A stretch of DNA of 64,000 nucleotides. It comes from Candidatus Firestoneibacteriota bacterium (lineage in GTDB: Bacteria > Oederibacteriota > D2-FULL-39-29). Below are positions 1-64,000 of the stretch, in pieces. The translations under genes and the position numbers were made by a program. Position 1 is the stretch's first letter; each line of letters begins with the position of its first letter. The DNA lies in NCBI GenBank assembly GCA_903891415.1, contig CAITEH010000012.1, forward strand, positions 1,136 to 65,135, written 5' to 3'. The notes below the pieces were generated by a model. It did no database searches. It was not told where the DNA came from and saw only the letters and a list, made by a program, of their open reading frames with translations.

Positions 1-2976
1 CCGTTTAACTTTAATATCCGCCAGGATACCGTAGGGAACTAAATTATATTTGGGTGTCCAGTCGGCTTCATCCTGAAAGTAGTGCGCGGAAGCCCAGTAG
101 GTTATTCCGGCTTTGACATGATGCGGCCCAAGAAGATTACGCAGGCTGCTTACCAGCTCTATTTCGATAAGATTCTTTCCGTCTTTTGCGAGGGAAGTTA
201 TATCTACGCTAAACGGCTGCCAGCCAAGCTTGCCGGCGGCTTTTCCGTTAACGCTGACTTTTGCCACCACTGCGTTAAGTTTTTCCAGTTCCAGGAACAG
301 CCGCTCCCCGGGTTTCTTCTTTAGTTCAACAAACTGCTTATAGACCATCTCCCCGCCAAAGAACGGATACCCCTGCCTGCCCCAGTCGCCCCGGACAAGG
401 GTTTTTTGCTCCTTCCCTATAAAATAATGTTCTTTATCACGGCTATAGACACCGAAATCACCTATTATGTAGATGCTTTCCAATTCTATGTCCGCGCGGT
501 GCAGGAAGTTGAGCCTTATTTCATTCACGCCTTTCTTTACAAATTTAGTTATATCCAGCTTCTTGAATTCAAGGTCCACCCACCAGTCATTTTTTCCCTT
601 AACGTATTTTACTTTCCTGTTATTGACCAGTATCTCCATCCTGCCGGGTATTTCCATGGCAATAAATATCTTTTTGGGTACAGCTTTTACGGTAAAATTA
701 TATTTAAGCGCTACATTTGATCTCCAGCTGACGCTCATATTACGGTATAACTTCCAGAACTGGGTCCCGTCATTTACCCGGAGCTCTTCCGCTTCCTTTA
801 TACCGAAGGCCTTCCTTATGTTCAGCTGCGCCTTCCAGACCGGAACGGTTTTTGACCAGGGCTCCTCCATTATCTTATACCTGCAGAGATCCAGGGTCAG
901 GGCGTTGTGGTCCAGGCGCCTGTTTTCCCATTTGCCGCCAAGTTTAAACTCCCCTGTCAAGCGGCCCTGCTCTTCACCCGCCTTATAAGACGGCTGTTTT
1001 TCTTCATCCAAAATTATCAAATGCGACTGCGCGGGAGCGAACTTCAGGTTAAGGGAGGTAATTTCCTTAGAAGCCCCTGTCTCCGGGTCCCAGAGTTCCG
1101 TCCTGCCCGTTCTTCCCAGAGAAATTTCAGCATCCACCGCTTTGTTTTTATCTATATTTACGAAGAAATATATATGCTGCTTGCCGTCTATCCTGTGCTG
1201 GCAGTAAATTGAGGGGGCTTCGCGGCCTTCAGGATCCTTTATGCTCACATCCCGCGGAAGAACTTCCTTCAGGGCCTTTTCAAGCGCCGCTTTGCCGTGC
1301 TCCGCTACCGTGACGTTTTTGTGTTTGAATAAGCCGGCAAGTTCCCTGCTTTCAACGCCCTCGAGCATGACCGGCAAAGGTTTTATAACAACGACCCGGC
1401 CCCCGGCCTTGAGGAACTTCGCAACCAGGTCCACGGTACTCTTAAACCAGCTCAGTGAAGGCGGGATCACAACCGTTTTGTAGGACATTTTGTTGATAAC
1501 AAACTTTCCACCGGCTATCTTTCCGTGCTTTTTCATGATAATTTCATCACCGTAGTCAAAGTCATGATGGAGTTCAGAAAGCCACATACTGAGATCCAGG
1601 AATTTATCGTGCAATTTCTTTGTCGGCTCATAATTGTTGGCATCGAACAGGCACCAGGCCGAGGAGACGGGATGCAGCACCAGGACATCAGCGGTAAATT
1701 TTCCGCGGGTCATGATATAACTCAGCCGTCCAAAGTAGTCTTCCACCATATTGTAGTATTTCCACCATCTCTGCTGGTAACTGATGGCCTGGGGAAAATC
1801 GCGTTTCCTGCAGCCCTTCAGGGTATAGAGAGAAAGATGCTGGCATCTGAAATTCACACCCAGCACATATTCCCAGTCGCCTATCCATTTCTGGTCTTCA
1901 AAGGTCAGGTCCCAGCCGCCCACCCCGTAGAGCTCGGACATTACCCGCTCTTTTTCGAACTGGTGCGCGACGCTGGTGCACTGTTTTACCGTGCCATGAA
2001 CCCAGAAACAGCCTTTTACCTTGTCAACTATTCCCGCAAGGTGGTCAATTCCCGGCCATTGCATATACTCGTAATGGGGCATAGCCGCCCCTATGAAATG
2101 TATCTGGGAATTAAAAGTATCTTCATGCAGGAAATGCCCGGTAAAATTTATCCCGTTTTTTTCACACCAGGAACCGACGCGTTTGGCAAAATTTTCCACG
2201 AATATCCCGGTCGCGGCCTTCCAAAAATCATGCCTTATCTTTTCATAGCCCTTGAGTTTGAAGTTCAGGAAGTGCAGTTTGTCTTCTATTCTATAGCCGT
2301 TAACTTTCTTGAAATAGCCGAAGAACTTATCGGTCCAGGGAAAATTACTGAAATAGTCCTCGCCTCCCTTTACCCAGCTGACCAGGCCAAAGGTCGGCTC
2401 GTCCGTAAAAATTGCCGGCACCGTCCTGCCGAACTCTTTCCCGACAACCTTTTTATACGCTTCGTAGGTCGTGTCAATAAAGGCATCCGTGGTTTTTGGA
2501 TTTAACAGGTCCACATAGGAGGCGCCGTTAAAACCGGGATTATTTGACGGGGTGATCCTGGTGTAATAATAGTAGTTCTCATTTTTGAATTTATAGCCGT
2601 AAAGAAAGTTCAAGCCCGGGACGTCTTCTTTGGTCTTGAGGCACACAATGCTCTTTTGCCTGAGTTCGGGATCCCTTTCAGGGACAAAACCGCCCGCAAA
2701 ACCTGATGGCCACCGGTCTTCATCGTAAAGATAGGCATACATCCCGAGTTTTTTGGCTTCCTTTACGGAAACCTTAATAAGTTCCATCCATTCTTTACCC
2801 ATATACGGAGTAATAAGGCCCACTCTGGAGTGCATGAAAAAACCGCCTATACCCCTTTTCTTGAAGTCCCGTATCTGGCGGATCAGCTCTCTGGCTTCAA
2901 GTTTATCGTTCCAGGACCAAAAAGGCGCTCCGCGGAATATGGCAGAGGGTGTCAGGAAATCCTTCTTTGAGATCAT
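1..2976 (-). CDS. Large glycoside-hydrolase-like protein, C-terminus cut by window edge (at least 992 aa)
   Basis: Absent from the ORF track because it has no stop inside the window. ATG at 2976 is preceded by AAGGAG, and I translated the reverse frame by hand with no stop down to base 1. The N-terminus MISKKDFLTPSAIFRGAPFWSWNDKLEARELIRQIRDFKKRGIGGFFMHSR is a pattern I associate with large bacterial exo-glycosidases (GH106/rhamnosidase-like); the family assignment is uncertain. A jelly-roll-like C-terminal segment reads VSVNGKAAGKLGWQPFSVDITSL..LIEIELVSSLRNLLGPHH. The + strand ORFs 406-2505 are antisense shadows. Confidence 0.75.
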   Translation of the reverse strand, partial: MISKKDFLTPSAIFRGAPFWSWNDKLEARELIRQIRDFKKRGIGGFFMHSRVGLITPYMGKEWMELIKVSVKEAKKLGMYAYLYDEDRWPSGFAGGFVPERDPELRQKSIVCLKTKEDVPGLNFLYGYKFKNENYYYYTRITPSNNPGFNGASYVDLLNPKTTDAFIDTTYEAYKKVVGKEFGRTVPAIFTDEPTFGLVSWVKGGEDYFSNFPWTDKFFGYFKKVNGYRIEDKLHFLNFKLKGYEKIRHDFWKAATGIFVENFAKRVGSWCEKNGINFTGHFLHEDTFNSQIHFIGAAMPHYEYMQWPGIDHLAGIVDKVKGCFWVHGTVKQCTSVAHQFEKERVMSELYGVGGWDLTFEDQKWIGDWEYVLGVNFRCQHLSLYTLKGCRKRDFPQAISYQQRWWKYYNMVEDYFGRLSYIMTRGKFTADVLVLHPVSSAWCLFDANNYEPTKKLHDKFLDLSMWLSELHHDFDYGDEIIMKKHGKIAGGKFVINKMSYKTVVIPPSLSWFKSTVDLVAKFLKAGGRVVVIKPLPVMLEGVESRELAGLFKHKNVTVAEHGKAALEKALKEVLPRDVSIKDPEGREAPSIYCQHRIDGKQHIYFFVNIDKNKAVDAEISLGRTGRTELWDPETGASKEITSLNLKFAPAQSHLIILDEEKQPSYKAGEEQGRLTGEFKLGGKWENRRLDHNALTLDLCRYKIMEEPWSKTVPVWKAQLNIRKAFGIKEAEELRVNDGTQFWKLYRNMSVSWRSNVALKYNFTVKAVPKKIFIAMEIPGRMEILVNNRKVKYVKGKNDWWVDLEFKKLDITKFVKKGVNEIRLNFLHRADIELESIYIIGDFGVYSRDKEHYFIGKEQKTLVRGDWGRQGYPFFGGEMVYKQFVELKKKPGERLFLELEKLNAVVAKVSVNGKAAGKLGWQPFSVDITSLAKDGKNLIEIELVSSLRNLLGPHHVKAGITYWASAHYFQDEADWTPKYNLVPYGILADIKVKR

Positions 2977-3131
2977 TTTTTTCTCCTTTTGTTGAGGTTC
3001 TATTCAAGTATTTTATTATAAAAAGCTGTTATATTCCACTATTACTTTGACCTTAAAATAATCCGGAAAGGCCGGCGGGAAAAATACCGTTTTGAAAATA
3101 ACTTATTACAAATTGACTGGAGGCCTGAAGT

Positions 3132-5540
3132 TCAATCCTCAATCAGCCAGAAGCAGTCGAAAAACAGTTTTCCGGAACCTGGCACAGCAGCGTAGTTAAC
3201 CGTAAAGAACGCCGGATCAACTACCTCTCCGATCTCAATTGCATGAAACTGTCCGTCGTCCAGGTCTTCATAGAGTATGCTTTTGGTTAGCTCCTTCTCT
3301 TTTAGGGCAGTTTCAACCGGCAGTCCCAGGGTTATGAACTTTGCCATTATACCCTTCCCTGTGTCTATTTTTTTCCCGTTTTTACTGTTGGATACACTAC
3401 AGTATAAGATCTGCCCTTTCCTGAATTTCCCCTCCGCTTTTACGCGTGCAAATATTTTATATTTTTTACCGGGAGTATATTCCTCTCCCGGCGTAAGCCC
3501 CAGCCATACGCCGAAGGCCGGGCTTTTTAATACTTCACACCAGCCGTCGCTTGCTTCCGGAGTCCTCTGCCATAATTGCGGGTCTCCATCCATCTGGCAG
3601 GCCTGGATCAGCCGGTATTTTTTGCTGTCAACATCCTTTAATTCCGGCGGTATTGCTTTGCCCCCCAGCGCCGCATAGTCACTCAGCCAATCAACGGCCG
3701 GAAGTTTATCCGCACCCTGTTCTTTTTTTACCTGCAGGTAATTTTTTGCCAGTTCCTGTAAATCCAGCATCCCCGCTTTTTCTTCGGTCAATTTCCAGGT
3801 AACGCTTTCAGGCCCCCGTTTTGCAAGAATATACCAGACCGGAAGATGCGCGTGCCTTACCCGTTTTTCCAGTTCCAAATCCCCTTTTGCAAGTTTTTCT
3901 GCTTCCCTAAGCACCTGCTCGGCCGCGGCAATTGTCTCCGGCCGAAGATGCAGCGAATTAAGATAACCTCCGTGGAAGGGCAGATAAAATTCCTTGTTCT
4001 CCCTGGGAACCTTATGGAGCACGTCAATGTATTTTTGAATAGCGGGCGCCGCCGCGCCGTAATACCCGTTAAGGAACTCGGAGATCAGGGCCTGCCCGCC
4101 GGCCTCCGGGTTCCAGAGCGCTTTTGCCTCTACCCACATGCGCAGCCCGTAGAATTCCGCGCCCCTGTTGCTTAAGGAGCCCAGAATAAATATTCCTTTG
4201 AAGTTATGTTCTGAATAATACTTAATATTGGGAACCAGGACATCGAGGTCAGGATACGGCATATAGGGATGTTCCAAACTTACCGTATAATCATAGAGGA
4301 GCATGTTACCGGAGATCTTACTCCAGCCTTCGACTTCCCTCCTGACTCTTTTATTCTCGCCCGGCCGGTAATAATAGTGGCTTCCCGGCTGAAAATTATT
4401 TTCTATATCAATGTCTTCATCGTTCTTTGAGGAAAGCGGGTGGGCATAGTCACCGGACAAAGTATCATAGGCAATTATCACATTGTCCCGCGGCCTTAAG
4501 GTTTTTGGCGGGTTACAGGCCCAGGAATAAGCGCTTGTCACTATTTTCGCGCCGGGTATTTCCCTTTCCACACCTTCGGCTACCTGGTTGGCAAACCGGA
4601 TAAGAAGCCCGGCAGGCCCTTCCTTTTCGGCCAGTTCGGTACAAACCTTGCACTGGCAATACTTCCCGATTCCTTCCGTGTCAAGTGAAACAGCCGTGAA
4701 TTTGGCGTCGGGATGCGCTTTTTGTTCTTTAATTACGCCGGCCGTTACCGCTTTGACCACTTCAGGATTTGTATAACACGGCTGGGTGTTCGGCCTGCGC
4801 TCTCCGTCCAGCAGCTGCCACATATCTTTAGTTATAGCAACGCCAGAACCCAGCAACAGGTCCTTGGAACCGTGCAAAAAGTGCCTCCCGATATATTCAT
4901 ATCTTCCCCCGAGCTTTTCCTGGTCAGGCCCTGATTCCCACGACATGCCGTTCAATTTATTTCTTGCCATCCAGAGCTTACCGTTCTTGTCCCAGGCGTT
5001 CCCGTTCATCATGTCGCGGTAGATAAGTTTGGGAATTTCTAAAAGATCAAGTTCAGGAACTATAATGGTAGTAAGTTTTGGAATTGAAGTTTCAGAGGGC
5101 GTCCACCAGCGGACTCCAAGTTTCTCCAGCACTGTGTAGACTCCGTACATCGTCCCGCGCCTGCGGCCTCCCGCTATGACCAGGCGCTTGCCGGCCGTCT
5201 TTATCTGATAGCCGTCTTCCCCGAGTTTTTGAAGCTCCACCTTTATGCCGAGCGAACGGGCCGCCGGGCCGTCCCCGAGAATAACTGCCTTTTCCGGCAG
5301 AACACCGCCTTCCTCCTGTACCGGAAGCACAGCTCCGCTCATCTGCTTAATATGGTCAACCAGTTCTTCTGCCGCCCATTTTTCCGATAAGCTTGCGTCT
5401 TTGGAAACAATAATAGTATACTCACCGGTACCTTTGCTAACCAGGGTCAGAGGAGCGGCTAAAAACTGGACAGAAGCCAGACAGATAACCGAAATAACCG
5501 CCGAGAATGTCCGTAAATCAAAAATAGATATTTTTTTCAT
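3132..5540 (-). CDS. DUF4838-type secreted putative glycoside hydrolase
   Basis: 802 aa with ATG plus AGAGGA RBS and an N-terminal signal peptide. GEYTIIVSKDASLSEKWAAEELVDHIKQMSGAVLPV followed later by the Cys cluster YCQCKVCTELAEKEG matches the DUF4838 layout as I remember it. Confidence 0.82.
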   Translation of the reverse strand: MKKISIFDLRTFSAVISVICLASVQFLAAPLTLVSKGTGEYTIIVSKDASLSEKWAAEELVDHIKQMSGAVLPVQEEGGVLPEKAVILGDGPAARSLGIKVELQKLGEDGYQIKTAGKRLVIAGGRRRGTMYGVYTVLEKLGVRWWTPSETSIPKLTTIIVPELDLLEIPKLIYRDMMNGNAWDKNGKLWMARNKLNGMSWESGPDQEKLGGRYEYIGRHFLHGSKDLLLGSGVAITKDMWQLLDGERRPNTQPCYTNPEVVKAVTAGVIKEQKAHPDAKFTAVSLDTEGIGKYCQCKVCTELAEKEGPAGLLIRFANQVAEGVEREIPGAKIVTSAYSWACNPPKTLRPRDNVIIAYDTLSGDYAHPLSSKNDEDIDIENNFQPGSHYYYRPGENKRVRREVEGWSKISGNMLLYDYTVSLEHPYMPYPDLDVLVPNIKYYSEHNFKGIFILGSLSNRGAEFYGLRMWVEAKALWNPEAGGQALISEFLNGYYGAAAPAIQKYIDVLHKVPRENKEFYLPFHGGYLNSLHLRPETIAAAEQVLREAEKLAKGDLELEKRVRHAHLPVWYILAKRGPESVTWKLTEEKAGMLDLQELAKNYLQVKKEQGADKLPAVDWLSDYAALGGKAIPPELKDVDSKKYRLIQACQMDGDPQLWQRTPEASDGWCEVLKSPAFGVWLGLTPGEEYTPGKKYKIFARVKAEGKFRKGQILYCSVSNSKNGKKIDTGKGIMAKFITLGLPVETALKEKELTKSILYEDLDDGQFHAIEIGEVVDPAFFTVNYAAVPGSGKLFFDCFWLIED

Positions 5541-5562
5541 ATTTTCCTCTTCTTATTTTGCT

Positions 5563-8367
5563 TTATTTCTCCAGGTTCAAAGTTCCAAGTCCCCGGGCAT
5601 CTTGCCAGAAGGCAAAATTGGGCTTGTAAGGGTAAAGCAGGTTCTGCTTTCTTGCCCAGCCCACTATCTCTCTAACATTACCTTTTTTAGTGGACATTAA
5701 ATTATCTTGTTTGTCCCTGTCGGAGACGCTTACCTGAAAACCTATACTCTCACCGGAGCTCAAATTCATTTCGGAAAGAGGCGCTGTGCCCTCAACAAGA
5801 TAGCCTTCCTGCGTACGGTAACAGGTGTACTTAAAACCATTTTTTCCTTCACCGGTAAATTTTTCCTTATCCAGCGGGGCCGCGATCTGCCAGGCATAAT
5901 CCCACTTTTCCAGCTTGCTTTTTAAGTTCATATAATTTGAGCTTGAAAAACGGAGCTCGCAGCCGTCGGTCTTGTCCAGAACATCGTCTTTTACTTCGAG
6001 GCCGATATAAAGCGTCTTCCCGTCATGACAGAGCCGCAGGCGGATTGACAGGTCTTTAGGCCCGGTCCAGCTATTCGGGAAAAACACGTGGCCGGCAAGA
6101 TATTCCCCGCCTGCCGCCGTAATATCTGTCGCGGACTTGGGCCAGTTATCCAGGTTTCCGTTAAGTTCGAAAGAGGAAGTAACTTTTGCGGCTTTAACCT
6201 CCGGCCTTTTTAGAATATCCTTCCTCAGGGCTAACTCTTTTTCCAGGCCAAACCCCAGAGCTATATCCGCCGAGTAAAGTTTTCCTTCACCAAACAGTTT
6301 CTTCGCGTCTTTAAGCGGTTCCAGGTAGACCTCCGGCGCGGCATTTTCTTTGATAGCTTTGAGGTCAGTATAAGCCTTCTCATAATCCTTGACCCTGTTT
6401 TCCACAAAACTCTTATAGTCCGCACAGGGAGGGACTGTCACTTTTGGCTCTGTCAAAATGCTATCCGTTAAGGTCACAAGTTCGTAGGGCGGTAATTTTA
6501 TTATTTTCCCGTCTATTGAAATTTCAGAAGCAAAAGGCACCTTGCTTTGTATTGAAATATAGCGTTTCTGTTTATAATTCAGCCATCTGACCTTGAAGGT
6601 ATCCGGTACACCGGCAACATCCTGCAAAGTTTCCGGCGGAAGGGACCTGAAGGCTTTTGCAAATCTTCTGACTGCCGTCTCCATGCCAAAGTATTTTACA
6701 TTCCAGGTGCCCTGGGTTATTCCCAGCCGGTCATTATGCGCTATTACCCGGCCCAGAGAGGCCAGAGACATAGAAAGCGGCGGATTAAAATCCGGCCCGG
6801 TCCAGTCTTTCCTGTACCAGAAGTTAATGCCTTCCATCAATCCGGTCCAGCCCTCGTTAAAAGTAGAAAACACTCCGCCGTATTTAGAGCCCGCATTGTC
6901 GGACCTGGGCTGAGAACGGTCAACGTCATAGTAGACTCCCGCTCTCGGTTGGAAGGTATATTGATAATGTACTCTATGGTCGTCAGGATAGAACATTTCA
7001 TAAACGGTCAAACCGTCAATTTTTTTCATCTCCGCGGGCTCATTTTTCCAGGACTTTAAACACCCGGCAACCTCCCGGGCTAAATACCCGGTCCAGGAGC
7101 CGCCTTCTTTTTCCCATTTTGAGATGATGTCAACCATATCCGGACTGGAATTTCCCTGTATGGTGTTGCCGTCAAAATACGGTTCCTGAAGATATTTGTT
7201 TCCCACATAGGTAACAACTTCCCAGTCGGGGCGTTTTTTCTTTATAAAACCCACGACGTCTTTTACTATCCCGGCTTTTTCAAGGAGATTATAAAAACCG
7301 ATCGTCTCCAGACTGCCGAGGGTAACACCCTTGAGTGATTTGTACTTGCCGTATTTTTCAATAAATTCGCCGAAGCCTTTGAGTATTACTTCTTTGAGTT
7401 CCTCCGGTTTCATATCCTTAACATCCTTGCCTTTAGACTTAACCGTGCCGTACATGCCTACCGCAACTACTCCGGCAAGCAGTTCAACACCGCCTTTAGC
7501 GTCCATAGTTTTCAAAATGTCGTCCAGATAACCTTTATCATCCGTATCCCAGGAAGGCACAGTGCACATTGCTCCCCAGTCCTGATTCGCATAGACCATC
7601 ATTGTCACTCTGTTGATCCCGACATACTTGCAATACTCGAGCATATGCTCAACAGATCTTTTGCTGTCCCTGCCAAAATAATCCCGCGTGGCCAAAAATG
7701 CCAGAGGGAAGAACATATCCAGGACTCTCTGCTTGCCCGGCACCGGGGCCTCTAGCTTTAACTCCGGCAAACCCCCGGCTATTTCATAGACCCAGATCCT
7801 GCTTGCGGCTCCCGAAGAACCGCTCTGCATAAAATTCTCTATCAGAAGAGGGGTCCACTTGTCCTGCGGCCAGGATATATAGGTAAAGTATTGCATTTTA
7901 TTCGTAAGCGGAAGGGGTTCCCCGGTATATACGCCCCCTTCCAGGCTGAAGGATAAATGAGGGCCTCCCGGCCTGTTTGAGTCATGGGTCATAAAACTCA
8001 TAAGCCTTACCGCGTCATCGGGATATTCTATGACTATAAAAATAGGGTTATCTTTGCCCGCTGTCTTATGCATGTAAGAAAAGAAGGCATGCCTGTGGGC
8101 GGCCGTGATCCTGTATTTTCCCGCCGGCCCGGATGTGAGCTTTGAGGTTCCCTGGTCCATAAATCCGTGCGGATCTTTCGGATCCGTACAGTCCACAAAA
8201 TCAATAAGCTTCAGGTTGAGGCCGTGGTTCAATTCTGCCGGCATATCCGGCGCATTTTTTACGATATTCGCCGACAGCTCAACAGTGACCGGCTGCGGTT
8301 TTTCCGCCGCATTCACGTTTAAGGCAAATGCGGCTCCCAAAAACAGAAAACATAACAATTTTTTCAT
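5563..8367 (-). CDS. Large secreted protein of unknown family with C-terminal CBM9/DOMON-like module (paralog A)
   Basis: 934 aa with GGGAGGAG RBS and signal peptide MKKLLCFLFLGAAFALNVNA. It is alignable by eye over its whole length with the 15213-18062 product. The C-terminus LNGNLDNWPKS...WTGPKDLSIRLRLCHDGKTLYIGLEVKDDVLD resembles CBM9-like carbohydrate-binding modules. Confidence 0.85.
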   Translation of the reverse strand: MKKLLCFLFLGAAFALNVNAAEKPQPVTVELSANIVKNAPDMPAELNHGLNLKLIDFVDCTDPKDPHGFMDQGTSKLTSGPAGKYRITAAHRHAFFSYMHKTAGKDNPIFIVIEYPDDAVRLMSFMTHDSNRPGGPHLSFSLEGGVYTGEPLPLTNKMQYFTYISWPQDKWTPLLIENFMQSGSSGAASRIWVYEIAGGLPELKLEAPVPGKQRVLDMFFPLAFLATRDYFGRDSKRSVEHMLEYCKYVGINRVTMMVYANQDWGAMCTVPSWDTDDKGYLDDILKTMDAKGGVELLAGVVAVGMYGTVKSKGKDVKDMKPEELKEVILKGFGEFIEKYGKYKSLKGVTLGSLETIGFYNLLEKAGIVKDVVGFIKKKRPDWEVVTYVGNKYLQEPYFDGNTIQGNSSPDMVDIISKWEKEGGSWTGYLAREVAGCLKSWKNEPAEMKKIDGLTVYEMFYPDDHRVHYQYTFQPRAGVYYDVDRSQPRSDNAGSKYGGVFSTFNEGWTGLMEGINFWYRKDWTGPDFNPPLSMSLASLGRVIAHNDRLGITQGTWNVKYFGMETAVRRFAKAFRSLPPETLQDVAGVPDTFKVRWLNYKQKRYISIQSKVPFASEISIDGKIIKLPPYELVTLTDSILTEPKVTVPPCADYKSFVENRVKDYEKAYTDLKAIKENAAPEVYLEPLKDAKKLFGEGKLYSADIALGFGLEKELALRKDILKRPEVKAAKVTSSFELNGNLDNWPKSATDITAAGGEYLAGHVFFPNSWTGPKDLSIRLRLCHDGKTLYIGLEVKDDVLDKTDGCELRFSSSNYMNLKSKLEKWDYAWQIAAPLDKEKFTGEGKNGFKYTCYRTQEGYLVEGTAPLSEMNLSSGESIGFQVSVSDRDKQDNLMSTKKGNVREIVGWARKQNLLYPYKPNFAFWQDARGLGTLNLEK

Positions 8368-8524
8368 TTACTCCTCCCGTTAAGAAAATAAGCCACAAGG
8401 TACAAGAGAACAGCGAACAGAGGTACAGCTAGAACAGCTTACAGTTAACGGATGTACGGAAGTACAGCTAGTAATTTATTTCTTTTGCTGTCTGCCGTCA
8501 GCCGTACTTCTGCTCCTCTGTTTT

Positions 8525-10006
8525 TTATCTTGGTACACCTTTATAGATCCAGGCCGTATTATGCACAGGTAAATAATTGCCGTCAAATCCGCCGGCATAC
8601 AGAGTTCCCGGCGGGTCGCCGGGAAACGGTGACAATGCCAGGGTCCTGGTGGAGACCAGTTTGGGTTTTACAGCCAGAGCCGGGTCAAAGATCTCCCTGA
8701 GTTCATACTTGCCGTCCGCATGACGGATCAGAAAATTGGCGTTTGCATTCCAGTATTTAAAACGGTGCGTCTCGTCCAGCTTCGGCGTGACAATTTCAAA
8801 ACCGATAAACAGGGAAGGCGCTTCCTTTGAAGGATACGGGTATACCAGCATATTGTTATAAGCCGCAACACCATATTTAACGGTGGTCTTCCAGATACCG
8901 GCAAGATACCCGGAAACATTCAGGTCTTCCTTGCATTCAAAGTTTGCCAGGGGATCGACGCTAAGAATCACCAGAGGATCATCCTCTACCGTAAAAAGTA
9001 TCCTCCCGCCTTTCCCGCCTTGAGCAGGTATGGCTGTAAGGCCTCTAAACCCCGTTCCCCTGCCGGAGTTAGAATTCAAATGATGTTCAAATACGACTTT
9101 CCATATAGGGCTTTTTCCGTCCTGTCTTTCATATAAACGGTCATAGACCGAAGCGTACAGCTTGCCGTTACATTCCACAAAACTGGTAACCCTCAGGTCA
9201 TCTTTCGGCTGTTTGGCATAGGCCTTGCTTTCCAGAAGCTCGGGCTTTTTATCCCACACCAGGCGGTCCATCCGCGGATCATACCTGCCCGAGTAAATAC
9301 CGGGATGTTCTTTCCAGCCAAAACCCGCAAGGAGCTGTTGTGCCTGCGTGGCCTTATCTTCATAAACGGTAAAACTGCGTACCGGGTGGTACTGAGTTCC
9401 ATCATCCAGGACTGCGTTTACCCATTTGCCTGATTTGTCGGTTTTATAGAAAACTTCGGTCGCTCCGCCGCCGTTCAGCCATACCCCGGCTATAAGAATA
9501 GAAACAGGAGGAATAGAATTGCCGTCCAAGTCCCGGGTAAATTTAACGGCTGAAAGCATGCTCACTGCCAGATACTTCCTGCACCCTGAAAAATGAAACC
9601 GCATTGTCCAATTTTTAAGTACTCTTAAATTTAAGGGATCCCAGCTCACCCGTTCCGGCAGTTCCAGATCCACCTTCCATTCTGACTTTGCCGAATCCAG
9701 GACCAGAACCTGGGCTCCCGGTAACTCCAGGTTCTTTAACTGTGAATCTGACCAGTAGCCCATCGCCGCATAGAGCTTGCCGTTAAAAGGAACCAGCGCT
9801 CTTGTTTCTGTGCCTCCGATAGGCCCGGTTGCCGGAGACATCCATTCGACAGGCAGGGACCGTCTCCAGTCAAACGACAGGGGTTCGATATATTCGGCTA
9901 TTGCCCGCGCCCCCAAGCTCAAAAAGAAAAAAACAACTAATAAAAATATTTGCCAAATTGCAAACCTATTGCGTAAATATTTTTCAAGGCAGGGAAAAGT
10001 CCGCAA
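8525..10006 (-). CDS. Secreted/anchored hypothetical protein
   Basis: 493 aa. TTG start with AAAGGAG 7 nt upstream, and a hydrophobic N-terminal segment IWQIFLLVVFFFLSLGARAIA. I recognise no motif. The Gly/Trp/Tyr-rich repetitive beta-type sequence suggests a propeller-like fold (inference). Confidence 0.65.
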   Translation of the reverse strand: MRTFPCLEKYLRNRFAIWQIFLLVVFFFLSLGARAIAEYIEPLSFDWRRSLPVEWMSPATGPIGGTETRALVPFNGKLYAAMGYWSDSQLKNLELPGAQVLVLDSAKSEWKVDLELPERVSWDPLNLRVLKNWTMRFHFSGCRKYLAVSMLSAVKFTRDLDGNSIPPVSILIAGVWLNGGGATEVFYKTDKSGKWVNAVLDDGTQYHPVRSFTVYEDKATQAQQLLAGFGWKEHPGIYSGRYDPRMDRLVWDKKPELLESKAYAKQPKDDLRVTSFVECNGKLYASVYDRLYERQDGKSPIWKVVFEHHLNSNSGRGTGFRGLTAIPAQGGKGGRILFTVEDDPLVILSVDPLANFECKEDLNVSGYLAGIWKTTVKYGVAAYNNMLVYPYPSKEAPSLFIGFEIVTPKLDETHRFKYWNANANFLIRHADGKYELREIFDPALAVKPKLVSTRTLALSPFPGDPPGTLYAGGFDGNYLPVHNTAWIYKGVPR

Positions 10007-10043
10007 AGCAACACTCCTTTACCGCCATTTCACCCGGAAAACA

Positions 10044-11309
10044 TCAGATCCGGTAAAATTCTTTCGCGTTCGAATAGAGTATATTCTTCGCGATAAATTT
10101 CGCGTCTTCCAGTGAAGCCGCTTCGTTCTCGATCCTTTTTGCCAGCGCGCGGAAAATGCTTTTTTTTGCGTATCTTACCGCGCCGTAGGCCAGCTCGGCC
10201 CCGGAACAATCCCCGCCCCAGAATATTTTATTTGAAGGGACGCAGTCAAGGAGTTCATTAAGCAATTCCCCGGTACTGGTCTCGGAGATGATAGGCATCC
10301 AGCAGAGGTTAAAAAATACGTTCCTCTGGCTCTTGGCCAGGACGATCAGACTGCCGGTAAAAGGATATCCGGTGTGAAAGACGTCAAAACGGGCCTCTTC
10401 ATATTTCAGGAATAGGTTGTTTAGCAGGAGCGGGTCTGACCAGGCAAGCGGCCTTCCCCCGCCATGCTGAATACCGGTATGGATCTGAACAGGCAGGCCG
10501 TGTTTTACGGCAAGTTCCATGATACGGTGCAGCAGAAAATCCTGAAGCGCGGTCTTTTGCTTTTGCGCGGCTTTCTTATTTCCGGCTTTGAATATTTTTT
10601 TTGCTTCTTTTTCCGTTGTTTCGGCAAAATACAGGCTCCGGTCATAAGCCAGGGCGTTTTTCAGGGCAACTGCTCCGGCTTTTTTAAAATCACCTATACG
10701 CCGGTCTACCCAGTTGATATAATCATCAAGATTCTTTATTTTGACGCCTTGTTTTTCCGCGAATTCCCGGGCGTTATGGCCGTTATGGTCTTTTTCTCCC
10801 AGCGCGGACATTACGAAAGGATTTATTCTCAGGACAGGAATATCCTTGCCGCCTTTTTCGGGTATTTTAAGCGCCCAAAACTCGTCATTTAAATACCTTT
10901 CAATACCGGCCTTATTAAGGACCTCGCTGAACCAGGAACTGTCGTTATGATGTTCTCGTATAACTCTGTCATACTCCTGCCAGTTGGAAGCAGAAAGAAC
11001 CTCTTCAAAACCGTAAAGTTCCTTAAGCCCGTCAAACAAACTGCGGAAGTAACTTGTTGACCTTACAAACGGCAGGACTTTTTCAATTTCTTTCCATTTT
11101 TCAAAAGCAGAGAGGCCGGAAGAGAAAACATTTTTAAGCCCCGCGCTATTAAAGTCCGCGGCTACATACGCCGAACCGAGTAAAGCAAAAATATCATAAT
11201 TGCTTGCGTCTCCCGCGGCCCCGCCCTTGTATCTAAAATGCTCATGCGTGTCAAGGACATTCAAGTTATCAATGAAGTGCCTTAGTTCTTCAAGGTTGGC
11301 TCCTGTCAT
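10044..11309 (-). CDS. Amidohydrolase-family (metal-dependent TIM-barrel hydrolase) protein
   Basis: 421 aa with ATG plus GGGAGGG RBS. The N-terminal LNVLDTHEHF metal-binding signature and later HTGIQHGG and FHTGYPF are typical of amidohydrolase_2-type enzymes found in uronate/sugar-acid loci. Confidence 0.8.
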   Translation of the reverse strand: MTGANLEELRHFIDNLNVLDTHEHFRYKGGAAGDASNYDIFALLGSAYVAADFNSAGLKNVFSSGLSAFEKWKEIEKVLPFVRSTSYFRSLFDGLKELYGFEEVLSASNWQEYDRVIREHHNDSSWFSEVLNKAGIERYLNDEFWALKIPEKGGKDIPVLRINPFVMSALGEKDHNGHNAREFAEKQGVKIKNLDDYINWVDRRIGDFKKAGAVALKNALAYDRSLYFAETTEKEAKKIFKAGNKKAAQKQKTALQDFLLHRIMELAVKHGLPVQIHTGIQHGGGRPLAWSDPLLLNNLFLKYEEARFDVFHTGYPFTGSLIVLAKSQRNVFFNLCWMPIISETSTGELLNELLDCVPSNKIFWGGDCSGAELAYGAVRYAKKSIFRALAKRIENEAASLEDAKFIAKNILYSNAKEFYRI

Positions 11310-11434
11310 AAGCCCTCCCGCGTTTACCGCTTATTTTCCGGAATTATCCTAATACTCTCTTTATATCGAGCTCGCTTTAATTTCTTTATTAAATATAATT
11401 GTTTTACTGCCGCAACAGTTTCCCCTTAACTGTT

Positions 11435-12733
11435 CTACTTAATATTTGCCTTAATATTTTGTTTCAAGTAGCTATTCCAGAGCTCCAGCACGATCGGATA
11501 GGCAAGCCATTTTTGGGTTTCAAACCTTGGCGTATCTTCTCCGTGGCCTTTTGCAAAGGAATGAAAACCCATGGAAGTTTTATAAAGAAAATCTTCGTTG
11601 CCGACATACATCAACTTTTCCATTTTACGGCAGCGTTCTGAATCAGTCCACAAACCCAGTACTTTCAGGGTAACCAGCATTGCGGTATAGGAGCAAAAGT
11701 TTTCCTCGCAGTAACCTAAAGAACTTCTTTTCCCGGCAGCATCACCGCTGTTAAATTCCTTCATCATGCCCTGCTGGCCGAGAAAAGGGGAACTACCGTT
11801 TTTCAGTGTCCAGGATTTACCTTCAATTCCGTTAATTACCTTTTCACCGTAGTTATATTCAGCGACCGCGCAATATATCCCGGAAATATCGGCAAGCGGC
11901 AGCTTTTCATAGGTAAAGGGATGACGAACCCCGGTGCCGGAACCCATTTCCTTTTTCGATTTGGGAGAGGTATAGGTACCGCCTTTTTCAAAGATCGTCT
12001 TCCAGTCATAGCAGGTCCAGACCGTCTTGATATTGGTAAAACCGTATTCCTCGAACTTCTTCATGTATTCATCAAAATTAAAGGAGGTATAGATCTTGTT
12101 AAGTTCTTCGGGGCCGAAATAGGCCGCGGCCGAAAGGACAACGAACAGGTAGAGCCGGTGATTGGGATTCCATTTTTTGTAAGAATTGTCGTCACAATGC
12201 AGAGAGGTTTTATAATCATTGCCATCGTCATAGCCAAAGTGCCCGGCTACCGCCAGGGCTTTCATGATCCAGTCCATACGGCTTTTCTCTTCCCCGGTCA
12301 GCTTGTCCCAAACCTCCGGAGTTTTTCTTACCAGGGCGAAGGCCTCGGCAATAGCGCAATGCGTCCAGCCGTTCAACCCGCAGCCGGCATTCGGTTCATG
12401 GCCCGGGCTTATTATATACCTGATCTGGGCTAAAAGCCGTTCGGCCACTTTTCCCCCGCCCCCGGAATTGAGCTCCGGATTTAGCGCGGACATAAGAGCA
12501 TTCAAATAGAGGCTGTAACACTCCTTTTGCGGCCCGTTCTGAAGTTTATTCCCGCCCCCCAGGGAAATTTTCTGTACCGCAACAGTCATATCCATTATTT
12601 CGGAAGAGATCTTCAGGTCTTTAAAGGCCTGGCGGTCTATTTTACCGGTTTCCGCGGCAGACGGTACGTCAAAAACTAAATTCAGCAGAATAAAAATGCA
12701 GCAAACAGAAATCAGTTTGACCGTTACTTTCAT
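11435..12733 (-). CDS. Secreted hypothetical protein (possible alpha/alpha-toroid carbohydrate-active enzyme)
   Basis: 432 aa with AAGGGGG RBS and a signal peptide. No family is recognised. The context and a helix-rich, Trp/Tyr-rich composition are the only hints. Confidence 0.7.
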   Translation of the reverse strand: MKVTVKLISVCCIFILLNLVFDVPSAAETGKIDRQAFKDLKISSEIMDMTVAVQKISLGGGNKLQNGPQKECYSLYLNALMSALNPELNSGGGGKVAERLLAQIRYIISPGHEPNAGCGLNGWTHCAIAEAFALVRKTPEVWDKLTGEEKSRMDWIMKALAVAGHFGYDDGNDYKTSLHCDDNSYKKWNPNHRLYLFVVLSAAAYFGPEELNKIYTSFNFDEYMKKFEEYGFTNIKTVWTCYDWKTIFEKGGTYTSPKSKKEMGSGTGVRHPFTYEKLPLADISGIYCAVAEYNYGEKVINGIEGKSWTLKNGSSPFLGQQGMMKEFNSGDAAGKRSSLGYCEENFCSYTAMLVTLKVLGLWTDSERCRKMEKLMYVGNEDFLYKTSMGFHSFAKGHGEDTPRFETQKWLAYPIVLELWNSYLKQNIKANIK

Positions 12734-12763
12734 TAAACCCCCTTAAAATAACCTGGCTTTTTT

Positions 12764-13300
12764 TCACTCCGTGACAAAATCGGCTTCAGAGATATTACAC
12801 CATTTTGAGAATTTTTCCGAGGTATTTCCATGCCCGACCACGCGGATAAAACGCGCGTTGACATTCTTAAACTCAAAAGTTTCCAGTCCCGCTGCTTTTC
12901 CGCTGCTTTTTACCGTCTTAAGTACCGCAGTCCAGGAATCCCCGGTACCGGTCTCGCTTGCAAGGAGATCAAAAGTATAGACCCTTTCGTTGCCCCGGGC
13001 AAAAGCAAGTTTTACCGCTTTAAAAGTTTTCGACTTTCCAAAATCGTACTGGATCCATTCCCCGTCGCCTTCGGCCATCCACGCGGTCTTAAGGTCACCG
13101 TCAAGAGACCGTTCGGGAGGCATGTCCCCCCAGCCGCCCTTGGCTTTTTGCTCCCAGGAACTCGCCGTTACTTTTATACCTTTTACTTCTTTTGCTTCCG
13201 CGGCCTTATCAGTTTTTGGCGCGTCCTTTTTTTCCCCGGCGGCAAACCCGGCAAAAGCACAGGCAAACAAAACCGCAAGAATTACATATAATTTTTTCAT
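12764..13300 (-). CDS. Stand-alone F5/8 type C (discoidin/CBM32-like) domain protein, secreted
   Basis: 178 aa with GAGGAGG RBS and a signal peptide. VTASSWEQ...PERSLDGDLKTAWMAEGDGEWIQYDFGKSKTFKAVKLAF...ARFIRVVGHGN matches the discoidin pattern. Confidence 0.8.
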   Translation of the reverse strand: MKKLYVILAVLFACAFAGFAAGEKKDAPKTDKAAEAKEVKGIKVTASSWEQKAKGGWGDMPPERSLDGDLKTAWMAEGDGEWIQYDFGKSKTFKAVKLAFARGNERVYTFDLLASETGTGDSWTAVLKTVKSSGKAAGLETFEFKNVNARFIRVVGHGNTSEKFSKWCNISEADFVTE

Positions 13301-13314
13301 CCATTCCTCCTCAT

Positions 13315-14559
13315 TTATTTGATAATAATATCTTCCAGGCGCTTCCGCCCCGCAAGCTGATGTATTTTACCATATTTTTCATAAATAATACCAAGCGCTT
13401 TTTTTAGCGCCTTTTCAAAGGCTTCCGCGCTTGCAAGTTCATTATTCTTCGCTTTCAGCTGTTTATCCTCACTCAGTTCAAAACCGGGCGCAATATTGTT
13501 CTCTACGATAATATTACCGGAATTCTTATTCTTACCGACCCTTATAAGAGGTTTTCTCTCGGAATCCTTCCAAATGGAAAAGCAGGCATTACCGGTAACC
13601 CGGCTCTCCCGGCCATTCACAAGCGTAATCCCGTGCCAGCTTTTCACAAGGCAAACGTTGTCCTCAATAATAAAATCACTGGCCGGAAAATTAAAGATCC
13701 CGATGCCGTGCGGTTGTCCCGGAAACTTCTGGGACGGGTTCTCCTGGTTGATGAGCACATTTCCGCGGATAACGGCCTTATTTAGCCCTTCTTTATCCTT
13801 ATAAGGGAAACACTGTATGGCATCATCGTGATTTGGATCACCGTCTTCCATGCTCACGTAACAGTTCTTGACCACATTGTATTGTATGGTCTGGTTATCC
13901 GCGGTATCCCGTATGCCGTCCCCGGAAAAATCAGAAACCACGTTCCCTTCGCAGAGAGAATCCGTAGAGGCCATCACAATTCCCATACGCACATTCAATA
14001 TATAATTATTCCTCAAAATTATATGTGTGCCGGAACGCCCCATTGAAACACCCCAATTCGCGTTCATCCAATCTTTTTTGGACCAGTCCGAGGAATCGAG
14101 CGCAGAATAAATAAAACAATCTTCAAGGACCAAATTATCGGAAGCTCCGTTTTCCGCAAGGCTGACCATATATTTGCCGTATTTAGCACCGAAAGAGGGA
14201 CTAATAGTCAGGCCTTTTATCGTCCATTTGCTTCCTTTTGCTATCTCCAGCCGGGCAAGCTGTGGTTTTTCATCCTTAGCCGCAGCAATAGTTATCATCC
14301 CTGCGTTTTCGCCGCTTAATACAACTTCACCGTGCAGTCCTGACCGGAGCAGCAGGGTATCGCCGGGTTTAAGGGTCTTGATTTTTCCGCTTGTTACCAC
14401 TTCCGCCAGAGTTTTCCAGGGCGCACGGCTGCTGCCGTTGTTTGCAGGGTCCCCTTTGACCGGATCGGCATAATAGGTTTCTCCTGCCAAAACCCGGGAG
14501 CCTGCTAGAAGCATTAATAGTACTGCAGAGTAGAACCGTCCTGCCGGCCTATTTTTCAT
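13315..14559 (-). CDS. Right-handed parallel beta-helix protein (polysaccharide lyase/hydrolase-like)
   Basis: The track ORF starts at a TTG (14586). I prefer the ATG at 14559, which gives signal peptide MKNRPAGRFYSAVLLMLLAGSRVLAG. YYADPVKGDPANNGSSRAPWKTLAEV..LKPGDTLLLRSGLH plus repeated NN/DxxI turns are typical of beta-helix enzymes. Confidence 0.78.
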   Translation of the reverse strand: MKNRPAGRFYSAVLLMLLAGSRVLAGETYYADPVKGDPANNGSSRAPWKTLAEVVTSGKIKTLKPGDTLLLRSGLHGEVVLSGENAGMITIAAAKDEKPQLARLEIAKGSKWTIKGLTISPSFGAKYGKYMVSLAENGASDNLVLEDCFIYSALDSSDWSKKDWMNANWGVSMGRSGTHIILRNNYILNVRMGIVMASTDSLCEGNVVSDFSGDGIRDTADNQTIQYNVVKNCYVSMEDGDPNHDDAIQCFPYKDKEGLNKAVIRGNVLINQENPSQKFPGQPHGIGIFNFPASDFIIEDNVCLVKSWHGITLVNGRESRVTGNACFSIWKDSERKPLIRVGKNKNSGNIIVENNIAPGFELSEDKQLKAKNNELASAEAFEKALKKALGIIYEKYGKIHQLAGRKRLEDIIIK

Positions 14560-15142
14560 TGGATTTCTGCTTTCCGCGCGCTTCAACCATGGCCACTATG
14601 TCTGTGAGGGTTTTTGTGGTCATGTACATGACAAAAACAAATTCCAGACCGTCCTTTGTGAGCTCTTTGCCTGCAGCACTAAGGCCCTTTGCGGACATGT
14701 CCGGTTGAACTGTTATCGCTTTGTATTCCTGTCCCTGCGGGCGGACGATTTTCACGAGATTACCCGGAGCGTCTTTGCAACCGTCAACTTTTGTTTCCAG
14801 TGTCACCGTCTTATCAGTACCCTTCAATATCACACAGTACTCCTCGAGCCATTTTTTGAAATATTTTTTGCATTCCGGCTCCGCAACACCGCGAAGCGCC
14901 TTTATATCTTTTTGCCCGCCGGGCACAGTCCCGGTCTTTATGGTGGCCTTTGCCAGCAGAGACTGAAAACTGCCGTCAGCATTTGTCTTTACCCTGAGGA
15001 TCCCGTCAGGTAAACCCTTAATTTCCGCAAACAAAGCGGGACTCTTTAGATCTTCAGTCTGGCCTTTATCCTCCCCCGCAAAGGGCAGCAGCAGAAATGC
15101 CAGCAAAAAGAGGCTTTTTGTGAATGCCCGTACGTTTTTCAT
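14549..15142 (-). CDS. Secreted hypothetical protein
   Basis: An ATG at 15142 with GAGGAG RBS gives MKNVRAFTKSLFLLAFLLLPFAG. No recognisable domain. Confidence 0.6.
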   Translation of the reverse strand: MKNVRAFTKSLFLLAFLLLPFAGEDKGQTEDLKSPALFAEIKGLPDGILRVKTNADGSFQSLLAKATIKTGTVPGGQKDIKALRGVAEPECKKYFKKWLEEYCVILKGTDKTVTLETKVDGCKDAPGNLVKIVRPQGQEYKAITVQPDMSAKGLSAAGKELTKDGLEFVFVMYMTTKTLTDIVAMVEARGKQKSNEK

Positions 15143-15212
15143 TTTTTCTCCTCGAGCAGCGTACTTCAAATACTTACCGCAGGTAAAATGTACTCGCCTT
15201 CTGTTAAGGCAT

Positions 15213-18062
15213 TTAAGGCTTTAGTTCCAACTCGCCGCAGGCCTGCGGGTCGCGCGCCGATCTCCAGAACTTGCGCTCATGGACCGGCCATTCCATCTGC
15301 TTTTCCTTCCGGAAAGAAAATGTCATTCTTGCCAATTTTTTAAAATAATCCTGTGCCAGGTCCATATCGGTCAATATGATACTCATGCCGAGGCTCCCTC
15401 CGGGTTTGATATTCAGGTCCGCAAGGGGGATCTTCATTTCACCCTGATAACCGCCGCTGATACGTTTCAAACAATAATTTTTTTCTGTCACAGTTTCGTC
15501 CGTGAGCGGCGCTTTTACGACAAAGGGCTTTAACTTCCCGAAGCCCTGGCTCTCATACGGAGAAAGGTATTTATCCTTGCTAAAATAAAATTCCAGCTTA
15601 TCCGTCTCCATAAGTTTGTCGTCCAACACCTTGAAAGCAATGTAAAGATTTTCATTATCATAAAGAAAAGATATAGAAGCGCTTAGATCCTCTTTCCCTT
15701 TCCACCAGTTAAAGAGCCAGTGATCGCTGACTAAGTTGCCGGGACCGTCAATGCTCACGCCGGCCGCGCCCTTCCATTCATCAAGCTGGCCATCAATTAC
15801 TATATTACTTTTCGTTCTCGAACAGGTTATCCTGGGCCTGTCAAGATAGAGGTCAATATATGCCGCCAGTTGATTATCCAGCGCGTACCCGAGTGCAAGA
15901 TCAGCCGCTTCTTCTTCCCCTTTGGCCAGGAGACCCGCCGCCTGCCGCGCAACCGTTCTATATTTTTCCAGAACAGGCGCCGCGGCGGACTTTTCCAGCC
16001 GTTTTATCTTAACATTGAACTCATTTATTCTATTCTGCAGCTGCCGGCGTAGCTCTTCACCCCGGGTAATGGTAATATTGGAAAGTTTTGAGCCGCCCGG
16101 CGCCGCAAAGGTCTGCAGTTGATAGGGTTCCAGCGTGACCGTAAATACACCGCCTTTCGCGGCAAGCGCCTGCCCGTCCGTCAATTGCTCTGCCTTGTCT
16201 GCCCCGCCCAGGCTGAAAGTTAGAACGGCCTTGCTGTAATTATTGTTCAACAGATAAAAATAATATTTACCCTCAAGGTTTAGATCACGAACCGTTATAT
16301 AACGGGACTTCTCCCGGGTTGTAAACTTCTGGGCCGGCAGGGCCCGGTAGGCCCGGGCAAACTCCCGTACCTGGTGGGCTGAGCCGTTTGTGGGATCCGA
16401 CCAGCCGCAATTAATTATAAACGGCACATCCTCGTGAGCCAGAGCGCCGGTATATCCTTCCATGAAATACGGTTCTGAGGGATTGCACTGCGGGGCGATC
16501 CAGGTCCGGTCCCACCAGAAATTCTGCCCTTCAAAAAGCGGCGGGGTTATCTCAAAATAGGTACCGAAGAGACAGGCGCCGGTTGCCGCATTCCCGTTGC
16601 TGACCAGGTCAGCGCATCCCTGGGAAAGGTTAAAATCCCGGTAGAGCATGTGGACCGGCGAAGCGCCCAGCGGATAGGTTTCAAAGACCCGCTGGTCCAC
16701 CGGGTAATAACTGCGAACCGGGACCAAGCCCGGCCGGTTCTGGTAATCCTTGATATTCAGGTTCATCTCCTTATAGTAAGCGGCAATATTTTTAGTGAGC
16801 AGTTCCGAGTAAACGGCCGCAGGTTCTTTTTCCCACTCAGAGATGATATCGGTATAAGGCCAGTGACCCTGTTTCTTTTGACTGAAGAAGGCCCCGTGAT
16901 GCAGGTACTGGTAACCAAAATACGCATACACCTGTATGTCCGGCCGTTTTTTTGCAAGCATGGCCGTCAAGCCCTGCTGCAGCTTGCCAAGGTTCTCGCT
17001 TATCATCCTGTTACAGCCCGCCGGGCCGCCGAACGAGATCCCCTTTAGCGACGGGTGCTTGCCGTATTTATCGACAAACTCCCCTATGGCTTTGATCCAG
17101 TTCAAAACAGACTTTTCATCAAGGTCACCGGTGGGAACGCCATTGACCGCGAATTCTTTCATGGGATCAAAAACTGCCGTAAAATTTATCTGTTTCTTAT
17201 CGCAGGCCGCCAGTATATTTTCGGTATCGGGATCCTTCTCTTCTCCAAAAGCCGGTAGAAAGCAGTGCGACCATTTATACATAACGGAATCAAAAGAGTA
17301 AAGGTTTTGCCCGGAATAAGCCAGATACTCGGCAAGGCGCTCGGGCCCTTTCTGGTTATTTCCGAAATCATACCTGATCAAATGGCTATACTCATAAAAC
17401 GTTCCGATCTGCCGCTTGGCACCCCTAGGTTCATTGATGCGCGCCGCAGGCAGCCCGCCTTTGATCCGGTAAACCCAGATACGGGACATGGCAGCCGGTA
17501 TGCCGTGCTGAATGTTCAAGCAGACCAGGGCCGGCCAGGGCGTCTTCGGCCAGAAAAATAACTGCTGATAACAGTAGTTGTTTGTAAGAGGAAATTCGCC
17601 GCCGCTCGAGTAACCTTCTTCAACATGGAAATTCAAATTGAAGGTCCCGTTCATCCCCTCTTCATGCAGAAAAAGTGAGACCACTCTTTCCTTGTCGTCC
17701 GGATATTCCACCACCACCAGATGGGGTTCTTCCAGCGCGCTCGTATTAAAGCGGTAGGAGAAAAAACTGTTATCCGCCACGGTGGTTTCCCGGTATTTAC
17801 CCATGGTGCCGTCAACGATCTTCGACCAGCCGTCATCCGCAAAGGGATGCGCTTCCCCGGGAGCGGTACAATCAATATAGTCCACAAGTTCAAGGTTAAG
17901 CTCCGGTGCCAGCCGGGCCGGTTTGGGGGCTTTTGCGAGAATAGCAGCGATAGCTTTACCGTCCAGAGGGACGAACTTCACTTCGGCGAAGGCAAAAGCC
18001 GGCAGGCAAATAAAAATATAGACAAGAAACAAGAGGCCCAGAAAAAGTTTTTTCATTCTCAT
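15213..18062 (-). CDS. Large secreted protein of unknown family with CBM9/DOMON-like C-terminus (paralog B)
   Basis: The track ORF (to 18242) carries a 60-aa extension that overlaps the upstream gene. ATG at 18062 (MRMKKLFLGLLFLVYIFICLPAFAFA) has an AGGAGT RBS. It shares blocks with paralog A, for example LVDYIDCTAPGEAHPF / LIDFVDCTDPKDPHGF, FFSY, VVEYPDD / VIEYPDD, SRIWVY, and IDGQLDEWKGA...LYIAFKVLDD. Confidence 0.85.
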   Translation of the reverse strand: MRMKKLFLGLLFLVYIFICLPAFAFAEVKFVPLDGKAIAAILAKAPKPARLAPELNLELVDYIDCTAPGEAHPFADDGWSKIVDGTMGKYRETTVADNSFFSYRFNTSALEEPHLVVVEYPDDKERVVSLFLHEEGMNGTFNLNFHVEEGYSSGGEFPLTNNYCYQQLFFWPKTPWPALVCLNIQHGIPAAMSRIWVYRIKGGLPAARINEPRGAKRQIGTFYEYSHLIRYDFGNNQKGPERLAEYLAYSGQNLYSFDSVMYKWSHCFLPAFGEEKDPDTENILAACDKKQINFTAVFDPMKEFAVNGVPTGDLDEKSVLNWIKAIGEFVDKYGKHPSLKGISFGGPAGCNRMISENLGKLQQGLTAMLAKKRPDIQVYAYFGYQYLHHGAFFSQKKQGHWPYTDIISEWEKEPAAVYSELLTKNIAAYYKEMNLNIKDYQNRPGLVPVRSYYPVDQRVFETYPLGASPVHMLYRDFNLSQGCADLVSNGNAATGACLFGTYFEITPPLFEGQNFWWDRTWIAPQCNPSEPYFMEGYTGALAHEDVPFIINCGWSDPTNGSAHQVREFARAYRALPAQKFTTREKSRYITVRDLNLEGKYYFYLLNNNYSKAVLTFSLGGADKAEQLTDGQALAAKGGVFTVTLEPYQLQTFAAPGGSKLSNITITRGEELRRQLQNRINEFNVKIKRLEKSAAAPVLEKYRTVARQAAGLLAKGEEEAADLALGYALDNQLAAYIDLYLDRPRITCSRTKSNIVIDGQLDEWKGAAGVSIDGPGNLVSDHWLFNWWKGKEDLSASISFLYDNENLYIAFKVLDDKLMETDKLEFYFSKDKYLSPYESQGFGKLKPFVVKAPLTDETVTEKNYCLKRISGGYQGEMKIPLADLNIKPGGSLGMSIILTDMDLAQDYFKKLARMTFSFRKEKQMEWPVHERKFWRSARDPQACGELELKP

Positions 18063-18075
18063 ACTCCTATAAAAA

Positions 18076-19950
18076 TTATTCCAGCACCAGGTAGGAAGGC
18101 AACGGGCCTCCCGCAAATTGCACTTTGCCGTCTTTGACGGAAAACTTTTCTTCTCCACCGAGCAGGTTAAGAACCTTCGAGATCTTCCTGCCGGCTGGAA
18201 TAGCAACGCTGAGTTCACCTTTTTTCTGCTCCTGCCAGGCAATTATTACCTCTTTAGTATCAGTTTTGGTCCAGTCGCACTTGAACTGATAAGCATAGAG
18301 CCCCCCGGTTTCCTCCGAAATTACGGTCTGTATACGGGGTTTGGGCAGCAGCCGGATCATCTGTTGCGCGGCATAAGCAGACGGCCTCCACTCTCTCGTT
18401 TTGCTGTCAAAAAACCCGTAATTATATTGGTCGTCATCGGTAGGCGCGTCTGTTACCGAGATAATAAAGACCCTCTGCACCCCGAGCCGGGAAGCCAGGG
18501 TATACATTTTTATCACATTAGCCGCGGCCAGCCAGACCGAGATCGACGGATGGTATTTCTGTTCGGGAAATTTTCCTCCTTCACTTTGCAAAATAGGCCA
18601 CCCGACCTCGGAATACCACAGAGGTTTTCCTGAAGAACCGTTTTTTGCCAGAATTTTTTGTATCCCTGTCCAGGCTTTCGTAACGGAATAAAAGCCCTGG
18701 ATCCTTTCGGCCATCGGCGGCGCATCGGAGTAAGGATGTGTTGAAACAATGTCATAGGAATTCGCAACAGCCGGGTCGCAGGCATGGACTTTTTCTATGA
18801 ACCGCTGGTCATCGCGCCCGCTGGCGGCAAAACCTACGACCATAACCGCGGGATATTTCTTTTTAATAAAGGCATAGGCTTCTTTCAGGAGTTTTGCGTA
18901 CAAACTTTGCCGGTGGGCATCTATCTCCTTTTTATCCGGCCCGTTGGCTATTAAACGGTGGTCGTTGGGTTCGCTCCAGAGCTCTATATACTTTACCGGG
19001 TTTTTGGCCAGCTCAGGGCGTTTTTGGAATAAGCTCCCGCCGGGGCCGTATTTTCCGCAGAACTCATCCAGCACCGCCAGGTAGGCCTGTATGAATTCCT
19101 CATCGCTTTTATAATAATCCCTGACGCGCTCCTTCCTGAATTCCTGTCTGGTCTTACCTGTCTGAAGGGTAACCAGGAGCGGCAGGCCGTCCTCTATCGC
19201 GTTAACGAGCGCCTCATCATTCGGGGGCCCGCTCAAGCGGTAAGAAGTCCAACCGACTTCTTTTATTTCCTTTCTAAACTGCGTATATTGTTCCCCCCAG
19301 GAAAAACAGCCATAAAGGGGAATACTGTCGGGCTTTTGCGCAGCAATACTTTCTATGGGCGGAAATGTCTGGGGTGTAAACTTCCAATCCCCGGTATCAC
19401 TCTCAGGTTGTGAAACCTTTTTTTCCTTAGCCGGCAGTCGCCAGTCTTCCGCAGGCAGGGTATTTTTATCTTTGCCGGCAACAACCGTCTTTCCGCCTGC
19501 TTTTTCTGCCGGAGCCTCCGGCACTGTTCCGGTACCTGAAGGCGCAGAAACCGCTTTACCGGCTTTCTTAAGCTCAAACTTTCCGCTTTTAACTTCTTTA
19601 GTATCCTTTAACTCAAGGATCGGCCCGCTGATATTATAATCTGCCGCTGTTGCCGTAAAAACAAAATGCCGGGTCTGCTTGGTCCCGCTCATCATATAAA
19701 AATCGCCCTTAACCGTCCCGCTTTTGAAGTCCCCCGTCATGATACCTTCAAAAGTCTGGAGCTTTCCTTTCCAATCTGTTTTTAAGACGGCCTGCCATTC
19801 GTTCTCACCTTTTTTGTCCGCCCCGCCGCTCAATATATTCGGCCGGTCGTTCTTGTTCGAATTCTCGTAAGTGCCTTCAAAATTTATCTCATAAGCGGAC
19901 AAGACGGACGTTATCGCTGTCAAAAATATTACATTCAATAACTTTTTCAT
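18076..19950 (-). CDS. Secreted putative glycoside hydrolase (clan GH-A TIM-barrel-like) with N-terminal beta-rich domain
   Basis: I prefer the ATG at 19950 (AAGGAGG RBS, signal MKKLLNVIFLTAITSVLSA). YIELWSEPN resembles the conserved acid/base NEP strand of GH5/GH39/GH30-type enzymes, and LWYSEVGW is a plausible nucleophile strand. The family is not resolved. Confidence 0.7.
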   Translation of the reverse strand: MKKLLNVIFLTAITSVLSAYEINFEGTYENSNKNDRPNILSGGADKKGENEWQAVLKTDWKGKLQTFEGIMTGDFKSGTVKGDFYMMSGTKQTRHFVFTATAADYNISGPILELKDTKEVKSGKFELKKAGKAVSAPSGTGTVPEAPAEKAGGKTVVAGKDKNTLPAEDWRLPAKEKKVSQPESDTGDWKFTPQTFPPIESIAAQKPDSIPLYGCFSWGEQYTQFRKEIKEVGWTSYRLSGPPNDEALVNAIEDGLPLLVTLQTGKTRQEFRKERVRDYYKSDEEFIQAYLAVLDEFCGKYGPGGSLFQKRPELAKNPVKYIELWSEPNDHRLIANGPDKKEIDAHRQSLYAKLLKEAYAFIKKKYPAVMVVGFAASGRDDQRFIEKVHACDPAVANSYDIVSTHPYSDAPPMAERIQGFYSVTKAWTGIQKILAKNGSSGKPLWYSEVGWPILQSEGGKFPEQKYHPSISVWLAAANVIKMYTLASRLGVQRVFIISVTDAPTDDDQYNYGFFDSKTREWRPSAYAAQQMIRLLPKPRIQTVISEETGGLYAYQFKCDWTKTDTKEVIIAWQEQKKGELSVAIPAGRKISKVLNLLGGEEKFSVKDGKVQFAGGPLPSYLVLE

Positions 19951-19976
19951 ATTCCCGCCTCCTTTTGTTTTGTTCC

Positions 19977-20735
19977 TTATTCCGCAAAACCTATTTTTTT
20001 TGAGATATCCACAGCACATTTCAAAACACTGCTTTTGAAATTGTTTTTCTCTTTGAGCCGGAAGGAGGGCCCGGCTATATCAACCACGCCGGCCAATTCT
20101 CCTTTATGGTCAAATATCGGAGAGGCCATACGGAAAACCTCCGGACGTTTTTCACCGACACCGGTATTTATTTTTTCCCTTTTGAGCTTCGGCAGCTCAA
20201 CCCTGAATTTCCTGATCAGCTGCTCTGTGTCCGGGCCGGGTTTACGGAGCCTGAAAGCGTTGAACCAGTTCTCCCTCTTTTCTTCAGGCAGGAAGGCCAG
20301 AGCGATCTTACCCGGTACGTCTAAAAACTGATACATGAATCTGACGCCTACTTTTGCAAAAATATGGATAGAGTTAAAGCTTTCCAGTTTATCCACTACC
20401 AGCAGCGAGTCTTCATCAAAGATAGTAAGTTCAACAGTTTCCCCGGTTTCTTTAAGAAGTTCTTCCATAAAAGGCCTGGCTATTTCCCGCAGGTCCAGCG
20501 AATCCTGGACATTCAGGCCAAAAGTAAGAAGCCTTAAGCCCAGTTTGTAGGATCTGTTTTCCAGTCTTACATACCTTCTTTGGTGCAGGATATTGAGGAT
20601 CCTTAGCACGGAGGGCTTGGGAATATTTAGTTTTGTATAGATTTCTGTAAAAGAAAGGCCTTTAGGGCTCTTCTCAAGGAGTTCAAGGATATCCAGGCTT
20701 CTTTCAAGCGCGGGAACAGGGCTTTTTGTCTGCAT
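19977..20735 (-). CDS. IclR-family transcriptional regulator
   Basis: 252 aa. The N-terminal wHTH LERSLDILELLEKSPKGLSFTEIYTKLNIPKPSVLRILNILHQRRYV plus a C-terminal effector domain give the typical IclR architecture. Confidence 0.9.
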   Translation of the reverse strand: MQTKSPVPALERSLDILELLEKSPKGLSFTEIYTKLNIPKPSVLRILNILHQRRYVRLENRSYKLGLRLLTFGLNVQDSLDLREIARPFMEELLKETGETVELTIFDEDSLLVVDKLESFNSIHIFAKVGVRFMYQFLDVPGKIALAFLPEEKRENWFNAFRLRKPGPDTEQLIRKFRVELPKLKREKINTGVGEKRPEVFRMASPIFDHKGELAGVVDIAGPSFRLKEKNNFKSSVLKCAVDISKKIGFAE

Positions 20736-20793
20736 CTACGCTCCTTTTGTTATTGAATCTTTTCAAGGTCCAAACGCTCTATATCGTGCCTCA

Positions 20794-20835
20794 GGAGAAA
20801 ATACAGCAACTACAAGGAGTTTTTTTTGTAGTTGC
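20794..20835 (-). terminator. Candidate intrinsic terminator after the sulfatase gene
   Basis: On the minus strand, GCAACTACA (12-nt loop) TGTAGTTGC forms a 9-bp stem followed by TGTATTTTCTCC. Confidence 0.4.
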
Positions 20836-20872
20836 CTGATTCATCAGACGATTTCGCCTTCAAACCATTAAA

Positions 20873-22171
20873 TTATTTCAATAAAAAAGAGTCGCCTTCT
20901 TTTTGCAGGTGCTCTTTCAATTTTTGCCTTAGCTCTTCGCGGAGCTTCCGGGCGGACTTTCGGGAAGCAATATTTTCCAATTCTTCAGGGTCGTTTTTAA
21001 GGTCATAAAGCTCTTCTTCACCGGTTGCGTAAACCGCATACTTATGGTTCTTTGTACGGATGCACCTGATCCCCATATCGTCGGTCCATTCGGAAAAGAC
21101 CGCTTCATGTCCCTTAAAGGGTTTTCCTTTCAGAGCAGGAACAAGGCTCTTGCCCGGAAGTTTTGGATCCGCAGGAATTCCGGCTAAGTCCAGGATAGTC
21201 GGAACTAGGTCTATATGGCTGGCCATTCCCCCGGATCGGGAGGGTTTAAATACCTTGCCCTGCGGGAAAGAACGGAACTTCCCTCCTACCATATTATCCG
21301 GAGGCGCGATTATCAAAGGAACATGCAAAACACCTTCATACATGAACGGCCCTTTAAAAGCGATCCCGTGTTCGCCTCCCATGTCCCCGTGGTCAGCCGT
21401 AAAAATTACCCAGGTGTTACAGCCATAACCGGAACAATAAAGCTCTGAGAGAAGTTCCCCCAACTCGCGGTCAACGCGTTCCAGCCTTTCGGCATAGAAC
21501 TTGCGGTAGTATTGCCATCTCTCCTCGCTCCAAGCCGTCTGCCGGGCCTTCTGGATCTTTGGTTTCCCTTTTAAGGTATCAAAACGGTTTGCCCAGGGCG
21601 GCAGGGTCTTTGGAGCCGTTGCCGCCCCGTCCAGAAAATAGATGTCGTGAGGATCCAGAAAAGAGACCACCTGAAAAAAAGGCCGTTTAGAGGTTATCCA
21701 GTCCCGGTTACGCCAGTACCTGCTTGCCTCTTTGCGTGTACTTTCGTCATGGCTGTTCTCAAAGGTTACTTCAAAGCCATAATTTGCAAGGTCTCCTTTC
21801 AGATGTGATTTTCCATGATAGACCGTCTCATATCCGCAGGCCTGCATCCGGTCCCCGATAGTTCCCAGCCCTTCATTCAAAGGCGCCTCCGAGTTACCGG
21901 GAACACCCGCACGGGTCGGGTGGAAGCCTGTCATCAGGGTTGCCCGGGAAGGACAACAGACCGGGGCGGTACAAAAAGCGTTTTCGAAGGTAACGCCTCT
22001 TTTTACCAGTTTATCCATATTCGGCGTTTTCGCATTAAAATTACTGCGGACAGCTCCGATACTGTCGAAACGCTGCTGGTCGGTCATGACCAGCAAAATA
22101 TTCGGTCTTTCCTCAGAAGGATTCAGGAAATCCGGCTTTAAAAAAGAATTTTTCATGACACTTTCCCCCAA
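20873..22171 (-). CDS. Cys-type (formylglycine) sulfatase
   Basis: 432 aa. NILLVMTDQQR and the active-site signature CCPSRATLMTG (C-x-P-S-R) are present. The track start is a TTG; the ATG at 22156 (MKNSFLKPDF) is an alternative start. Confidence 0.92.
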   Translation of the reverse strand: MGESVMKNSFLKPDFLNPSEERPNILLVMTDQQRFDSIGAVRSNFNAKTPNMDKLVKRGVTFENAFCTAPVCCPSRATLMTGFHPTRAGVPGNSEAPLNEGLGTIGDRMQACGYETVYHGKSHLKGDLANYGFEVTFENSHDESTRKEASRYWRNRDWITSKRPFFQVVSFLDPHDIYFLDGAATAPKTLPPWANRFDTLKGKPKIQKARQTAWSEERWQYYRKFYAERLERVDRELGELLSELYCSGYGCNTWVIFTADHGDMGGEHGIAFKGPFMYEGVLHVPLIIAPPDNMVGGKFRSFPQGKVFKPSRSGGMASHIDLVPTILDLAGIPADPKLPGKSLVPALKGKPFKGHEAVFSEWTDDMGIRCIRTKNHKYAVYATGEEELYDLKNDPEELENIASRKSARKLREELRQKLKEHLQKEGDSFLLK

Positions 22172-22212
22172 TAATATGTTTCATATATGTAACTATTGTT
22201 TCTTATATGATT

Positions 22213-22241
22213 ATTTTAAATCTATTTATTATGCTTGTCAA
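22213..22241 (-). promoter_or_regulatory. Sigma70-like promoter candidate for the sulfatase gene
   Basis: The minus strand reads TTGACA (22241-22236), a 17-nt spacer, then TAAAAT (22218-22213), about 40-55 nt upstream of the start. Confidence 0.45.
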
Positions 22242-22252
22242 CTGTTTTAAAC

Positions 22253-22286
22253 AAAAAAGGCCCCGCTCCCTTTCAGGAACAGAGCC
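22253..22286 (-). terminator. Intrinsic terminator after the sugar-phosphate isomerase gene
   Basis: Minus-strand RNA GGCUCUGUUCC-ugaaa-GGGAGCGGGGCC forms an 11-bp stem including G-U pairs and is followed by UUUUUU. It lies 25 nt after the stop at 22311. Confidence 0.7.
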
Positions 22287-22310
22287 TTTATTATTGCTCG
22301 TAATGCTTGC

Positions 22311-23075
22311 TTACTCTATCCCCATTTTCTTTAAATTATCAAAGCTCATTTTCACGCTGTCAAAAGGATTGCCGCCGCAAAAATCCTGTTCCACGATATA
22401 CCACCTGCAATTTGTGCCCTTTAGCGCCTTAAAGATCCCCTGCCAGTTAAGATTGCCGTTGCCTATTTCAGACATTCTTATCTGGTTATAAAAAACCGAC
22501 ATGTCTTTCAGGTGGATTATCGGGCATCTGTCTTTGTATTTATTTATCCACTCTATGGGGTCCGCGCCTCCGAAGGCCAGCCAGTAGGTATCCAGTTCGG
22601 TCTGTAGATATCTGGGATCGCTCTCCTCATAAATTATTTCCAGGCCGGATTTGCCCCGGTATTTCATCAGTTCAAACCCGTGATTATGATAGACCAGGGT
22701 TATGCCGTTCTTAAACAGCAGTTCCCCCGCCTTGCTTAGCTTCTGTCCGACATTACGGTAACCGGCTTCATTCATCATATCATCCGGCGGGACCGCGCAG
22801 GCAACATTTGTATAGCCCATTATTTTGCAAAGTTTTATCAGCTCTCCGGTATTTTCAACTATGGGGTGGAACATATCATGATACGAGCAGGGAAACAGCT
22901 CATTTTCCTCGAGAATTGCTTTCAAGCTTTCCGGCTCTACCCTGCCGAACCCTGAAACCTGGACATTCTCATAGCCCATGGCCCTTACTTTTTTCAAAGT
23001 TTCTCTCATCTCAGGTTCGGTCCTGAGAAATTGCCTCAGCGAAAACAACTGCAAACCCACTTTCTTCTCTGACAT
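22311..23075 (-). CDS. Sugar phosphate isomerase/epimerase (xylose-isomerase-like TIM barrel)
   Basis: 254 aa. GLQLFSLRQFL at the N-terminus plus YHNHGFE and WYIVEQD are typical of the AP_endonuc_2/TIM-barrel family. Confidence 0.85.
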   Translation of the reverse strand: MSEKKVGLQLFSLRQFLRTEPEMRETLKKVRAMGYENVQVSGFGRVEPESLKAILEENELFPCSYHDMFHPIVENTGELIKLCKIMGYTNVACAVPPDDMMNEAGYRNVGQKLSKAGELLFKNGITLVYHNHGFELMKYRGKSGLEIIYEESDPRYLQTELDTYWLAFGGADPIEWINKYKDRCPIIHLKDMSVFYNQIRMSEIGNGNLNWQGIFKALKGTNCRWYIVEQDFCGGNPFDSVKMSFDNLKKMGIE

Positions 23076-23099
23076 TTACTTTCTCCTTGTATAAAAATG

Positions 23100-24521
23100 C
23101 TAAACAAATTTGATATTTTTCGCGAAACTTCCTATCTTAAAATTGGCTTTTTGCGGCGACGTTATTTTTTTCCCGTTAATGACAAGGTTTTCTATCTTTA
23201 CATTTTCAACCGCACTGCCCCGGCCGTGGCCGTAAATAATGGATTCCGGGATACAGGGCCCTTTTACGTCAATATTCTTAAAATAAATATTCTTCATGCC
23301 TCCGAGCCCGTCGCATTGTTTCCACATGTTTTTCTTGATCTCCAGTACGATCAGGCGCGGAGTATATACTCCTTTTCCGGGTTTATATTTCCCGTTCCTG
23401 CTTTTTTGCAGCATCGGGCGCAGGCTCCTGTCATCCATTTCGAACCTGATGTTCTCAAACCTTATGTTTGAAATATTCGCGCAATCTCCGTGCTGGATAT
23501 CCAGCGCAATAAGATCAGTCCTGATGATATCGCAGTTTTTGATAACCACATTCTTTATTTCAGAGGCGCAGGTTTCGGCGCCGAATTCCAGAGCTCTTCC
23601 CCAGTCATTCCAGATAACGCAATTTTCAACTACAACATCTCTTACCGGGCGCTGGTCCTTGTGGTCTTGTTTCCTGCTCTTCAAACCTTTAAAAACAATG
23701 CTGTCGTCAAAGGACCTGATGAAACAATTACTTATCCTGATTTTCCGGCTGTTGCAGATATCTATGCCGTCGCTGTTGTAACGCCATAAACCTATAAGTT
23801 TTATGTTATCTATTTCCACATTTTTACAGCGGTCTATGGTAACGGTCCACATATTGGGATCCCGGATAACTATACCTTCTATTTTGATGTTCTTGCAGTT
23901 ATAGAAGTAAATCGAGCCGGGGGTATAAACAGTAGGAGGCAGATCCTCCCTGGCAAAACTGCTTGAGTCGAGTATTCCTCTTCCAATTATTTTAATATCA
24001 GAAACATTTTCGGCAGAAATGGCCGCGTGCACGACTGCGTCACCCGCGATATAAACGGTCTGGCCGTCCTTAAGTACTATTCTCCCGGGCCGGTGTATGC
24101 CCGGGCCGAAATATATTATTTTTTTATTATTTTTGCCGGGTATTTGGATTTTCTCCGGATTTACAAAGACATGCAGCGGGCTGCGCCTCCCGTTAACTTC
24201 CACGACAAAATGTCCCGGCTTTTTCACCTTAAAAAAAATCTTATTTTCAATTATTTCCGGGACGAGTTTATACGAGGAAGGTTTAATACTGCAGGTTTTT
24301 ATCGGACCGGCCGGTTCAATTTCAATATTTACGGGTTTTTTAATATCCCAGTAGGCAAAAGACGCCTGTTCGGTCTGGTCCAGCGGCCTTTGATAACCCG
24401 GCCAGACCTGATTGAAAGGAACAGCGGAAACTCTTGCTTTGTATACCGGCACAGGCACGCCGCCGGCTTTCAGCTTAAAATCTTTTGACCGTTCTTCACC
24501 CTTTATTTTATATGTTTTCAT
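23100..24521 (-). CDS. Glycoside hydrolase family 28 (polygalacturonase-like)
   Basis: 473 aa. NSDGIDICNSRKIRISNCFIRSFDDSIVFKG contains the GH28 catalytic NxDG(I)D and DD motifs within a beta-helix repeat context. I see no signal peptide. Confidence 0.85.
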   Translation of the reverse strand: MKTYKIKGEERSKDFKLKAGGVPVPVYKARVSAVPFNQVWPGYQRPLDQTEQASFAYWDIKKPVNIEIEPAGPIKTCSIKPSSYKLVPEIIENKIFFKVKKPGHFVVEVNGRRSPLHVFVNPEKIQIPGKNNKKIIYFGPGIHRPGRIVLKDGQTVYIAGDAVVHAAISAENVSDIKIIGRGILDSSSFAREDLPPTVYTPGSIYFYNCKNIKIEGIVIRDPNMWTVTIDRCKNVEIDNIKLIGLWRYNSDGIDICNSRKIRISNCFIRSFDDSIVFKGLKSRKQDHKDQRPVRDVVVENCVIWNDWGRALEFGAETCASEIKNVVIKNCDIIRTDLIALDIQHGDCANISNIRFENIRFEMDDRSLRPMLQKSRNGKYKPGKGVYTPRLIVLEIKKNMWKQCDGLGGMKNIYFKNIDVKGPCIPESIIYGHGRGSAVENVKIENLVINGKKITSPQKANFKIGSFAKNIKFV

Positions 24522-24547
24522 AATATCCCCCCGTTTTAATACCGTTG

Positions 24548-24577
24548 ATTATACCGTAAACATTCCTCAAGTATCAA
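24548..24577 (-). promoter_or_regulatory. Sigma70-like promoter candidate for the GH28 gene
   Basis: The minus strand reads TTGATA (24577-24572), an 18-nt spacer, then TATAAT (24553-24548). The ATG is 26 nt downstream, with a GGGGGG RBS in between. Confidence 0.45.
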
Positions 24578-24621
24578 CAGCTCTGATAGAGCGGCGCTCT
24601 CCCGGATTGTTTTTGTTACGG

Positions 24622-25353
24622 CTATATTTCCGCTATAGCTTCCTGTTTTATCCAGCCTTTCATATTCTCGGACTTAAGAAAGATCTCCACCCAGTCTTTC
24701 CTTGAATTTAAGATCTGGACTTTTTTACCTTCGGGAATGGTAAAGGAGGCGGGATTGGTTTCGAGCGGGGCGGCTTTGGCTTCCACGGAAGGCGCTATCA
24801 CTATCGCCGCCCGGGTAGTTTCATTTTCAAAGATCCGCAAAGCACTGAAAATTAACACCAGACAAAAAACTATGGAGCAGCTGAAAGCCAGCCAGTAGGA
24901 AAGTTCATTCTTTTGAAAGAGCCGGTAGGTCAAAAGCCCCATCACGCTCAAAAAAGCCAGCGCCAGCAGGATACAGAGTTCATTCAGGGTCAGATAATAA
25001 TATAAAGAATTCAGAAATTTTGTCAGGGTATCTTCCACCGCGGCTTCTTTAATAAAGCTCCGGGCAAACTCCAGATTATATTTTATGTCCGCGTCCCGGG
25101 GCGCAAGCTTGAGCGCCTTCTCGTAGTTAAGTATCGCAAGCCCCGTCTTCTTGTCCTTAAAATAAGCGTTCCCCAGATTATAATAAACCTCCGCGCTCTT
25201 ATTGCCGGAGCTTAACAGGGCATTATAGGCCGCCGCGGCTTCAAAATATTTGCCGGCTTCATAAAGCTTGTTGGCTTCGTCAAAATCCGCGCCTTTAAAA
25301 ATACCAGGGGACAGGAGCACCGTAAAAAGAAATACCAGCTTGAGCAGTTTCAT
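24622..25353 (-). CDS. batE: BatE-like TPR protein with C-terminal SH3b-like domain
   Basis: 243 aa with a signal peptide, TPR repeats (AEVYYNLGNAYFK..AILNYEKALKLAP), TM helices and a C-terminal ..KDWVEIFLKSENMKGWIKQEAI. It is the last gene of the Bat-type operon. Confidence 0.72.
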   Translation of the reverse strand: MKLLKLVFLFTVLLSPGIFKGADFDEANKLYEAGKYFEAAAAYNALLSSGNKSAEVYYNLGNAYFKDKKTGLAILNYEKALKLAPRDADIKYNLEFARSFIKEAAVEDTLTKFLNSLYYYLTLNELCILLALAFLSVMGLLTYRLFQKNELSYWLAFSCSIVFCLVLIFSALRIFENETTRAAIVIAPSVEAKAAPLETNPASFTIPEGKKVQILNSRKDWVEIFLKSENMKGWIKQEAIAEI

Positions 25354-27119
25354 AAGCCCGCCTTTTCAATTTTAATAATAATTTCTTTAAGAGCCGCCGC
25401 CAGCCCCGCAAGATCGGTTTTTTCTTTGCCGGCCGGGGCAAACCTGTTAAAATGCAGTTCTTCTAAAAGCCCGGCCGCAAGATCCGCCAGTTCCCGGTCC
25501 TTTATTTTTTCCGCGAGAATATCCCTGATTTCCGCGACGGAAAGCCCGGCGGCAGGCCTGTTTATTTTATCCCCGATGTATTCCGCGAAAATGTTCTCAA
25601 GTTCTCCCAGGCATTCCGCCTGCTTGCCGGAAGCTATATCCCGGCTGACTTTTTTCAAACATTTTTGAGATCTGGAATAAGCCCGGGAGGCCTTGAAATA
25701 AGCCCTGTTTTGCTCCTTGGAACTCCGGTATTTCAACAGGAGCAGAATAAAAAGCCAGGCCAGCAAAGGCACGCTGCTTAAAACGAGATAAGCCGGCGAG
25801 CGGTAAAATACTTTTTTCCCGTAGGTAAAACTGCCGGCCTGTTTGATATGCCGTATATCAGACCCGAATACTTTTACGCCTTCAGGAGCGGGCAAAGAAG
25901 GCAGGCCCGCGTAACCCGCATCTTCTTTCGGTCCCTGGGTGACGTTGACCGTGAGCGGGTTGGAACTCAAAGTTTTATATTTTTTCTCCCCGTAGTCAAA
26001 ATATGAATACCTGACCGCGGGTATAACGAGCTTGCCCGCTTTTCTCGGGACCAGCACCGTCTTGAATATCTTGGCGCCCTTCACCTCGAAATTATCTTTA
26101 TTGATATTTATTTCCGAGACTGTTTCATATTTTTTAAACTCGTCGGAAAGGAGGAGCCGGGGTTCGGCGATGGATTTGATGTTCCCGCTCCCGGCCAGAG
26201 TGACCGTAAGCGTGACCGCGTCATTGGTCTTAACTTCACGCTTGTCAAGGGTTACTGCAAGGTTCAGCCGGCCCACCGTCCCCGAGAAATTATCCGGCTT
26301 GCCTTCCGCGGGCAGGGGCATTACGGTTATATTCACGGGTTTGCTTTCCAGCCTGATATTTTTTCCGTTGTTAAAGAACCCGGCGAAGAAATCATCATTG
26401 CCGCCCCTGGCCGGGATAGTGCAGGCCAGCGTGGCTTTCCCCAGGGTAAAATCACCCTGCTGGGAGGGAAAGAGTGCGGTTTTTAGTTCGGTTACCGCGT
26501 AGCCGTCCTTATTATAATTCAACTGGGGAGGCAGGTCCTCTTTCCAGAAACCCGTGGTCTCCGGCGCCGAGTACTGCGGCTGGCCCAGAATATCCATCCT
26601 GCGGTACAACCCAAAAGACATGATGACCGGTTCGTTAACATAGGCCCGGTGCGAATTAACCGTGACCTGGATAAAGATATCGTCTCCCGAAGTAACCGGC
26701 GTGTTCCCGCCCCCGCCCGGCGCCGGGCTTTTCTGCTGCACGCCGCCCTTTACCACTTCCACCTGCAGCGGTTCCGACTTGTAGGTCCTGCCTTTGTATT
26801 CAACAGAAAAAGAAGGGATGGTGAATTTCCCCGGGCCTTTTGGCGACAGGGTATAATTATAATTCACGGAAGTGGAGGAAGAGATCCGGCCGTTGATCAT
26901 AGAATAACTCGATTGGGTGCTCTGGCCTCCGTTGTAGACATTAAAATCATTTATCTGCGGCACCTTGAGCGGCGGGGTCCCCGGGCCGGAAACGCTTACC
27001 AGCAAAACGAGCTGGCCGCCGGCTTCGACAACATTTTTGTCAAGTACCGCGGAAACGGTTATCTCGTCGGCCGCGAACAGCCCGGCTATCAATATGACAG
27101 TTAAAAAATATTTTTTCAT
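25350..27119 (-). CDS. batD: BatD-like (oxygen-tolerance) protein
   Basis: I prefer the ATG at 27119 (MKKYFLTVILIAGLFA), 2 nt after the BatC stop. It has repeated Ig-like segments, one TM helix (LVLSSVPLLAWLFILLLL) and a cytoplasmic helical tail, which is the BatD layout. Confidence 0.78.
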   Translation of the reverse strand: MKKYFLTVILIAGLFAADEITVSAVLDKNVVEAGGQLVLLVSVSGPGTPPLKVPQINDFNVYNGGQSTQSSYSMINGRISSSTSVNYNYTLSPKGPGKFTIPSFSVEYKGRTYKSEPLQVEVVKGGVQQKSPAPGGGGNTPVTSGDDIFIQVTVNSHRAYVNEPVIMSFGLYRRMDILGQPQYSAPETTGFWKEDLPPQLNYNKDGYAVTELKTALFPSQQGDFTLGKATLACTIPARGGNDDFFAGFFNNGKNIRLESKPVNITVMPLPAEGKPDNFSGTVGRLNLAVTLDKREVKTNDAVTLTVTLAGSGNIKSIAEPRLLLSDEFKKYETVSEININKDNFEVKGAKIFKTVLVPRKAGKLVIPAVRYSYFDYGEKKYKTLSSNPLTVNVTQGPKEDAGYAGLPSLPAPEGVKVFGSDIRHIKQAGSFTYGKKVFYRSPAYLVLSSVPLLAWLFILLLLKYRSSKEQNRAYFKASRAYSRSQKCLKKVSRDIASGKQAECLGELENIFAEYIGDKINRPAAGLSVAEIRDILAEKIKDRELADLAAGLLEELHFNRFAPAGKEKTDLAGLAAALKEIIIKIEKAGL

Positions 27120-27121
27120 TT

Positions 27122-27874
27122 TTACCAGTCTTCCTGCACGCTGCCCCACTGATAGTTCTTCAGCTGATTTTCCTTTTTCTTGTCCAGCGACCTCTTTTCA
27201 TCTTCATTAATGGCCTTTAAGATCCTTTCGGCGTCTTCCCTGGACATCTTATCTTTCTTTTCCCCGCCTTCATTTTTATCCTGCCGATCTTTTTTATCCT
27301 TATTTTCTTTGGCTTCTTTTGCCTGCTGCTGTTTTTGCTCTTTTTTATCCTTGTTATCTTTACCTTCTTTGCCTTTTTGTTCCTGTTTATTTTCTTTCTT
27401 ATCCTGCCCTTCCCTGCCTTCCTGCTTGTTCTTGTCTATCTGTTCCTTTATCTTCTTCCTGACGAATTCTATGTTATATTTGGCATCCTGGTCTTTTGGG
27501 TTAAGCTCAAGGCATTTCTGGTAGTACTGTATCGCCTCGGGCATTTTCCCCGACTTATAAAGGCTGTTGCCTATATTATAGTAGCTTTTGGCCTGCAGTC
27601 CAATATCTTTCGAATAACTGGCCTTTTCGTACTCCTTGACCGCTTCCTCATATTTTTCCATTTTATAATGGGCATCCCCGCTGTTAAAATGCAGAACAGG
27701 ATTTTCCGGCTCATCTATCTGCGCGTCCTGGTATTTTGAAAGCGCACTGTCAAAACTGCCTTTATTATAAAGCCCGTTGCCCGCATCCACCTTGCCTTTA
27801 AGCCCGGCAGCAAAAGCACCGGAAATAAGGCACAGCACAAAAGCGGTCAGAGCACACAGTTTTATTTTTCCCAT
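27122..27874 (-). CDS. batC: BatC-like TPR protein with Lys/Glu/Gln-rich tail
   Basis: 250 aa with a signal peptide, TPR repeats (AKSYYNIGNSLYKSGKMPEAIQYYQKCLELNP) and a ~90-aa KEQ-rich low-complexity C-terminus. Confidence 0.72.
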   Translation of the reverse strand: MGKIKLCALTAFVLCLISGAFAAGLKGKVDAGNGLYNKGSFDSALSKYQDAQIDEPENPVLHFNSGDAHYKMEKYEEAVKEYEKASYSKDIGLQAKSYYNIGNSLYKSGKMPEAIQYYQKCLELNPKDQDAKYNIEFVRKKIKEQIDKNKQEGREGQDKKENKQEQKGKEGKDNKDKKEQKQQQAKEAKENKDKKDRQDKNEGGEKKDKMSREDAERILKAINEDEKRSLDKKKENQLKNYQWGSVQEDW

Positions 27875-28881
27875 GGCACCCAGATCCCTTTCCTTTCAGA
27901 AATGAACATTTCCGTTATTATCAGTAAAAACGCAAGGAACGCGAAGTACTGATACCTGTTCTCATATTTAATATAGGTGGTGCTTTTTAATTCTTTCTTT
28001 TCCATGCCTGATATATCGTCATAGATCCTGTCGAGTTCCACGTCCGAACCTGTCGCCCTGAAATATTTTCCACCGGTTTCAAGGGCTATCTTCTGTAAAA
28101 GCATCTCATCAAGTTTCGACATTACCGTCTGCCCGTTCTTGTCCTTGCGGTAACCGGAAAAAGTTCCGTTGGCTTCAAGCAGGGGTATCGGCTCGCCTTC
28201 GGGCCTGCCTATGCCGACGGTGTAGATCCTGACGCCTTCTTTTCTGGCTTCGGCCGCCGCCGCCATAGGATCGCTGTTATGGTCCTCCCCGTCCGTGAGC
28301 AGGATCATGGCCTTATGTTTTCTTTCCTTATCCGGAAAACTCTTAATGCCGGTCCTGATAGCTTCCGCAAGCGCCGTTCCGGGTTTGGGAATAAGCCGCG
28401 TATCCAGCAGTTCGAGCAGCATCTTGGCCGCGCTGTAATCCAGGGTCAAAGGGCATTGCACAAAAGCGACCCCCGCGAACGCCACGATGCCTACCCGGTC
28501 ACCCTGCATTTTGTTTATTATGGAAGCCAGGCTGTCCTTGGCCTTAAGCATCCTGCTGGGCTTGATATCCTGCGTGTCCATACTGGCGGAGCAGTCCACC
28601 GCGATGATAAGATCTATACCGCTACGTTTTATCTCAACAAGTTTTCCCCCGATCTCCGGACCTGCCAGCGCCAGAATAAAGAAAAAGAAGGCCGTCACCA
28701 GCAGGATCCCGCTGAAGGCCCGTTTTCTGGGATTGAGCCGCGCGGAAAGCCGGGCAAAAGCGGCGGGCAGCGCCAGCTTTTTCGCGTCCAGCGCCTTTTT
28801 TCTGGCGGCATAGATCAAAAATATTACCGCGGCCGGCACCAGTATTAAAAAGTATAAAAACACAGGGTGTTGAAAATGCAT
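27862..28881 (-). CDS. batB: BatB-like vWA-domain membrane protein
   Basis: 339 aa. It has the N-terminal MHFQHPVFLYFLILVP motif, a vWA domain with MIDAS residues (AVDCSASM ... LLTDGEDH) and a C-terminal TM helix. Confidence 0.85.
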   Translation of the reverse strand: MHFQHPVFLYFLILVPAAVIFLIYAARKKALDAKKLALPAAFARLSARLNPRKRAFSGILLVTAFFFFILALAGPEIGGKLVEIKRSGIDLIIAVDCSASMDTQDIKPSRMLKAKDSLASIINKMQGDRVGIVAFAGVAFVQCPLTLDYSAAKMLLELLDTRLIPKPGTALAEAIRTGIKSFPDKERKHKAMILLTDGEDHNSDPMAAAAEARKEGVRIYTVGIGRPEGEPIPLLEANGTFSGYRKDKNGQTVMSKLDEMLLQKIALETGGKYFRATGSDVELDRIYDDISGMEKKELKSTTYIKYENRYQYFAFLAFLLIITEMFISERKGIWVPWEK

Positions 28882-28894
28882 TAGCGCGCTCCGG

Positions 28895-29881
28895 TCAAGG
28901 AAGTTTCCTTAACAAACTATTATTTAATAATATTTCAGCCATAAAAGCGAGCAGGGCGAGCAGTAATAACGGCAGGTAATGATCCGTGTATTCCGTATAC
29001 TCTATCCCTTTTATCTCGGTCTTTTCCATTTTATCTATCTGTTTGTAGATCTCTTTCAGGGCCTCGGAAGTCGTGGCTCTGAAATAAAGCCCCTCGGTAG
29101 TTTCCGCTATCGCACTTAAAGTTGCTTCATCAAGATCTTCCTTGATATAGACATATCTTTTTCCGAACATCGGGTCATCCACCGGGAAAGGTGCTTCCCC
29201 TTCGGTACCGACGCCTATGGTATAGATCTTAATATTAAAGGCGGTCGCGAGCTTGGCCGCGGTCACGGGGTCCACTTCCCCCATGTTATTTCTTCCGTCG
29301 GTCAAGAGAATTATTATCTTTGACTTTGCCTTGCTGTCTTTCAGGCGGTCAACGCTGGTCGCCAGGGCGTTGCCTATAGCCGTGCCGTCGGTCTGCGTCA
29401 TGCCTATTTCGACGCTCTTCATAAAATCTACAACCGCGCCGTAATCCGAAGTAAGCGGGCACTGGAGCAAACTTATTGCAGAGAAAACCACTATGCCCAG
29501 CCGGTCATTGCGCCGGCCTTTCACAAAATCCGCGGCCACCGTTTTGGCAATTTGCAGCCGGTTGGGTTTAAGGTCCTCGGCTTTCATGCTCCCTGAGGTG
29601 TCCATGCAGAGAATGATATCAATGCCTTTGGTGGAAATTTCCTCGGTCCTGAGGCCTGATTGCGGCCGGGCCAGGGCAAATACGAGCAGAACCAGCCCGC
29701 CGGCCCGGAGCCAGAGCAGCACCTGCCTTTTATTTGACGAAAAATTACCCAGACCCTTAAAGATACGGAAGTCAGAAAATAGCAGCGCGGCCTTATTTTT
29801 CCGTTCCCTTTCAAAATAATACCAGGCAGCCGCGGCCAGGGGAATAAGGAGCAATAAAAATAACGGGTTCGCGAATCTCAT
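28895..29881 (-). CDS. batA: BatA-like vWA-domain membrane protein
   Basis: 328 aa. It has the N-terminal MRFANPLFLLLLIPL motif, a vWA MIDAS (CMDTSGSM ... LLTDGRNN) and a C-terminal TM helix. Confidence 0.85.
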   Translation of the reverse strand: MRFANPLFLLLLIPLAAAAWYYFERERKNKAALLFSDFRIFKGLGNFSSNKRQVLLWLRAGGLVLLVFALARPQSGLRTEEISTKGIDIILCMDTSGSMKAEDLKPNRLQIAKTVAADFVKGRRNDRLGIVVFSAISLLQCPLTSDYGAVVDFMKSVEIGMTQTDGTAIGNALATSVDRLKDSKAKSKIIILLTDGRNNMGEVDPVTAAKLATAFNIKIYTIGVGTEGEAPFPVDDPMFGKRYVYIKEDLDEATLSAIAETTEGLYFRATTSEALKEIYKQIDKMEKTEIKGIEYTEYTDHYLPLLLLALLAFMAEILLNNSLLRKLP

Positions 29882-30858
29882 GCGGCCCCGCCTTGGTCCG
29901 GCGCGGGCAGAGCCGGCGCAGAAACTATTTTAGTCAGGTCCACGATGGAAACACCCCGGGAAAAATCCTTTTCTATCTCGTTTGACTCCGGCAGCATTCT
30001 GGCAAATTTTACCAGGTCGCACTCTTCCAGAAAATCCCTGATGACCGTCACTTCTTTTCTCTTAAGCTTCGCGGAAGCCAGCAGCTCTTTATAGGCCTCG
30101 GAAGTGGTCCTTTCCACGATCGGGAGTTCATAACGCGCTTCCAGATAGCCCCTGATAATTTCAGAAAGCAGGTAGTAATGCTCCCTTATTTTTGCCTGTT
30201 CCACAAGTTTCAATTCCCTAAGCTTGTTTAATCTTTCGTAGGCTATTTCATGCGGCGGCCTTGCCGGTTCGGTATTGACCATGATATCGCCTTTTTTCCG
30301 GGCCCTTAAATAACTGACAAGAAAATAGGCCCCGAGGAACAGAAGCGGAACTATTACCGTAAAAAACCAGAACCAGAAAGAATGCGGCAGGGTCAAAGGA
30401 GGTTTTATTTCCCGGACATCATCCTTATCCTCAGGGCTTGTTTTCACCGGCTCCACGTGCAGGACCAGCCCGGGGGACAGCACTTCTTTTTCCGCGCCGT
30501 CCTTCTCAGTATATTTCACGGAAATACGGGGTATGATATAATCCCCGGTCGTAAAGGTCGTTAGCACGAGCCGGTATTCAAGAAGGCTGCCGCCCCACCA
30601 GCTCTTGTAGGGCCCCTTTTGCACGTGGTCTTTGACTTCAAACGCCTGAAAATACGAAGACGGGTCTATAGGGCTCAGTTTTACCCCGTTTTTTCCTTTT
30701 ATTAAAAGGGTAAAGTCAACCTTGTCCCCGATAGTTATGCGGTCTTTGCTCAGTGACGCCTTTACCGTAACCGGCCCGGCATCAGCGGAAAAAGCAATAC
30801 CCGCAAGTATTAAAAGTAATGTTACCCGCTTACTTAGCCGGTTTAAATACTTCGTCAT
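29878..30858 (-). CDS. Membrane protein: BatD-like periplasmic Ig domain + TM + DUF4381-like cytoplasmic helical domain
   Basis: 326 aa with a signal peptide, a beta-rich N-terminal half, the TM helix FWFWFFTVIVPLLFLGAYFLVSY, then HEIAYERLNKLRELK... Its position between DUF58 and BatA is where DUF4381 proteins usually sit. Confidence 0.68.
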   Translation of the reverse strand: MTKYLNRLSKRVTLLLILAGIAFSADAGPVTVKASLSKDRITIGDKVDFTLLIKGKNGVKLSPIDPSSYFQAFEVKDHVQKGPYKSWWGGSLLEYRLVLTTFTTGDYIIPRISVKYTEKDGAEKEVLSPGLVLHVEPVKTSPEDKDDVREIKPPLTLPHSFWFWFFTVIVPLLFLGAYFLVSYLRARKKGDIMVNTEPARPPHEIAYERLNKLRELKLVEQAKIREHYYLLSEIIRGYLEARYELPIVERTTSEAYKELLASAKLKRKEVTVIRDFLEECDLVKFARMLPESNEIEKDFSRGVSIVDLTKIVSAPALPAPDQGGAA

Positions 30859-31759
30859 AGATGGTTACCTTCTCCGCCTTAAGCAATTGATTTATCAACT
30901 GCTGGTAGATTTCCATTTGTTTTTCCTGCATGCAGGCCCGGGCAGCGTCTTCCCGCGCTTCCGCGTAGGTTTTTTGTTTTTCTTTTTTATCTTTGTCTTT
31001 TTCAATAAAATCTTTTTTATGCGCTTCGTAATAATTCTTCAGGTCCGACTCCGTAATATTTACCTTGCTTCTGATCTCTTCCTCCAGGAGTTTCTGCACC
31101 ATAAGCCCCTTCTTCGCCTGGAAAGCCCGGTCAATAATATCCTTGTCATTTTCAAAATTCTTCCTTTTGGCTGAATCATACATCAGTTCCGTTGCGATAT
31201 ACTGCCGCAGGAACTCCACTTTTTTCGCGTCTTCTTTATACATGTCCTGCACATAGGCCGGAAGCTTCCTTATTTCGCTGTCCAGGTCTTCTTTGGTTAT
31301 CTGCCGGTCCCTTATCTTTGCCACTACCGTCCCCTTGGCTATCTGGGGTTTTTTATTAAGCGTTGAATATTTTTCCATCTCTCTTTGCGCGTCCAGATTT
31401 TTCCCCAGCCTTTCAAAACACTCGACCATCCCCATATTTATCTGCTGTGAAAGGTCGCTCTCCGGAAGGAGGAGCTTTACCTTGATAAATTCCGCGAGCG
31501 CGTTCTGATAATCGTTAAGGTTTTCCATATAGATCTTTCCGATAAGATAAGAAATATTAGCATTTTCCTTTTTTGAAAGCTCCCCCCGTTCCTGAAGTTT
31601 TTTAAACTCGGCGACCGCCTGTGCGTAAAGCCCCTTATCTTTAAGTTCGTTGGCATACTCCTTCTGCTTTTCGACCCCGAGCGCCAGCTTCCCGCCGCTT
31701 TGAGTACAGGATGCGAATATAAACAGTACCAATCCAAGTAACGCTATTTTTTTAACCAT
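30830..31759 (-). CDS. Lipoprotein with TPR repeats and a SurA-N/PpiC-chaperone-like helical domain
   Basis: ATG at 31759 with GGAGG RBS; the track TTG at 31771 would include the RBS. The lipobox is LVLFIFASC. TPR repeats (AQAVAEFKKLQERG...) are followed by a helical region reminiscent of SurA N-terminal domains. Confidence 0.68.
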   Translation of the reverse strand: MVKKIALLGLVLFIFASCTQSGGKLALGVEKQKEYANELKDKGLYAQAVAEFKKLQERGELSKKENANISYLIGKIYMENLNDYQNALAEFIKVKLLLPESDLSQQINMGMVECFERLGKNLDAQREMEKYSTLNKKPQIAKGTVVAKIRDRQITKEDLDSEIRKLPAYVQDMYKEDAKKVEFLRQYIATELMYDSAKRKNFENDKDIIDRAFQAKKGLMVQKLLEEEIRSKVNITESDLKNYYEAHKKDFIEKDKDKKEKQKTYAEAREDAARACMQEKQMEIYQQLINQLLKAEKVTIYDEVFKPAK

Positions 31760-31776
31760 ACTAACCTCCAAGATAA

Positions 31777-31910
31777 ATTGCTAATAACTGATTGCTGATA
31801 GCTAATTTAAGGTAAGCGGCAAAATTTGCCGCTAATATTTAATTTAATATCAGGCGGGTGCTTTTCCCCGCCCACATTTAATCAGTTATTAGTTATTAGC
31901 TATCAGCAAT
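31777..31910. repeat. Structured intergenic element: 16-nt perfect inverted repeat enclosing two GC hairpins
   Basis: ATTGCTGATAGCTAAT (31791-31806) is the exact reverse complement of ATTAGCTATCAGCAAT (31895-31910). Between them lie the palindrome GCGGCAAAATTTGCCGC (31816-31832) and the hairpin GGCGGG-tgcttttc-CCCGCC (31852-31871). Confidence 0.8.
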
Positions 31911-31922
31911 CTGCGATTCAGG

Positions 31923-32801
31923 TCATCTGAAGCGCAGCGCCCTTGCCCTGAAGAAATTTATCAGGGGTTTCACATAGGAGCTTCCCGTGGAGATATCTAC
32001 ACTGTCCACCTTCGCGCTCTTGAACAGCTTTTTGAGGACTTCCACCTCTTCCCACCTGGTTTCCTTGAATTTTTTTCTGAACGCGGCATCCGTGCTGTCC
32101 AGTACCGCCATTTCTCCGGTTTCGCTATCCTCTATTTCTATAAACCCGGCCTGCGGAAGTTCCTGTTCAAGATTATCGGTAATACGCAGGGCTATAAGAT
32201 CATGTTTTTTCGCGGTTATTTTCAGGTCTTTTTCAAAGCCCCGGTCCAGAAAATCTGAGACCAGAAAGACGACCGCTTTTCTCTTGATAACTTCATTCAA
32301 ATACTGCAGGGCCGCTTTAATATTGGTGGCTTTTCTCCTGGGCTCAAAGGATATCATCTCCCGTACTATCCTCAGGATATGCTTGAGGCCCTTCCTGGGA
32401 ATAATGACCTTTTCAATAGTATCGGTAAAACCTATCATGCCGACCTTATCGTTATTCTTCGTGGCGGAAAGCGCCAGCAGGGAAACCAGCTCCGCGGCCA
32501 TTTCATTTTTAAATTTTTCCGCGGTGCCAAAAAAGCCGGAACTTGAAAAATCAACAAGAAAAACCACCGTCAATTCCCTTTCTTCGACGAATTTTTTAAT
32601 AAAAGGCCTGCCGAACCTGGCGGTGACATTCCAGTCAATGGTGCGGATATCGTCGCCCGGGAAGTATTCCCTGACTTCGGCAAACTCTATGCCGCGCCCT
32701 TTAAAAATACTTTCATACTGGCCCGCAAAGGTCTCACTGACCAGGCGGCCGGTCTTTATTTCGATACGCTTAACTTGTTTGAGTATTTCCTTGGAGATCA
32801 T
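31923..32801 (-). CDS. DUF58 domain protein (MoxR-operon partner)
   Basis: 292 aa. FKGRGIEFAEVREYFPGDDIRTIDWNVTAR is the hallmark DUF58 motif, and the gene lies directly downstream of MoxR. Confidence 0.88.
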   Translation of the reverse strand: MISKEILKQVKRIEIKTGRLVSETFAGQYESIFKGRGIEFAEVREYFPGDDIRTIDWNVTARFGRPFIKKFVEERELTVVFLVDFSSSGFFGTAEKFKNEMAAELVSLLALSATKNNDKVGMIGFTDTIEKVIIPRKGLKHILRIVREMISFEPRRKATNIKAALQYLNEVIKRKAVVFLVSDFLDRGFEKDLKITAKKHDLIALRITDNLEQELPQAGFIEIEDSETGEMAVLDSTDAAFRKKFKETRWEEVEVLKKLFKSAKVDSVDISTGSSYVKPLINFFRARALRFR

Positions 32802-32832
32802 TTAAACCTCTGTTTTTTTATTTTTAGTATTT

Positions 32833-33022
32833 CCCACCACAAAGCGTTGGTGGGTTTCACTACCGTTCAACCCACCACAGAGCGTTGGTGGGTTTCACTA
32901 TCGCTCAATCCACCACAAAGCGTTGGTGGATTTCACTGCTGTTCAATCCGCCACAAAGCGTTGGTGGATTTCACTGCTGTTCAACCCGCCACAGAGCTTT
33001 GGTGGATTTCGCTGCCGCTCAA
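32833..33022. repeat. Five head-to-tail 38-bp repeats, each a 7-bp-stem hairpin (REP-like tandem array)
   Basis: The units are 32833-32870, 32871-32908, 32909-32946, 32947-32984 and 32985-33022. The consensus is YCCRCCACARAGCGTTGGTGGRTTTCACTRCYGYTCAA with stem CCCACCA/TGGTGGG. There are no spacers between units. Confidence 0.9.
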
Positions 33023-33039
33023 CTTCCGAGATAAGGGAA

Positions 33040-34029
33040 TTAGGGCACCTCTATCTGGTCGAATATCTGTTTGATTATATTCTCGGAGGTTATCTCTTCC
33101 GCTTCGGCTTCGTAAGTCACGATGACCCGGTGGCGGAGTATATCCGCGCCCACAAGTTTAACGTCTTCCGGGGTTACATAGCCCCTGCCGTTTATGAAGG
33201 CCAGCGCTTTTGCCGCCTGGATAAAATAGATACTCGCCCGGGGTGACGCGCCGTAAGCTATAAGATTCCTCAAGTCCCCCAGTTTATACTTCTCCGGCTC
33301 CCTGGTGGCAAAAACCAGGTCCAGCACATAATTCTTCACTTTCTCGTCAACATAGATATCATTGACCACTTTCTTTACCCTGATAATGTCCGCCGGGGCG
33401 GCCGTCTTTTTTACTTTTATTTCCTTATTCCCCGCCATGCGGTCTATGATCTGATTTTCTTCTTCTTTGCTCGGATAGTTTATCTTAAGTTTCAGCATGA
33501 ACCTGTCGGTCTGCGCTTCCGGCAGGGGATAAGTGCCTTCCTGCTCAATGGGGTTCTGGGTCGCTATCACAAGAAAAGGCGCCGGCAGGGGATAGGTAGT
33601 GTCACTGATAGTTACCTGGCGTTCCTGCATGGATTCAAGCAGAGCGCTCTGGACTTTTGCCGGAGCCCGGTTAATTTCATCCGCGAGTACAAGGTTGGTA
33701 AAGAGCGGCCCTTTCTTCATGGAGAAAGTCCCGTCCTTGGGGGAAAATATCAAAGTACCGGTAAGGTCCGCGGGGAGCAGGTCAGGCGTGAACTGTATCC
33801 TCTGGAATTTAAGGTCCAGCGCCGCCCCCAGGGTCTTTACCGAAAGCGTTTTAGCCAGGCCCGGAACACCTTCAATAAGTATATGCCCGTCCGAAAGCAG
33901 TCCGATAAGCATCCTGCTGATAAGATACTGCTGGCCGACTATCACCTTCCCGATCTCGACCGAGAGCTCGTTAATAAAAGCACTCTCTTTCTTTACAAGT
34001 TCATTTAGCTCTTTGATATCCTTTTCCAT
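33040..34029 (-). CDS. moxR: MoxR-family AAA+ ATPase
   Basis: 329 aa. It has Walker A GVPGLAKT, LADEINRAPAKVQSALLESMQE, and ATQNPIEQEGTYPLPEAQTDRF (MoxR signature). Confidence 0.93.
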   Translation of the reverse strand: MEKDIKELNELVKKESAFINELSVEIGKVIVGQQYLISRMLIGLLSDGHILIEGVPGLAKTLSVKTLGAALDLKFQRIQFTPDLLPADLTGTLIFSPKDGTFSMKKGPLFTNLVLADEINRAPAKVQSALLESMQERQVTISDTTYPLPAPFLVIATQNPIEQEGTYPLPEAQTDRFMLKLKINYPSKEEENQIIDRMAGNKEIKVKKTAAPADIIRVKKVVNDIYVDEKVKNYVLDLVFATREPEKYKLGDLRNLIAYGASPRASIYFIQAAKALAFINGRGYVTPEDVKLVGADILRHRVIVTYEAEAEEITSENIIKQIFDQIEVP

Positions 34030-34272
34030 ATCTAAGATCCTCCCGGGGTATGTTTTTGATTTAACGGTAAAATGCCTCTAAGCAGCTATTCATATTCCCT
34101 TAGTTACCTTATCTGTGTCCGCCTACGGCGAGATCTCGCCAAAATATTTGGCGGATCATCAGTCCTATCTGTGTCATCTCTCTCAACATCTGTGCCATCA
34201 GCCAAAATCCTATTTGGCTTATTCTAGCATAGTAATAGACATTTTTTCATCCAAAAATGTTCCCAATAGCAC

Positions 34273-34312
34273 AAGGTCCATAAGGTCTAAAAGTCTATAA
34301 TGTCCATAAAGG
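34273..34312 (+). repeat. Short array (about 4 units) of the 9-bp GTCYRTAAR repeat family
   Basis: The sequence is aaGGTCCATAAGGTCTAAAAGTCTATAATGTCCATAAAgg. The same unit occurs at 37834, 39275 and 52298. Confidence 0.7.
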
Positions 34313-34496
34313 AAAATGAATAAATAGGCAACTCTCTTTGTCATCCTCGCGCAAGCGGGATTCAGCATCTTTATAGTTGCTCAATTTCCGTCTCAGGCGG
34401 ATCTGCCTAAGGCAGGACATCGCCTGCCAATTGCCTCTAATAAATCAAGAAATTACAATTATTTCCACTCCTTTAGCGTGTAGTTTATTTCGCTCT

Positions 34497-34907
34497 CTAT
34501 TTTTTCGGCAATTGTTTTTCAACCCAAGCATAAAAGCGTATGGTATTTTTTTTAATAGCAAGCGCTTGTTTTTCCGTAGCCAAACAATCCAGATATTCAA
34601 CATTGTTTTTTTGTTTGATCACTTCTAACATATGTTTTTGCTGATGTTTTACTTCCGGAAGATTAATAAGTCCGGACATCAACTTTACTGCATCCTCATG
34701 ATTAGCACTGGAACTTACATATCCAAAATTAAATACAAGCAGTGCATCCAGAAGCGAAATTACACCATGAATCCCGCATAAGGCAGCAGTATCAAAGTCT
34801 CTCTTTTTTAAACAATCCTCCATATTCCTGCAAAATTCTCCGCCTTTTATAAAGTAGTTAATATATGTACTTTTCTCTCTTGTCTTTACCGGTATTTTCC
34901 TTGTCAC
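34497..34907 (-). CDS. HEPN-domain protein (partner of the upstream nucleotidyltransferase)
   Basis: 136 aa, overlapping the upstream gene by 50 nt. The helical pattern FIKGGEFCRNMEDCLKKRDFDTAALCGIHGVISLLDALLV is HEPN-like. I do not see an Rx4-6H nuclease motif. Confidence 0.65.
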   Translation of the reverse strand: MTRKIPVKTREKSTYINYFIKGGEFCRNMEDCLKKRDFDTAALCGIHGVISLLDALLVFNFGYVSSSANHEDAVKLMSGLINLPEVKHQQKHMLEVIKQKNNVEYLDCLATEKQALAIKKNTIRFYAWVEKQLPKK

Positions 34908-35529
34908 CGTATTCCCCCTTGAGTGCTTTTTCAGCTTTTTTCCCGTAAATTAATTCCCCTTTTTCTATTTCGGTCAAAATAGCTTTACCCGCTGCTTTTT
35001 CTTTTTCATATTCTTTTATAGTTAATACAAGCGGCGCAAGCATATTACCTGTCGCCTCCAGCATCTGCACCGCTAGGTTGCCGCATTTTTCTTCTACTTC
35101 GTTTTTTTCTTTGCCGCCTTTTACCAGGATAAAAATATCAATATCACTGTTTCCTCTCTCTTCTTTCCTTCTGACACTGCCAAAGAGTATCACGCTCAAA
35201 CTCCTGCTAAAGATCGGCTTTAAATATTTTCGCAGTATCAAACCGGGAAATTCCTTCTCTTGCTGAAAAAGATCTTTGAGAAAAATAACTACAAATTCGT
35301 TCTTCAGATTCAGTCTGTGCAAACCCGCCCGTCCGGCTCTTTTGGATAAGACAAGCCCTTCTTCTTCCAATTCTTTCAAAGCATTCTGTGCCTGGGTATG
35401 CGATATACCGATAAATTGCGCCAGTTCCCGCCCCGTCACCTCCGTTTTATAAAGACAAAGAAATCTGAGTATTTTTATTTTGCTGGGATTAGAAAATACT
35501 TTTTCCAAGACATCATTTAAATACACCAA
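34858..35529 (-). CDS. wHTH + minimal nucleotidyltransferase (MNT) fusion protein
   Basis: 223 aa. The N-terminal ArsR/MarR-like wHTH is KILRFLCLYKTEVTGRELAQFIGISHTQAQNALKELEEEGLV. The NTase motif is LFGSVRRKEERGNSDIDIFILV (GS...DxD). Confidence 0.8.
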   Translation of the reverse strand: MVYLNDVLEKVFSNPSKIKILRFLCLYKTEVTGRELAQFIGISHTQAQNALKELEEEGLVLSKRAGRAGLHRLNLKNEFVVIFLKDLFQQEKEFPGLILRKYLKPIFSRSLSVILFGSVRRKEERGNSDIDIFILVKGGKEKNEVEEKCGNLAVQMLEATGNMLAPLVLTIKEYEKEKAAGKAILTEIEKGELIYGKKAEKALKGEYGDKENTGKDKREKYIY

Positions 35530-35803
35530 ATTCTCCTATGGATACTATAATTTACATATGTCAACTATAGTTTACATTAAGAATTGCCCCCTGTCAACAA
35601 GATTTTATTCTTTTCACAACCGCTTCAGACTCTTTTCAATTTTGAGTACAATTGTACTCCATTTAGAATTTCATCCCCCGAATTCATGCTTAACAATCTA
35701 ATCATACAAGGAAAAGAACAGTTTTCAAGGATTTTTTTCCTTATTAATAAAGCTGCGTTCTATGTGAATATGTGATTATTAAGCTGATTATTCGGGAAAA
35801 AAG

Positions 35804-35812
35804 TGCTATAAT
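35804..35812 (+). promoter_or_regulatory. Extended -10 promoter candidate upstream of typA
   Basis: TGCTATAAT (TGnTATAAT) lies ~145 nt upstream of the typA ATG. The only -35-like element is weak (CTGATT at 17-nt spacing). Confidence 0.3.
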
Positions 35813-35956
35813 ATTAGGGCTTTTGGATGAGTATTTCTTTAACTCCAAATTAGAAAGGATCCTCGAAAGATTCTGTTTTCGTTCCGCAGGTTGCCTGTTC
35901 ACCGAAAGAAGAAAACACCAAATATTAGAACAACTATTTTTAATGGAAGGTAAAGC

Positions 35957-37822
35957 ATGAAACGCAACAATATCAGGAATGTCGCCATTATCGCGCATGT
36001 TGACCACGGGAAAACCACGCTTGTGGACGCGATGCTCAAACAGTCCAACGCCGTCAAGCTTAACACGGAAAACACCGACCTTATTATGGACAGCATGGAC
36101 CTGGAAAGAGAACGCGGTATCACCATTAAAGCCAAGAATGCCTCGCTTATCTATAAAGATATCAAGATAAATATCGTGGACACGCCGGGGCACGCTGATT
36201 TTGGCGGAGAGGTTGAAAGGACTTTAAGAATGGCGGACGGGGTACTGCTCGTGGTGGACGCGAAAGAAGGCCCGATGCCGCAGACCAAGTTCGTCCTTAA
36301 AAAAGCCCTGGAACTCGGGCTTAAGGCCGTCGTAGTCGTCAACAAAATAGACCGGGTGGATTCCTATATTGACGAGACGGTAAACAAGACCTTTGACCTT
36401 TTTGTTAAACTGAACGCGAATCATAACCAGCTGGATTTTCCGATAATTTACGCCTCCGGTATTAAAGGACTGGCTTCACAATCTGCCGAAGACCTGCTGG
36501 CAAAACTGGCGGATGAAAATACCGCTCCCGATATCACGCCTCTCTTTGATACCATAATCACCCATATTCCCGCGCCGGAGGTTTTTCCGGATGATACCTT
36601 TGCCATGCAAGTGCTGGCGCTGGCCTATAACAATTATAAAGGCCGGCTCGGTATCGGCAAGGTGAAATTCGGCAAAGTTACAAACAATGCAACCTGCTTG
36701 ATGATAAAGCAGGACGGCACTCGGGTCACTTCTAAGATAACAAGTTTACAGATGTATGAAGGCCTCAAACAGGTTGATGTTACCGAGGCGTCGGCGGGCG
36801 ACATAGTAGCCATCGGCGGCTTTGAGGACATTCATATAGGCGACACGGTCACGGATCCTGAAAATCCCAAGGCTTTACCGCCCGTGGATATAGAACCGCC
36901 TACAATCAAGATGACCTTCGGCGTCAACACGGCGCCCTGGTCGGCAACGGAAGGCAAGTTCAGCACCTCGCGCAACCTGCGGGAACGGCTGGCTAAGGAA
37001 CTTGAGACGAATGTGGCGCTTAAAGTGGACGGCCTCGATGACGGGACGGATACTTTTCTGGTTTCCGGCCGCGGGGAACTCCATCTTGCGGTGCTTATCG
37101 AGACCATGCGAAGGGAAAATTATGTGCTGCAGGTAGGACAACCCCAGGTTATTTACCACGAGAAAGACGGGGTCATGCTGGAACCTTATGAAAATGTTTA
37201 TATTGACGTGCCCAAAGAACATCAGGGTATAGTTATAGAAGAACTCGGGAAGCGCGGCGGCGAAATGCAGCATATGGACGCTTCCGGCCACGGGGATGTG
37301 CGCGCGGAATACCTTATTCCTACACGCGGTTTGCTTGGCTTAAAGAACCTGCTCATGACCCGGACAAAGGGGACAATTGTTATTAACAGCCTTTTTGATT
37401 CCTATAAACCCGTCCATGAAATTGACCTCAGGGACAATACTCACGGCTCGCTTATTGCCAATGAATCAGGTACCTCAAATCCTTACGGCCTGGATAACGC
37501 CCAGGACCGCGGGGTTTTATTTATCGCTCCCGGTGTGGAAGTCTATGAAGGCATGGTCGTAGGCCGGCACGCTCTGGATACCGACCTGGAAATAAATGTC
37601 TGCAAAAAGAAAAAGGCCTCTAATCAAAGGTCTGTGGGCAGCAGTGACCCTGTCGTCCTTCCGCCTCCGGTGGATGTAACACTGGATTTTGCCATAGAAT
37701 ATGTCGGGCAGGATGAACTCGTGGATGTTACTCCCAAGAGCATCAGGATAAGAAAAAAGATCCTGGGGGCTATAGAGAGAAAACGGCTCAGAAGAACAGA
37801 CGAAAAAATGAACCCGCTGTAG
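35957..37822 (+). CDS. typA: Translational GTPase TypA/BipA
   Basis: 621 aa. The sequence shows [53 protein letters not shown] and NKIDR, followed by the BipA-specific C-terminal domain. Confidence 0.95.
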
Positions 37823-37833
37823 GGAAAGTGATA

Positions 37834-37953
37834 GTCATAAAGTCTATAAGGTCCATAAGGTTCGTAAAGTCTATAAGGGCGTAAGGTCTGGAAGGGCAGG
37901 AAGGGCAGAAACGTCTGTAAAAGTCCGTAAAAGTCTATAAAGGTCTATAAAGG
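37834..37953 (+). repeat. Array of about 13 units of the 9-bp GTCYRTAAR repeat family
   Basis: The array reads GTCATAAA GTCTATAAG GTCCATAAG GTTCGTAAA GTCTATAAG GGCGTAAG GTCTGGAAG GGCAGGAAG GGCAGAAAC GTCTGTAAAA GTCCGTAAAA GTCTATAAAG GTCTATAAAGG. It fills the gap between the convergent typA and GT4 genes and overlaps the last 3 codons of GT4. Confidence 0.85.
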
Positions 37954-39249
37954 GGTGTTTAACATTTCTTTTTCGTAAAAACTTACGGTTTCTTCCACCA
38001 TCTTTTCCTGAGAATAGGAAACCAGCGCGCATTTTCTTCCGTTACTTCCAAACTCAGAGGCCTGTACCGGGTTTTCCATTATTTTAAGAAGTCCTTCCGC
38101 CAGGGCTTCCGGATCATTTGGTTTCACCAGGATACCGGCATTGCCCTTATTTACAAATTCCCTGTAGATACCGGAATCCGGAAGCACAACGGGAATACCC
38201 GAGGCCATGGCTTCAAGCACCGCAAAACCCCGGGATTCGGAAAAACGGCTGGGAACTGAAAAAACACTCAGGCCTTTTAGAAAATCAGCTTTTTCTTTAA
38301 GCCCGGGTACTCCGGAGTAATGGAACCTGTCCGACAGCCCCTCTTCTTTAAGGCGTTTTTTGCAATTCTTAAAATACACTTTGTGCCTCGCGCCCAGAGT
38401 AAGCCCGGCGGCCCAAAACTCCGCCTGCTTGCCGTATTTTTTTGCAAGCAGAATGAACGCTTCCACCAGCAGGTCAAAACCCTTGGCGGGCATTATCCTG
38501 GAAAGAAAGCCGATCTTGAACGGCTCAACGGCCCGCTTTGCCTCAGGTTTGTAATAGCCCGTATTTATTCCGAACGTCCGGGTCTCCACCCTGGCTTTAT
38601 CAACCGCGAGAAAATAAGCCATCTCCTCGGCATACGCTTTCGACGGGGCAAGGAATTTTTGAATATATTTTGTGTTCACGCGCATCAGTTCCTGGGCCTC
38701 CTTTGCAAAAGGAGCCGGGAGGTGGCTGATAAAATCTTCTTCCCCCATAAGCTGGCAGTAGATCCGGGCTTTAAGCTCTTTTTCTATAACAGGCGCGATG
38801 CCTATCAGCATGGAATTTGTGATGATAACTATGTCCGGCGTGCCGGCTTTTTTCATGGCTTCGACCAGGCGGGCCACTTCCCTCTGCTGATAACCCTCAT
38901 TACCTTTAAGGACCGAAACGGTCATGGCTCCCAGCCGGGCAGGGTCTATATCAATGGAAAAAGACATCATAAGTTTCAGCAGGGAAGGTGATTCCAGGAG
39001 TTTATCCAGAAGCCCGGGGCTTCTTTTTCTGAAAGGTTCAAAATTCTGTTCAAGAAAGGCGTTTATTCCAGAAAAATAGATCTTTTTTTCTTTCCGGGGA
39101 AGTTCAAAGTCAACTTTTACGGGGGTATAAAGCGGGTAGATAGAAACCTCGTGCCCTTTATTTATAAGCCCCTGAGCCAAATACATATCGTGCATACAGG
39201 CCCCGCAGTACATTTCCCCGGCCCCGGCCGTAATAAGGTCAATTTTCAT
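37945..39249 (-). CDS. Glycosyltransferase family 4 (GT-B, group 1)
   Basis: 434 aa. The C-terminal half LSVFSVPSRFSESRGFAVLEAMASGIPVVLPDSGIYREFV contains the GT4 E-x7-E region. Confidence 0.88.
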   Translation of the reverse strand: MKIDLITAGAGEMYCGACMHDMYLAQGLINKGHEVSIYPLYTPVKVDFELPRKEKKIYFSGINAFLEQNFEPFRKRSPGLLDKLLESPSLLKLMMSFSIDIDPARLGAMTVSVLKGNEGYQQREVARLVEAMKKAGTPDIVIITNSMLIGIAPVIEKELKARIYCQLMGEEDFISHLPAPFAKEAQELMRVNTKYIQKFLAPSKAYAEEMAYFLAVDKARVETRTFGINTGYYKPEAKRAVEPFKIGFLSRIMPAKGFDLLVEAFILLAKKYGKQAEFWAAGLTLGARHKVYFKNCKKRLKEEGLSDRFHYSGVPGLKEKADFLKGLSVFSVPSRFSESRGFAVLEAMASGIPVVLPDSGIYREFVNKGNAGILVKPNDPEALAEGLLKIMENPVQASEFGSNGRKCALVSYSQEKMVEETVSFYEKEMLNTPL

Positions 39250-39274
39250 GGGAGCAGTACCTGATGAAAAGAAT

Positions 39275-39360
39275 GTCCATAAAGTCTATAAGGTCTAAAC
39301 GGTCTATAAGGTCCATAAGGTTCGTAAGGTCTGTAAGGTCTGTAAAGTCTATAAGGTTTG
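39275..39360 (+). repeat. Array of about 10 units of the 9-bp GTCYRTAAR repeat family (strict 9-nt phase)
   Basis: The array reads GTCCATAAA GTCTATAAG GTCTAAACG GTCTATAAG GTCCATAAG GTTCGTAAG GTCTGTAAG GTCTGTAAA GTCTATAAG GTTTGAAAA. It starts 26 nt from the GT4 start codon. Confidence 0.88.
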
Positions 39361-39398
39361 AAAAAGTTCATAGAGTAAGCTCTCCTTTTTCTTTTAGA

Positions 39399-41006
39399 TT
39401 ATCCCTGATTTCTGATCTCTTTTTCAAGGTAAATGGCACCGGTCGGGCAGGCCCGGGCGCATTCTTCAGAAACTTTTTCCTGCAGTTTATTAAATTTCCT
39501 GTTGAAAGGGAGCCCTATTTTAGTTTTGAAACCCCTGCCAATATAGGCCATGCTGTCAAATTCCCCGTGTTTTTCGCATATTTTCACGCAAATACCGCAC
39601 ATGATGCATTTCCCTGATTCATAAACAACCCCGGTCTTTTTAATATCCCTGGAGAAACCCCGTTTTTCGCCTTTTAAAGCGTCCGGCTCCGCGTTATACT
39701 CGATCGCGTATTTCATTAAAAGACAGGCAGCCGCTTTCCGGCACTCACACCCCAGGCATCTCAGGGCTTCTTCGATAACCTCGCCTGCAGTAAAAGGCAG
39801 CCTTTCCTCCCCCGGGTTCTCCGTTATGATTTTCATATCCACCATACTGTTCAGAAAACGTCCGAGCTCCGGAGCTCCCTTTAAGAATAGCTCCTGCTCT
39901 TTTTCGGAAAGTTTTCCCATCCGCGCGGAAAACGGTTTTTTTTCTATCCCGGGCTCCAGGCCGTTCAAATACCTGTTTATGGAGCCGGCCGCCCGCCTCC
40001 CCACTTCGGAGGCCCTGACCGCCAGAGTCGTTTTGGGCCCGGCAAATACTCCCTTGATACCGGCCGCGTAAGTTTCTTTCTCAAAAACCACACCGTTTGG
40101 GCCGGTACGCACGCCTTCTTTTTCCAGGCCTACCAGATCCTCCGGGTTGCTCCCCGCGGCCAGGAAGACCGCGTTAAATTCCCGTAAAAGGTCTTTCAGG
40201 AATATATCCCTGTGCAGTACTTTTTTTTGTTCGAACTTTACGCCCAGCCCGGCTATTACGGCTATTTCTTTGTTTAAAATTTCATCCGGCAGCCTGTCTT
40301 TACTGATAGCATACCTTAGCGTTCCCCCCGCCTTTTCATTTTTATCATAAACCACCACTTCGTGACCGTATGCGCGCAGGTAATAGGCCGCCGTAAGCCC
40401 CGCGGGCCCGGCCCCTATTATGGCGGCCTTCTTACCGGTCGCTTTTGCGGCCTCCGGGCTGAAAGGTTTTCCTGAATAAAGGTCAAAATCGGCGGCGTAT
40501 CTTTTAAGATGGCAAATGGCGACCGGCGCGTCACCGTCCTTCCTTCTGCACACTTTCTCGCATACCTCCGGGCAAATTCTCCCGAGGACCGCCGGTAAAG
40601 CCACCTTCTGCTTAATGGTCCTGAGCGCGGCTCTATTGTCGCCTCTTTTAAGTTCGGTGATAAATTTTGGAATATCTATATGCGCAGGGCAGCCGGATTG
40701 GCAGGGCCCCAGGCAATCCCCCGTATGGTCCGACAGTAATAATTCCAGAGCCCGTTTTCTGGCCTGCCTTACCCTCGCGGTTTCTGTATGAATACTCATG
40801 CCGGCTTCCGCTTTGGCCGCGCAAGCCGGAACAAGCGCCGGTTTACCTTCCACTTCCACCACACAGATAAAACAGGTGGTCAAAGCCCCGATTTCCTTAA
40901 GGTAGCACATTGTGGGAATAGTAATACCGTTCCCGGCCGCGGCTTCCACCAGATTCTCGCCTTCCTTGAAATTATAGGTACTGCCGTTAATTTTTATTTC
41001 AGGCAT
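39399..41006 (-). CDS. GltD-like NAD(P)H/FAD oxidoreductase with N-terminal 2Fe-2S ferredoxin domain and C-terminal 4Fe-4S domain
   Basis: 535 aa. The N-terminus IKINGSTYNFKEGENLVEAA..GITIPTMCYL is a NuoG/HydA-type fer2 domain. Also present are the GltD alpha-helical FeS region (DHTGDCLGPCQSGCP, RICPEVCEKVCRR), the dinucleotide motif AAIIGAGPAGLTAAYYL, and C-terminal CIMCGICVKIC ... CARACPTGAI. Confidence 0.85.
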   Translation of the reverse strand: MPEIKINGSTYNFKEGENLVEAAAGNGITIPTMCYLKEIGALTTCFICVVEVEGKPALVPACAAKAEAGMSIHTETARVRQARKRALELLLSDHTGDCLGPCQSGCPAHIDIPKFITELKRGDNRAALRTIKQKVALPAVLGRICPEVCEKVCRRKDGDAPVAICHLKRYAADFDLYSGKPFSPEAAKATGKKAAIIGAGPAGLTAAYYLRAYGHEVVVYDKNEKAGGTLRYAISKDRLPDEILNKEIAVIAGLGVKFEQKKVLHRDIFLKDLLREFNAVFLAAGSNPEDLVGLEKEGVRTGPNGVVFEKETYAAGIKGVFAGPKTTLAVRASEVGRRAAGSINRYLNGLEPGIEKKPFSARMGKLSEKEQELFLKGAPELGRFLNSMVDMKIITENPGEERLPFTAGEVIEEALRCLGCECRKAAACLLMKYAIEYNAEPDALKGEKRGFSRDIKKTGVVYESGKCIMCGICVKICEKHGEFDSMAYIGRGFKTKIGLPFNRKFNKLQEKVSEECARACPTGAIYLEKEIRNQG

Positions 41007-41013
41007 ATTCTGT

Positions 41014-43377
41014 TCACTCCAGATCTACCGCTTCCGATTTGCATACGGCCCTGCAGGAATCGCATTTAATACATTTTCCCTGGTTTATTTCATGCTTTTT
41101 AAAGGGCTGTGCCTGTATGGCTTCTGACGGGCAGGCCTGCGCGCAAAGCGTGCAGCCGATGCATTTGTCGTTTACGGTATATTTGATCAGGTCCTTGCAT
41201 TTTTTAGCCGGGCACTTCCCTTTTACATGCGCCGCATATTCTTCTCTAAAATATTTAAGAGTGGTCAACACCGGATTGGGGGCCGTTTTTCCCAGGCCGC
41301 ACAAGCTCCCCGCCTTTATATCATTTGCCAGCGTTTCCAGCCGGGCAATATCTTCAAGCTGGCCGCGGCCCGCGCAGAACCTGCCGAGAAGCTCCAGCAT
41401 CCTTTTTGTGCCTATACGGCAGAAGGTGCACTTGCCGCAGGATTGGTCCTGGGTGAACTCAAGAAAAAATCTCGCGAAATCTACCATGCAGTCGGAATCA
41501 TCCAGCACGACCAGCCCGCCCGAGCCCATAATGGCGCCGGTCTCTGTTATCTTTTCAAAATCTATAGGCAGATCAGCCAGACTCTCGGGGATACAGCCCC
41601 CGGAAGGGCCGCCTATCTGGACCGCTTTGAATTTTCTCCCTTTTTTAACCCCGCCCCCGATACCTTCGACCACTTCTCTTATAGTTATCCCCATGGGCAC
41701 TTCTATCAGGCCGCCTCTTAGAACATTACCCGCGAGCGCGAAAACTTTGGTGCCCTTGCTCCTGGCGGTCCCTATCCCGGAATAATTTTCGGCGCCGTTT
41801 TTTATTATCCAGGGCACGCAGGCATAGGTCTCCACGTTGTTAATATTTGTCGGGCAGGCAAACAGGCCGCTTACCGCGGGGTACGGCGGACGGAAGGCCG
41901 GCATGCCGCGCCTGCCTTCTATAGAAGCTATAAGAGCAGTTTCCTCCCCGCAGATAAAAGCGCCGGCTCCGCGGAAAATATGAAGTTTCAAATTGAAACC
42001 TGTCCCCAGAATATTATTTCCCAGGAGCCCCTCTTTCTCGCACTCCGCCAGCGCGTGCCTGATGTTTTCCAGAGCCAGCGGGTATTCTTCCCTGATATAT
42101 AAATAACCCTCGTCAATGCCGATGGCAAAAGCGGCAAGAGCAATACCTTCAAGCACCCTGTACGGATAGGACTCCAATAACATCCTGTCCATAAAAGCGC
42201 CGGGATCACCCTCGTCCCCGTTGCAAATTATGTATTTCTTCCCGGCCCGGGAGGCCCTTGTGAGCTCCCATTTTAACCCGGTAGGAAAACCGGCTCCGCC
42301 CCTGCCCCTGAGCCCGGACTTCTTGACTTCAGAAATTATTTCCGCCGGCTGCAGGGACTTAAGCGCCTTTTCCAGCGCGGTAAAGCCGCCTTTTTCCTTA
42401 TATTCCTGAAGATCAAGCGGGTCCACTTCCCCGTAATTCTCAAGGACCAGCCTTTTTTGGGGGCCCAGAAAAGCGCAAGCCGGGCCTTTATCCAGAGCCA
42501 GAGGATCTATCTGCTCCGGCCCGTCGTAATACTCAAAGGTAAAAAAGTCATAACCTTTTTTAATTGTGTTCAAGAATTTCTTAACGGGCCCGGCCGGCAG
42601 GAGATGTTTATCACAGATAAGTTTTACATCCTCCGGTTTAACATCTGCATAAAACGTGGAAACGCCTTCCGGAGACACAACTTCGGTAAAAGGATTACTG
42701 TGGCACATACCCACGCAGCCGACCTTCTTGGTGACCGCTTCCAGCGAATTCCGGTCTATATATTCGTCAAAAGCATCCTTCACATCCTTGCTGCCGCTCG
42801 CGACACAGCAGGAACCGAGCCCGATCTTAATGACTGTTTTACCTTTGGCTTCCGGGACGGATGTTTCCGGAAGGCCTTTTTGCAGATTGCCGGAGACGGT
42901 ATTCAGAAAAAGGCCGATCATATCGGGTATGGACTGGGCGGTCACATGCCCGTAGGTAAGCCCGTCTATCTTGACCACGGGCGCCAGCGTGCAGCACCCG
43001 AAGCAGGCGGCCTTCTCCACCGTAAAGAGCCCCGTAACGTCGGTGTCTTTACCTTCTTCTATCTTCAAATAACGCCTGACCGCATCCGTTATCAACGGCG
43101 CGCCTTTAACATGGCAGGCCGTTCCGTGACAGACCGCAAGGACATGTTTACCCACCGGCGTATGCCGGAACTGGGTGTAAAAAGTGGAAACGCCGGTTAT
43201 CTGCGCTCTGGTAATTTCGGTAAGCTCGCAGACCCGCTGCAGCGCTTCCTCCGGCAGGTAGCGGAAATGTTTCTGCAACTCCTGTAAAATAGGAATTACC
43301 AGCCTGCTCTCTGTGCCCAGCGAGGCCACGATGGTTTTAACTACTTCAAGGTCTATGTGCTCTTTGTTTTCGTTCAC
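41014..43377 (-). CDS. Fused NuoE-like + NuoF-like NADH-binding FMN/FeS flavoprotein (HydC-HydB/BfuC-BfuB type)
   Basis: 787 aa. The GTG start overlaps the upstream stop (GTGA). It has a NuoE thioredoxin-like 2Fe-2S (VCHGTACHVKGA...CFGCCTLAP), a second 2Fe-2S-like insert (GSCCVASG...VGCVGMCH), a NuoF core (RGRGGAGFPTGLKW, SCGKCTFCRIG, SLCGLGKTAPNP) and a C-terminal 2x[4Fe-4S] (CIGCTLCAQACP, CIKCDSCRAVC). Confidence 0.9.
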   Translation of the reverse strand: MNENKEHIDLEVVKTIVASLGTESRLVIPILQELQKHFRYLPEEALQRVCELTEITRAQITGVSTFYTQFRHTPVGKHVLAVCHGTACHVKGAPLITDAVRRYLKIEEGKDTDVTGLFTVEKAACFGCCTLAPVVKIDGLTYGHVTAQSIPDMIGLFLNTVSGNLQKGLPETSVPEAKGKTVIKIGLGSCCVASGSKDVKDAFDEYIDRNSLEAVTKKVGCVGMCHSNPFTEVVSPEGVSTFYADVKPEDVKLICDKHLLPAGPVKKFLNTIKKGYDFFTFEYYDGPEQIDPLALDKGPACAFLGPQKRLVLENYGEVDPLDLQEYKEKGGFTALEKALKSLQPAEIISEVKKSGLRGRGGAGFPTGLKWELTRASRAGKKYIICNGDEGDPGAFMDRMLLESYPYRVLEGIALAAFAIGIDEGYLYIREEYPLALENIRHALAECEKEGLLGNNILGTGFNLKLHIFRGAGAFICGEETALIASIEGRRGMPAFRPPYPAVSGLFACPTNINNVETYACVPWIIKNGAENYSGIGTARSKGTKVFALAGNVLRGGLIEVPMGITIREVVEGIGGGVKKGRKFKAVQIGGPSGGCIPESLADLPIDFEKITETGAIMGSGGLVVLDDSDCMVDFARFFLEFTQDQSCGKCTFCRIGTKRMLELLGRFCAGRGQLEDIARLETLANDIKAGSLCGLGKTAPNPVLTTLKYFREEYAAHVKGKCPAKKCKDLIKYTVNDKCIGCTLCAQACPSEAIQAQPFKKHEINQGKCIKCDSCRAVCKSEAVDLE

Positions 43378-45077
43378 TTATTTCCTATGCAAACAAGATT
43401 CTTTTCGCTTCTAATAAATATTCTGCCGCCCGCAAAGGCAGGCGAGGCCGAACATTTCTCGCCCATATCCATGGTTTTGATCAGTTTGCCGCCGTAGCTT
43501 ACCGTATAAACCTTGCCCTGCTGGGAAGGTATATAGACGGTGCCGTTTACCAGGGAAGGGGAAGCCCAGAAATCATCTTCCAGCGCAAGCTTCCAGAGGG
43601 TTTTTCCTGTTTTAATATCCTGCCCGGTTATCAAAGAGTTCATCGCGACCACAAGAATTTTCCCGTCGGTGACGGGCGTGTTTATGGCCTGATTTTCTTC
43701 CTGCATGGACCAGGCTATTTTTGTTTTAGTTACCTCTCCAAAACCCCCGGGAGTGATAGCGGTAACGGTCGAGACCGAGCCGACGTCAATAACGACAACA
43801 ACGCCGCCGCCATAGACCGCGGAAGTGGAGATCTCTCCGGCAAGGCATTTTACCCGCCAGAGCTCTTTCCCCGTTTCCGGGTCATAGGCTATCACCTGCT
43901 CCGGCCCCGTGGTTATTATTTCATTTTTCCCGTTATGTTCAATTATTATGGGCGTGCCCCAGGAAGCGCCGTCCGGCCTTTTCGTCTCCCAGACGGTCTT
44001 GCCTGATTTTTTGTCCAGCGCGGCTATTTTTGAAAGCCCTTCTCCGCCCAGGTCCAGCTGCACTATGATATTTTTTTTCCAGAGTACCGGGGAAGAAGAA
44101 AGGCCGTAAGTATTTTCCGTTTTCCCGAAATATTTGACCCAGAGCTGTTTTCCTTTCAGGTCAAAGCAAACCAGGTGATCCGTGGCAAAGAGCGCAAAAA
44201 CATGTTCCCCGTCGGTCACCGGTGTGGGCGCGGCATAACCCGCCCCGCCGGCGTCTTCCGACATTATTTCAATATCTTCCAGCTTGACCGGAACCATTAC
44301 GCTGGAAGCCCATTTACAGCTGCCTTTTACCGCATCATAGCAGAGCACCTTCAGGACTTTGCCTTCACTGCCGGTAAGGAAAAGGTTATCCTTATAAACC
44401 ACCGGGGAACTGTAGGATCTCGCGGACAGGGCCGTTTTCCAGAGAATATTTTTTCCTGTTTTCAGGTCCCATTCCCCCGCGTAATTCCCTTCCTTCACCA
44501 GCCCGCTGCCGGCCGGGCCGCGAAAACTATTCCAGCTCGAAGACAGGTCGATTTCTTTTTCGTTCCCGGCAGCCGCCGCCTCAAAGCCCATTTTTCTGGC
44601 GCCCAGGACCGCGAACACCCCGAGCAGGCCCAGGAGGACGAGTCCCGTTACCGCCGCAGCGGCCAGAGAGTTATTAATTCCCGCGCCCCCGGCCCTATAA
44701 ACTGTTTCACTGCCCTTTTTTACCTCAGGGATCCTTCCGGTCAGGGCCCGTTCAAAACGCAGAGCGAGCAGAGCCAGCAGGAGAAAGACAATAAATATAT
44801 TTTTACCTTGCTCCAGAATAACGCTCTTTCTGAAAAAAGCGGCCCTTTCCTTCAGGTCTTTTTCCCTGAACTCCCGGAGCAGATTCTCGTGATCCGGATA
44901 TTTATCAAGTTTGGCCTTGAGGGCTTCCAGCGCCGGGGAATCCTTAATATTGCCCTGCTGGCCCGTTAGATAATAGCCGGCCAGGAAAAGCGCGGCAATA
45001 AGAGCAATAGCCGCGGACGCAACGGCCGCCTGCTTTAACGCGAGGCGGAATATGTTATTTAACGTTTCTCTGTCCAT
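43374..45077 (-). CDS. Membrane-anchored (about 3 TM) PQQ-like beta-propeller repeat protein
   Basis: 567 aa. The N-terminal ~170 aa carries three hydrophobic helices. These are followed by repeated xxALDxxTGKxLW-type blades (VLCYDAVKGSCKW, LVCFDLKGKQLW, IAALDKKSGKTVW, VIAYDPETGKELW, ITGQDIKTGKTLW). Confidence 0.85.
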   Translation of the reverse strand: MDRETLNNIFRLALKQAAVASAAIALIAALFLAGYYLTGQQGNIKDSPALEALKAKLDKYPDHENLLREFREKDLKERAAFFRKSVILEQGKNIFIVFLLLALLALRFERALTGRIPEVKKGSETVYRAGGAGINNSLAAAAVTGLVLLGLLGVFAVLGARKMGFEAAAAGNEKEIDLSSSWNSFRGPAGSGLVKEGNYAGEWDLKTGKNILWKTALSARSYSSPVVYKDNLFLTGSEGKVLKVLCYDAVKGSCKWASSVMVPVKLEDIEIMSEDAGGAGYAAPTPVTDGEHVFALFATDHLVCFDLKGKQLWVKYFGKTENTYGLSSSPVLWKKNIIVQLDLGGEGLSKIAALDKKSGKTVWETKRPDGASWGTPIIIEHNGKNEIITTGPEQVIAYDPETGKELWRVKCLAGEISTSAVYGGGVVVVIDVGSVSTVTAITPGGFGEVTKTKIAWSMQEENQAINTPVTDGKILVVAMNSLITGQDIKTGKTLWKLALEDDFWASPSLVNGTVYIPSQQGKVYTVSYGGKLIKTMDMGEKCSASPAFAGGRIFIRSEKNLVCIGNK

Positions 45078-46350
45078 CTCTTTTCAACTGCTCCTGTCTT
45101 TCCACGGGGCAATCCATAAAACACCTGCCGCAGGAAAGGCACCTGGCGCCGTCCGGTTCATAGATCTCCCGTTTAGGTTTTCTTGAAGCATACAACAACT
45201 GCAGGCCCAGCACAAACATGATCCAGAGCCCCAGCAGGGAACCGCCTTTTTTGAACTTATTCTTGAGCGCCTCCGCCCTGGTAAAAAGAAGCTCCGGGCT
45301 CTCCCCGCTGTCCAGATAAACTTTCACCTCGTCAGAAATACCGCCGGGGCCGGGACCCTCTTCATAATAGGCGTGTATTTCCACGGCCAGCCCGACTTCT
45401 TTATTATAGGCAGAACAGAAAGCGCCGGTGTAGTTCCCGAGTATGACTCCCGCGAGCAGGCCGGAAATAAATAAAATTGCAGGGAGAGCACCTTTCTTGA
45501 TATTTCTTTTTTCCGGCTTTTCAGGTTTATTGATGGCGCCAAAAGGACAGGAGTCCTCGCAGAGCCGGCAGACAATGCATTTATCCGGAGTCACGGTCAC
45601 TTTATTCCTGCTCACCAGGGAAAGAGGTTTTAACAGCGCGCCATAGGGACAGATAAAACGGCAATACGGGCGCCCGATAAAAAGCGAGAGTACCAGAAAT
45701 ATTCCTCCGGTCACAAGCATAGAGAAAGGCCCGGTAAGCCGGAAGAACGGAACAAAAGGATCGTATTTACAGATAAGAAAAGTTGAGCCGGTCACCGCGA
45801 AAAGTACGGCCAGGCCGAGATAGATATAGGCGAACAGGGAAAGAGAACGGTCAAGCCAGCGCGGTATTTTCAGCTCTTTTATCAAAAGCAGGTCCTGCAG
45901 CGCGCCATGCGGGCAGGCGCCGCCGCAATAGGCCCGGCCTGCAAAAAGCGAAGCCGCCAGGGGAATAATAAAAATCAGTACCGCCGTAAACGGCATATAA
46001 TAGCCGGGTGAGGAAAGCGCCAGGGCGGCATCCTGTACCGCGCCTATGGGACAGATACAGCCCTCCTTATAAAATCCAAAATAAAGAAGAGAGAACAAGG
46101 AGAGGAGCATGATAATATTTCTGGATCTTTTTTTGAGAGAAGCCCAGGCAGAAAGTAAAATAACCGCAAGCAGAATAAAAATATCCAGATATGCCAGAAT
46201 TTCGGCCCGGGCGGGAGGCCTCTGCATGACCGGCAGGGAGTAATTGGACTCAAACTCCGGAGGCGGGAATTTATATTCCGCAAAAACCGCCCCGAGGGCC
46301 AGACAGAGAAATATTGAGGCAATAAAAAGTCTTTTATAATTTATTTTCAT
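45055..46350 (-). CDS. NapH/NosH/MauN-like polytopic 4Fe-4S membrane protein
   Basis: 431 aa with AAGGAAGG RBS and multiple TM helices. It has two CX3CP motifs (YCGGACPHGAL, YCRFICPYGAL) and two ferredoxin motifs (CIVCRLCEDSCP, CLSCGRCFMDCP). Confidence 0.85.
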   Translation of the reverse strand: MKINYKRLFIASIFLCLALGAVFAEYKFPPPEFESNYSLPVMQRPPARAEILAYLDIFILLAVILLSAWASLKKRSRNIIMLLSLFSLLYFGFYKEGCICPIGAVQDAALALSSPGYYMPFTAVLIFIIPLAASLFAGRAYCGGACPHGALQDLLLIKELKIPRWLDRSLSLFAYIYLGLAVLFAVTGSTFLICKYDPFVPFFRLTGPFSMLVTGGIFLVLSLFIGRPYCRFICPYGALLKPLSLVSRNKVTVTPDKCIVCRLCEDSCPFGAINKPEKPEKRNIKKGALPAILFISGLLAGVILGNYTGAFCSAYNKEVGLAVEIHAYYEEGPGPGGISDEVKVYLDSGESPELLFTRAEALKNKFKKGGSLLGLWIMFVLGLQLLYASRKPKREIYEPDGARCLSCGRCFMDCPVERQEQLKRDGQRNVK

Positions 46351-46909
46351 TTCCTTCCTTGGTTATATAGGGGCTGGCGGCCGGGATCCGGACAAAAGCA
46401 TTTGCCGGGCAGGCACTGGCAATAAGGCATTCATTACAGTTTTTGCACCGGTCGTGCCGGACCTGCAGCTGGAGAGAGCCGTTCCCGAAAGCGGTACAGC
46501 CGCTCACGCACTTCCCGCAGCCGACACAGAGTTTTTCCTTGATAGTGTATTCATAGTAGGGCTCTTCAACGAATTTTCTTTTTATCGCCCCGGTCGGGCA
46601 AAGTTGATTCTCCCCCCCGCTGTTCAGGTCGCGCTGGCCGGCCTGGAAAAACCCGAAACACAAATTACAATAACCGCAGATGGAGAAGTTATGCACGCAT
46701 TTGACCGCGGAGATCCGAAGGACGCATTCCGTCGCGCACCTGCCGCATTGCGTGCATTTTGCCGGGTCTATCTGCCAGACGGCGGAACTTTTTTTTGAAC
46801 GCGCGAGCGCGGCGCCGCCCGCCGCCCCGAGCACCGCCAGAAAAATACCCCGGCCGGTATTTTTCAGGAATTCCAAACGCGATATTTTTTTTGTTTTATT
46901 TTCTTCCAT
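46334..46909 (-). CDS. NapG/MauM-like periplasmic 4x[4Fe-4S] ferredoxin with Tat-like signal
   Basis: I prefer the ATG at 46909 (MEENKTKKISRLEFLKNTGRGIFLAVLGAAGGAALA). There are four Cys clusters: CTQCGRCATEC, CGYCNLC..CP, CVGCGKCVSGC and CKNCNECLIASACP. The 39-aa extension in the track ORF overlaps the upstream small gene. Confidence 0.8.
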   Translation of the reverse strand: MEENKTKKISRLEFLKNTGRGIFLAVLGAAGGAALARSKKSSAVWQIDPAKCTQCGRCATECVLRISAVKCVHNFSICGYCNLCFGFFQAGQRDLNSGGENQLCPTGAIKRKFVEEPYYEYTIKEKLCVGCGKCVSGCTAFGNGSLQLQVRHDRCKNCNECLIASACPANAFVRIPAASPYITKEGNENKL

Positions 46910-47138
46910 GGCCTGTTTCCCTGACCGTCCATTTTGAATTAAAAGACCCTTTTGCGTCCAGCGAGCAATTAGTTGCGTCTTTGCACGCGGCGCACCGGCT
47001 GTAAGCCCGGCAAGCCGTTCCGCCAAAGATATTTTTGGCCGTCAGGATACCGGTAACTCCGCCAAGCAGAGCCAGCCCCGCGTAGCGGAGAGACTTTTCA
47101 AGCAGTTCCCGCCGTGAATATTTATTTTTTAAATTCAT
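46896..47138 (-). CDS. 80-aa Tat-signal peptide-bearing 4-Cys protein (unknown family)
   Basis: An ATG at 47138, preceded by GGGGG, gives MNLKNKYSRRELLEKSLRYAGLALLGGVTGILTA (canonical SRRxLL twin-arginine motif). The mature part is ~45 aa: KNIFGGTACRAYSRCAACKDATNCSLDAKGSFNSKWTVRETGHGRK. It overlaps the next start by 14 nt. Confidence 0.5.
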   Translation of the reverse strand: MNLKNKYSRRELLEKSLRYAGLALLGGVTGILTAKNIFGGTACRAYSRCAACKDATNCSLDAKGSFNSKWTVRETGHGRK

Positions 47139-47172
47139 GTGACCCCCGGATCTTCCGCCAGAGACGGATAAT

Positions 47173-48423
47173 TTACTTAGCCCCGCTTTCAGCAATATCC
47201 AGGCAGAGCATTTCGGTCATGCTCCTGATAACCAGTTTTCCGCCGGAAACAGCCAGCGGAGCCCACATCTGCTTGCCTGTTAACGCGGCAAATTTCGAAA
47301 TTTCCTTATATCCTGAAGCGGTAGGTTCCAGAAGAAATAAAGTGCCGGTATCCCCGAGAACATACAGCAGGCCGTCTATTATCAGGCAGGGACCAAGCCC
47401 GACTTTAACTTTGGAGCTCTTCCAGAGGACCTTGCCGTTCAGGTCCAGGCAGTATATTTCACCTGAGGCCCCGTAAATATTGTCCTTATACAATATCGGT
47501 GTTTGGACTTTCGAACCAAAATCTTTTTCCGTTAGCCTGGTAATTTCCTCGGTAACGACCTCATTCCCGTTCTTTTTCAGCCCCAGGATAAGGCTTCCGG
47601 CGCCATAACCACCCGTAAAGAATATTCTATCCTTGCCGATAACAAGGGGCGCGGGAATATTCGCCGTTTTAACGGTCCACCCCGGGTGGGTCCAGCGAAG
47701 TTTACCGTCAGCGGCGGCAACCCCGAAGGCGCCTTTTTTGGAACAACCGATATAGAATTTTTCCTTTTCAAAATCCATAACGGTTATCGAATTATGGGTC
47801 ATGCCCCAATTGCTTTCACACGGAGTTTCCCAGGCAGTTTTCCCTGAAGCAAGGTCAAAAGCCGCCATTAAGACCTTATCGCCCGCAACCAGAATGATAA
47901 CTTTGTCCCCGTCTATAAGGGGATTTTGGCCCGCGTACCAGCCGGGCACCTTACTGCCGTATTCCTTGACAAGGTTCTTCTGCCAGGCAAGTTTCCCGCT
48001 GTCTTTTTCCAGGCAGGAGACCAGGCAGTTAGTCCCCAGGGTCACCACATATTTGCCGTTAACAGCCGGCACCGTCCTGGAGTAATCATACTGAGAGGGT
48101 TTTATTTTTGAGGGGTAGCCGTAGGACCAGGCCTCTTTCCCGTCCTTCATATCGAGGCATTTTACCGTGTCTTCTTCTTTGTCGGTGTTATAGTCGAGAA
48201 TAAACAGTTTATCTTCAAACACCACCGGGGCGGCAAACCCGCCTCCGACTTTAACCCGCCAGAGTTCTTTGGGGCCTTCCGCGGGCCATTTCTTCAGCAG
48301 TTTTTTCCCGGTCGTAACCACCCCGTTCCTGTTTTCCCCCAGAAACTGCGAGAAATTGTCCGCCAGCACGGCGGAAACGGCCAGCAGCACGAAAAGCAGC
48401 AACTTTATTTTAGACATATACAT
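47173..48423 (-). CDS. Secreted PQQ-like beta-propeller repeat protein
   Basis: 416 aa with a Sec signal (KIKLLLFVLLAVSAVLA). Blades include VKCLDMKDGKEAW, VSCLEKDSGKLAW, MAAFDLASGKTAW and IYCLDLNGKVLW. It is a clear paralog of the 49767-51170 product. Confidence 0.85.
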   Translation of the reverse strand: MYMSKIKLLLFVLLAVSAVLADNFSQFLGENRNGVVTTGKKLLKKWPAEGPKELWRVKVGGGFAAPVVFEDKLFILDYNTDKEEDTVKCLDMKDGKEAWSYGYPSKIKPSQYDYSRTVPAVNGKYVVTLGTNCLVSCLEKDSGKLAWQKNLVKEYGSKVPGWYAGQNPLIDGDKVIILVAGDKVLMAAFDLASGKTAWETPCESNWGMTHNSITVMDFEKEKFYIGCSKKGAFGVAAADGKLRWTHPGWTVKTANIPAPLVIGKDRIFFTGGYGAGSLILGLKKNGNEVVTEEITRLTEKDFGSKVQTPILYKDNIYGASGEIYCLDLNGKVLWKSSKVKVGLGPCLIIDGLLYVLGDTGTLFLLEPTASGYKEISKFAALTGKQMWAPLAVSGGKLVIRSMTEMLCLDIAESGAK

Positions 48424-48741
48424 ACCTTCCTCCTTTGAAAATTATTGGTATTGTCAAACTTCTTTTAGTAAATCTCTGCCTGCATCTGCTTTTACGAGCA
48501 CTTCTTAGGATTCAGATTGCCGCCTCAATTTATTTCTTGTCATGTTGAGCCATTTTTCTCTTGGCGAAACATCCCTGCTTTTCAGACTTAAAATACAGAG
48601 ATCCTTCGTCAAAAGCGACTCAGGATGACAAGGCTATTCAGATAACTACTTCTGCTATCACAAGTCTGCTTTTTTCTCCATATCTTACATTTTCTGTTTG
48701 ACACTACCGAATCATACCGGACCTTTTTTCAGCCGGTTCTT

Positions 48742-49767
48742 TTATTGTTTTTGTGAAAATATTCTCACGGTACTTTCAACCGGGTCCAAAGCGTAGATCC
48801 TGTTCTTTGAGTCCACCGCCAGGGGAATACCCGCGTTTTTTTCATTAAAAGTACCGGGACCCGCCACAACTCCGAGAAATTTCCCGGTCCTGTCGTATTT
48901 TTTGATCCTTAACACGCCCTTCTCAGCAGTAACAAAATTCCCCTCTCTATCTATGACGAAATTAACGGGATTACAGCAGCCTATAAATTCATCAATATTT
49001 ACCCCGTGTTTTCCCCAGGCGCCGAGAAAAACCCCTTCAGAGGAATAGTTCTCCAGCTGCAGCCGTCCGGTATCAGCCACCCAGAGTTCCCCGCTGCCGT
49101 CAAGCTCAATATCCATATGCGGGCTGGGAATGATAAAACCCCTGCCGGCACCTTCGGCTTTCCCTGCTATCTTTCCCAGGAACCTGCCCTGCAGGTCAAA
49201 CTTTGAGATCCTTCTATTCCCGGCATCTGCCACAAATATATATTTATCGCTGGCTTTTACTGCCGTGATAAAACTGAATTCGCCGTCACCCCGGCCTTTT
49301 TTTCCGAAAGTAAGGATCTCTTTTGAAATTATATTTACCCTGTCCCTGCCGGCCAGAAGCAGGGCGCCTGAAGCACCGAAAGCGGCCGCGCCCGCATTTT
49401 CCAGCTTGACCGGGAGGCCCGTTATCTTTCCTGTGCCTTTATCGTTACAGGCCAGCAGGCCTTCAGTTGACACGACAAAGATCAACCCTTCTTTTTTATC
49501 CACCGCCAGCCCAAAAGGTTCTTTAAGCCCCGTCTTAAACTTTGCAGTTTCACTGTAGCTAAGCAGTTTGGGGTCATAATTCTTAAGCGCCGCCAGATCA
49601 TATTTAAAGTTATCCGGCAGGGTGTTTTTTCCCGTCCCCGCGTTACCCGCTTTGGGCAGTGCGGACCTGAAACTAAAAAGGTATTCCGCGAGAAAATACC
49701 CTGCAAAACTCCCGAGGGCCACAATAAATATCGCGGTAACTATTTTTGAACGCTCTCTGCCGGCCAT
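48742..49767 (-). CDS. N-terminally anchored NHL-repeat beta-propeller protein
   Basis: 341 aa with one TM helix (IVTAIFIVALGSFAGYFLAEYLF). It has NHL-type blades (ASDKYIFVADAGNRRISKFDLQGRFLGKI; GELWVADTGRLQLENYSSEGVFLGAWG; NFVTAEKGVLRIKKYDRTGKFLGVV). Its ATG shares one base with the upstream stop (TAATG). Confidence 0.85.
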   Translation of the reverse strand: MAGRERSKIVTAIFIVALGSFAGYFLAEYLFSFRSALPKAGNAGTGKNTLPDNFKYDLAALKNYDPKLLSYSETAKFKTGLKEPFGLAVDKKEGLIFVVSTEGLLACNDKGTGKITGLPVKLENAGAAAFGASGALLLAGRDRVNIISKEILTFGKKGRGDGEFSFITAVKASDKYIFVADAGNRRISKFDLQGRFLGKIAGKAEGAGRGFIIPSPHMDIELDGSGELWVADTGRLQLENYSSEGVFLGAWGKHGVNIDEFIGCCNPVNFVIDREGNFVTAEKGVLRIKKYDRTGKFLGVVAGPGTFNEKNAGIPLAVDSKNRIYALDPVESTVRIFSQKQ

Positions 49768-51170
49768 TATTGTTTCACCTTCACGCAGACCAGTTCCGTA
49801 AGGTCTTTAAGCAGTAATTTCCCGTCCGCCAGGGCCATAGGCGCCCACGCCTCGTGCCCCTGAAATACTTTTGCTTTGCCCGTTTCGTTGTACCCGGAAT
49901 TTTCCGCTTCCGCAAAATACAGATACCCGCTGGTATCATTTAAGGCCAGCAGCATGCCGTCGGCAATAAGGAAGGGCCCCAGGCCGAATTTTTTTTCCGG
50001 GCCGCTCTTCCATAACTGTTTCCCGGACGTATCGATACAGGCCAGCTGCCCGTCCTGAATTATTCCGTAAAAATTGCCCTGGTAATAGACCGGGGTGTGC
50101 TGTTGAGAAGAAAATACGGAAGCTTTCACCCTGAATAATTCCTTGAGCCCGTACTTGTCCGCTTCCTTTGTAACCTGCACATACCTGGCTCCGGAATCAT
50201 AGCCGCCGGTAAAAAGGAGCTTATCCTTATCCACGATAACAGGAGCCGGCACATTCGCTATATTTATCTTCCAGGTTTCGTCCAGCCAGAGAATTTCGCC
50301 TGTCTTTGCCGAGACCGAAACAACTCCCTTCGTGGCGCAATAGATATACTGGCGTTCTTTGGGAAAATCCAGTACGGAAACGGAAGAATGCGTCATTTTG
50401 TAATCCCCGGGGTTCTTCGCGGACCAGCGCGCCCGGCCGGTCGCCAGGTCAAGCGCCGTCATAAGTACTTCCTTGCCGCCGGGAGCCAGTATTACCAGGT
50501 CCTCCTCTATCAGGGGACACTGCCCGGCATACCATTCCGGGACTTTTGTGCCGTATTCTTTGACAAGGTCTTTCTTCCAAACCAGCTCTCCCGAATCAGC
50601 CTTCAAACAGGTCACCTGGCACATAGGGCCGAGGGCTACCAGATATTTGTCATTTACCGCGGGAACGGTCCTGGACATGCCGTGATTTCTTTTTATTTTC
50701 TGAGGGTAATTAAACTTCCAGATCTCTTCCCCGTTTTTAAAGGAAAGGCACCTGATGGAATCTTCTTTATTTTCCTGGTCATAATCTATAAGGTAAACCC
50801 TGCCCCTGTTAATTACAGCGCCGGCATAACCTTCGCCTGTCTTTACGCTCCAGAGCACAGGCAGCCCTGCTGCAGGTATTTTTTTTATCAGTCCTGTTTC
50901 ACTGCTAAGCCCGTCCCTGCCGGGCCCTCGAAACTGCGGCCAGCTGCCTTTTTCGGCGGAAGGCGCGCCTTTTCCTCCGGTCAACCCTCCTGAAACAGCT
51001 TTCTTACCGGTTTGTTCGGGAAGTTTAAGCCCTTCCACCTTCTCTTCATACGGGTTCCGTATTTCCAGCCCCCCGGGTGCCGGAGTCCTCAGCCACCGGA
51101 CAATAAAAAAAGCGCCGCAAAGGATTATTAAAAAAGAAATTATCAGTCCCGGATATTTAGTGTTTTTCAT
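49767..51170 (-). CDS. N-terminally anchored PQQ-like beta-propeller repeat protein
   Basis: I prefer the ATG at 51170 (MKNTKYPGLIISFLIILCGAFFIV) over the track TTG at 51194. It is a paralog of 47173-48423, for example YAGQCPLIEEDLVILAPGGKEVLMTALDLATGRARW versus YAGQNPLIDGDKVIILVAGDKVLMAAFDLASGKTAW. Confidence 0.85.
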   Translation of the reverse strand: MKNTKYPGLIISFLIILCGAFFIVRWLRTPAPGGLEIRNPYEEKVEGLKLPEQTGKKAVSGGLTGGKGAPSAEKGSWPQFRGPGRDGLSSETGLIKKIPAAGLPVLWSVKTGEGYAGAVINRGRVYLIDYDQENKEDSIRCLSFKNGEEIWKFNYPQKIKRNHGMSRTVPAVNDKYLVALGPMCQVTCLKADSGELVWKKDLVKEYGTKVPEWYAGQCPLIEEDLVILAPGGKEVLMTALDLATGRARWSAKNPGDYKMTHSSVSVLDFPKERQYIYCATKGVVSVSAKTGEILWLDETWKINIANVPAPVIVDKDKLLFTGGYDSGARYVQVTKEADKYGLKELFRVKASVFSSQQHTPVYYQGNFYGIIQDGQLACIDTSGKQLWKSGPEKKFGLGPFLIADGMLLALNDTSGYLYFAEAENSGYNETGKAKVFQGHEAWAPMALADGKLLLKDLTELVCVKVKQ

Positions 51171-52278
51171 TGCCGCCTGCTTCACTGCCGCCAAAACAAT
51201 AGATCAACCCGCTGCTGTTGCCTGCCACCATTTTTCCGTCTGAGACCGCGGTGGAACCCGAAACAGGACTGCCCGTGTCAAATTCAAATATCTTTTTACC
51301 CGTATCCAGGGCCGCGCCGTAAAGTTTACCGTCCTCGCTTCCAAAAAAAACGTTCTCACCCGCGATAACAGGGGAAGATTCTATTTTACCGCCCGCGGTA
51401 AAGGCCCATTTAAGCCGGCCGGTTACAGGTTCCAGGCACCGGAGAAAATTCCCGTTGGTGCCGAAAACCACGGCGCTGTCATTGACCGCCGGGGAGGAAA
51501 AACATTGTTCATTGTTTTCGTCATAATATTCCCAGAGTATTTTTCTTGAAACGATATCCGCGCAGAAGAATTTTCCCGTAAGAGAGGACACATAGACCCT
51601 GTCCTTATACACCGCCGGGGAGGCGGCAATATTGCTTTCCAGCGGTATCAGGAATTTTTCCAGGCCGGTTGCCAGGTCCACGAACCTGAAGTTACCGTCG
51701 CAGCCCGCCACTACGGCATTATTCCCGCATAAGGCAGGTGACCCGTGAATGGGCGAGTCCAGGGTTAATTTCCATACCGGCCGGCCATCATTCGCGTCAA
51801 GCGCGTAAAGAGTACCGTCGTAACCGCCAAAAATTATTTTGTTGCCGCTGCAGGCCGGAGAAGAAATGAGCTGTTTTTCGGATTCAAACTCCCAGAGTTT
51901 CTTTCCGGTTCCCGCTTCCAGCGCGTAGAACATTCCGAGGTCATCGCCAAAAAAAACTTTTCCGCCGGTTACCAGAGCGGAAGACCTGATCTCCCCTTTC
52001 ACCGGAAACGTCCAGAGTAATTTTCCCGTGCCGGGGTCGAGACAGATGAATTTATCCGTACAGCCGATATAGGCACCCGTCTTCGTAAGCGCGGGCGTGG
52101 AATAGACGGTTTTTTTCGCGTCATAAGTCCATTTAATTTTCAGATCTTTCGGGAGCTTTGAGGCCGCAACACCTGTCGCAGCAGGATCACCACGGAATTG
52201 GAGCCATTCGGCGGATAAACCGGCAGTTAAAATCACTAAAAGTAGCGCTGTATTTGCAATTCTACTTCTTATCTTCAT
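51157..52278 (-). CDS. Secreted BamB-like PQQ beta-propeller repeat protein
   Basis: 373 aa with a signal peptide and regular blades (FICLDPGTGKLLW, FYALEAGTGKKLW, LYALDANDGRPVW, FLRCLEPVTGRLKW, LYGAALDTGKKIF). Confidence 0.88.
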   Translation of the reverse strand: MKIRSRIANTALLLVILTAGLSAEWLQFRGDPAATGVAASKLPKDLKIKWTYDAKKTVYSTPALTKTGAYIGCTDKFICLDPGTGKLLWTFPVKGEIRSSALVTGGKVFFGDDLGMFYALEAGTGKKLWEFESEKQLISSPACSGNKIIFGGYDGTLYALDANDGRPVWKLTLDSPIHGSPALCGNNAVVAGCDGNFRFVDLATGLEKFLIPLESNIAASPAVYKDRVYVSSLTGKFFCADIVSRKILWEYYDENNEQCFSSPAVNDSAVVFGTNGNFLRCLEPVTGRLKWAFTAGGKIESSPVIAGENVFFGSEDGKLYGAALDTGKKIFEFDTGSPVSGSTAVSDGKMVAGNSSGLIYCFGGSEAGGNEKH

Positions 52279-52297
52279 AGGGCACCCGGAAAAATAT

Positions 52298-52376
52298 GTC
52301 TGTAAAGTCCATAAAGTCTATAAAGTCTAAAAGTCCATAAGGTCCGTAAAGTCTATAAGGTCTCAAAGTCTGTAAG
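52298..52376 (+). repeat. Array of about 9 units of the 9-bp GTCYRTAAR repeat family
   Basis: The array reads GTCTGTAAA GTCCATAAA GTCTATAAA GTCTAAAA GTCCATAAG GTCCGTAAA GTCTATAAG GTCTCAAA GTCTGTAAG. It begins 20 nt from the start codon at 52278. Confidence 0.88.
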
Positions 52377-52456
52377 GGCCTTTATGGGCGCAATAAATTA
52401 TACAAATTAAACACTGCTAATACAATGTTAATAAAATGCTTATTGTTTCTTCTTTA

Positions 52457-52843
52457 TCATTTCTTGCTGCCGGAAATTTTATTCAGCAAAAAACCTGCGT
52501 GGGCGGTCAACGCGCCTGCGGTATCGGCCAGCCAATCAAAAATATCCATGCATCTGCCGGGTGTAAATTTCTGGTGAAATTCATCGCTTGCGCCAAAGAG
52601 GGAAGCCAAAAAAACGGCCCGGATAACGGCAGAGCCGGCTTTCAGGGCATGGCCTTTTACCAGCGCGAGATAAATAAGCAGGGAAAAAATGAAATACTCC
52701 GCCATATGCCCTATTTTGTCCGCATTTGGCAGAAAATTCAGCAACCTTGCGGCTGCAGGGTCAGGATCTTCGGACATGGAAAAAATAATAACGGCCCAGA
52801 TCACCGCCGGCAGCCAGTAGAGATAGTTTTTCTTTTTCATCAT
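52457..52843 (-). CDS. VanZ-family membrane protein
   Basis: 128 aa with four hydrophobic helices. KIGHMAEYFIFSLL and SDEFHQKFTPGRCMDIFDWLADTAGAL are VanZ-like motifs. Confidence 0.85.
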   Translation of the reverse strand: MMKKKNYLYWLPAVIWAVIIFSMSEDPDPAAARLLNFLPNADKIGHMAEYFIFSLLIYLALVKGHALKAGSAVIRAVFLASLFGASDEFHQKFTPGRCMDIFDWLADTAGALTAHAGFLLNKISGSKK

Positions 52844-54675
52844 TTCAGCTCGAGTACTTCTTTGTCCTTAATGCCGATAATGTGCAGGTCTTTCTTTAAA
52901 AAGGTACCGTCATAAGTTATATCCCCGGTAACCAGGCCTGCCGTGGAAATATTATTTACCGCGGTTTTCACGGCTTCCTTACTGCAGGCACCGCCGGCTA
53001 TGGCCTGCAAAAAAATACGGGCAGTGTCATAAGCAGCCGCGGAAAAATAATCCGGCACTTCAAAATAAACGCTCTTGTATGCCCTGACAAAATCAGCCGC
53101 ACCTGGAAGGTTGCTTGCCGCGTTAAACTCCGCGGTAAAATAAAGTTCCCCTTCGTTCTGCCTGACACTGGCAATGAATTTTTTATCATTCAACCTGCTA
53201 TTTCCCAGGTAGGGCACTTTGAGCTCAAAAAATACCAGGTGAGACAGTAAACTCTCCGCGTCATAGGCGCTTACCGGCAGGTAAACCGCTTCCAGCCCGT
53301 AGGTATTGGTAACAAGTTTATCAGAGGCCGTAAAATCAAAAAGAACTTCGGCGGAACTTTTTCTGTCCAGATCTTCCACGGTCACCCTGCAATTATAGCT
53401 TAAAGGATTTTTTTCGCTTACCGCTCCTGAAATAATTATCCCCGCGCCGAATTTTTTGGCCAGGCCCGCTTTATCAAAGCCTTTCTTTTTCACGAACTCT
53501 TTTACTTCCGCGAGCTTGGAAAGCCGGGTATCCTTGAACTTACCCAGGCCATAGCTTATTTTTTCGGAGATCAGCCGGCCAAAATCAAAATCATCAGCCA
53601 GGAGCTCGTTCTCCCGGCCGGTATTCGTGAAAGCCAGCAAAACTATATTATTGCGTTTCTTCTCGGTTGCTTCGGGCAGAAGGGCCCGGACCTGGAGAAC
53701 CAGCTTGTCTATGATACTTTCCAGGTTGGACTTATCAGCCGCTATGGTGTCCTTAATTACATGCGGGTCAATTCCGCCCAGGTTCACCATTTGCTCCTTA
53801 AAATCATAGGAACCTTCTTCGAAGGCCTCTTCCCGCACCACCTCTCCGCCAAGCTTGAGCATTTCTTCCTTAAAGGCCGCGGCGCAGGCGGTGCCATAAA
53901 CATTATTTTTCGGATAGATGACCGCCGTTTTTTTCTTTTTAAGGACGTTTACCGTGAATTCCGCGATATTGCGGCCTTCGTCCTCGGGAAACACGGCAGC
54001 GGCGTAAAAATACTGCGCGTCTTTAATTTTATTACTGCCGGAGGCGAGAGGCGAAATAGTCGGAACGGCGTAAATTCCGGCAAGTTTTGCCAGATTTACG
54101 GCGGAAGTTTTTGGCCCCGGCCCGATGATCCCGACCATTTTTTCATCTGAAGCCGCTTCTTTATAAAATTCCTCTATGGGTGTTTCGGGAGCGCCCCAGG
54201 GTGCCAGGTTCTTAAGCAGTTCTTTGCTTTCCGAGTCGTTATAGACAGTTGAAATATCTGTTTTATTTTCCTTATTGTAGAGCCTGACCGCCAGGTCTAT
54301 CCCTTTTTTTGCTTTTTTTCCATAATCGGCCAGCTCACCCGAAAGAGGCAAGACCACACCGAGTTTTAAGGAGACGCAGCTCGCGCCGGTACTGGTTTCT
54401 TTGACTGCCTGTACCGGGGGCAAAACTGTAGTTTCTGCCGTCACCGGTATACTCTCTTCTTTCGCCTGCCCGCTATTTACCGTAACGGTACTTCCCGAAA
54501 CACTTTCCGCCCCGGGTTGTCCGGTTTCGGCCCCGGCAGGAACGGGAGAAACGGAGATCACGCTGTCAATTTTTTTTTGCCAGTTCTTAAGCACAAGGGT
54601 TTTTTCCGAAGCGCAGGCTGCAAAGAGCGCCGCAAGCAGCAGGACTCCTGATATTTTCAACGGTGTGCTTTTCAT
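52840..54675 (-). CDS. Lipoprotein with type-1 periplasmic-binding (LIVBP/ANF-receptor-like) domain
   Basis: 611 aa with lipobox LLAALFAAC. LKLGVVLPLSGELADYGKKAKKGIDLAV is typical of the Leu/Ile/Val-binding protein fold. It has a long Ser/Thr/Pro linker and an internal insertion. Confidence 0.78.
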   Translation of the reverse strand: MKSTPLKISGVLLLAALFAACASEKTLVLKNWQKKIDSVISVSPVPAGAETGQPGAESVSGSTVTVNSGQAKEESIPVTAETTVLPPVQAVKETSTGASCVSLKLGVVLPLSGELADYGKKAKKGIDLAVRLYNKENKTDISTVYNDSESKELLKNLAPWGAPETPIEEFYKEAASDEKMVGIIGPGPKTSAVNLAKLAGIYAVPTISPLASGSNKIKDAQYFYAAAVFPEDEGRNIAEFTVNVLKKKKTAVIYPKNNVYGTACAAAFKEEMLKLGGEVVREEAFEEGSYDFKEQMVNLGGIDPHVIKDTIAADKSNLESIIDKLVLQVRALLPEATEKKRNNIVLLAFTNTGRENELLADDFDFGRLISEKISYGLGKFKDTRLSKLAEVKEFVKKKGFDKAGLAKKFGAGIIISGAVSEKNPLSYNCRVTVEDLDRKSSAEVLFDFTASDKLVTNTYGLEAVYLPVSAYDAESLLSHLVFFELKVPYLGNSRLNDKKFIASVRQNEGELYFTAEFNAASNLPGAADFVRAYKSVYFEVPDYFSAAAYDTARIFLQAIAGGACSKEAVKTAVNNISTAGLVTGDITYDGTFLKKDLHIIGIKDKEVLELK

Positions 54676-54803
54676 CAGGAATTTTCCGTATTATTTTTTT
54701 TTGTAGCTGCCTCATTTATGAGGCCAAAAACCGCTTGATAAATCAAGCAACTACGATCGGATCCAAAACATATTCCCTTTTTTGGTAATTTTTTTCTTTT
54801 CAT

Positions 54804-56996
54804 TTAAACCTGCCAGTTGATAGCTTCAAAATCTTTTGTAGGCATGACCACCGCTATATTTCCTATAGCCGGCCATTTTTCTATCTCATTCGTTTTTCTG
54901 AGCACGATCAAAGAGATAGACGCAGTTTCGCCTTCCTTGAGCTTGAGTTTTTCAAACGGCACAAGGATCTCCACGATCTTTAAAGCGGCTATTTTTATTC
55001 CTGTTTTGTCCGTAATTTTCCAGTCCTTTTTATCCTCTGTCTGCACGGAAAAAACACAGGCCGGCTCGGAACCGGCACCGGCCAGGTCAAAACCTATCTT
55101 ATAAAACGTTTTATTCAGGATCAAGAATTCAAAGTTAAAATCCCTGTGTTTTTCGGCGGAAAGAGGGCCGGTTAGGTCAATTCTGAGGTAAAGGTTTTCC
55201 CTGTCAAAACCAAAATAGAACGCCTTGATTATCGTCTCAGCCCGGTGAATGGCCGCGCCGGCTTTCATGACTTCAAAGATCCCCGCTTCGCTCCACTCGT
55301 AGAAATTGGATATTTTTCCGTCAATAACCGGTTGTATCAGCCCCCGGACACTGACTTGCGGCGCGACCGCTTTCGTGTCATTCAGGACCGGGGTTAAGAG
55401 ATAAGGCGGCACCGCCCTGCCCGCAAGCTCGTAAATATTTGCCAGGTGCTTCCGGAAAAGCCGGTCAAATTCCTCGTCCTGAACGGAAGAATGATCATCC
55501 CCGTACCACCAGCACCAGTCGCTGCCCTCCGCGATAAGCAATTCTTCCACGATCTTTTCATAGGCCGCGGGGTCTTGCGTTTTAACTGCCTGTTTCCAGG
55601 TATCCATATCCTGCTTTACCCGGTAAAGGTAATCCCAGGCTTTTACATCCTCTTCGTGGCCTATCCAGATATAAAAATCATGATTGATCCAGGATCCCGG
55701 AAAGAGTTTGGGGAGGGTATCTTTTGGCGGGAATTTTTTCAGGTATTCAGAAACCGTGACTGTTTTGATCCTCCGGTCGCAGGAGAGCTTCCGGTACAGG
55801 GTGGTGAAAAAATCCAGGCCGTTATTTTTATAATACTCCCAGGCATTCTCACCGTCAAGAATAACGCTGATCAGGGGATTCTCCGTCCTTGAGGCAGCGG
55901 CAATATCATATATTTTCGCGATAAAATCATCGGCTGCCGGCCCGGCGTCCCACCTGGAATAAATAAAACCTATGGCATCCGCGAGTTCTTTATTACGGAA
56001 GATCATATTCATCTCCGCCCCGTCTTTTTTGGCGATGTAAGGTTTGTACAGGTAATTGTTCTTATGGTCCCGGCTCCCGAGCGACTGCGTGAGGATCTCT
56101 TCGTCCGTGCCCATCCATTTTATCCCGTGCCGGGCGATCAGGGGAAGTATGTCCTCGCTGACACCCCCTTCCCCGGGCCACATGCCTTCCGGTTTCACTC
56201 CGAACTTCTTCTCATGGAATTCAACAGCCCGGCGCACCTGCTCTTCCGCGTCTTCCGGCGCCGAAAATTTAAAATTCATATTAAGTTTCGGGAGGGAAAC
56301 CCTGGCGATGGAACTGTCATAGATAAGCGGAAGTATCGGATGGTAGAACGGCGTTGTAGTGAGCTCTATCTGCCCTCTCTCCATGACCTCTTTATACTTG
56401 GGTATTATCCGGGCCATCAATTCCTTCTGCGCGGCCATTACGGCCTGTTTATCCGCCTCGGTGAATTTTCTTCCTTTTGTTTTAAGTGCTTGAATTTCAG
56501 GGCTTTTTGCCGCGGTCAGCGGATCTATCCAGGAAAGGTTGAACCAGACCTGCAGGTCAAGATAATCCTGCGTGTCAAATTTCCCCGCGAGTTCCGGAAG
56601 TTCTTTCTGGGAGATAAAATACCCCCGCCTGGCAAGAAGTTCGTGGTACCGGGGATACGGCTTGATCATATTATCCCAGTTCGACATGAAAAATTTCCAG
56701 AGAATGGCCGTCTTATCTTCCAGCTTGAGGTCGCACGCCTTTTTTTCCGTCAATTCCATAAGGTTATCAGAGGCATTATTAAAGACATAATCTTCTATCT
56801 GGGCAAGCAAAGAAGGGACCAAGTTAAAAGTCTGTTTGATAGCCGGGAAGCCGTCGAGTAATTCGGCCATATAATGATAATCTTTTATGCCATGCAGGCG
56901 TACCCAGGGCATTTCATATTTACCGGTTGCCAGGTCTTTATAGTAAGGCTGGTGCATGTGCCAGACGAAAGCTATGTAAATACTGTTATCGCCCAT
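54804..56996 (-). CDS. Glycoside hydrolase family 57 (alpha-glucan-active)
   Basis: 730 aa. The N-terminal IAFVWHMHQPYY plus GQIELTTTPFYHPILPL, WPGEGGVS and DGENAWEYY match the conserved GH57 regions. Confidence 0.9.
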   Translation of the reverse strand: MGDNSIYIAFVWHMHQPYYKDLATGKYEMPWVRLHGIKDYHYMAELLDGFPAIKQTFNLVPSLLAQIEDYVFNNASDNLMELTEKKACDLKLEDKTAILWKFFMSNWDNMIKPYPRYHELLARRGYFISQKELPELAGKFDTQDYLDLQVWFNLSWIDPLTAAKSPEIQALKTKGRKFTEADKQAVMAAQKELMARIIPKYKEVMERGQIELTTTPFYHPILPLIYDSSIARVSLPKLNMNFKFSAPEDAEEQVRRAVEFHEKKFGVKPEGMWPGEGGVSEDILPLIARHGIKWMGTDEEILTQSLGSRDHKNNYLYKPYIAKKDGAEMNMIFRNKELADAIGFIYSRWDAGPAADDFIAKIYDIAAASRTENPLISVILDGENAWEYYKNNGLDFFTTLYRKLSCDRRIKTVTVSEYLKKFPPKDTLPKLFPGSWINHDFYIWIGHEEDVKAWDYLYRVKQDMDTWKQAVKTQDPAAYEKIVEELLIAEGSDWCWWYGDDHSSVQDEEFDRLFRKHLANIYELAGRAVPPYLLTPVLNDTKAVAPQVSVRGLIQPVIDGKISNFYEWSEAGIFEVMKAGAAIHRAETIIKAFYFGFDRENLYLRIDLTGPLSAEKHRDFNFEFLILNKTFYKIGFDLAGAGSEPACVFSVQTEDKKDWKITDKTGIKIAALKIVEILVPFEKLKLKEGETASISLIVLRKTNEIEKWPAIGNIAVVMPTKDFEAINWQV

Positions 56997-57005
56997 TGCT
57001 CTGGA

Positions 57006-57671
57006 TTACCTGCCAAGGTTCTGTTTTGCGGTATCCACCCACTGTGAATTCGGGTAATTGTTCAGGAGTTCCTCATACCGCACCCGGGCTTCTTCGGTTT
57101 TTCCGGAAAGCCTCAGGCATCTTGCGGCGTTTATCAGCAGCTCATCGCGGCCGTAGTAATTCGGGAATTTTTTAAGCGCTTCTTCAAAGGCCGCCGCGGC
57201 TTTTGGCAGGTCTTTCTGCGCTTCATAAGCGTAACCCAGCGAAGAATAGACCAGGGGCTTCATCAGCTCGGGTAGATATTTTTTCCTGGCCGCCTCAAAA
57301 GCTTTTTCGGCTTCCGGATACTTGCCCAGCTTGTAGTAAGCTTCACCGAGATAGTACAGCGCCTGTCCGGAATATTTTGTATTGGGATAATCTTTATTTA
57401 TATCATTTAATAAAGGTATGACACCTTCGTAGTCCCCGTTCATATACTTATACTCGGCCGGCCCGAGTTTATTCTTAACGGTATTTTCCTTATTGACCTG
57501 GCAGTTACGGAACATAAAGAGCGCCACGACGGCAATTACCGCGTAGAACAGGATATCCAGCCATTTTTTGGTGTTGGCCGGGTTCTTAAAATATTCAACA
57601 ATTTTTGCCGTGAAGGATACGAGCTCATCCTCATGCATGGACTTTTTAAACTGTTCTTTTTCTTTTTTCAT
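57006..57671 (-). CDS. Membrane-anchored TPR protein (YfgM/YbgF-like)
   Basis: 221 aa with one TM helix (ILFYAVIAVVALFMF) followed by TPR repeats (GQALYYLGEAYYKLGKYPEAEKAFEAA). Confidence 0.72.
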   Translation of the reverse strand: MKKEKEQFKKSMHEDELVSFTAKIVEYFKNPANTKKWLDILFYAVIAVVALFMFRNCQVNKENTVKNKLGPAEYKYMNGDYEGVIPLLNDINKDYPNTKYSGQALYYLGEAYYKLGKYPEAEKAFEAARKKYLPELMKPLVYSSLGYAYEAQKDLPKAAAAFEEALKKFPNYYGRDELLINAARCLRLSGKTEEARVRYEELLNNYPNSQWVDTAKQNLGR

Positions 57672-58327
57672 TTAAGTTTCTCCTTGGCTATAAGTTCAGA
57701 ATTTTTTATCAGTTGTCTGGCTTGCGCGGGGGAAAGCCCGGCACCCTCCGCCACCCTGAGCCCCTGCAAAAGATCCACAAAATCCGCGGGGCGGTGGCTG
57801 TCGGTATTTAGCACCATTTTGACCCCGGCCTGAAGCGCAAGTTTTGCCACGTGGCCGTTAGTAAGAGAATGCCCGTGTTTTGTCGTTATTTCAATGTAGA
57901 TGCCGCGTTTTTTTGCCAGGGCCATCTCTTTTTTTGTAATGTACCCCGGATGCGCGAGGATATCTATATCGGAATTCAGTGCTTCAAAATTGGTTCCCGG
58001 CCTTACAGGTTCCGCGATAGTTTCTCCGTGCACGAGTATGAGCTTGGCCCCGAGCCGCCGGGCCTCTTTTGCCAGGACCGGGATATTTTTAGGCGCTACG
58101 TGTGTTAGCTCAACCCCCGGAATGGCTTTAATGGTGAGAAAATATTTATTGATATCCCTGCAGACCCTGACCGCGCCTTTGACAAGCTCCTCCAGATTTG
58201 AAGAATCGGCATGATCTGTGATCCCGACAAACGAATACCCAATAATTTCACAGCGCCTCGCAAGTTCTGAAGGCAAAAGCTCCCCGTCCGAATGGCTGGT
58301 GTGATTATGCAAGCTTATCATGTTCAT
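57668..58327 (-). CDS. PHP-domain metal-dependent phosphoesterase
   Basis: 219 aa. It shows the N-terminal SLHNHTSHSDG, then ITDHAD, VHGE and NTDSH (PHP His/Asp motifs). Confidence 0.85.
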   Translation of the reverse strand: MNMISLHNHTSHSDGELLPSELARRCEIIGYSFVGITDHADSSNLEELVKGAVRVCRDINKYFLTIKAIPGVELTHVAPKNIPVLAKEARRLGAKLILVHGETIAEPVRPGTNFEALNSDIDILAHPGYITKKEMALAKKRGIYIEITTKHGHSLTNGHVAKLALQAGVKMVLNTDSHRPADFVDLLQGLRVAEGAGLSPAQARQLIKNSELIAKEKLK

Positions 58328-58462
58328 AATTCACCTCGTGAATTATTTCACAGTTCTTAAAGTTTGTAATGTAAAATCTCGTATACTATTAAATTAATGC
58401 TCTTACTTTATAAACGTTACAAACCTTAAAAACGTTATGGACTCATTTTACCTTCGGTAAAA

Positions 58463-58481
58463 TGGCGGGCCCGGGCGGAAT
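58463..58481 (-). repeat. 19-nt copy of the 3' end (T-loop to CCA) of the adjacent tRNA-Arg
   Basis: TGGCGGGCCCGGGCGGAAT matches TGGTGGGCCCGGGCGGAAT at 58625-58643 at 18 of 19 positions. It is in the same orientation, 162 bp downstream in the tRNA direction. Confidence 0.8.
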
Positions 58482-58624
58482 AGCACTCTGCTCGCCTCGG
58501 CTCGCAAGTATTCCTAATATTAATAATTTACACTTTGGGAAGTCAAACCACCTGCGCATATCTTGCGCTGGCTGCTCCCTTTTACTATTCGTAATTAGCA
58601 ATTAGTTATTAGCTATTTTTCTTA

Positions 58625-58701
58625 TGGTGGGCCCGGGCGGAATCGAACCGCCAGCGCGCGGTTTAGGAAACCACTGCTATATCCAATTTAGCTACGGGCC
58701 C
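58625..58701 (-). tRNA. tRNA-Arg (anticodon CCT), CCA encoded
   Basis: The reverse complement folds by hand as acceptor GGGCCCG/CGGGCCC, D arm GCTA-AATTGGATA-TAGC, anticodon arm GTGGT-TTCCTAA-ACCGC (CCT), variable GCGCT, T arm GGCGG-TTCGATT-CCGCC, and A-CCA. Confidence 0.9.
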
Positions 58702-58728
58702 GACCTTATATAATAAGCACTTTTCTAT

Positions 58729-59814
58729 TTAGTCGTTTTTACTGTTACCGTTTGTGACTGCCAGTGTGACCGGTATCATGGCACTGCTCAACTTTTCTAT
58801 AGCCCTTGCCTTATGCGGCTGGCTCAAATGAGCATACCTCATTGTCGTGGCTATGTCTCGGTGCCCAAGTATTTCTCTTACAGTAGCCAGATCACAACCA
58901 CTCATTACCAGATAACTCGCTGCCGTATGTCTAAGATCGTGAGGATGCAAATCTTTAATCTTCGCCCGCTTGCACGCTGTTTTAAAGGGCCCTCGAATTG
59001 TCTTTATTTTTCCACCAGATTTATTAGGAAAAACATAGCAATCATCAATCTTTTCAATGCCTATCGTATCATTTTCAAGCATTATTTTCAATGTTGAATT
59101 CAAAGGTATTTGCCTGCCATAACCACTCTTCGAGTGCCTAATATAAATAAGGTTGTTCCTGAAGTCAATATCTCCCCATGTCAAATCCAAGGCTTCTGAC
59201 ACACGGGCTCCGGTAAATATCAGGAAGGTTATAATCCTTTTAAGACACTCAGAACTAGAATTAAACAAGCCCTGTATTTCAGCTTGGGTCATGAATCTCT
59301 TCCTTTCATTATTCTCTTTATAAAGGGCAATACCCTCAACCGGATTAACTCCGTTAAACTTCTTCCAAGCTATTGCTTTATTGTAAATTGCCTTTAAGCA
59401 AGCAATCTCTCTATTCAATGTAGCCGGTTTCATCTCCCTTTTATGATCGTTAATAAACTTCAGCTTCCTGTTAGTTCTGTAATCCTCTATATCTTCTGAG
59501 CTGATTTCATCAATGTTCTTATTCTTAAAAAACGCCTTTAAATGCTCAATAAGCTCGGAGTCTCGATGATGAGATCTTTTCGTAGCTAGGCTATGTTTCT
59601 TATAAAATAATTCCGCCATATCATTGAAAGAAATCTTGTTGTCTTCTTTCAAATCAAGCCATTTCTTTTGAATTACATCAAGTTTTCTTTTCTTAAGTAT
59701 GTTCTGAACGGCCCTCCTAGTTATGACATCCACAGCTCCTATAGACTCTCTTATTCTTTTCGTTCCCTTATAATAATCAATCCACCATTTTCCTTCTCTT
59801 TTGTAAACACTCAT
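58729..59814 (-). CDS. Tyrosine recombinase / phage-type integrase
   Basis: 361 aa with an N-terminal SAM-like domain. The catalytic region is GARVSEALDLTWGDI ... HPHDLRHTAASYLVMSG ... LGHRDIATTMRYAH (R..HxxR..Y). Confidence 0.92.
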   Translation of the reverse strand: MSVYKREGKWWIDYYKGTKRIRESIGAVDVITRRAVQNILKKRKLDVIQKKWLDLKEDNKISFNDMAELFYKKHSLATKRSHHRDSELIEHLKAFFKNKNIDEISSEDIEDYRTNRKLKFINDHKREMKPATLNREIACLKAIYNKAIAWKKFNGVNPVEGIALYKENNERKRFMTQAEIQGLFNSSSECLKRIITFLIFTGARVSEALDLTWGDIDFRNNLIYIRHSKSGYGRQIPLNSTLKIMLENDTIGIEKIDDCYVFPNKSGGKIKTIRGPFKTACKRAKIKDLHPHDLRHTAASYLVMSGCDLATVREILGHRDIATTMRYAHLSQPHKARAIEKLSSAMIPVTLAVTNGNSKND

Positions 59815-59845
59815 AAGTCCTCCTTAATATTTCTTTTCATTTCCT

Positions 59846-60034
59846 TTAAATTTCAGGTATATGCTGTTTAGATTGCAGCCACTTTTCCAACATCGGAATA
59901 GAAAAGCGAACATGCCCGCCAATTTTGAAATATGGTATCTTCCCGGAGGAGACATAATTATAAAGAGTCCCCACAGGAATACTTAACAACTCTGATACTT
60001 CTTTTATTGTTAAATACTTTTTTAAGCTTTCCAT
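59846..60034 (-). CDS. Excisionase-family / MerR-like HTH DNA-binding protein
   Basis: 62 aa. LTIKEVSELLSIPVGTLYNYVSSGKIPYFKIGGHVRFSIPMLEKWL is the helix_turn_helix_17/excisionase pattern. Confidence 0.8.
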   Translation of the reverse strand: MESLKKYLTIKEVSELLSIPVGTLYNYVSSGKIPYFKIGGHVRFSIPMLEKWLQSKQHIPEI

Positions 60035-60171
60035 GGTCTATTGGTTCCTCTAAATACAATCAAACCTAATAATTCCCTTAACAAAAAAGGGAAACACCGC
60101 TAAATGCAACTTAGCAGCGCTTCCCTTCCAGCGCTTTTAATCCAGGTCCGGCCAAGACCTAATAAAATTAC

Positions 60172-61155
60172 TTAAACTTTTGCCGTCTTTCTAACTGGGC
60201 AAATTTCAGAATTGCAATATTCTTTCATATAATCAGAATTACATCCCAAACCCTTGTATCCAGCCTTATACGCCGACTCTACTTTTTTAATGATTGCAGT
60301 ATTATCCAAAGGCGGTTTGTTCTTTTTATTCCAGCTTTCAATAATTGACTGTGTGATGTCAACCGGTAATCCACATTTCTTAAAATACACGGCAATCCTA
60401 AAGCAGATGTTATCGCGGTTTCCTTCAGATACACCCGTTTCAAGAATTCGTTTCATACATGGCAGGCCATTGCTATCATCTCCGTTAGCAGTTCCACTCT
60501 GGAAATCAAGATCTTGCTCTAATAAATAGCAATATTCTTTCAAAATATCATCCACCTGATCTTTGTCTATCTTTTGAATACCAGAGAGATATTCCTTCCA
60601 ATTTTCTACATCCAAAAACTTTTGATCGATAAAATATGATCTTTTACCAGACACCTTATGAACGCCTAATGGCAATTTCATCAGACTCCCAACCCCGTTT
60701 CCCGCAATTCTGTTTTGTTTAGGAAATATTTCAATATCCCTTTCAAACTCACTCAAAGCGACAATAATCTTCCCTATATTTCGGGCTTTAACGGCCTCGA
60801 TTGGCTCAGCATAAAACATCCAAACGTGATATCCCTTATTGCCTGAAAATTCAAATATTGCCTGCTGTTCACTCAATCCTATTTTAGATATTGCATCTTT
60901 TACTTTTTGCATAAATGAGATATCTTTAACGTCAATATCTATTACTGTGTTCCAAGATCTATTATCCCGTGGATTGATAAGATATATGCCATAGCTCTTC
61001 TTTCCATTTAAATGGTCACATAAATCCGTATCCATCATCTCCCTTTTAACCGGGTAATACGAGCCTTTACAACTTTGTTCCGCAAAAACATCCGTTCTTC
61101 CCTTAAAATAACTTTTATAAATACCAATTTCATTGTTAATAGTCATATGAATCAC
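60172..61155 (-). CDS. Archaeo-eukaryotic-primase (AEP) superfamily primase-polymerase with PriCT-like C-terminal domain
   Basis: 327 aa. It has YFKGRTDVFAEQ, the DxD motif VIDIDVKD, and SGNKGYHVWMFY (AEP motif II). The C-terminal GNRDNICFRIAVYFKKCGLP..ESWNKKN is PriCT-like, and it ends in a Cys-rich tail. Confidence 0.75.
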   Translation of the reverse strand: MIHMTINNEIGIYKSYFKGRTDVFAEQSCKGSYYPVKREMMDTDLCDHLNGKKSYGIYLINPRDNRSWNTVIDIDVKDISFMQKVKDAISKIGLSEQQAIFEFSGNKGYHVWMFYAEPIEAVKARNIGKIIVALSEFERDIEIFPKQNRIAGNGVGSLMKLPLGVHKVSGKRSYFIDQKFLDVENWKEYLSGIQKIDKDQVDDILKEYCYLLEQDLDFQSGTANGDDSNGLPCMKRILETGVSEGNRDNICFRIAVYFKKCGLPVDITQSIIESWNKKNKPPLDNTAIIKKVESAYKAGYKGLGCNSDYMKEYCNSEICPVRKTAKV

Positions 61156-61337
61156 CTCGCTCTTTTTTTATAAAAATAATACGACAACATAATTGAAATC
61201 AAAAATAGCAGTGGAAATCTGAAGAAAATGCTCAAAATAATTATTATGACAGTAAGGTATAGTGCAAACGATATTAGCAAACACAATATTTTTTCTATAT
61301 TATTAAGATTAATTATCATCCGGCCTCCTTCCTGCAT
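61152..61337 (-). CDS. Small two-TM membrane protein (hypothetical)
   Basis: 61 aa with two hydrophobic helices. It overlaps both neighbours (ATGA with the primase start). Support is only from coupling and hydrophobicity. Confidence 0.4.
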   Translation of the reverse strand: MQEGGRMIINLNNIEKILCLLISFALYLTVIIIILSIFFRFPLLFLISIMLSYYFYKKRAR

Positions 61338-61774
61338 TCCTCAAAGAATTTGACTATTTCAGGCTTAAAAATAAATTCGCTTATTGCATATCCGCTATTT
61401 CTCCTTAATACTGATAAGAACCTACTTTTTGCCTTTGAATAATCTCTCAATAAGAAAGAAGCGGCACCGCAGTAAATACATGCTTCTTCAAAATCGTTAC
61501 TTGACACCAAATTGTTAAGTACATAATCCAGTTTACTGATACAAAGTCGATAATCTCCTTCATAGTATGCATTTGTACCCTCACTTAAATATTGATTAGA
61601 CAAGTCATTGGTTATTACTGTCTCCTGTTTTGTTGTTTGATCACTTGTTGTATTACTGCTGCTATAACTGGAAGTATAAGAATATGTATATGGGTCATTT
61701 TTTCTTCCTGGTTTAAAAGTTGAACACCCGAAAATCATTATTAATAAGACAACAACTATTAATATTTTATGCAT
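61316..61774 (-). CDS. Lipoprotein with TPR-like helical domain
   Basis: 152 aa with lipobox LLIMIFGCS, a Ser/Thr/Tyr-rich linker, then EGTNAYYEGDYRLCISKLDYVL...YSKAKSRFLSVL (TPR-like). Confidence 0.6.
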   Translation of the reverse strand: MHKILIVVVLLIMIFGCSTFKPGRKNDPYTYSYTSSYSSSNTTSDQTTKQETVITNDLSNQYLSEGTNAYYEGDYRLCISKLDYVLNNLVSSNDFEEACIYCGAASFLLRDYSKAKSRFLSVLRRNSGYAISEFIFKPEIVKFFEECRKEAG

Positions 61775-61805
61775 ATCTCCTTCTCAATTGCGACTAACTC
61801 GCAAT

Positions 61806-62597
61806 TCACCTTTTTTGGGTGTTTAGATTTATAAATAGTATTTCATCTTTCTTAACATCTACTCTAAGCTCTTTTGCTCCTATTGAAACAAACACCAATT
61901 TAATGTTATTTAGGCCTGTCTGAACTTTTATCTTTTCTTCAGACGGCACATTCATTACATACTCTCCGTTTACAAACAGCTTGGCCCAAGGATATGACTT
62001 AACTACAATATACCCATACTCCTGGTTATGTTTGGGATGGAACGCAAACAAAGCATAGATCAAGGAAATACCAAAAAATGCCAGCAACAGTATTGTTATA
62101 AATCTCTTTCTTACAGATGGTACAGAAAGAATTTGCTGGAACTTGTTAAAAAGAAACTTAAATGCCGAAATTATTATTTTGGCAGTGACAATTGAGAAAT
62201 ATGCCAATTTCTCAAAAAACTTAACCCAAAAACCCAGGAAATCAAAGCTCTTGATCTGTTGGGGTTGTGTCCAATATTTCTGGCGAGCACTGGATCCTTG
62301 CGCATTAGTTTTATTGCCATGTTGATTTGAGTTTTGAGCAGAATTTTTATTCGCCTTATTACTGGAAGCTCTGCCACTCTTATTCTTCAAGGCATTTAAA
62401 ACAACATTATAATCCTCTTTTATCTGCTTCATTCTTTCTGTGCCAATCTCTTTTTCCTTATCATTAGTCGCATATTGCCTAATTAAGTTAAGATTCTTCA
62501 ATTTTAACTTATAAGCTTTTTGGCACTCGACTTCCGTCAAATTCTGCAGTTGTTTAGTTATGCCAAGGTTATTTAGTGCCGATGAAATTCTGTCCAT
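61806..62597 (-). CDS. Membrane protein: degenerate J-domain-like N-terminus (no HPD), TM helices, C-terminal PEGA-like domain
   Basis: 263 aa. ALNNLGITKQLQNLTEVECQKAYKLKLKNL....KEKEIGTERMKQIKEDYNVVLNAL aligns by eye with J-domain helices I-III but has NLIRQY where HPD should be. An Asn/Gln/Ser linker and hydrophobic helices follow. The C-terminus GYIVVKSYPWAKLFVNGEYVMNVPSEEKIKVQTGLNNIKLVF is PEGA-like. Confidence 0.55.
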   Translation of the reverse strand: MDRISSALNNLGITKQLQNLTEVECQKAYKLKLKNLNLIRQYATNDKEKEIGTERMKQIKEDYNVVLNALKNKSGRASSNKANKNSAQNSNQHGNKTNAQGSSARQKYWTQPQQIKSFDFLGFWVKFFEKLAYFSIVTAKIIISAFKFLFNKFQQILSVPSVRKRFITILLLAFFGISLIYALFAFHPKHNQEYGYIVVKSYPWAKLFVNGEYVMNVPSEEKIKVQTGLNNIKLVFVSIGAKELRVDVKKDEILFINLNTQKR

Positions 62598-62620
62598 ATG
62601 AATAACCTCTCCTGGTGGCT

Positions 62621-63295
62621 TTACTTGGTTATATTAGTAGCAAGGCTCCTAAAATGCTCTACCAACGAGTCCTTGTCTCCTATAAACCTATACTGAATTT
62701 TACCGCCTGCAAATGATGCGATTTTCTTTAAAAGTCTTTCATTTACATCATTTGGACATCCGCCAATTCCAATTATCTGTATTACAATCCCCATGGATTT
62801 AATCACTTCAGAAACCCGGATAGGGTGGCCGCCATGCCCGTCTGTAAGAAGTATAATTCTATTCAAAGCACCAGGCATGGCGTTTTTAAGAAGCAAATCA
62901 AATGCATATTTCAACCCTATGGCAATATCGGTTCCTCCTTTAATTTTCAATCTATCAAGGGAATTCTGCAAAAGTATTAAATTATCTTTTGCAAAAACGA
63001 TATCGTTAACCACTCTGCCAAAATCAGAGAATGCCACTATCCCAACTTTAGCTGAATGATTTATCTTTATTTTTTCCTTGATAAACTCACTCGATGCGAT
63101 TTTAGCAGCGCGAAGCCTGTTTGGCGGATAATCAGCAGTTTCCATGCTTCCTGAGACATCCAAAACCAAAACTATATTCTCCTCGTATTTTGGCTCCCTA
63201 ATATCCGAAGCATGCGATATTTCTTCCGGATTACTTGATTTAGAAATATCTTTATTAGCGCTCTCAAAAAGCATGCCGAGTATTTTTTTTAGCAT
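62621..63295 (-). CDS. Cytoplasmic vWA-domain protein with complete MIDAS
   Basis: 224 aa with no signal peptide. The sequence shows VLVLDVSGSM (DxSxS), KGGTDIAIGL (T) and IILLTDGHGG (D). Its start is 2 nt after the Hsp70 stop. Confidence 0.85.
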   Translation of the reverse strand: MLKKILGMLFESANKDISKSSNPEEISHASDIREPKYEENIVLVLDVSGSMETADYPPNRLRAAKIASSEFIKEKIKINHSAKVGIVAFSDFGRVVNDIVFAKDNLILLQNSLDRLKIKGGTDIAIGLKYAFDLLLKNAMPGALNRIILLTDGHGGHPIRVSEVIKSMGIVIQIIGIGGCPNDVNERLLKKIASFAGGKIQYRFIGDKDSLVEHFRSLATNITK

Positions 63296-63297
63296 GA

Positions 63298-64000
63298 CTA
63301 CTCCTCCTTGACCTGTTTTTTGATTTCCTGGCTCTGATTCTTAATTTCCTCTTGCGACAAGCCTTTGGTATAGTCAAGGTCTCTGCTGACTTTTTTCTTG
63401 GAAATCAGGTCAACCGCCGTAACATGAATAATCCCATTGCGGTCATATTCATAGGTTACTTCTATTCGATCCTTGTCGTTAGGAGCCATTGGCAAATCCT
63501 CTAGTTTAAGTTCACCTATAAGCAAACACTGGGATTCCAAAGCGCCTTCTTCACCTTGCACAACTTTGATAGTTGCTTCTGTTTGACCTGGGTTAGAAAG
63601 GCTGAACCGATCTACCTTATTTGCAGGTAATGTTGAGCCTCGTTTGATCATTACATAGTTTAATAATATTTTTGTCACAGATTCTTGCAATATAACCCCA
63701 AGCGGGTGCCTGATTATGTCGTTAAGCACAACTTTCGGGAGATATAACTCCTTACCTGAAGAATCGATTACATTCTTCCCTGCTTCTTGTGCCAACTGTG
63801 CGGCATAAATAGCTGCCCCCATTGCTACTGCCTGATCCGGCTTAATATCCCCTTTCGGTGTTTTTCCGGATTCACTCTTAAGCATTTTTTTGACCAGAGG
63901 AATTGAAGATGAGCCGCCTGTCAATACAATATCGACTATATCCCCCCACGACATTTTGGCGTGCTCCAGCGCCTTTTTCGTGACAACTATCGTCTGCTCA
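63298..64000 (-). CDS. Hsp70/DnaK-family ATPase, N-terminus beyond window edge
   Basis: The frame is open to base 64000; the M in the track is internal. IVLTGGSSSIPLVKKMLKSESGKTPKGDIKPDQAVAMGAAIYAA is the end of the Hsp70 nucleotide-binding domain. A beta-sandwich substrate-binding-like region follows (ATIKVVQGEE...RIEVTYEYDRNGIIHVTAVD), and the lid is short. Confidence 0.88.
   Translation of the reverse strand, partial: EQTIVVTKKALEHAKMSWGDIVDIVLTGGSSSIPLVKKMLKSESGKTPKGDIKPDQAVAMGAAIYAAQLAQEAGKNVIDSSGKELYLPKVVLNDIIRHPLGVILQESVTKILLNYVMIKRGSTLPANKVDRFSLSNPGQTEATIKVVQGEEGALESQCLLIGELKLEDLPMAPNDKDRIEVTYEYDRNGIIHVTAVDLISKKKVSRDLDYTKGLSQEEIKNQSQEIKKQVKEE

Follow-up and report, generated by a model that had tools for sequence, protein, structure and literature searches.

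The window (the whole stretch of 64,000 nucleotides that was analysed, G000:C12:1136-65135) comes from a MAG of 2.50 Mb in 86 contigs (44.7% G+C, 86.7% complete) for which a crude in-house caller gave a map of 2091 genes (88% coding). It contains four arrays of tandem GTYYRTAAR units, all on the + strand, located upstream of a MoxR-like gene, between the convergent typA and GT4 genes, upstream of GT4, and upstream of a BamB-like gene. An earlier note on this DNA had listed four same-strand arrays, and a re-reading of the sequence confirmed their number, strand and positions. The window holds 30 strict GTCYRTAAR matches compared with 3.09 ± 1.84 in shuffled sequences (largest value 9), and TRF picks up all four arrays. 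Split into units, the arrays show a period of 8–10 nt; the 9-nt period described earlier applies to many units but not as a strict rule.

The first array (34276-34310, + strand) is a four-unit arm (GTCCATAAG GTCTAAAA GTCTATAAT GTCCATAAA, one of them an 8-mer) that sits 246 nt upstream of the start of the MoxR-like gene (34029, minus strand) and forms the left edge of a segment of ~1.5 kb that is missing from the same-genus genome G001. Nearly identical 35-bp four-unit arms are also found on contigs C6, C18, C21, C26 (twice), C36, and C39. The second array (37833-37952, + strand) is a composite of five nonamer-type, four degenerate GC-richer, and four decamer units. Its nonamer-type arm (37833-37877, + strand; GTCATAAA GTCTATAAG GTCCATAAG GTTCGTAAA GTCTATAAG, the first a truncated 8-mer) begins 11 nt beyond the typA stop codon (37820-37822) and is joined by the degenerate units (37878-37912, + strand; GGCGTAAG GTCTGGAAG GGCAGGAAG GGCAGAAAC) to a decamer-type four-unit arm (37913-37952, + strand; GTCTGTAAAA GTCCGTAAAA GTCTATAAAG GTCTATAAAG). 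The convergent GT4 gene takes its last three codons and its TAG stop codon (37945-37947, minus strand) from the final unit of the decamer arm; the GT4 protein is otherwise alignable to its relative through residue 431 of 434.

The third array (39275-39360, + strand) has ~10 units and reads (CTTATAGAC)n in the sense of the gene. It is located 25 nt ahead of the GT4 ATG (39249, minus strand) and 38 nt past the stop codon of gene 39399-41006. The fourth (52298-52376, + strand), 19 nt upstream of the start of the BamB-like gene (52278, minus strand), comprises two 35-bp blocks of four units and one further unit (nine in total), each block closing with an 8-mer (GTCTAAAA or GTCTCAAA). It is abutted by a single inverted unit (CCTTTATGGG, 52379-52388, minus strand), possibly what is left of a partner arm. 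Apart from this vestigial unit, the four window arrays lack partner arms, an inner module (see below) and cargo genes. The long window arrays look like whole arms that were joined or duplicated, with GTCTMAAA 8-mers at the seams and, in the nine-unit array, TRF periods of 26 and 35 in addition to 9.

The 8- to 10-nt units are not palindromic individually, and they follow each other head to tail without the unique spacers of similar length and the repeats of at least 23 bp that characterize CRISPR; on both points the earlier description was accurate. It was also reasonable in treating the ORF at 39264-39617 (117 aa), which passes through the third array and overlaps the opposite-strand gene 39399-41006, as a repeat artefact.

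Less survives of two roles that the same description had considered, namely that a TATAAG in each unit acts as a –10 element in promoter or antisense-promoter arrays, or that the typA/GT4 array replaces a missing terminator. Units do contain TATAAG, although some contain TATAGA instead, and no hairpin terminator is present between typA and GT4 in this genome, whereas typA is followed by a canonical terminator (GC hairpin and T-run) in the relative G004, and in G002 and G005 by a GC hairpin that lacks a clear T-run. However, a promoter and terminator scan of 37600-39600 placed no site in any array and gave counts for the region equal to the shuffle expectation, no array contains a sigma-70-like pair of hexamers, and a 9-nt period cannot set –35 and –10 hexamers 16–18 nt apart. 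The four arrays fold no better than shuffled sequences on either strand (z from –1.1 to +0.55), and a search of 33000-53000 against Rfam found no match. Both roles are therefore extremely unlikely. DnaA boxes, CsrA sites, and Hfq ARN repeats, considered as candidate motifs, were dropped because the sequences do not fit.

Other features lie close to the arrays. A sigma-70-like site is present at 39398-39427 (minus strand; TTGAAA, 18 nt, GATAAT; 10 of 12 matches) at the 3' end of gene 39399-41006; if real, it would start the GT4 transcript just upstream of the third array and give it a 5' leader of (CUUAUAGAC)n. Five head-to-tail copies of a 38-bp unit (32833-33023; CCCACCACAAAGCGTTGGTGGATTTCACTGCCGTTCAA, 88% matches), each with a CCACCA...TGGTGG palindrome, fill the spacer that separates the MoxR-like gene, at its 3' end, from gene 31923-32801 (minus strand). 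These repeats resemble REP-like hairpins arranged in tandem with no spacers between them, and they do not represent CRISPR.

Genome-wide number and placement of the arrays

A total of 440 strict units were identified in the genome. Arrays of at least three units number 101 by pattern scan and 99 by TRF (75 with period 9 and 17 with period 10), and since only 11 of them reach at least 7.5 units (median ~3.8 units), the window holds several of the longest. Overall, 169 of 4182 array bases (4%) fall within called genes in a genome that is 88% coding. The earlier statement that the arrays are confined to intergenic DNA is thus essentially correct, but not for the last unit of the typA/GT4 array, which encodes the end of GT4.

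Neighbouring arrays <400 bp apart form 17 convergent (+ then –) pairs with gaps of 14–337 bp and not a single – then + pair. Another 67 arrays, including those of the window, are unpaired, and such solo arms make up about two-thirds of the family. Of 83 co-directional cases, 71 have the outer end of the array closer to a gene boundary than the inner end (p = 2e-11), and the same is true of 42 of 51 solo arrays. From the outer end, the median distance is 11 nt where the boundary is a stop codon and 28.5 nt where it is a start codon, the latter leaving the ribosome-binding site intact. Arrays lie just past a stop codon in 37 cases and just ahead of a start codon in 46, and they are enriched in convergent spacers (12 out of 97 arrays vs. 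5.4% expected). The shared strand of the four window arrays follows from this orientation rule and from their flanking genes on the minus strand. The genome scan and the table of gene boundaries thus bear out the dispersed and oriented family that had been proposed: ~100 arrays are found across the genome, and their placement is clearly not random but tied to gene ends.

Many arms continue inwards into a conserved inner module, which is either GTCTAAAATCGTTGAAGGATAT (at least 25 copies) or GTCTTACATTAAGG (7 copies), indicating that the array copies descend from a defined sequence and were not grown in place from nothing. A sigma-70 reading of this module (TATATT with an upstream –35) was discarded because inspection revealed no acceptable –35. 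The variation among units consists almost exclusively of transitions. An inspection by eye of 12 pairs, whose arm boundaries are fuzzy, revealed no consistent direct repeat that could represent a target-site duplication, and the PF00078 (reverse transcriptase) profile has no match in the genome (86.7% complete). Taken together, these two results support no known mechanism of mobility.

Inverted arms around four-helix-bundle genes

Three loci of the genome match the PF05635 profile, one each on contigs C33, C51, and C43. The C33 gene is intact (PF05635 123 bits, TIGR02436 117 bits) and the C51 gene is decayed; both are located between inverted arms of GTYYRTAAR units. The arms of the C43 gene differ and are made of heptamer units. 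The genome thus contains a single intact PF05635 gene with GTYYRTAAR arms for ~100 arrays, and none of the four window arrays adjoins a PF05635 gene. Among the relatives, five of seven inspected PF05635 loci carry arms of the same core (L114, L117, L119, L126, and L127, in G001, G002, G004, and G005), two of them as decamers, and decamer arms like the one at 37913-37952 flank the PF05635 genes of G001 (L127) and G004 (L126). The C33 cassette (G000:C33:34648-35223; L031/L118) lies between a gene for a peptidase S24 (UmuD/LexA-like) protein with an adjoining 82-aa ORF and a gene for a Y-family (IMS) DNA polymerase, and it occupies the same locus in G001 and G002. A cassette of the C51 type is common to four genomes, and its arms consist of 9-mers in G000 and G005 but of 10-mers in G001 and G004; the period of both arms changes jointly and the GTCYRTAA core is kept.

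The generality of this arrangement was assessed in a sample of 80 proteins that are related to the one encoded at C33 and were drawn from many phyla; the 71 with full flanks were analysed. Tandem arrays with a 6- to 12-bp unit are present on both sides of the gene at 62 of 71 loci, compared with 2–3 in dinucleotide-shuffled flanks, and the two sides are reverse-complementary at 45 of 71 loci, compared with none in shuffled flanks. Arms in this multi-phylum sample measure ~4.3–4.65 copies at periods 7, 8, and 9 alike, and 41 of 51 units start with GTT or GTC. One locus of the sample, from Candidatus Firestonebacteria bacterium KR_bin-0439, is 100% identical to G001 over 1551 bp. The solved homologues 2GSC and 2RLD were each deposited with five chains, and the S23p protein of X. 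campestris is a homopentamer (PMC4990558). The literature search found no paper that ties the PF05635 family to dispersed intergenic arrays.

Each of the 17 paired elements of the genome forms a long hairpin over its whole length (–25 to –103 kcal/mol). This property, together with an RNase III gene in the genome, raises the question of an action at the level of RNA, in which the paired arms would form double-stranded stems in operon transcripts that are cut by RNase III in the manner of rRNA intervening sequences (IVS), punctuating the polycistronic mRNA or freeing the cargo mRNA, and solo arms would be decayed halves. A precedent exists in the ORF-bearing IVS of 23S rRNA, with a 28-bp stem cut by RNase III, an S23p ORF, and heptamers whose number varies between strains (PMC4990558). 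The position of the intact C33 cassette within a gene cluster, the joint change of period in orthologous arms, and the predominance of transitions among unit variants are also consistent with RNA pairing. However, the transcript-sense and antisense strands fold equally well (–49.9 vs. –49.3 kcal/mol, p = 0.98, n = 16), which gives no preference for an RNA-specific role over a DNA palindrome, and strand asymmetry was accordingly dropped as a sign of selection on RNA. Moreover, the window arrays have neither a partner arm nor structure, and pairing alone leaves the maintenance of one core in ~100 copies and across the order unexplained. On balance, an action at the RNA level appears improbable.

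Comparison with related genomes

At the four window positions, the same-genus genome G001 is empty at two, carries a different repeat element at one, and carries a complete two-armed element at one. The complete element is found upstream of GT4, where G001 and L030 (metagenome contig) have both arms and no gene; it consists of four units, a core of ~130 bp that ends with CTTCAACGATTTTAGAC, and five inverted units, compared with one ten-unit arm in the window. The search of metagenome contigs returned one GT4 relative, and it closely resembles G001 at this locus. At the GT4-upstream site, G002 and G004 carry an arm of four decamers, and G003 carries no array. An arm upstream of GT4 is thus present, in remodelled form, in G000, G001, G002, and G004, which represent two genera.

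The variation in unit number and period at this site (10 nonamers, 4 decamers, or 4+5 paired units) would fit a contingency tract, prone to recombination or slippage, in which changes of unit number switch surface-related genes such as the GT4 glycosyltransferase; these are differences at the level of species. The higher-order duplications in the long arrays and the strain-variable heptamers of the Coxiella IVS (PMC4990558) point in the same direction. However, units of 9–10 nt that lie in non-coding DNA cannot cause frameshifts, the tract is not flanked by promoter hexamers whose spacing would be altered by unit changes, and most arrays adjoin housekeeping genes or follow stop codons. A role as contingency tracts is accordingly very doubtful.

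The spacer between the BamB-like gene and VanZ is empty in G001. Past the typA stop codon, G001 (L028) carries a heptamer-armed hairpin with ATTAGYA-type units (ttactaataactgattgctaattactaat ... ttattagctatcagaaattagcaattagttatt), which, together with the GC hairpins found there in G004, G002, and G005 (see above), indicates that this site was occupied repeatedly by different elements. Neither the array upstream of the MoxR-like gene nor the adjacent ~1.5 kb is present in G001. The missing segment (window ~34270-35790) contains two minus-strand ORFs, of which 34858-35529 shows weak matches to ArsR-type HTH proteins and MntA-like nucleotidyltransferases and 34497-34907 has no family match; it may represent an inserted MNT/HEPN-type toxin–antitoxin module.

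The distribution of arrays and gene was surveyed in the genomes of 17 relatives. Ten genomes of the order contain both many arrays and a PF05635 gene. Because the same units recur in these ten independently assembled genomes, the arrays are not an assembly artefact of the MAG studied here. G003 lacks a PF05635 gene and retains just 2 residual matches to the unit pattern, G007 has weak PF05635 gene fragments and no arrays, and five genomes from other families of the phylum, outside the order, have neither arrays nor a PF05635 gene. The reversed pattern, used as a control, gave 0 in all 17 genomes. The compared genomes are related to one another, and the co-occurrence counts, which are not independent, represent a consistent pattern rather than statistical proof. 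The 8-nt core GTYYRTAA is kept across the order, and the surrounding spacers are unalignable. Overall, the earlier interpretation of the arrays is partly supported. Its suggestion of iterated protein-binding sites is possible and is favoured indirectly by the order-wide conservation of the core.

Known elements and the proposed cassette family

The paired elements share several properties with the ORF-bearing IVS of 23S rRNA found in Coxiella burnetii (S23p) and Leptospira: complementary ends that form a long stem, a PF05635 ORF in the loop, number-variable short tandem repeats beside the ORF (heptamers in Coxiella), a patchy distribution, and ORF decay. The long stem from complementary termini is found in the family (17 out of 17 pairs) but not in the four window arrays, and the PF05635 ORF in the loop is found at C33, C51, and five loci in relatives. 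In contrast to the IVS, all copies examined here are located between protein-coding genes and not in helix 25 or 45 of 23S rRNA, their stems are built from tandem 8- to 10-nt units, and each genome contains ~100 copies that are mostly gene-less or one-armed. Since they are not in rRNA, the elements lack the location that defines an IVS.

A second likeness is to the spacers of Geobacter metallireducens, in which paired arrays of 3–5 tandem 7- to 9-nt repeats were described as "putative global regulator binding sites" of classes 1–3 (Aklujkar et al. 2009, PMC2700814). Most of these sites are paired on opposite strands at a variable distance, for example, between proB and proA (PMC2700814). Both sets are multicopy, lineage-specific, and located in gene spacers, with 3–5 tandem short units and mostly opposite-strand pairs in Geobacter, and 99–101 arrays (median ~3.8 units, 96% of bases non-coding) with 17 convergent pairs at variable distance here; the unit sequences and the phylum differ. 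The elements described here fit the Geobacter description. The Geobacter paper proposed binding by IHF or HU without a test and reported neither a link to four-helix-bundle genes nor expanded solo arrays (PMC2700814).

Other classes of repeats were compared as well. REP/BIME elements, REPINs with their RAYT transposases, and MITEs are also short, non-coding, intergenic, palindromic, and of high copy number, and their non-autonomous copies far exceed any associated gene. However, the imperfect palindromes of ~20–40 bp that make up REP/BIME (REPIN) are absent, as the units here have 8–10 nt and are not individually palindromic, and the arms are tandem arrays. With regard to MITEs, inverted arms are present, and the 12 inspected pairs, with their fuzzy arm boundaries, showed no consistent target-site duplication to the eye; the filled and empty sites available for comparison differ too much in sequence to be aligned base by base. 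No transposase is associated, and the gene encodes a four-helix bundle and not an HUH or DDE enzyme. The STRR heptamers of cyanobacteria, dispersed intergenic arrays of tandem 7- to 9-nt units with no known function, resemble the elements described here and differ in unit and taxon. The Avd protein of diversity-generating retroelements (DGR) is a PF05635 relative within a superfamily of basic pentameric four-helix bundles that bind nucleic acid. The genome studied here has no template/variable repeat architecture, and a link to DGR was rejected because no reverse transcriptase match was found in the 86.7% complete genome.

It is likely that the window arrays are arms, solo and mostly expanded, of a family of palindromic, intervening-sequence-like cassettes and not free-standing microsatellites. 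Their identity as cassette arms is well supported; as judged from sequence, the assignment rests on the identity of the units, the architecture of the arms, and the orthologous two-armed element in G001. A complete element would read, on either strand, 5'-(GTYYRTAAR) x 3–5, inner module (GTCTAAAATCGTTGAAGGATAT or GTCTTACATTAAGG), core, inverted inner module, (YTTAYRRAC) x 3–5-3'. Such an element would fill the spacer between two genes and would therefore border, at its outer ends, on the stop codon of the upstream gene and the ribosome-binding site of the downstream gene. The core contains a PF05635/TIGR02436 four-helix-bundle gene, of the family of the 23S rRNA IVS protein S23p and of the DGR protein Avd, in a few copies, and it is short and gene-less in most. 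Three of the window arms would have grown by joining or duplication of whole three- to four-unit arms. The proposal builds on the observed family membership, the rule of orientation and position, the presence, absence, and remodelling of elements among relatives, and the order-wide core with its co-occurrence with the gene.

A trans-acting factor that recognizes the GTYYRTAA core would keep the arms alike and spread them. Such a factor is suggested by the maintenance of the core in ~100 copies and across the order, by variable linker lengths, and by arms of 4–5 units whatever the period, for which pairing alone is insufficient. Because of this unit number, the likeliest factor is the cassette's own, probably pentameric, protein, and we infer that the four-helix-bundle protein, which is the only conserved cargo, binds the units. 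It is probable that the solo arms of the window serve no purpose specific to typA, GT4, or the BamB-like gene, although the retention of the GT4-upstream arm across two genera could mean that this arm has a function in the host and is not a neutral leftover.

The arrays could, alternatively, be operator-like iterated sites for a global regulator or nucleoid protein of the host (IHF, HU) that tune transcription of the GT4, BamB-like, and MoxR genes, with the PF05635 link being secondary. Aklujkar et al. proposed regulator sites of this type for the analogous Geobacter arrays (PMC2700814), and this reading would agree with an 8-nt core that is kept order-wide amid unalignable spacers, with the GT4-upstream arm kept in both genera, with array ends 8–30 nt from start codons, and with a decamer subfamily that phases A-tracts at about one helical turn. 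However, arrays are equally common past stop codons and ahead of start codons, they are enriched in convergent spacers, which are free of promoters, the array is missing from G001 at three of the four window sites, and the adjacent genes share no function. The Geobacter proposal is itself a guess in which binding of IHF or HU is putative. Host regulator sites are for these reasons considered unlikely.

Returning to the cassette family, a more specific and tentative possibility is that the GTYYRTAA arrays are the cognate nucleic-acid sites of a pentameric S23p/Avd-like protein, each unit taking up roughly one protomer and each arm containing 4–5 units. One or a few genes might then service ~100 gene-boundary sites in a system that would be kept across the order; it would either copy arms into further spacers or act on the DNA or RNA of operons at these boundaries. 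If true, a very widespread protein family of no assigned role would gain its first function, and rRNA intervening sequences, the Geobacter "regulator sites," and dispersed short tandem repeats would all belong to a single type of element. Few bacterial genes of no known function are more common than those of the PF05635/TIGR02436 family, and short dispersed tandem repeats in gene spacers are equally unexplained. The genome studied here joins the two at scale, with ~100 arms, one 8-nt core, a strict geometry relative to stop and start codons, persistence across the order, and turnover within a genus. Binding of the protein to core units, and the consequence of this binding, can be tested in a laboratory host. 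Genome annotators should not interpret arrays of this type as promoters, terminators, CRISPR remnants, or ORFs; the arrays can also supply neighbouring genes with their stop codons, as is the case for GT4.

Outside the nonamer family, the genome contains 193 further short-period arrays, with several heptamer families among them (GGTTCTG/CCAGAAC, GTACTTT, AGTAATT, AATAGAG, and, around the C43 PF05635 gene, ACGAATK); examples are found at C43:12900-13480, C66:46996-47026, and C24:35356-35496. At G000:C50:2198-2265, a four-unit decamer arm is followed directly by a canonical terminator hairpin (GGGCGGGAAAATTTCCCGCCC and a T-run), indicating that arms and ordinary terminators can coexist past the end of a gene.

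Follow-up and report, generated by a model that had tools for sequence, protein, structure and literature searches.

A cluster of ten consecutive minus-strand genes, g1-g10, lies in the 64,000-nt stretch of DNA analyzed here (the window) and recurs across many bacterial phyla. We judge it somewhat better than even that these genes, together with a downstream glycosyltransferase, form a single conserved functional module that exports electrons from NADH, and possibly also from ferredoxin, to a complex of propellers in the periplasm. An earlier reading of the sequence alone (the sequence-only reading) had proposed a coupled redox module joining cytoplasm, membrane and periplasm, and this idea is supported by synteny, domain content and gene fusions; its term "trans-envelope" was overstated, as only passage of the inner membrane is implied and nothing points to the outer membrane. 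The features are as follows.

52298..52377: array of about nine copies of the 9-bp unit GTCTATAAR, 20-99 nt upstream of the g1 start
51157..52278, minus strand: g1, secreted 8-bladed PQQ_2/ACSF4-type beta-propeller, 373 aa (Pfam, signal peptide)
49767..51170, minus strand: g2, beta-propeller with N-terminal helix anchor, 467 aa (PQQ_2, AF2 model)
48742..49767, minus strand: g3, 6-bladed NHL propeller with N-terminal helix anchor, 341 aa (NHL, AF2 model)
48424..48741, minus strand: g3/g4 intergenic gap, 318 nt, the cluster's single long gap
47173..48423, minus strand: g4, secreted PQQ_2 propeller and g2 paralogue, 416 aa (PQQ_2, signal peptide)
46896..47138, minus strand: g5, 80-aa peptide with twin-arginine SRRELLEK, one hydrophobic stretch and a 4-Cys motif (sequence)
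46334..46909, minus strand: g6, NapG-like polyferredoxin, 191 aa, Tat-type leader with R-L (Fer4 families)
45055..46350, minus strand: g7, polytopic NapH/NosR-family Fe-S membrane protein, 431 aa (PF12801, 5.6e-18)
43374..45077, minus strand: g8, three-TM anchor plus periplasmic PQQ_2 propeller, 567 aa (PQQ_2, 1.1e-28; TM segments)
41014..43377, minus strand: g9, predicted BfuC-BfuB fusion, 787 aa (2Fe-2S_thioredx, Complex1_51K, NADH_4Fe-4S, Fer4)
39399..41006, minus strand: g10, BfuA/NfnA-like subunit, 535 aa (Fer2_4, Fer4_20, FAD Rossmann, Fer4)
39275..39357: GTCTATAAR array (9.2 copies), past the g10 stop and ahead of the glycosyltransferase start
37945..39249, minus strand: GT4/GT1 glycosyltransferase, 434 aa (PF00534, 9.6e-30)

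All ten genes were recovered from the open reading frame list and, at the lengths listed, from public gene calls on the same contig, reproducing the starts, overlaps and domains first described; domains were called with Pfam and NCBIfam profiles at curated cut-offs. Neighboring genes overlap by 14 nt at g1/g2 (51170/51157), 14 nt at g5/g6 (46909/46896), 17 nt at g6/g7 (46350/46334) and 23 nt at g7/g8 (45077/45055), share TAATG at g2/g3 (49767) and GTGA at g8/g9 (43377/43374), and are separated by 34 nt at g4/g5 and 7 nt at g9/g10. The 318-nt stretch between g3 and g4 had been called the only real gap; it is the only long one, but the 34-nt gap had been overlooked. This stretch holds a strong ribosome-binding site preceding g4, yielded no Rfam family, and may contain an internal promoter. 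A related Firestonebacteria locus has an additional MORN-repeat gene here, which marks the g3/g4 gap as a lineage-variable insertion point. Terminators that might split the cluster are not indicated, as terminator-like sites showed no excess over shuffled sequence. The ten genes initially delimited stand, but the conserved unit extends further, to the glycosyltransferase.

Linkage was assessed through g7, whose homologues number more than 5796, with NapH-like relatives in at least 586 species genomes and 355 representative clusters at E<=1e-30. The best 80 NapH-like loci, drawn from Planctomycetota, Verrucomicrobiota, Lentisphaerae, Bacteroidota and KSB1, were surveyed for synteny, and nearly all carry the order PQQ-propeller, NHL, small Cys peptide, 4-cluster ferredoxin, NapH-like, TM-propeller, NuoEF, GltD-like; the gene order of the cluster is found in both Bacteroidota and Planctomycetota. 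Across the surveyed loci, the NHL, TM-propeller, NuoEF and GltD-like genes occur as neighbors at 87-96%, the ferredoxin at 85% and g2 at 83%, with four to nine propeller genes per locus. Because this order recurs across phyla, the arrangement lies far beyond chance: the linkage is real, and the cluster is common to many bacterial phyla. The proposed association of propellers with Fe-S and flavoprotein genes therefore holds in distant phyla, where the NapH-like protein and one propeller can even form a single chain. We found no published account of the cluster, just as the sequence-only reading knew of no described system with such a composition, and it is apparently new to the literature.

On the cytoplasmic side, g9 combines a NuoE-like [2Fe-2S] part, a thioredoxin-like domain, a NuoF NADH/FMN site with a [4Fe-4S] cluster, and a C-terminal 2x[4Fe-4S] arm; its structural database matches are 9n5u_B (NfnB, 1.9e-219), 9bov_B, 8oh5_B and HydB 8a6t_B, and all of its cluster ligands are conserved in 60 orthologues. 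Its partner g10 carries an N-terminal [2Fe-2S] cluster, 2x[4Fe-4S] (Fer4_20), an FAD Rossmann fold and NuoG-type clusters, and matches 9bov_A, 9n5u_A (NfnA) and 8oh5_C at 1e-96 to 1e-87. This alignment is split, with residues 7-301 of g10 matching chain residues 9-302 and residues 289-527 matching 440-673, so that about 137 residues are missing. Accordingly, g10 lacks an NAD(P)H-binding domain, unlike GltD, and also lacks an Fdh-like domain; the GxGNTAxD motif is absent from 53 of 55 orthologues and kept in two from Verrucomicrobiota. Their similarity to subunits of the solved NfnABC, StnABC and HydABC complexes identifies g9 and g10, at the level of sequence, as a Bfu-type module of the electron-bifurcating kind, consisting of a BfuC-BfuB fusion and an NfnA/StnC-like subunit. 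The domains of the NuoE-NuoF fusion and of the GltD-like FAD protein with its own 2Fe-2S cluster had thus been read correctly, but not their specific Bfu type or the loss of the NAD(P)H site. In the Bfu architecture there are three ports, namely NAD(H), a low-potential arm and the BfuA path (PMC11829005), and BfuA is the usual attachment point of a "third substrate" module (PMC9304861).

At the membrane, g7 has about seven predicted hydrophobic segments, a Fer4_5 match, two CX3CP motifs and two CxxCxxCxxxCP motifs for cytoplasmic [4Fe-4S] clusters, as anticipated for a polytopic NapH/NosH/MauN-like protein, together with a conserved N-terminal FPPP(D/E)FE segment and invariant Cys98, Cys100 and Cys194 on the predicted outer face. 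It scores 47 bits against the NosR model (cut-off 1000) and 39 bits against the NapH model (cut-off 213), and no solved structure was found among its homologues. To our knowledge, electron movement across the membrane by NapH-type proteins has not been established mechanistically, and we know of no structure for them. They are viewed as modular trans-membrane electron conduits for varied extracytosolic oxidoreductases (PMC8238504). The ORF of g8, which has three predicted hydrophobic segments, overlaps those of both g7 and g9; the NapH-like gene has a TM-propeller gene on its downstream side in 67 of 70 loci, and the two are fused in one polypeptide in 10 of the best 150 representative clusters (independent at 50% identity), which puts the fusion in at least 10 lineages. 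These natural fusions argue that g8 is physically attached to g7. In 64 of 75 loci the ferredoxin gene immediately precedes the NapH-like gene; g6 encodes 17 conserved cysteines, sufficient for four [4Fe-4S] clusters; orthologues have RR leaders and 16-17 cysteines. The leader in the window reads S-R-L-E-F-L-K, with R-L replacing the R-R found in 76 of 77 orthologues, and this sole exception makes export of g6 less certain here. The earlier description of an exported NapG/MauM-like ferredoxin beside an 80-aa Tat peptide consequently holds for the four-cluster cysteine set and for the g5 twin arginine, but not for that of g6, which is defective. The g5 peptide, with its C-x5-C-x2-C-x5-C motif, is retained between the NHL and ferredoxin genes in about 55 loci with the family pattern RRxF(L/I)K ... 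C-x5-7-C-x2-C-x5-6-C-x-LP(Q/E)A, and its sole Pfam family match is a weak Zn-ribbon.

The remaining genes encode propellers that topology predictions place outside the cytoplasm. Signal peptides are predicted for g1 and g4 and a single N-terminal helix each for g2 and g3, which with g8 make up the five periplasm-facing propellers (two secreted, two N-anchored, one with about three TM segments) of the sequence-only reading. Pfam matches for g1 are PF13570 (3.8e-71) and PF13360 (1.3e-37); it scores 127.6 bits against the BamB model TIGR03300 (cut-off 285), and its sequence has no lipobox. The best conserved of the accessory propellers is g2 (PQQ_2, 8.4e-24), found upstream of the NHL gene in 52 of 63 loci, with conserved strand motifs KRNHG-SRT-P, MTHSS and QHTP; its AF2 model (pLDDT 89) comprises a helix at residues 5-28 and a PQQ_2-type propeller superposing on 8-bladed BamB, with BamB and tetrathionate hydrolase as top Foldseek matches (TMq about 0.6). 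For g3 (NHL, 2.3e-7; model pLDDT 88), present in 65 of 70 loci, Foldseek ranks TRIM/Thin NHL domains and the PknD sensor highest. Its vicinal cysteine pair lies in F261-x-G263-C264-C265-N266-P267, and the GCCNP motif shows no variation among 34 homologues and reaches at least 90% conservation across 71 locus orthologues. Copies of g4 (PQQ_2, 6.3e-33) vary in number and position by lineage, with 1-5 g4-like copies upstream of g2 in Bacteroidota. Similarity of the propeller models to BamB, tetrathionate hydrolase and TRIM-NHL binding modules is confined to the fold level. BamB itself was rejected as an identity for the propellers (40-128 bits against 285, no lipobox), as were PQQ dehydrogenases (27-83 bits against 480). 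No catalytic cofactor site was recognizable in any cluster propeller, none carries a metal, flavin, heme or PQQ signature, and no cluster protein contains a CxxCH motif, consistent with the earlier view that the module lacks a recognizable terminal enzyme.

In the export path that we favor, the Bfu-type pair would oxidize NADH at the g9 FMN, possibly with reduced ferredoxin at the C-terminal arm, and the Fe-S chain of g10 and/or g9 would pass electrons to the cytoplasmic clusters of g7. They would cross the inner membrane via Cys-ligated centers of g7, CX3CP inside and Cys98/100/194 outside, and reach g6 and g5. The chain would end in a periplasmic assembly of cofactor-poor propellers, including g3 with its cysteine pair, with g2, g4 and g1 as more variable accessory or substrate-binding units. 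Apart from g7-g8, we infer the subunit contacts, as well as the flow direction, the role of ferredoxin or bifurcation, and the acceptor; our preferred guess for the substrate is a thiol/disulfide or a small molecule held by the propellers. If so, low-potential electrons derived from NADH, possibly boosted by bifurcation, would be exported for periplasmic reduction. Several features would count against this path: the g10 FAD appears to have no obvious substrate after loss of the NAD(P)H domain, the sequence leaves flow direction undecided, the propellers have no apparent catalytic site, the 318-nt gap could hold a promoter, and g6 here carries R-L.

Electrons might instead flow inward, with propellers oxidizing a periplasmic donor and g6/g7 feeding a Bfu module that bifurcates to NAD+ and ferredoxin, making the system a periplasm-fed generator of both. 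NapH-like proteins do adjoin periplasmic PQQ alcohol dehydrogenases, whose electrons they are proposed to take (PMC8238504), and tetrathionate hydrolase, near g2 in structure, is a cofactor-less enzyme of the PQQ fold. This bifurcation, however, requires a donor near -400 mV, which propellers bare of cofactor signatures and far below the PQQ-dehydrogenase cut-off seem ill suited to oxidize, and we consider the reading unlikely. Alternatively, g7 could offer a NapH-like quinol/quinone site in an NADH:quinone oxidoreductase, possibly NADH-bifurcating, that sends one electron to quinone and a low-potential one to the periplasmic ferredoxin. NapH is regarded as the quinol-oxidizing subunit of NapGH in work cited in PMC8238504, a Bfu core requires one high- and one low-potential partner, the lost NAD(P)H site leaves g10 with a port lacking a soluble substrate, and Nuo-Bfu quinone-linked complexes have already been predicted. 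Yet g7 falls far under the NapH model, no quinone-binding motif was identified in it, and a simple NADH:quinone enzyme would not call for five to seven periplasmic proteins in such close, conserved association, so that we hold this arrangement to be quite improbable.

Instead of metabolism, the electrons might serve the assembly, repair or continued reduction of an envelope component, as in NosR/NosGH-NosZ, MauMN-methylamine dehydrogenase and CcoG-cbb3 oxidase, candidate targets being the NHL vicinal cysteines, oxidized proteins of the envelope, or a glycoconjugate on which the glycosyltransferase and a MacB-type ABC transporter act. Known nos clusters contain NapH/NapG-like proteins, a beta-propeller protein and an ABC ATPase with permease, a parts list that the present cluster parallels. 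The invariance of GCCNP, the conserved neighbors g1, glycosyltransferase and MacB_PCD/FtsX pair, and a GTCTATAAR array common to the upstream regions of the cluster and of the Bat "aerotolerance" operon also fit. Supplying the periplasm with reducing power was at one time suggested as the role of Bat proteins, but that role is itself unproven (PMC3557215), and the array may be a general intergenic element. No target enzyme linked to the cluster was found, the ABC transporter and the glycosyltransferase are each missing from about half of the loci, and this proposal is largely a special case of export; as an account in its own right we regard it as doubtful. Finally, generic or BamB-type periplasmic propellers could adjoin a soluble NuoEF/GltD oxidoreductase by accident, as might be read from public annotation of homologues as "outer membrane protein assembly factor BamB" or "polyvinylalcohol dehydrogenase" and from the top structural match of g2. 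Synteny in five or more phyla, the g7-g8 fusions, overlapping ORFs, multiple propeller genes at each locus and sub-threshold BamB scores without a lipobox largely refute this most improbable reading, and the scores equally dispose of the earlier concern that the propellers are ordinary BamB assembly factors.

Around the proposed export module, g1, the glycosyltransferase and the ABC transporter are facultative neighbors only. Of 43 loci with full flanks, 21 carry the glycosyltransferase, which gave generic GT4 matches without a specific family and has a conserved N-terminal Y-C-x-x-C motif. In Firestonebacteria its gene comes after the GltD-like gene, in Bacteroidota and KSB1 after the g1-like gene, and in Pirellulales ahead of g2. 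It is accompanied by g1-like genes in other phyla (27 of 43 loci). The MacB-type transporter, a conserved neighbor in other loci, is absent from the window. The GTCTATAAR array upstream of g1 is a possible regulatory element. A weak copy of this array also lies upstream of the g1 homologue in another locus (L084).

The ten consecutive minus-strand reading frames from 52278 to 39399 (g1 to g10; ORF list of 37-55 kb) encode proteins of 373, 467, 341, 416, 80, 191, 431, 567, 787 and 535 aa in the public gene calls for the same metagenomic contig, which match the gene starts proposed from the sequence alone. Their junctions are listed below, together with the one between g4 and g5, which the sequence-only reading had left out.

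Junctions between neighbouring genes of the cluster (minus strand)
51170/51157, g1 to g2, 14-nt overlap
49767, g2 to g3, TAATG
48424-48741, g3 to g4, 318-nt gap
g4 to g5, 34-nt gap
46909/46896, g5 to g6, 14-nt overlap
46350/46334, g6 to g7, 17-nt overlap
45077/45055, g7 to g8, 23-nt overlap
43377/43374, g8 to g9, GTGA
41014/41006, g9 to g10, 7-nt gap

Profile searches with Pfam and NCBIfam bore out the earlier domain assignments, identifying four PQQ_2 propellers (g1, g2, g4 and g8), one NHL propeller (g3), a polyferredoxin (g6), a Fer4_5 membrane protein of the NapH/NosR family (g7), a NuoE+NuoF+2x[4Fe-4S] fusion (g9) and a protein combining Fer2_4, Fer4_20, FAD and Fer4 domains (g10); the best-matching named homologues came from Candidatus Firestonebacteria. 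Hydropathy and AF2 models indicated signal peptides on g1 and g4, a single N-terminal helix on g2 and g3, three hydrophobic segments in g8 and about seven in g7. No cluster protein contained a CxxCH motif or matched an FMN_bind or ApbE domain, and neither the window cluster nor 80 compared loci held molybdopterin or cytochrome genes. Terminator-like sites occurred at the level of shuffled sequence, promoter-like sites were uninformative, and an Rfam scan of 37-55 kb returned zero families. The g3-g4 gap, which holds an extra MORN-repeat gene in a related genome, contains the element GTCATCCTGAGTCGCTTTTGACGAAGGATC (48600-48629, minus strand), which resembles the short intergenic repeat elements of many environmental genomes; it is found a single time in the window, as is the GTCATCCTGAG...GAAGGATC element of this gap.

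The NapH-like g7 family is very large, with more than 5796 matches in a word-indexed search (E<=1e-10), 355 clusters at 50% identity in an exhaustive search (E<=1e-30), and relatives in at least 586 genomes when one genome per species was scanned. Set against the ORFs of the best 80 loci, the proteins of the window revealed almost universal synteny, across Pirellulales, Sedimentisphaerales, Verrucomicrobiota, Lentisphaerae, Prolixibacteraceae, Draconibacterium, Mariniphaga, Labilibaculum, Marinifilum, Ancylomarina, Gaoshiqia, Cytophagales and KSB1.

Genes found beside the NapH-like gene, counted over loci with sufficient flanking DNA
g6 ferredoxin, 64 of 75 loci
g3 NHL propeller, 65 of 70 loci
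g2-like propeller, 52 of 63 loci
g8 TM-propeller, 67 of 70 loci
g9 NuoEF, 55 of 60 loci
g10 GltD-like, 49 of 56 loci

The 80-aa g5 peptide is kept in about 55 loci, and an identical gene set and order is found in the cultured Bacteroidota Mangrovibacterium diazotrophicum and in a Planctomycetota MAG. Verrucomicrobiota often carry a minimal set (NHL propeller, peptide, ferredoxin, NapH-like protein, TM-propeller, NuoEF and GltD-like protein), and we take these seven genes as the core. The strongest single evidence for linkage is a fusion of g7 to g8, seen in 10 of the best 150 representative g7 homologues (973-1136 aa). In each, the C-terminal half covers almost the whole of g8 in alignment (E 1e-56 to 1e-89), and one of them reads Fer4_5 + Fer4 + PQQ_2 in Pfam, so that the NapH-like protein and the TM-anchored propeller are a single polypeptide in several lineages. 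Most long g7, g8 and g9 variants in GC-rich loci were discarded as ORF-calling extensions; the real fusions lie among the representative proteins. The claim that the propellers belong with the Fe-S and flavoprotein genes is thus upheld both by synteny in the best 80 loci and by the fusions.

On the cytoplasmic side, g9 and g10 form a Bfu-type module, of the electron-bifurcating flavoprotein family that comprises NfnABC, StnABC and HydABC, with membership assigned at the level of the BC core. A NuoE/BfuC domain (PF01257, 4.5e-45, residues 14-154, with Cys83/88/125/129 conserved) precedes a BfuB-matching region in g9 (residues 182-787; PF01512, PF10589 and Fer4_21, with conserved cluster ligands), which is laid out as a thioredoxin-like N-domain, a NuoF FMN/NADH site with a [4Fe-4S] cluster, and a C-terminal 2x[4Fe-4S] ferredoxin-binding arm. 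This region matches the solved subunit NfnB over its full length (9n5u_B, 1.9e-219, residues 182-786), and also 9bov_B, 8oh5_B and HydB. Compared with NfnABC/StnABC (PDB 9n5u, 8oh5) and BfuABC, g9 therefore holds every BfuC and BfuB domain, fused into one chain.

The g10 protein resembles the NfnA/StnC-type A subunits (1e-96 to 1e-87) in their N-terminal [2Fe-2S], NfnL/GltD-like 2x[4Fe-4S]+FAD region and NuoG-type clusters, and retains the ligands of the [2Fe-2S], of two Fer4_20 clusters and of the NuoG-type clusters, as well as the FAD GxGxxG motif. Its alignment is split, however, with query 7-301 matching chain 9-302 and query 289-527 matching chain 440-673, which means that about 137 residues (chain 303-439) are missing; in the GltD/NfnL-like module this segment is the NAD(P)H Rossmann domain. 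The Fdh/NuoG-like domain at the C-terminus is absent as well, as it always is from g10, which ends at the equivalent of chain residue 673-700 where A subunits run to 963-1178 aa. The GxGNTAxD motif is lacking in 53 of 55 g10 orthologues and retained only in two loci, both from Verrucomicrobiota, whose orthologues of about 709-720 aa have a full NAD(P)H-binding domain.

g10 orthologues with the NAD(P)H-binding domain (GGGNTAMD ... RRTRREMP)
L016, 15531-17660
L032, 6382-8544

These two represent a natural 'before' state for the domain loss, and g10 probably descends from an Nfn-type A subunit that was complete. Lacking the NADPH site, the pair is not an Nfn/Stn transhydrogenase. The NuoE+NuoF fusion and GltD-like FAD protein of the sequence-only reading were thus correct as domains, but the GltD-type NAD(P)H domain is gone and the pair is specifically of Bfu type. 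The electron path of NfnABC runs FAD-A7-A6-A3-A2-A1-[B1-FMN-C1]-B3/B4-ferredoxin (PMC11829005); a survey of the Bfu family left 17 BfuB clades without assigned function and never mentions a PQQ or NapH partner (PMC9304861). Unlike Bfu enzymes with a soluble third substrate, the module here is genetically tied to membrane and periplasmic proteins.

The predicted membrane conduit, g7, carries the motifs CGGACP, CRFICP, CIVCRLCEDSCP and CLSCGRCFMDCP, that is, two CX3CP and two cytoplasmic [4Fe-4S] motifs, and sequence searches of solved structures returned only generic Fer4 fragments for it. NapGH, NosGH/NosR and MauMN likewise pair a Tat-type four-cluster periplasmic ferredoxin with a polytopic Fer4_5 protein bearing two CX3CP and two [4Fe-4S] motifs. 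The present cluster also resembles the nos and mau clusters in having a beta-propeller at its periplasmic end and, in many genomes, an adjacent ABC ATPase/permease pair. It differs from NapGH, NosGH and MauMN in having no NapA, NosZ, MauAB, cytochrome, Cu or Mo protein (napA/napB linkage was found neither in the window cluster nor in the 80 loci) and in its predicted electron source, a dedicated NADH flavoprotein instead of or besides the quinone pool, and from NapH and NosR in the three extra helices and N-terminal FPPPDFE segment of g7 and the lack of an FMN-binding domain. Scores against the NapH models TIGR02163 (39.3 bits, cut-off 213) and PRK09477 (36.9 bits, cut-off 234) and the NosR model NF046105 (47 bits, cut-off 1000) fall below threshold; since FMN_bind/ApbE and NapA/NosZ are also absent, the system belongs neither with NapGH or NosR nor with the flavinylated NapH-like systems. 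The latter, most of them uncharacterised and with partners that include ExaA and NirS, were defined in an eLife survey (Meheust et al. 2021) by an ApbE-flavinylated FMN-binding domain, and none was described with a NuoEF/Bfu-type donor (PMC8238504). They nonetheless share a concept with the present cluster, a NapH-like conduit serving varied periplasmic oxidoreductases, PQQ-fold propeller enzymes included (PMC8238504).

Three further residues of g7 (Cys98, Cys100 and Cys194) are invariant and, on a positive-inside reading, would face the periplasm, across the membrane from the CX3CP and [4Fe-4S] motifs of the cytoplasmic side. The 17 conserved Cys of the g6 ferredoxin suffice for four [4Fe-4S] clusters, and its leader has RR in 76 of 77 orthologues; the sole exception is the window, which reads R-L (SRLEFLK; S-R-L at 46859-46867, minus strand, g6 codons 10-12). 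Beside it, g5 keeps an intact twin-arginine motif, SRRELLEK, a pairing that suggests either co-export or weakened export of g6. The g5 family follows the pattern RRxF(L/I)K, one hydrophobic stretch, then C-x5-7-C-x2-C-x5-6-C-x-LP(Q/E)A. An analogy with a MauA/MauB-like quinocofactor peptide and propeller was rejected for g5 on its different Cys pattern and the absence of a maturase gene.

The PQQ_2 propellers were compared with BamB, tetrathionate hydrolase and the 'empty quinoproteins', with which they have the 8-bladed PQQ_2 fold in common. Against the BamB model TIGR03300 (cut-off 285), g1, g2, g4 and g8 score 127.6, 40.2, 49.1 and 78.7 bits; none has a lipobox Cys, their anchors being helices or three TM segments rather than lipid, and their conserved strand motifs are family-specific, which argues against ordinary BamB-type assembly factors. 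Scores against the PQQ-dehydrogenase models TIGR03075 and TIGR03074 reach 27-83 bits (cut-offs 480 and 833). In confident AF2 models (pLDDT 89 for g2, 88 for g3), Foldseek fits g2 to BamB and to cofactor-less tetrathionate hydrolase roughly alike (TMq about 0.6, with 13-16% identity; E about 1e-17 to 1e-15 for the 8-bladed PQQ_2 fold against BamB and cofactor-less PQQ-fold proteins), and g3 to TRIM/Thin NHL domains and to the sensor domain of PknD, matches at the level of fold that do not give an enzyme class. By sequence, g2 found only BamB among solved structures (E about 7e-4) and g3 only TRIM-type NHL domains. The conserved g2 motifs KRNHG-SRT-P, MTHSS, AGQ-P and QHTP should, judging by the model, fall on the innermost strand of successive blades, where they would line the central channel, and g3 has an invariant F-x-G-C-C-N-P (Cys264-Cys265). 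Neither the profile scores nor the AF2/Foldseek analysis of g2 and g3 pointed to a catalytic cofactor, and the propellers may serve as scaffolds, bind substrates, or be enzymes whose kind cannot yet be recognised. With no cytochrome or Mo gene in the cluster either, the earlier observation that it has no recognisable terminal enzyme stands.

Taken as a whole, the module looks like a hybrid of Bfu-type flavoproteins (NfnABC, StnABC, HydABC) and NapGH/NosGH/MauMN-type Fe-S conduits, and we lean towards an outward flow of electrons from NADH through g9/g10, g7 and g6/g5 to the propeller assembly. NADH would be oxidised at the FMN of g9, and the Fe-S chains of g9 and g10 would carry electrons to the cytoplasmic clusters of g7; they would cross the membrane inside g7 and be handed to the four clusters of g6, and perhaps to g5. 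The putative end point is the propeller assembly built on g3 and g8, the latter fused or closely coupled to g7; contacts other than g7-g8 are predicted. With its BfuBC core intact, the module may take reduced ferredoxin as a co-donor (confurcation), or one branch may instead be raised to low potential by bifurcation. A haem-independent form of this scheme would have a Bfu module bolted to a NapH-type conduit send ferredoxin-like low-potential electrons from NADH across the inner membrane to new beta-propeller reductases or scaffolds that use cysteines or an unknown cofactor, widespread in PVC-group, Bacteroidota and allied bacteria; we regard it as possible but doubtful. The coupled redox system proposed from the sequence alone is thus supported at its core by synteny, fusions and motifs, while its details have been refined in the Bfu identity, the g6 leader and the additional neighbours.

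The same parts could run the other way, with a periplasmic donor delivering electrons to NAD+ and ferredoxin; we consider this unlikely. A quinone-linked role for g7, like that of NapH, is distinctly unlikely. The likeness to nos and mau clusters raises a role in maturation or repair like that of NosR, MauMN or CcoG, possibly together with the glycosyltransferase and ABC module described below; this seems improbable as a separate explanation, although it is largely a special case of outward flow. That the genes are chance neighbours, or the propellers BamB, is highly improbable given the g7-g8 fusions, whatever the fold-level match of g2 to BamB.

What is new is the combination of known kinds of protein. 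Little is understood of how bacteria supply the periplasm with reducing power when no quinones or cytochromes take part, or of what the many orphan NapH-like proteins and unassigned Bfu clades do. Three puzzles meet in this cluster, namely its Bfu-type flavoprotein of an unassigned kind, its orphan NapH/NapG-like conduit, and the abundant 'BamB-like' propellers. It would come as a surprise to bioenergetics that a Bfu module is tied to a NapH-type conduit and to propellers poor in cofactors in an arrangement shared by hundreds of species; if bifurcation drives trans-membrane electron export it would constitute a new bioenergetic coupling mode, and if the propellers catalyse, a new enzyme class. 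Full-text searches of the open literature turned up no published description of the cluster, only general frameworks (PMC9304861, PMC11829005, PMC8238504). Cultured carriers, including Draconibacterium orientale, Marinifilum flexuosum, Mangrovibacterium diazotrophicum, Gaoshiqia sediminis, Labilibaculum and Ancylomarina, make the system testable by genetics and biochemistry.

Just 3' of g10, a GT4 glycosyltransferase gene (37945-39249, minus strand) left out of the sequence-only reading is conserved alongside the cluster. In another Firestonebacteria locus it comes after the GltD-like gene, in Bacteroidota and KSB1 after a g1-like propeller, and in Pirellulales ahead of g2, again with a g1-like gene; of 43 loci with enough flank, 27 have g1-like genes and 21 have the glycosyltransferase. 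Sequence searches of solved structures matched it to generic GT4 enzymes only. In about 22-27 loci this pair is adjoined by an ABC ATPase and a roughly 1100-aa MacB_PCD/2xFtsX permease; MacB-type ABC genes are absent from the window.

Directly upstream of g1 (52457-54675), the window encodes a 611-aa Peripla_BP_6/ANF-receptor-like protein and a VanZ-like protein, a pair that also precedes the cluster in the Firestonebacteria locus L084 and is not found there in other phyla. A 9-bp unit, GTCTATAAG/A on the plus strand, is repeated in tandem at four places, with 4-9 copies at each, and its dimer has 13 matches where 0.02 are expected.

Arrays of the 9-bp unit
52298-52377, 20-99 nt upstream of g1
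39275-39357, 26-108 nt upstream of the glycosyltransferase
37836-37951, 3' end of the glycosyltransferase
34276-34310, about 250 nt upstream of the MoxR/Bat operon

They might bind a common regulator, or might be an intergenic repeat that occurs genome-wide; L084 has a weak copy (1947-1964) upstream of its g1 homologue. The arrays are the sole tie between the redox cluster and a complete Bat 'aerotolerance'-type operon (24622-34029, minus strand) encoding a MoxR AAA ATPase, BatA/BatB VWA proteins, TPR proteins and BatD. Export of reducing power to the periplasm was once proposed for Bat proteins, as cited in PMC3557215. Just 3' of the MoxR-like gene and before the next ORF, an intergenic 38-bp tandem repeat (32833-33023, 5 copies, 88% matches; unit CCCACCACAAAGCGTTGGTGGATTTCACTGCCGTTCAA) contains an internal hairpin, CCACCA/TGGTGG.

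A polysaccharide-degradation run spans 3132-24521 (DUF4838/GH20b-like, CBM9, F5/8 type C, NosD-like beta-helix, GH28 and an IclR regulator) and includes a sulfatase gene (20873-22171); the host seems to degrade glycans, as do many other cluster-bearing taxa. Because those taxa are sulfatase-rich and the window holds a sulfatase, we considered a tie between the cluster and sulfatase maturation, which is speculative. At the other end of the window, a tyrosine integrase gene is followed by an AEP-type primase (TOTE AEP + PriCT-1; 58729-61155), and the 58-64 kb stretch has 34-41% GC where the remainder has about 48%; an integrated mobile element is likely here.

Follow-up and report, generated by a model that had tools for sequence, protein, structure and literature searches.

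The window (the whole 64,000-nucleotide stretch of Candidatus Firestoneibacteriota DNA that was analyzed) contains a small gene on the minus strand at 46896..47138, recognized as an open reading frame and by its conservation, that runs from an ATG at 47138 to a TAA at 46896-46898 and encodes an 80-aa product, MNLKNKYSRRELLEKSLRYAGLALLGGVTGILTAKNIFGGTACRAYSRCAACKDATNCSLDAKGSFNSKWTVRETGHGRK. The protein begins with a Tat-type leader, which comprises the twin-arginine-type motif S8-R9-R10-E-L-L (SRRELL, aa 8-13; 47100..47117, minus strand) and an uncharged h-region or possible membrane anchor (aa 19-34, YAGLALLGGVTGILTA; 47037..47084, minus strand), at the end of which a possible cleavage site lies between L-T-A and K. 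Past the leader, 46 aa remain, with four cysteines in the motif C43-x5-C49-x2-C52-x5-C58 (46965..47012, minus strand) and a lone tryptophan, W70. An earlier note on this DNA had described this frame, a Tat-type leader and a tail of about 45 aa with four cysteines and one tryptophan, all of which hold; it had also given the spacing as C-x6-C-x2-C-x5-C, whereas the actual motif, formed by the invariant residues C43, C49, C52, and C58, is C-x5-C-x2-C-x5-C.

The small gene lies, as had been noted before, between a propeller gene and the gene of a NapG-like ferredoxin. All of the neighboring genes described here are on the minus strand. On the 5' side, the adjoining gene encodes a BamB/PQQ_2-type propeller (47173..48423), and the small gene starts 34 nt past its stop; further upstream are the gene of an NHL propeller with an invariant adjacent cysteine pair in a CCNP motif (48742..49767) and two other propeller genes of the cluster (49767..51194 and 51157..52278). 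On the 3' side, the ferredoxin gene (46334..46909) encodes 191 aa with a Tat-like leader and four Cys-cluster motifs and is NapG-like by architecture. Its ATG (46909) sits inside the small gene, which results in a 14-nt overlap that is also present in the sister genome. Next comes a NapH/NosR-type membrane polyferredoxin (45055..46350), which matched PF12801 (Fer4_5) at 65 bits, above the cut-off, and the NapH and NosR NCBIfam models below their cut-offs only. The downstream part of the cluster consists of a membrane-anchored PQQ-like propeller (43374..45077), a NuoE-NuoF fusion (41014..43377), and a GltD-like flavoprotein (39399..41006).

In Pfam and NCBIfam scans, the ten cluster genes of the window yielded propellers, Fe-S proteins, and flavoproteins only, and no nitrate reductase, N2O reductase, amine dehydrogenase, or formate dehydrogenase was found in the cluster. 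The two genes 3' of the small gene resemble, in architecture and order, the NapG/NapH, NosG/NosH, and MauM/MauN modules, each of which pairs a Tat-exported four-cluster ferredoxin with a membrane polyferredoxin. The cluster differs from these modules in that the ferredoxin and the membrane protein of the window matched no NapG model, with NapH matched below the cut-off only, and in that propellers and a NuoEF/GltD-like module are present instead. To our knowledge, none of the NapG/NapH, NosG/NosH, and MauM/MauN systems includes a small four-Cys Tat protein.

A conserved gene under purifying selection

The frame of 80 codons is a true gene, both conserved and under purifying selection. Orthologues of the ferredoxin were found in 10 genomes of the same order (64 to 84% identity). 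By tblastn, the small frame was located directly 5' of the ferredoxin gene in all 10 related Firestonebacteria genomes (38 to 52% identity; 69 to 81 aa), which gives a positive answer to the question, raised in the earlier note, of whether the same small ORF stands upstream of NapG-like genes in other genomes. Residues that were invariant in nine aligned full-length copies include R18, C43, C49, C52, D54, C58, S59, L60, and W70. When this genome was compared with its sister, pN/pS was 0.38 in the small frame and 1.06 and 1.17 in the other two frames, both of which contain stops, and third-position changes were in excess within the small frame. The ratio dN/dS was determined for sixteen orthologous pairs from several phyla. 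In six of these, dS was saturated; values for the pairs with unsaturated dS were 0.12 to 0.45 in 9 of 10 and 0.74 in the remaining pair.

These comparisons bear on an alternative in which there is no small gene: the ferredoxin would instead be read from a TTG as a 230-aa product (46334..47026), and only chance would keep the small frame open. A 230-aa product was called once, by JGI/IMG (P0185). In the relatives, however, either the ferredoxin frame is closed just 5' of its ATG or the two genes are 30 to 200 nt apart, and the small frame is kept across phyla. Synonymous versus nonsynonymous conservation, the second comparison that had been proposed earlier, likewise gave a codon-level signal that favors the small frame and not the 230-aa reading (pN/pS about 1.1 in the alternative frames). 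Unconserved in relatives, and with stops in the alternative frames, the extension was refuted, and we assign it a negligible probability. It had also been anticipated that gene callers would easily miss the small gene. This was largely wrong: the exact 80-aa product is on record for 19 contigs (NCBI, JGI/IMG, ENA, and Logan), so that gene callers usually do find it.

Family, gene cluster, and fusions

A word-indexed search with the single 80-aa protein returned a 96% identical copy as its sole match, and the small-protein family was reached via synteny of the ferredoxin gene. With a profile of the family, a search of 1.84 billion representative proteins gave 2734 matches at E<=1e-3 and 1004 at E<=1e-10, mostly 70 to 110 aa long. 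Family members are 62 to 125 aa long, each with a twin-arginine-type leader at the N terminus and a Cys motif at the C terminus. All profile matches that carried a name from their source were labeled "hypothetical protein," Pfam domains were absent from the profile matches, and the Pfam and NCBIfam libraries contain no model that covers the family. A literature search on the gene cluster, the small protein, and its motif retrieved no description of the cluster or the protein and returned only the paper on RseC that is discussed below. Very small proteins are seldom assigned functions; this one marks a cluster whose gene order is kept in at least six phyla and whose carriers are mostly anaerobic and mostly uncultured bacteria.

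Scanning one genome per species with the ferredoxin alignment identified 405 places in at least six phyla. The best 80 of the 405 are distributed over Firestonebacteria, Planctomycetota (Phycisphaerae/Sedimentisphaerales, Pirellulales, Brocadiia, and others), Verrucomicrobiota, Kiritimatiellae/Victivallales, Bacteroidales, and Desulfobacterota. Nearly all of these best 80 places share a common gene order in a cluster of 8 or 9 genes: PQQ-like propeller, NHL, small gene, ferredoxin, NapH-like, membrane-anchored PQQ-like propeller, NuoE-NuoF, and GltD-like. The NapH/NosR-type polyferredoxin gene was syntenic in the 80 loci, and in most phyla the NHL propeller gene is directly upstream of the small gene. 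The BamB/PQQ_2 propeller of the window is a paralogue that stands between the NHL gene and the small gene, an insertion confined to this Firestonebacteria family.

Presence of the small gene was scored by HMM on six-frame ORFs of the best 80 of the 405 ferredoxin loci, combined with inspection, and 77 loci were assessable. In the MAFFT alignment, ferredoxin-only rows were limited to six; many such rows pulled small proteins onto the ferredoxin Cys motifs. A separate small gene was present at 58 of the 77 loci, directly 5' of the ferredoxin gene or, in Verrucomicrobiota, 5' of the NHL gene; at 6 it was fused to the ferredoxin, and 13 loci, 9 of them from Desulfobacterota, were without it. Because these 13 loci, Desulfobacterota versions included, lack the gene, the small subunit is accessory and not a universal or obligatory link. 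The NHL protein had an RR leader of its own at 8 of 10 assessable loci without the small gene versus 8 of 56 with it, among loci that are not phylogenetically independent.

The in-frame ferredoxin fusions occur in Pirellulales/Sedimentisphaerales (L058, L064, L066, and L101), Kiritimatiellae (L039), and Victivallis (L063, an assembly of V. vadensis), a genus with strains in culture. Each consists of one leader, CX5CX2CX5C or a close variant, and a ferredoxin domain with VWQIDP, and Fer4 Pfam matches were obtained. A second type of fusion was represented by P0070 (363 aa), in which the small module leads into an NHL propeller with 39% identity to that of the window (E 1e-39). In both types, the small module stands in the place of the N-terminal leader or anchor of its partner. 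Since fusions of the module exist with either partner, ferredoxin and NHL propeller, the small protein probably shares a compartment and a complex with both.

The fusions also bear on the proposal, made in the earlier note, that the gene encodes a precursor peptide. The product could then be a ribosomal peptide, or a subunit that bears a cofactor and is cross-linked, as are the small subunits of methylamine dehydrogenase and quinohemoprotein amine dehydrogenase. Those subunits are located in beta-propeller enzymes, and here, too, a small Cys-rich product is encoded beside propeller genes and a MauM/MauN-like ferredoxin pair, with one tryptophan conserved in Firestonebacteria. This tryptophan is conserved within Firestonebacteria only, however, and not in the alignment of 33 diverse members, and a processed peptide is at odds with the reading frames that run on into a ferredoxin or an NHL propeller. 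Among the cluster genes of the window that were recovered in syntenic loci, there was no radical-SAM, protease, ABC-exporter, or MauG-like gene. With no maturase-type gene among the cluster genes shared by these loci, the proposal found no support, and we regard it as very improbable.

Leader and export

The leader is of the twin-arginine type throughout the family. Among the 150 best family representatives, 141 had RR, 5 had RK, and 1 had KR; R9 was at least 90% conserved in the small-protein alignment (A3), and a second conserved arginine follows family-wide nine residues past the twin-arginine position. In the same 150 representatives, the h-region had a median of 16 uncharged residues with a mean Kyte-Doolittle value of 1.8, and the basic c-region, between the h-region and the Cys motif, carried a net charge of about +2.6. 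The motifs of the nearest relatives were SRKDII, SRKELL, TRKELL, TKKELL, and NRKDIL. Firestonebacteria leaders thus have RK, or KK in one genome, and RR was found in this genome only. The twin-arginine leader that had been read from this sequence was accordingly confirmed here and across the family (141 of 150 with RR), but not among the nearest relatives, which have RK or KK.

The window protein did not match the curated Tat models TIGR01409 and PF10518. TIGR01409 matched 4 of 33 family members at E<0.1, and a scan of this genome with it gave nothing above the cut-off. The same genome encodes TatC (165 bits) and TatA (74 bits). From the leader sequence we infer that the small protein is exported by Tat. 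A -3/-1 signal-peptidase site was present in only 63 of 146 members, and because this site is not conserved, the leader may stay as a membrane anchor. When the window protein was modeled by AF2 with 33 sequences, a helix was predicted at aa 9 to 38 with pLDDT above 90, and the Cys domain had a pLDDT of about 50; the model of a natural small-ferredoxin fusion had a mean pLDDT of 50, and both models were too poor to judge the Cys geometry.

The small protein might itself serve as a Tat escort, its RR or RK leader carrying a preassembled ferredoxin complex across the membrane by hitchhiking, a role that had been suggested earlier and that could coexist with a redox role. In family f1, to which this genome belongs, the ferredoxin leader reads SRLEFL, SRMEFL, or SRLDFL and has lost the second arginine, while the leader of the small protein still reads RR (this genome) or RK. 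Also in line with an escort are the 14-nt gene overlap here and in the sister genome, the natural fusions, in which one leader serves both parts, and the finding that the small-protein profile also matches ferredoxin leaders (E 1e-4 to 1e-7). Every other sampled phylum, however, pairs a canonical RR ferredoxin leader with an RR-bearing small protein, and since both proteins carry RR in these phyla, escort cannot be the general function of the family. Most phyla also have no need of it, given an RR leader on the ferredoxin itself and an anchor or RR leader on the NHL protein. Most f1 genomes have only RK in the small protein, and an escort leaves the invariant cysteines unexplained. The suggestion is therefore superfluous for most phyla and possible in f1, where the ferredoxin has SR[LM][ED]FL; overall, we consider it unlikely.

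Cysteine motif and proposed role in electron transfer

C49, C52, and C58 (CX2CX5C) were invariant in 33 diverse members, and in 148 of the 150 best representatives the fourth cysteine preceded this run at a spacing of x5. In divergent lineages (Brocadiia, Bacteroidales, and some Planctomycetaceae), it was found at x4 to x7 or downstream. By analogy with known sites, the four cysteines most likely bind an Fe-S cluster, with [4Fe-4S] foremost.

The closest parallel was the N-terminal CX5CX2CX5C of Escherichia coli RseC, a protein of the Rsx system that reduces SoxR, the last three cysteines of which are conserved and the isolated domain of which reconstitutes an O2-sensitive [4Fe-4S] cluster (PMC11729352). 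RseC/MucC (PF04246) and the small protein have the identical CX5CX2CX5C spacing, with the last three cysteines kept and the first variable in both families, and each is a small protein that associates with the membrane and works with an electron-transfer complex built on a polyferredoxin. The two differ in architecture: the Cys domain of RseC lies in the cytoplasm at the N terminus, ahead of two transmembrane helices, whereas the small protein has one N-terminal helix (aa 9-38) and a Cys domain that is C-terminal to the leader and presumably periplasmic. They differ also in their partners, which are the Rnf/Rsx complex for RseC and proteins of the NapG/NapH type for the small protein. PF04246 did not match any of 10 small-protein members at E<=10. 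In an hhalign comparison of alignment A3 with E. coli RseC, the motifs were in register over 21 columns with a probability of 2%, and a search of 61 genomes of the phylum turned up no RseC gene. Homology to RseC found no support, given the missing PF04246 match, the hhalign probability of 2%, and the different architecture; because there is no detectable homology and the architecture is another, the likeness is one of functional analogy and not of membership.

A second parallel is the [4Fe-4S] loop of endonuclease III and MutY, Cys-X6-Cys-X2-Cys-X5-Cys (PMC11138216). It, too, packs four cysteines, the ligands of one [4Fe-4S] cluster, into a short stretch of about 17 residues, and its spacing is off by one residue (first gap x6 versus x5 in the small protein), being the one that the earlier note had given. 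Endonuclease III and MutY differ from the small protein in having a cytoplasmic DNA glycosylase fold with neither a leader nor electron-transfer partners.

Several other small proteins were considered. HiPIP is a small four-Cys [4Fe-4S] protein that is exported by Tat, and both HiPIP (PF01355) and the proteins of TIGR02811 ("formate dehydrogenase region TAT target") are, like the small protein, short and equipped with twin-arginine leaders. The Cys spacing of the small protein is, we take it, unlike that of HiPIP, and PF01355 matched neither the small protein nor the family members tested. TIGR02811 did not match the window protein and gave a weak match in 2 of 33 members (E about 2e-4). The PaaD zinc ribbon, PF23451, matched the window protein at 21.3 bits (cut-off, 27). 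Identity as a PaaD zinc ribbon was rejected, and the match was attributed to chance: it was below the cut-off and occurred in 1 of 33 members and in none of the 32 others.

The zinc-ribbon match bears on a structural alternative, in which the small protein has no redox role, its N-terminal helix serves to hold the ferredoxin/NHL module to the NapH-like protein, and its cysteines bind Zn or form two disulfides, with no effect beyond the stabilization of a small knot. Besides this subthreshold match, such a role is consistent with the AF2 model, which was confident about the long N-terminal helix only, with the unconserved cleavage site, with the fusions, both kinds of which have the module where the partner would have its N-terminal anchor, and with the dispensability of the gene in 13 loci. 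On the other hand, the zinc-ribbon match was limited to a single member, the motif has a single CxxC knuckle, unlike zinc ribbons, and its spacing matches two known [4Fe-4S] sites. As to disulfides, Sec would be expected to export a disulfide-stabilized periplasmic peptide, yet 141 of 150 representatives have an RR leader. We consider a purely structural role possible but rather unlikely.

The reading that we favor, at a probability of roughly 0.55, is that the small protein is a subunit of a conserved envelope electron-transfer complex, a Tat-exported mini Fe-S protein that bridges the ferredoxin and the NHL propeller. Of the three roles offered in the earlier note, that of a mini FeS or metal protein is thus the best supported, with the ligation of Fe-S as its conjectural part. 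It is supported by the Tat-type leader found family-wide, the ferredoxin fusions (six loci), the NHL fusion (one homologue), and the RseC-like Cys pattern; the neighbors of the small gene and its ferredoxin fusion partner are Fe-S proteins.

In such a complex, the Fe-S cluster would be loaded in the cytoplasm and the folded protein would then be exported by Tat. At the outer face of the membrane, where a leader that is not cleaved off or contacts with its partners would keep it, the protein would add one redox center between the ferredoxin clusters and the NHL propeller, for which the CCNP cysteine pair would be the obvious acceptor. Electrons might then pass from NAD(P)H via the NuoEF/GltD-like module, the NapH-like protein, the ferredoxin, and the small protein to the NHL propeller (CCNP pair). 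A more specific proposal, that the cluster of the mini-protein donates directly to the Cys-Cys site of the NHL protein and that in Firestonebacteria the small protein is also the Tat carrier for the ferredoxin with its decayed leader, is tentative, and the odds are against it.

If the four cysteines do hold an Fe-S cluster, the small protein would be an exported redox module of minimal size, joined in the course of evolution to one or the other of two partners, and the RseC-type CX5CX2CX5C site would occur in a second setting that has no relation to the first. Such a module would pinpoint which proteins of the system touch, and the 46-residue domain, easily expressed and mutated, would offer biochemistry a handle on the entire pathway from NAD(P)H to the envelope. 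Should direct donation to the NHL Cys-Cys site prove true, the cluster would represent a periplasmic thiol-based reductase of a new class, driven by NAD(P)H, wired by Fe-S, and present in hundreds of anaerobic species. To the family, the window contributes a Firestonebacteria member with the RR that has decayed in its relatives.

Twin-arginine leaders in the NHL propeller cluster

Among the best 80 of 405 ferredoxin-family places in species genomes (L023-L102), the leader of the NHL protein was compared with the presence of the small gene (46896..47138, minus strand, in the window). Where the small gene was absent (mostly Desulfobacterota), the NHL protein carried its own twin-arginine (RR) leader in 8 of 10 loci, whereas where it was present, the NHL protein lacked RR in 48 of 56 loci (counts not phylogenetically independent). 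TatA and TatC are encoded in the window's genome (G000, 86.7% complete), and the curated Tat-signal model TIGR01409 had no match above cut-off in the whole genome. Tat substrates may be very few in this genome, with the products of the window's cluster among them.

Ferredoxin leader and a possible origin of the small gene

The ferredoxin (46334-46909, minus strand) contains 17 invariant cysteines, 16 of which make up four cluster motifs; the remaining one, C71, lies within an invariant SAVKC. In the window's Firestonebacteria family (L004-L013), the second arginine is gone from the ferredoxin leader (SRLEFL, SRMEFL, or SRLDFL); the canonical form (TRRQFL, SRREFL, and similar) is found in the sister family and every other phylum sampled. 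In L023-L102, the small-protein HMM also hit ferredoxin N termini, covering the leader and first Cys motif (E values of 1e-4 to 1e-7). Because the leaders of the two proteins are alike, it is possible that the small gene was born from partial duplication of the 5' end of the ferredoxin gene.

Propeller genes

An adjacent Cys pair (CCNP) is invariant in the NHL propeller of the window (48742-49767, minus strand) and of L023-L102, and its context varies by lineage: FIGCCNP in the window, GFCGCCNP in PVC phyla, and F[ST]ACCNP in Desulfobacterota. This pair is likely a redox site. A PQQ-like propeller gene (47173-48423, minus strand), a paralogue of 49767..51194, separates the NHL gene from the small gene. 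Its insertion is limited to the window's Firestonebacteria family, outside which the NHL gene is directly 5' of the small gene.

Atypical family members

In some small-protein family members from metagenomes (P0163 and P0165), the Cys domain is followed at the C terminus by long arrays of tandemly repeated GKMPAPQAL-type units. One contig labelled uncultured Bifidobacteriaceae (L052) bears a Verrucomicrobia-type cluster, with a ferredoxin identity of 61% and RR in the small gene product; the label is probably a binning error.
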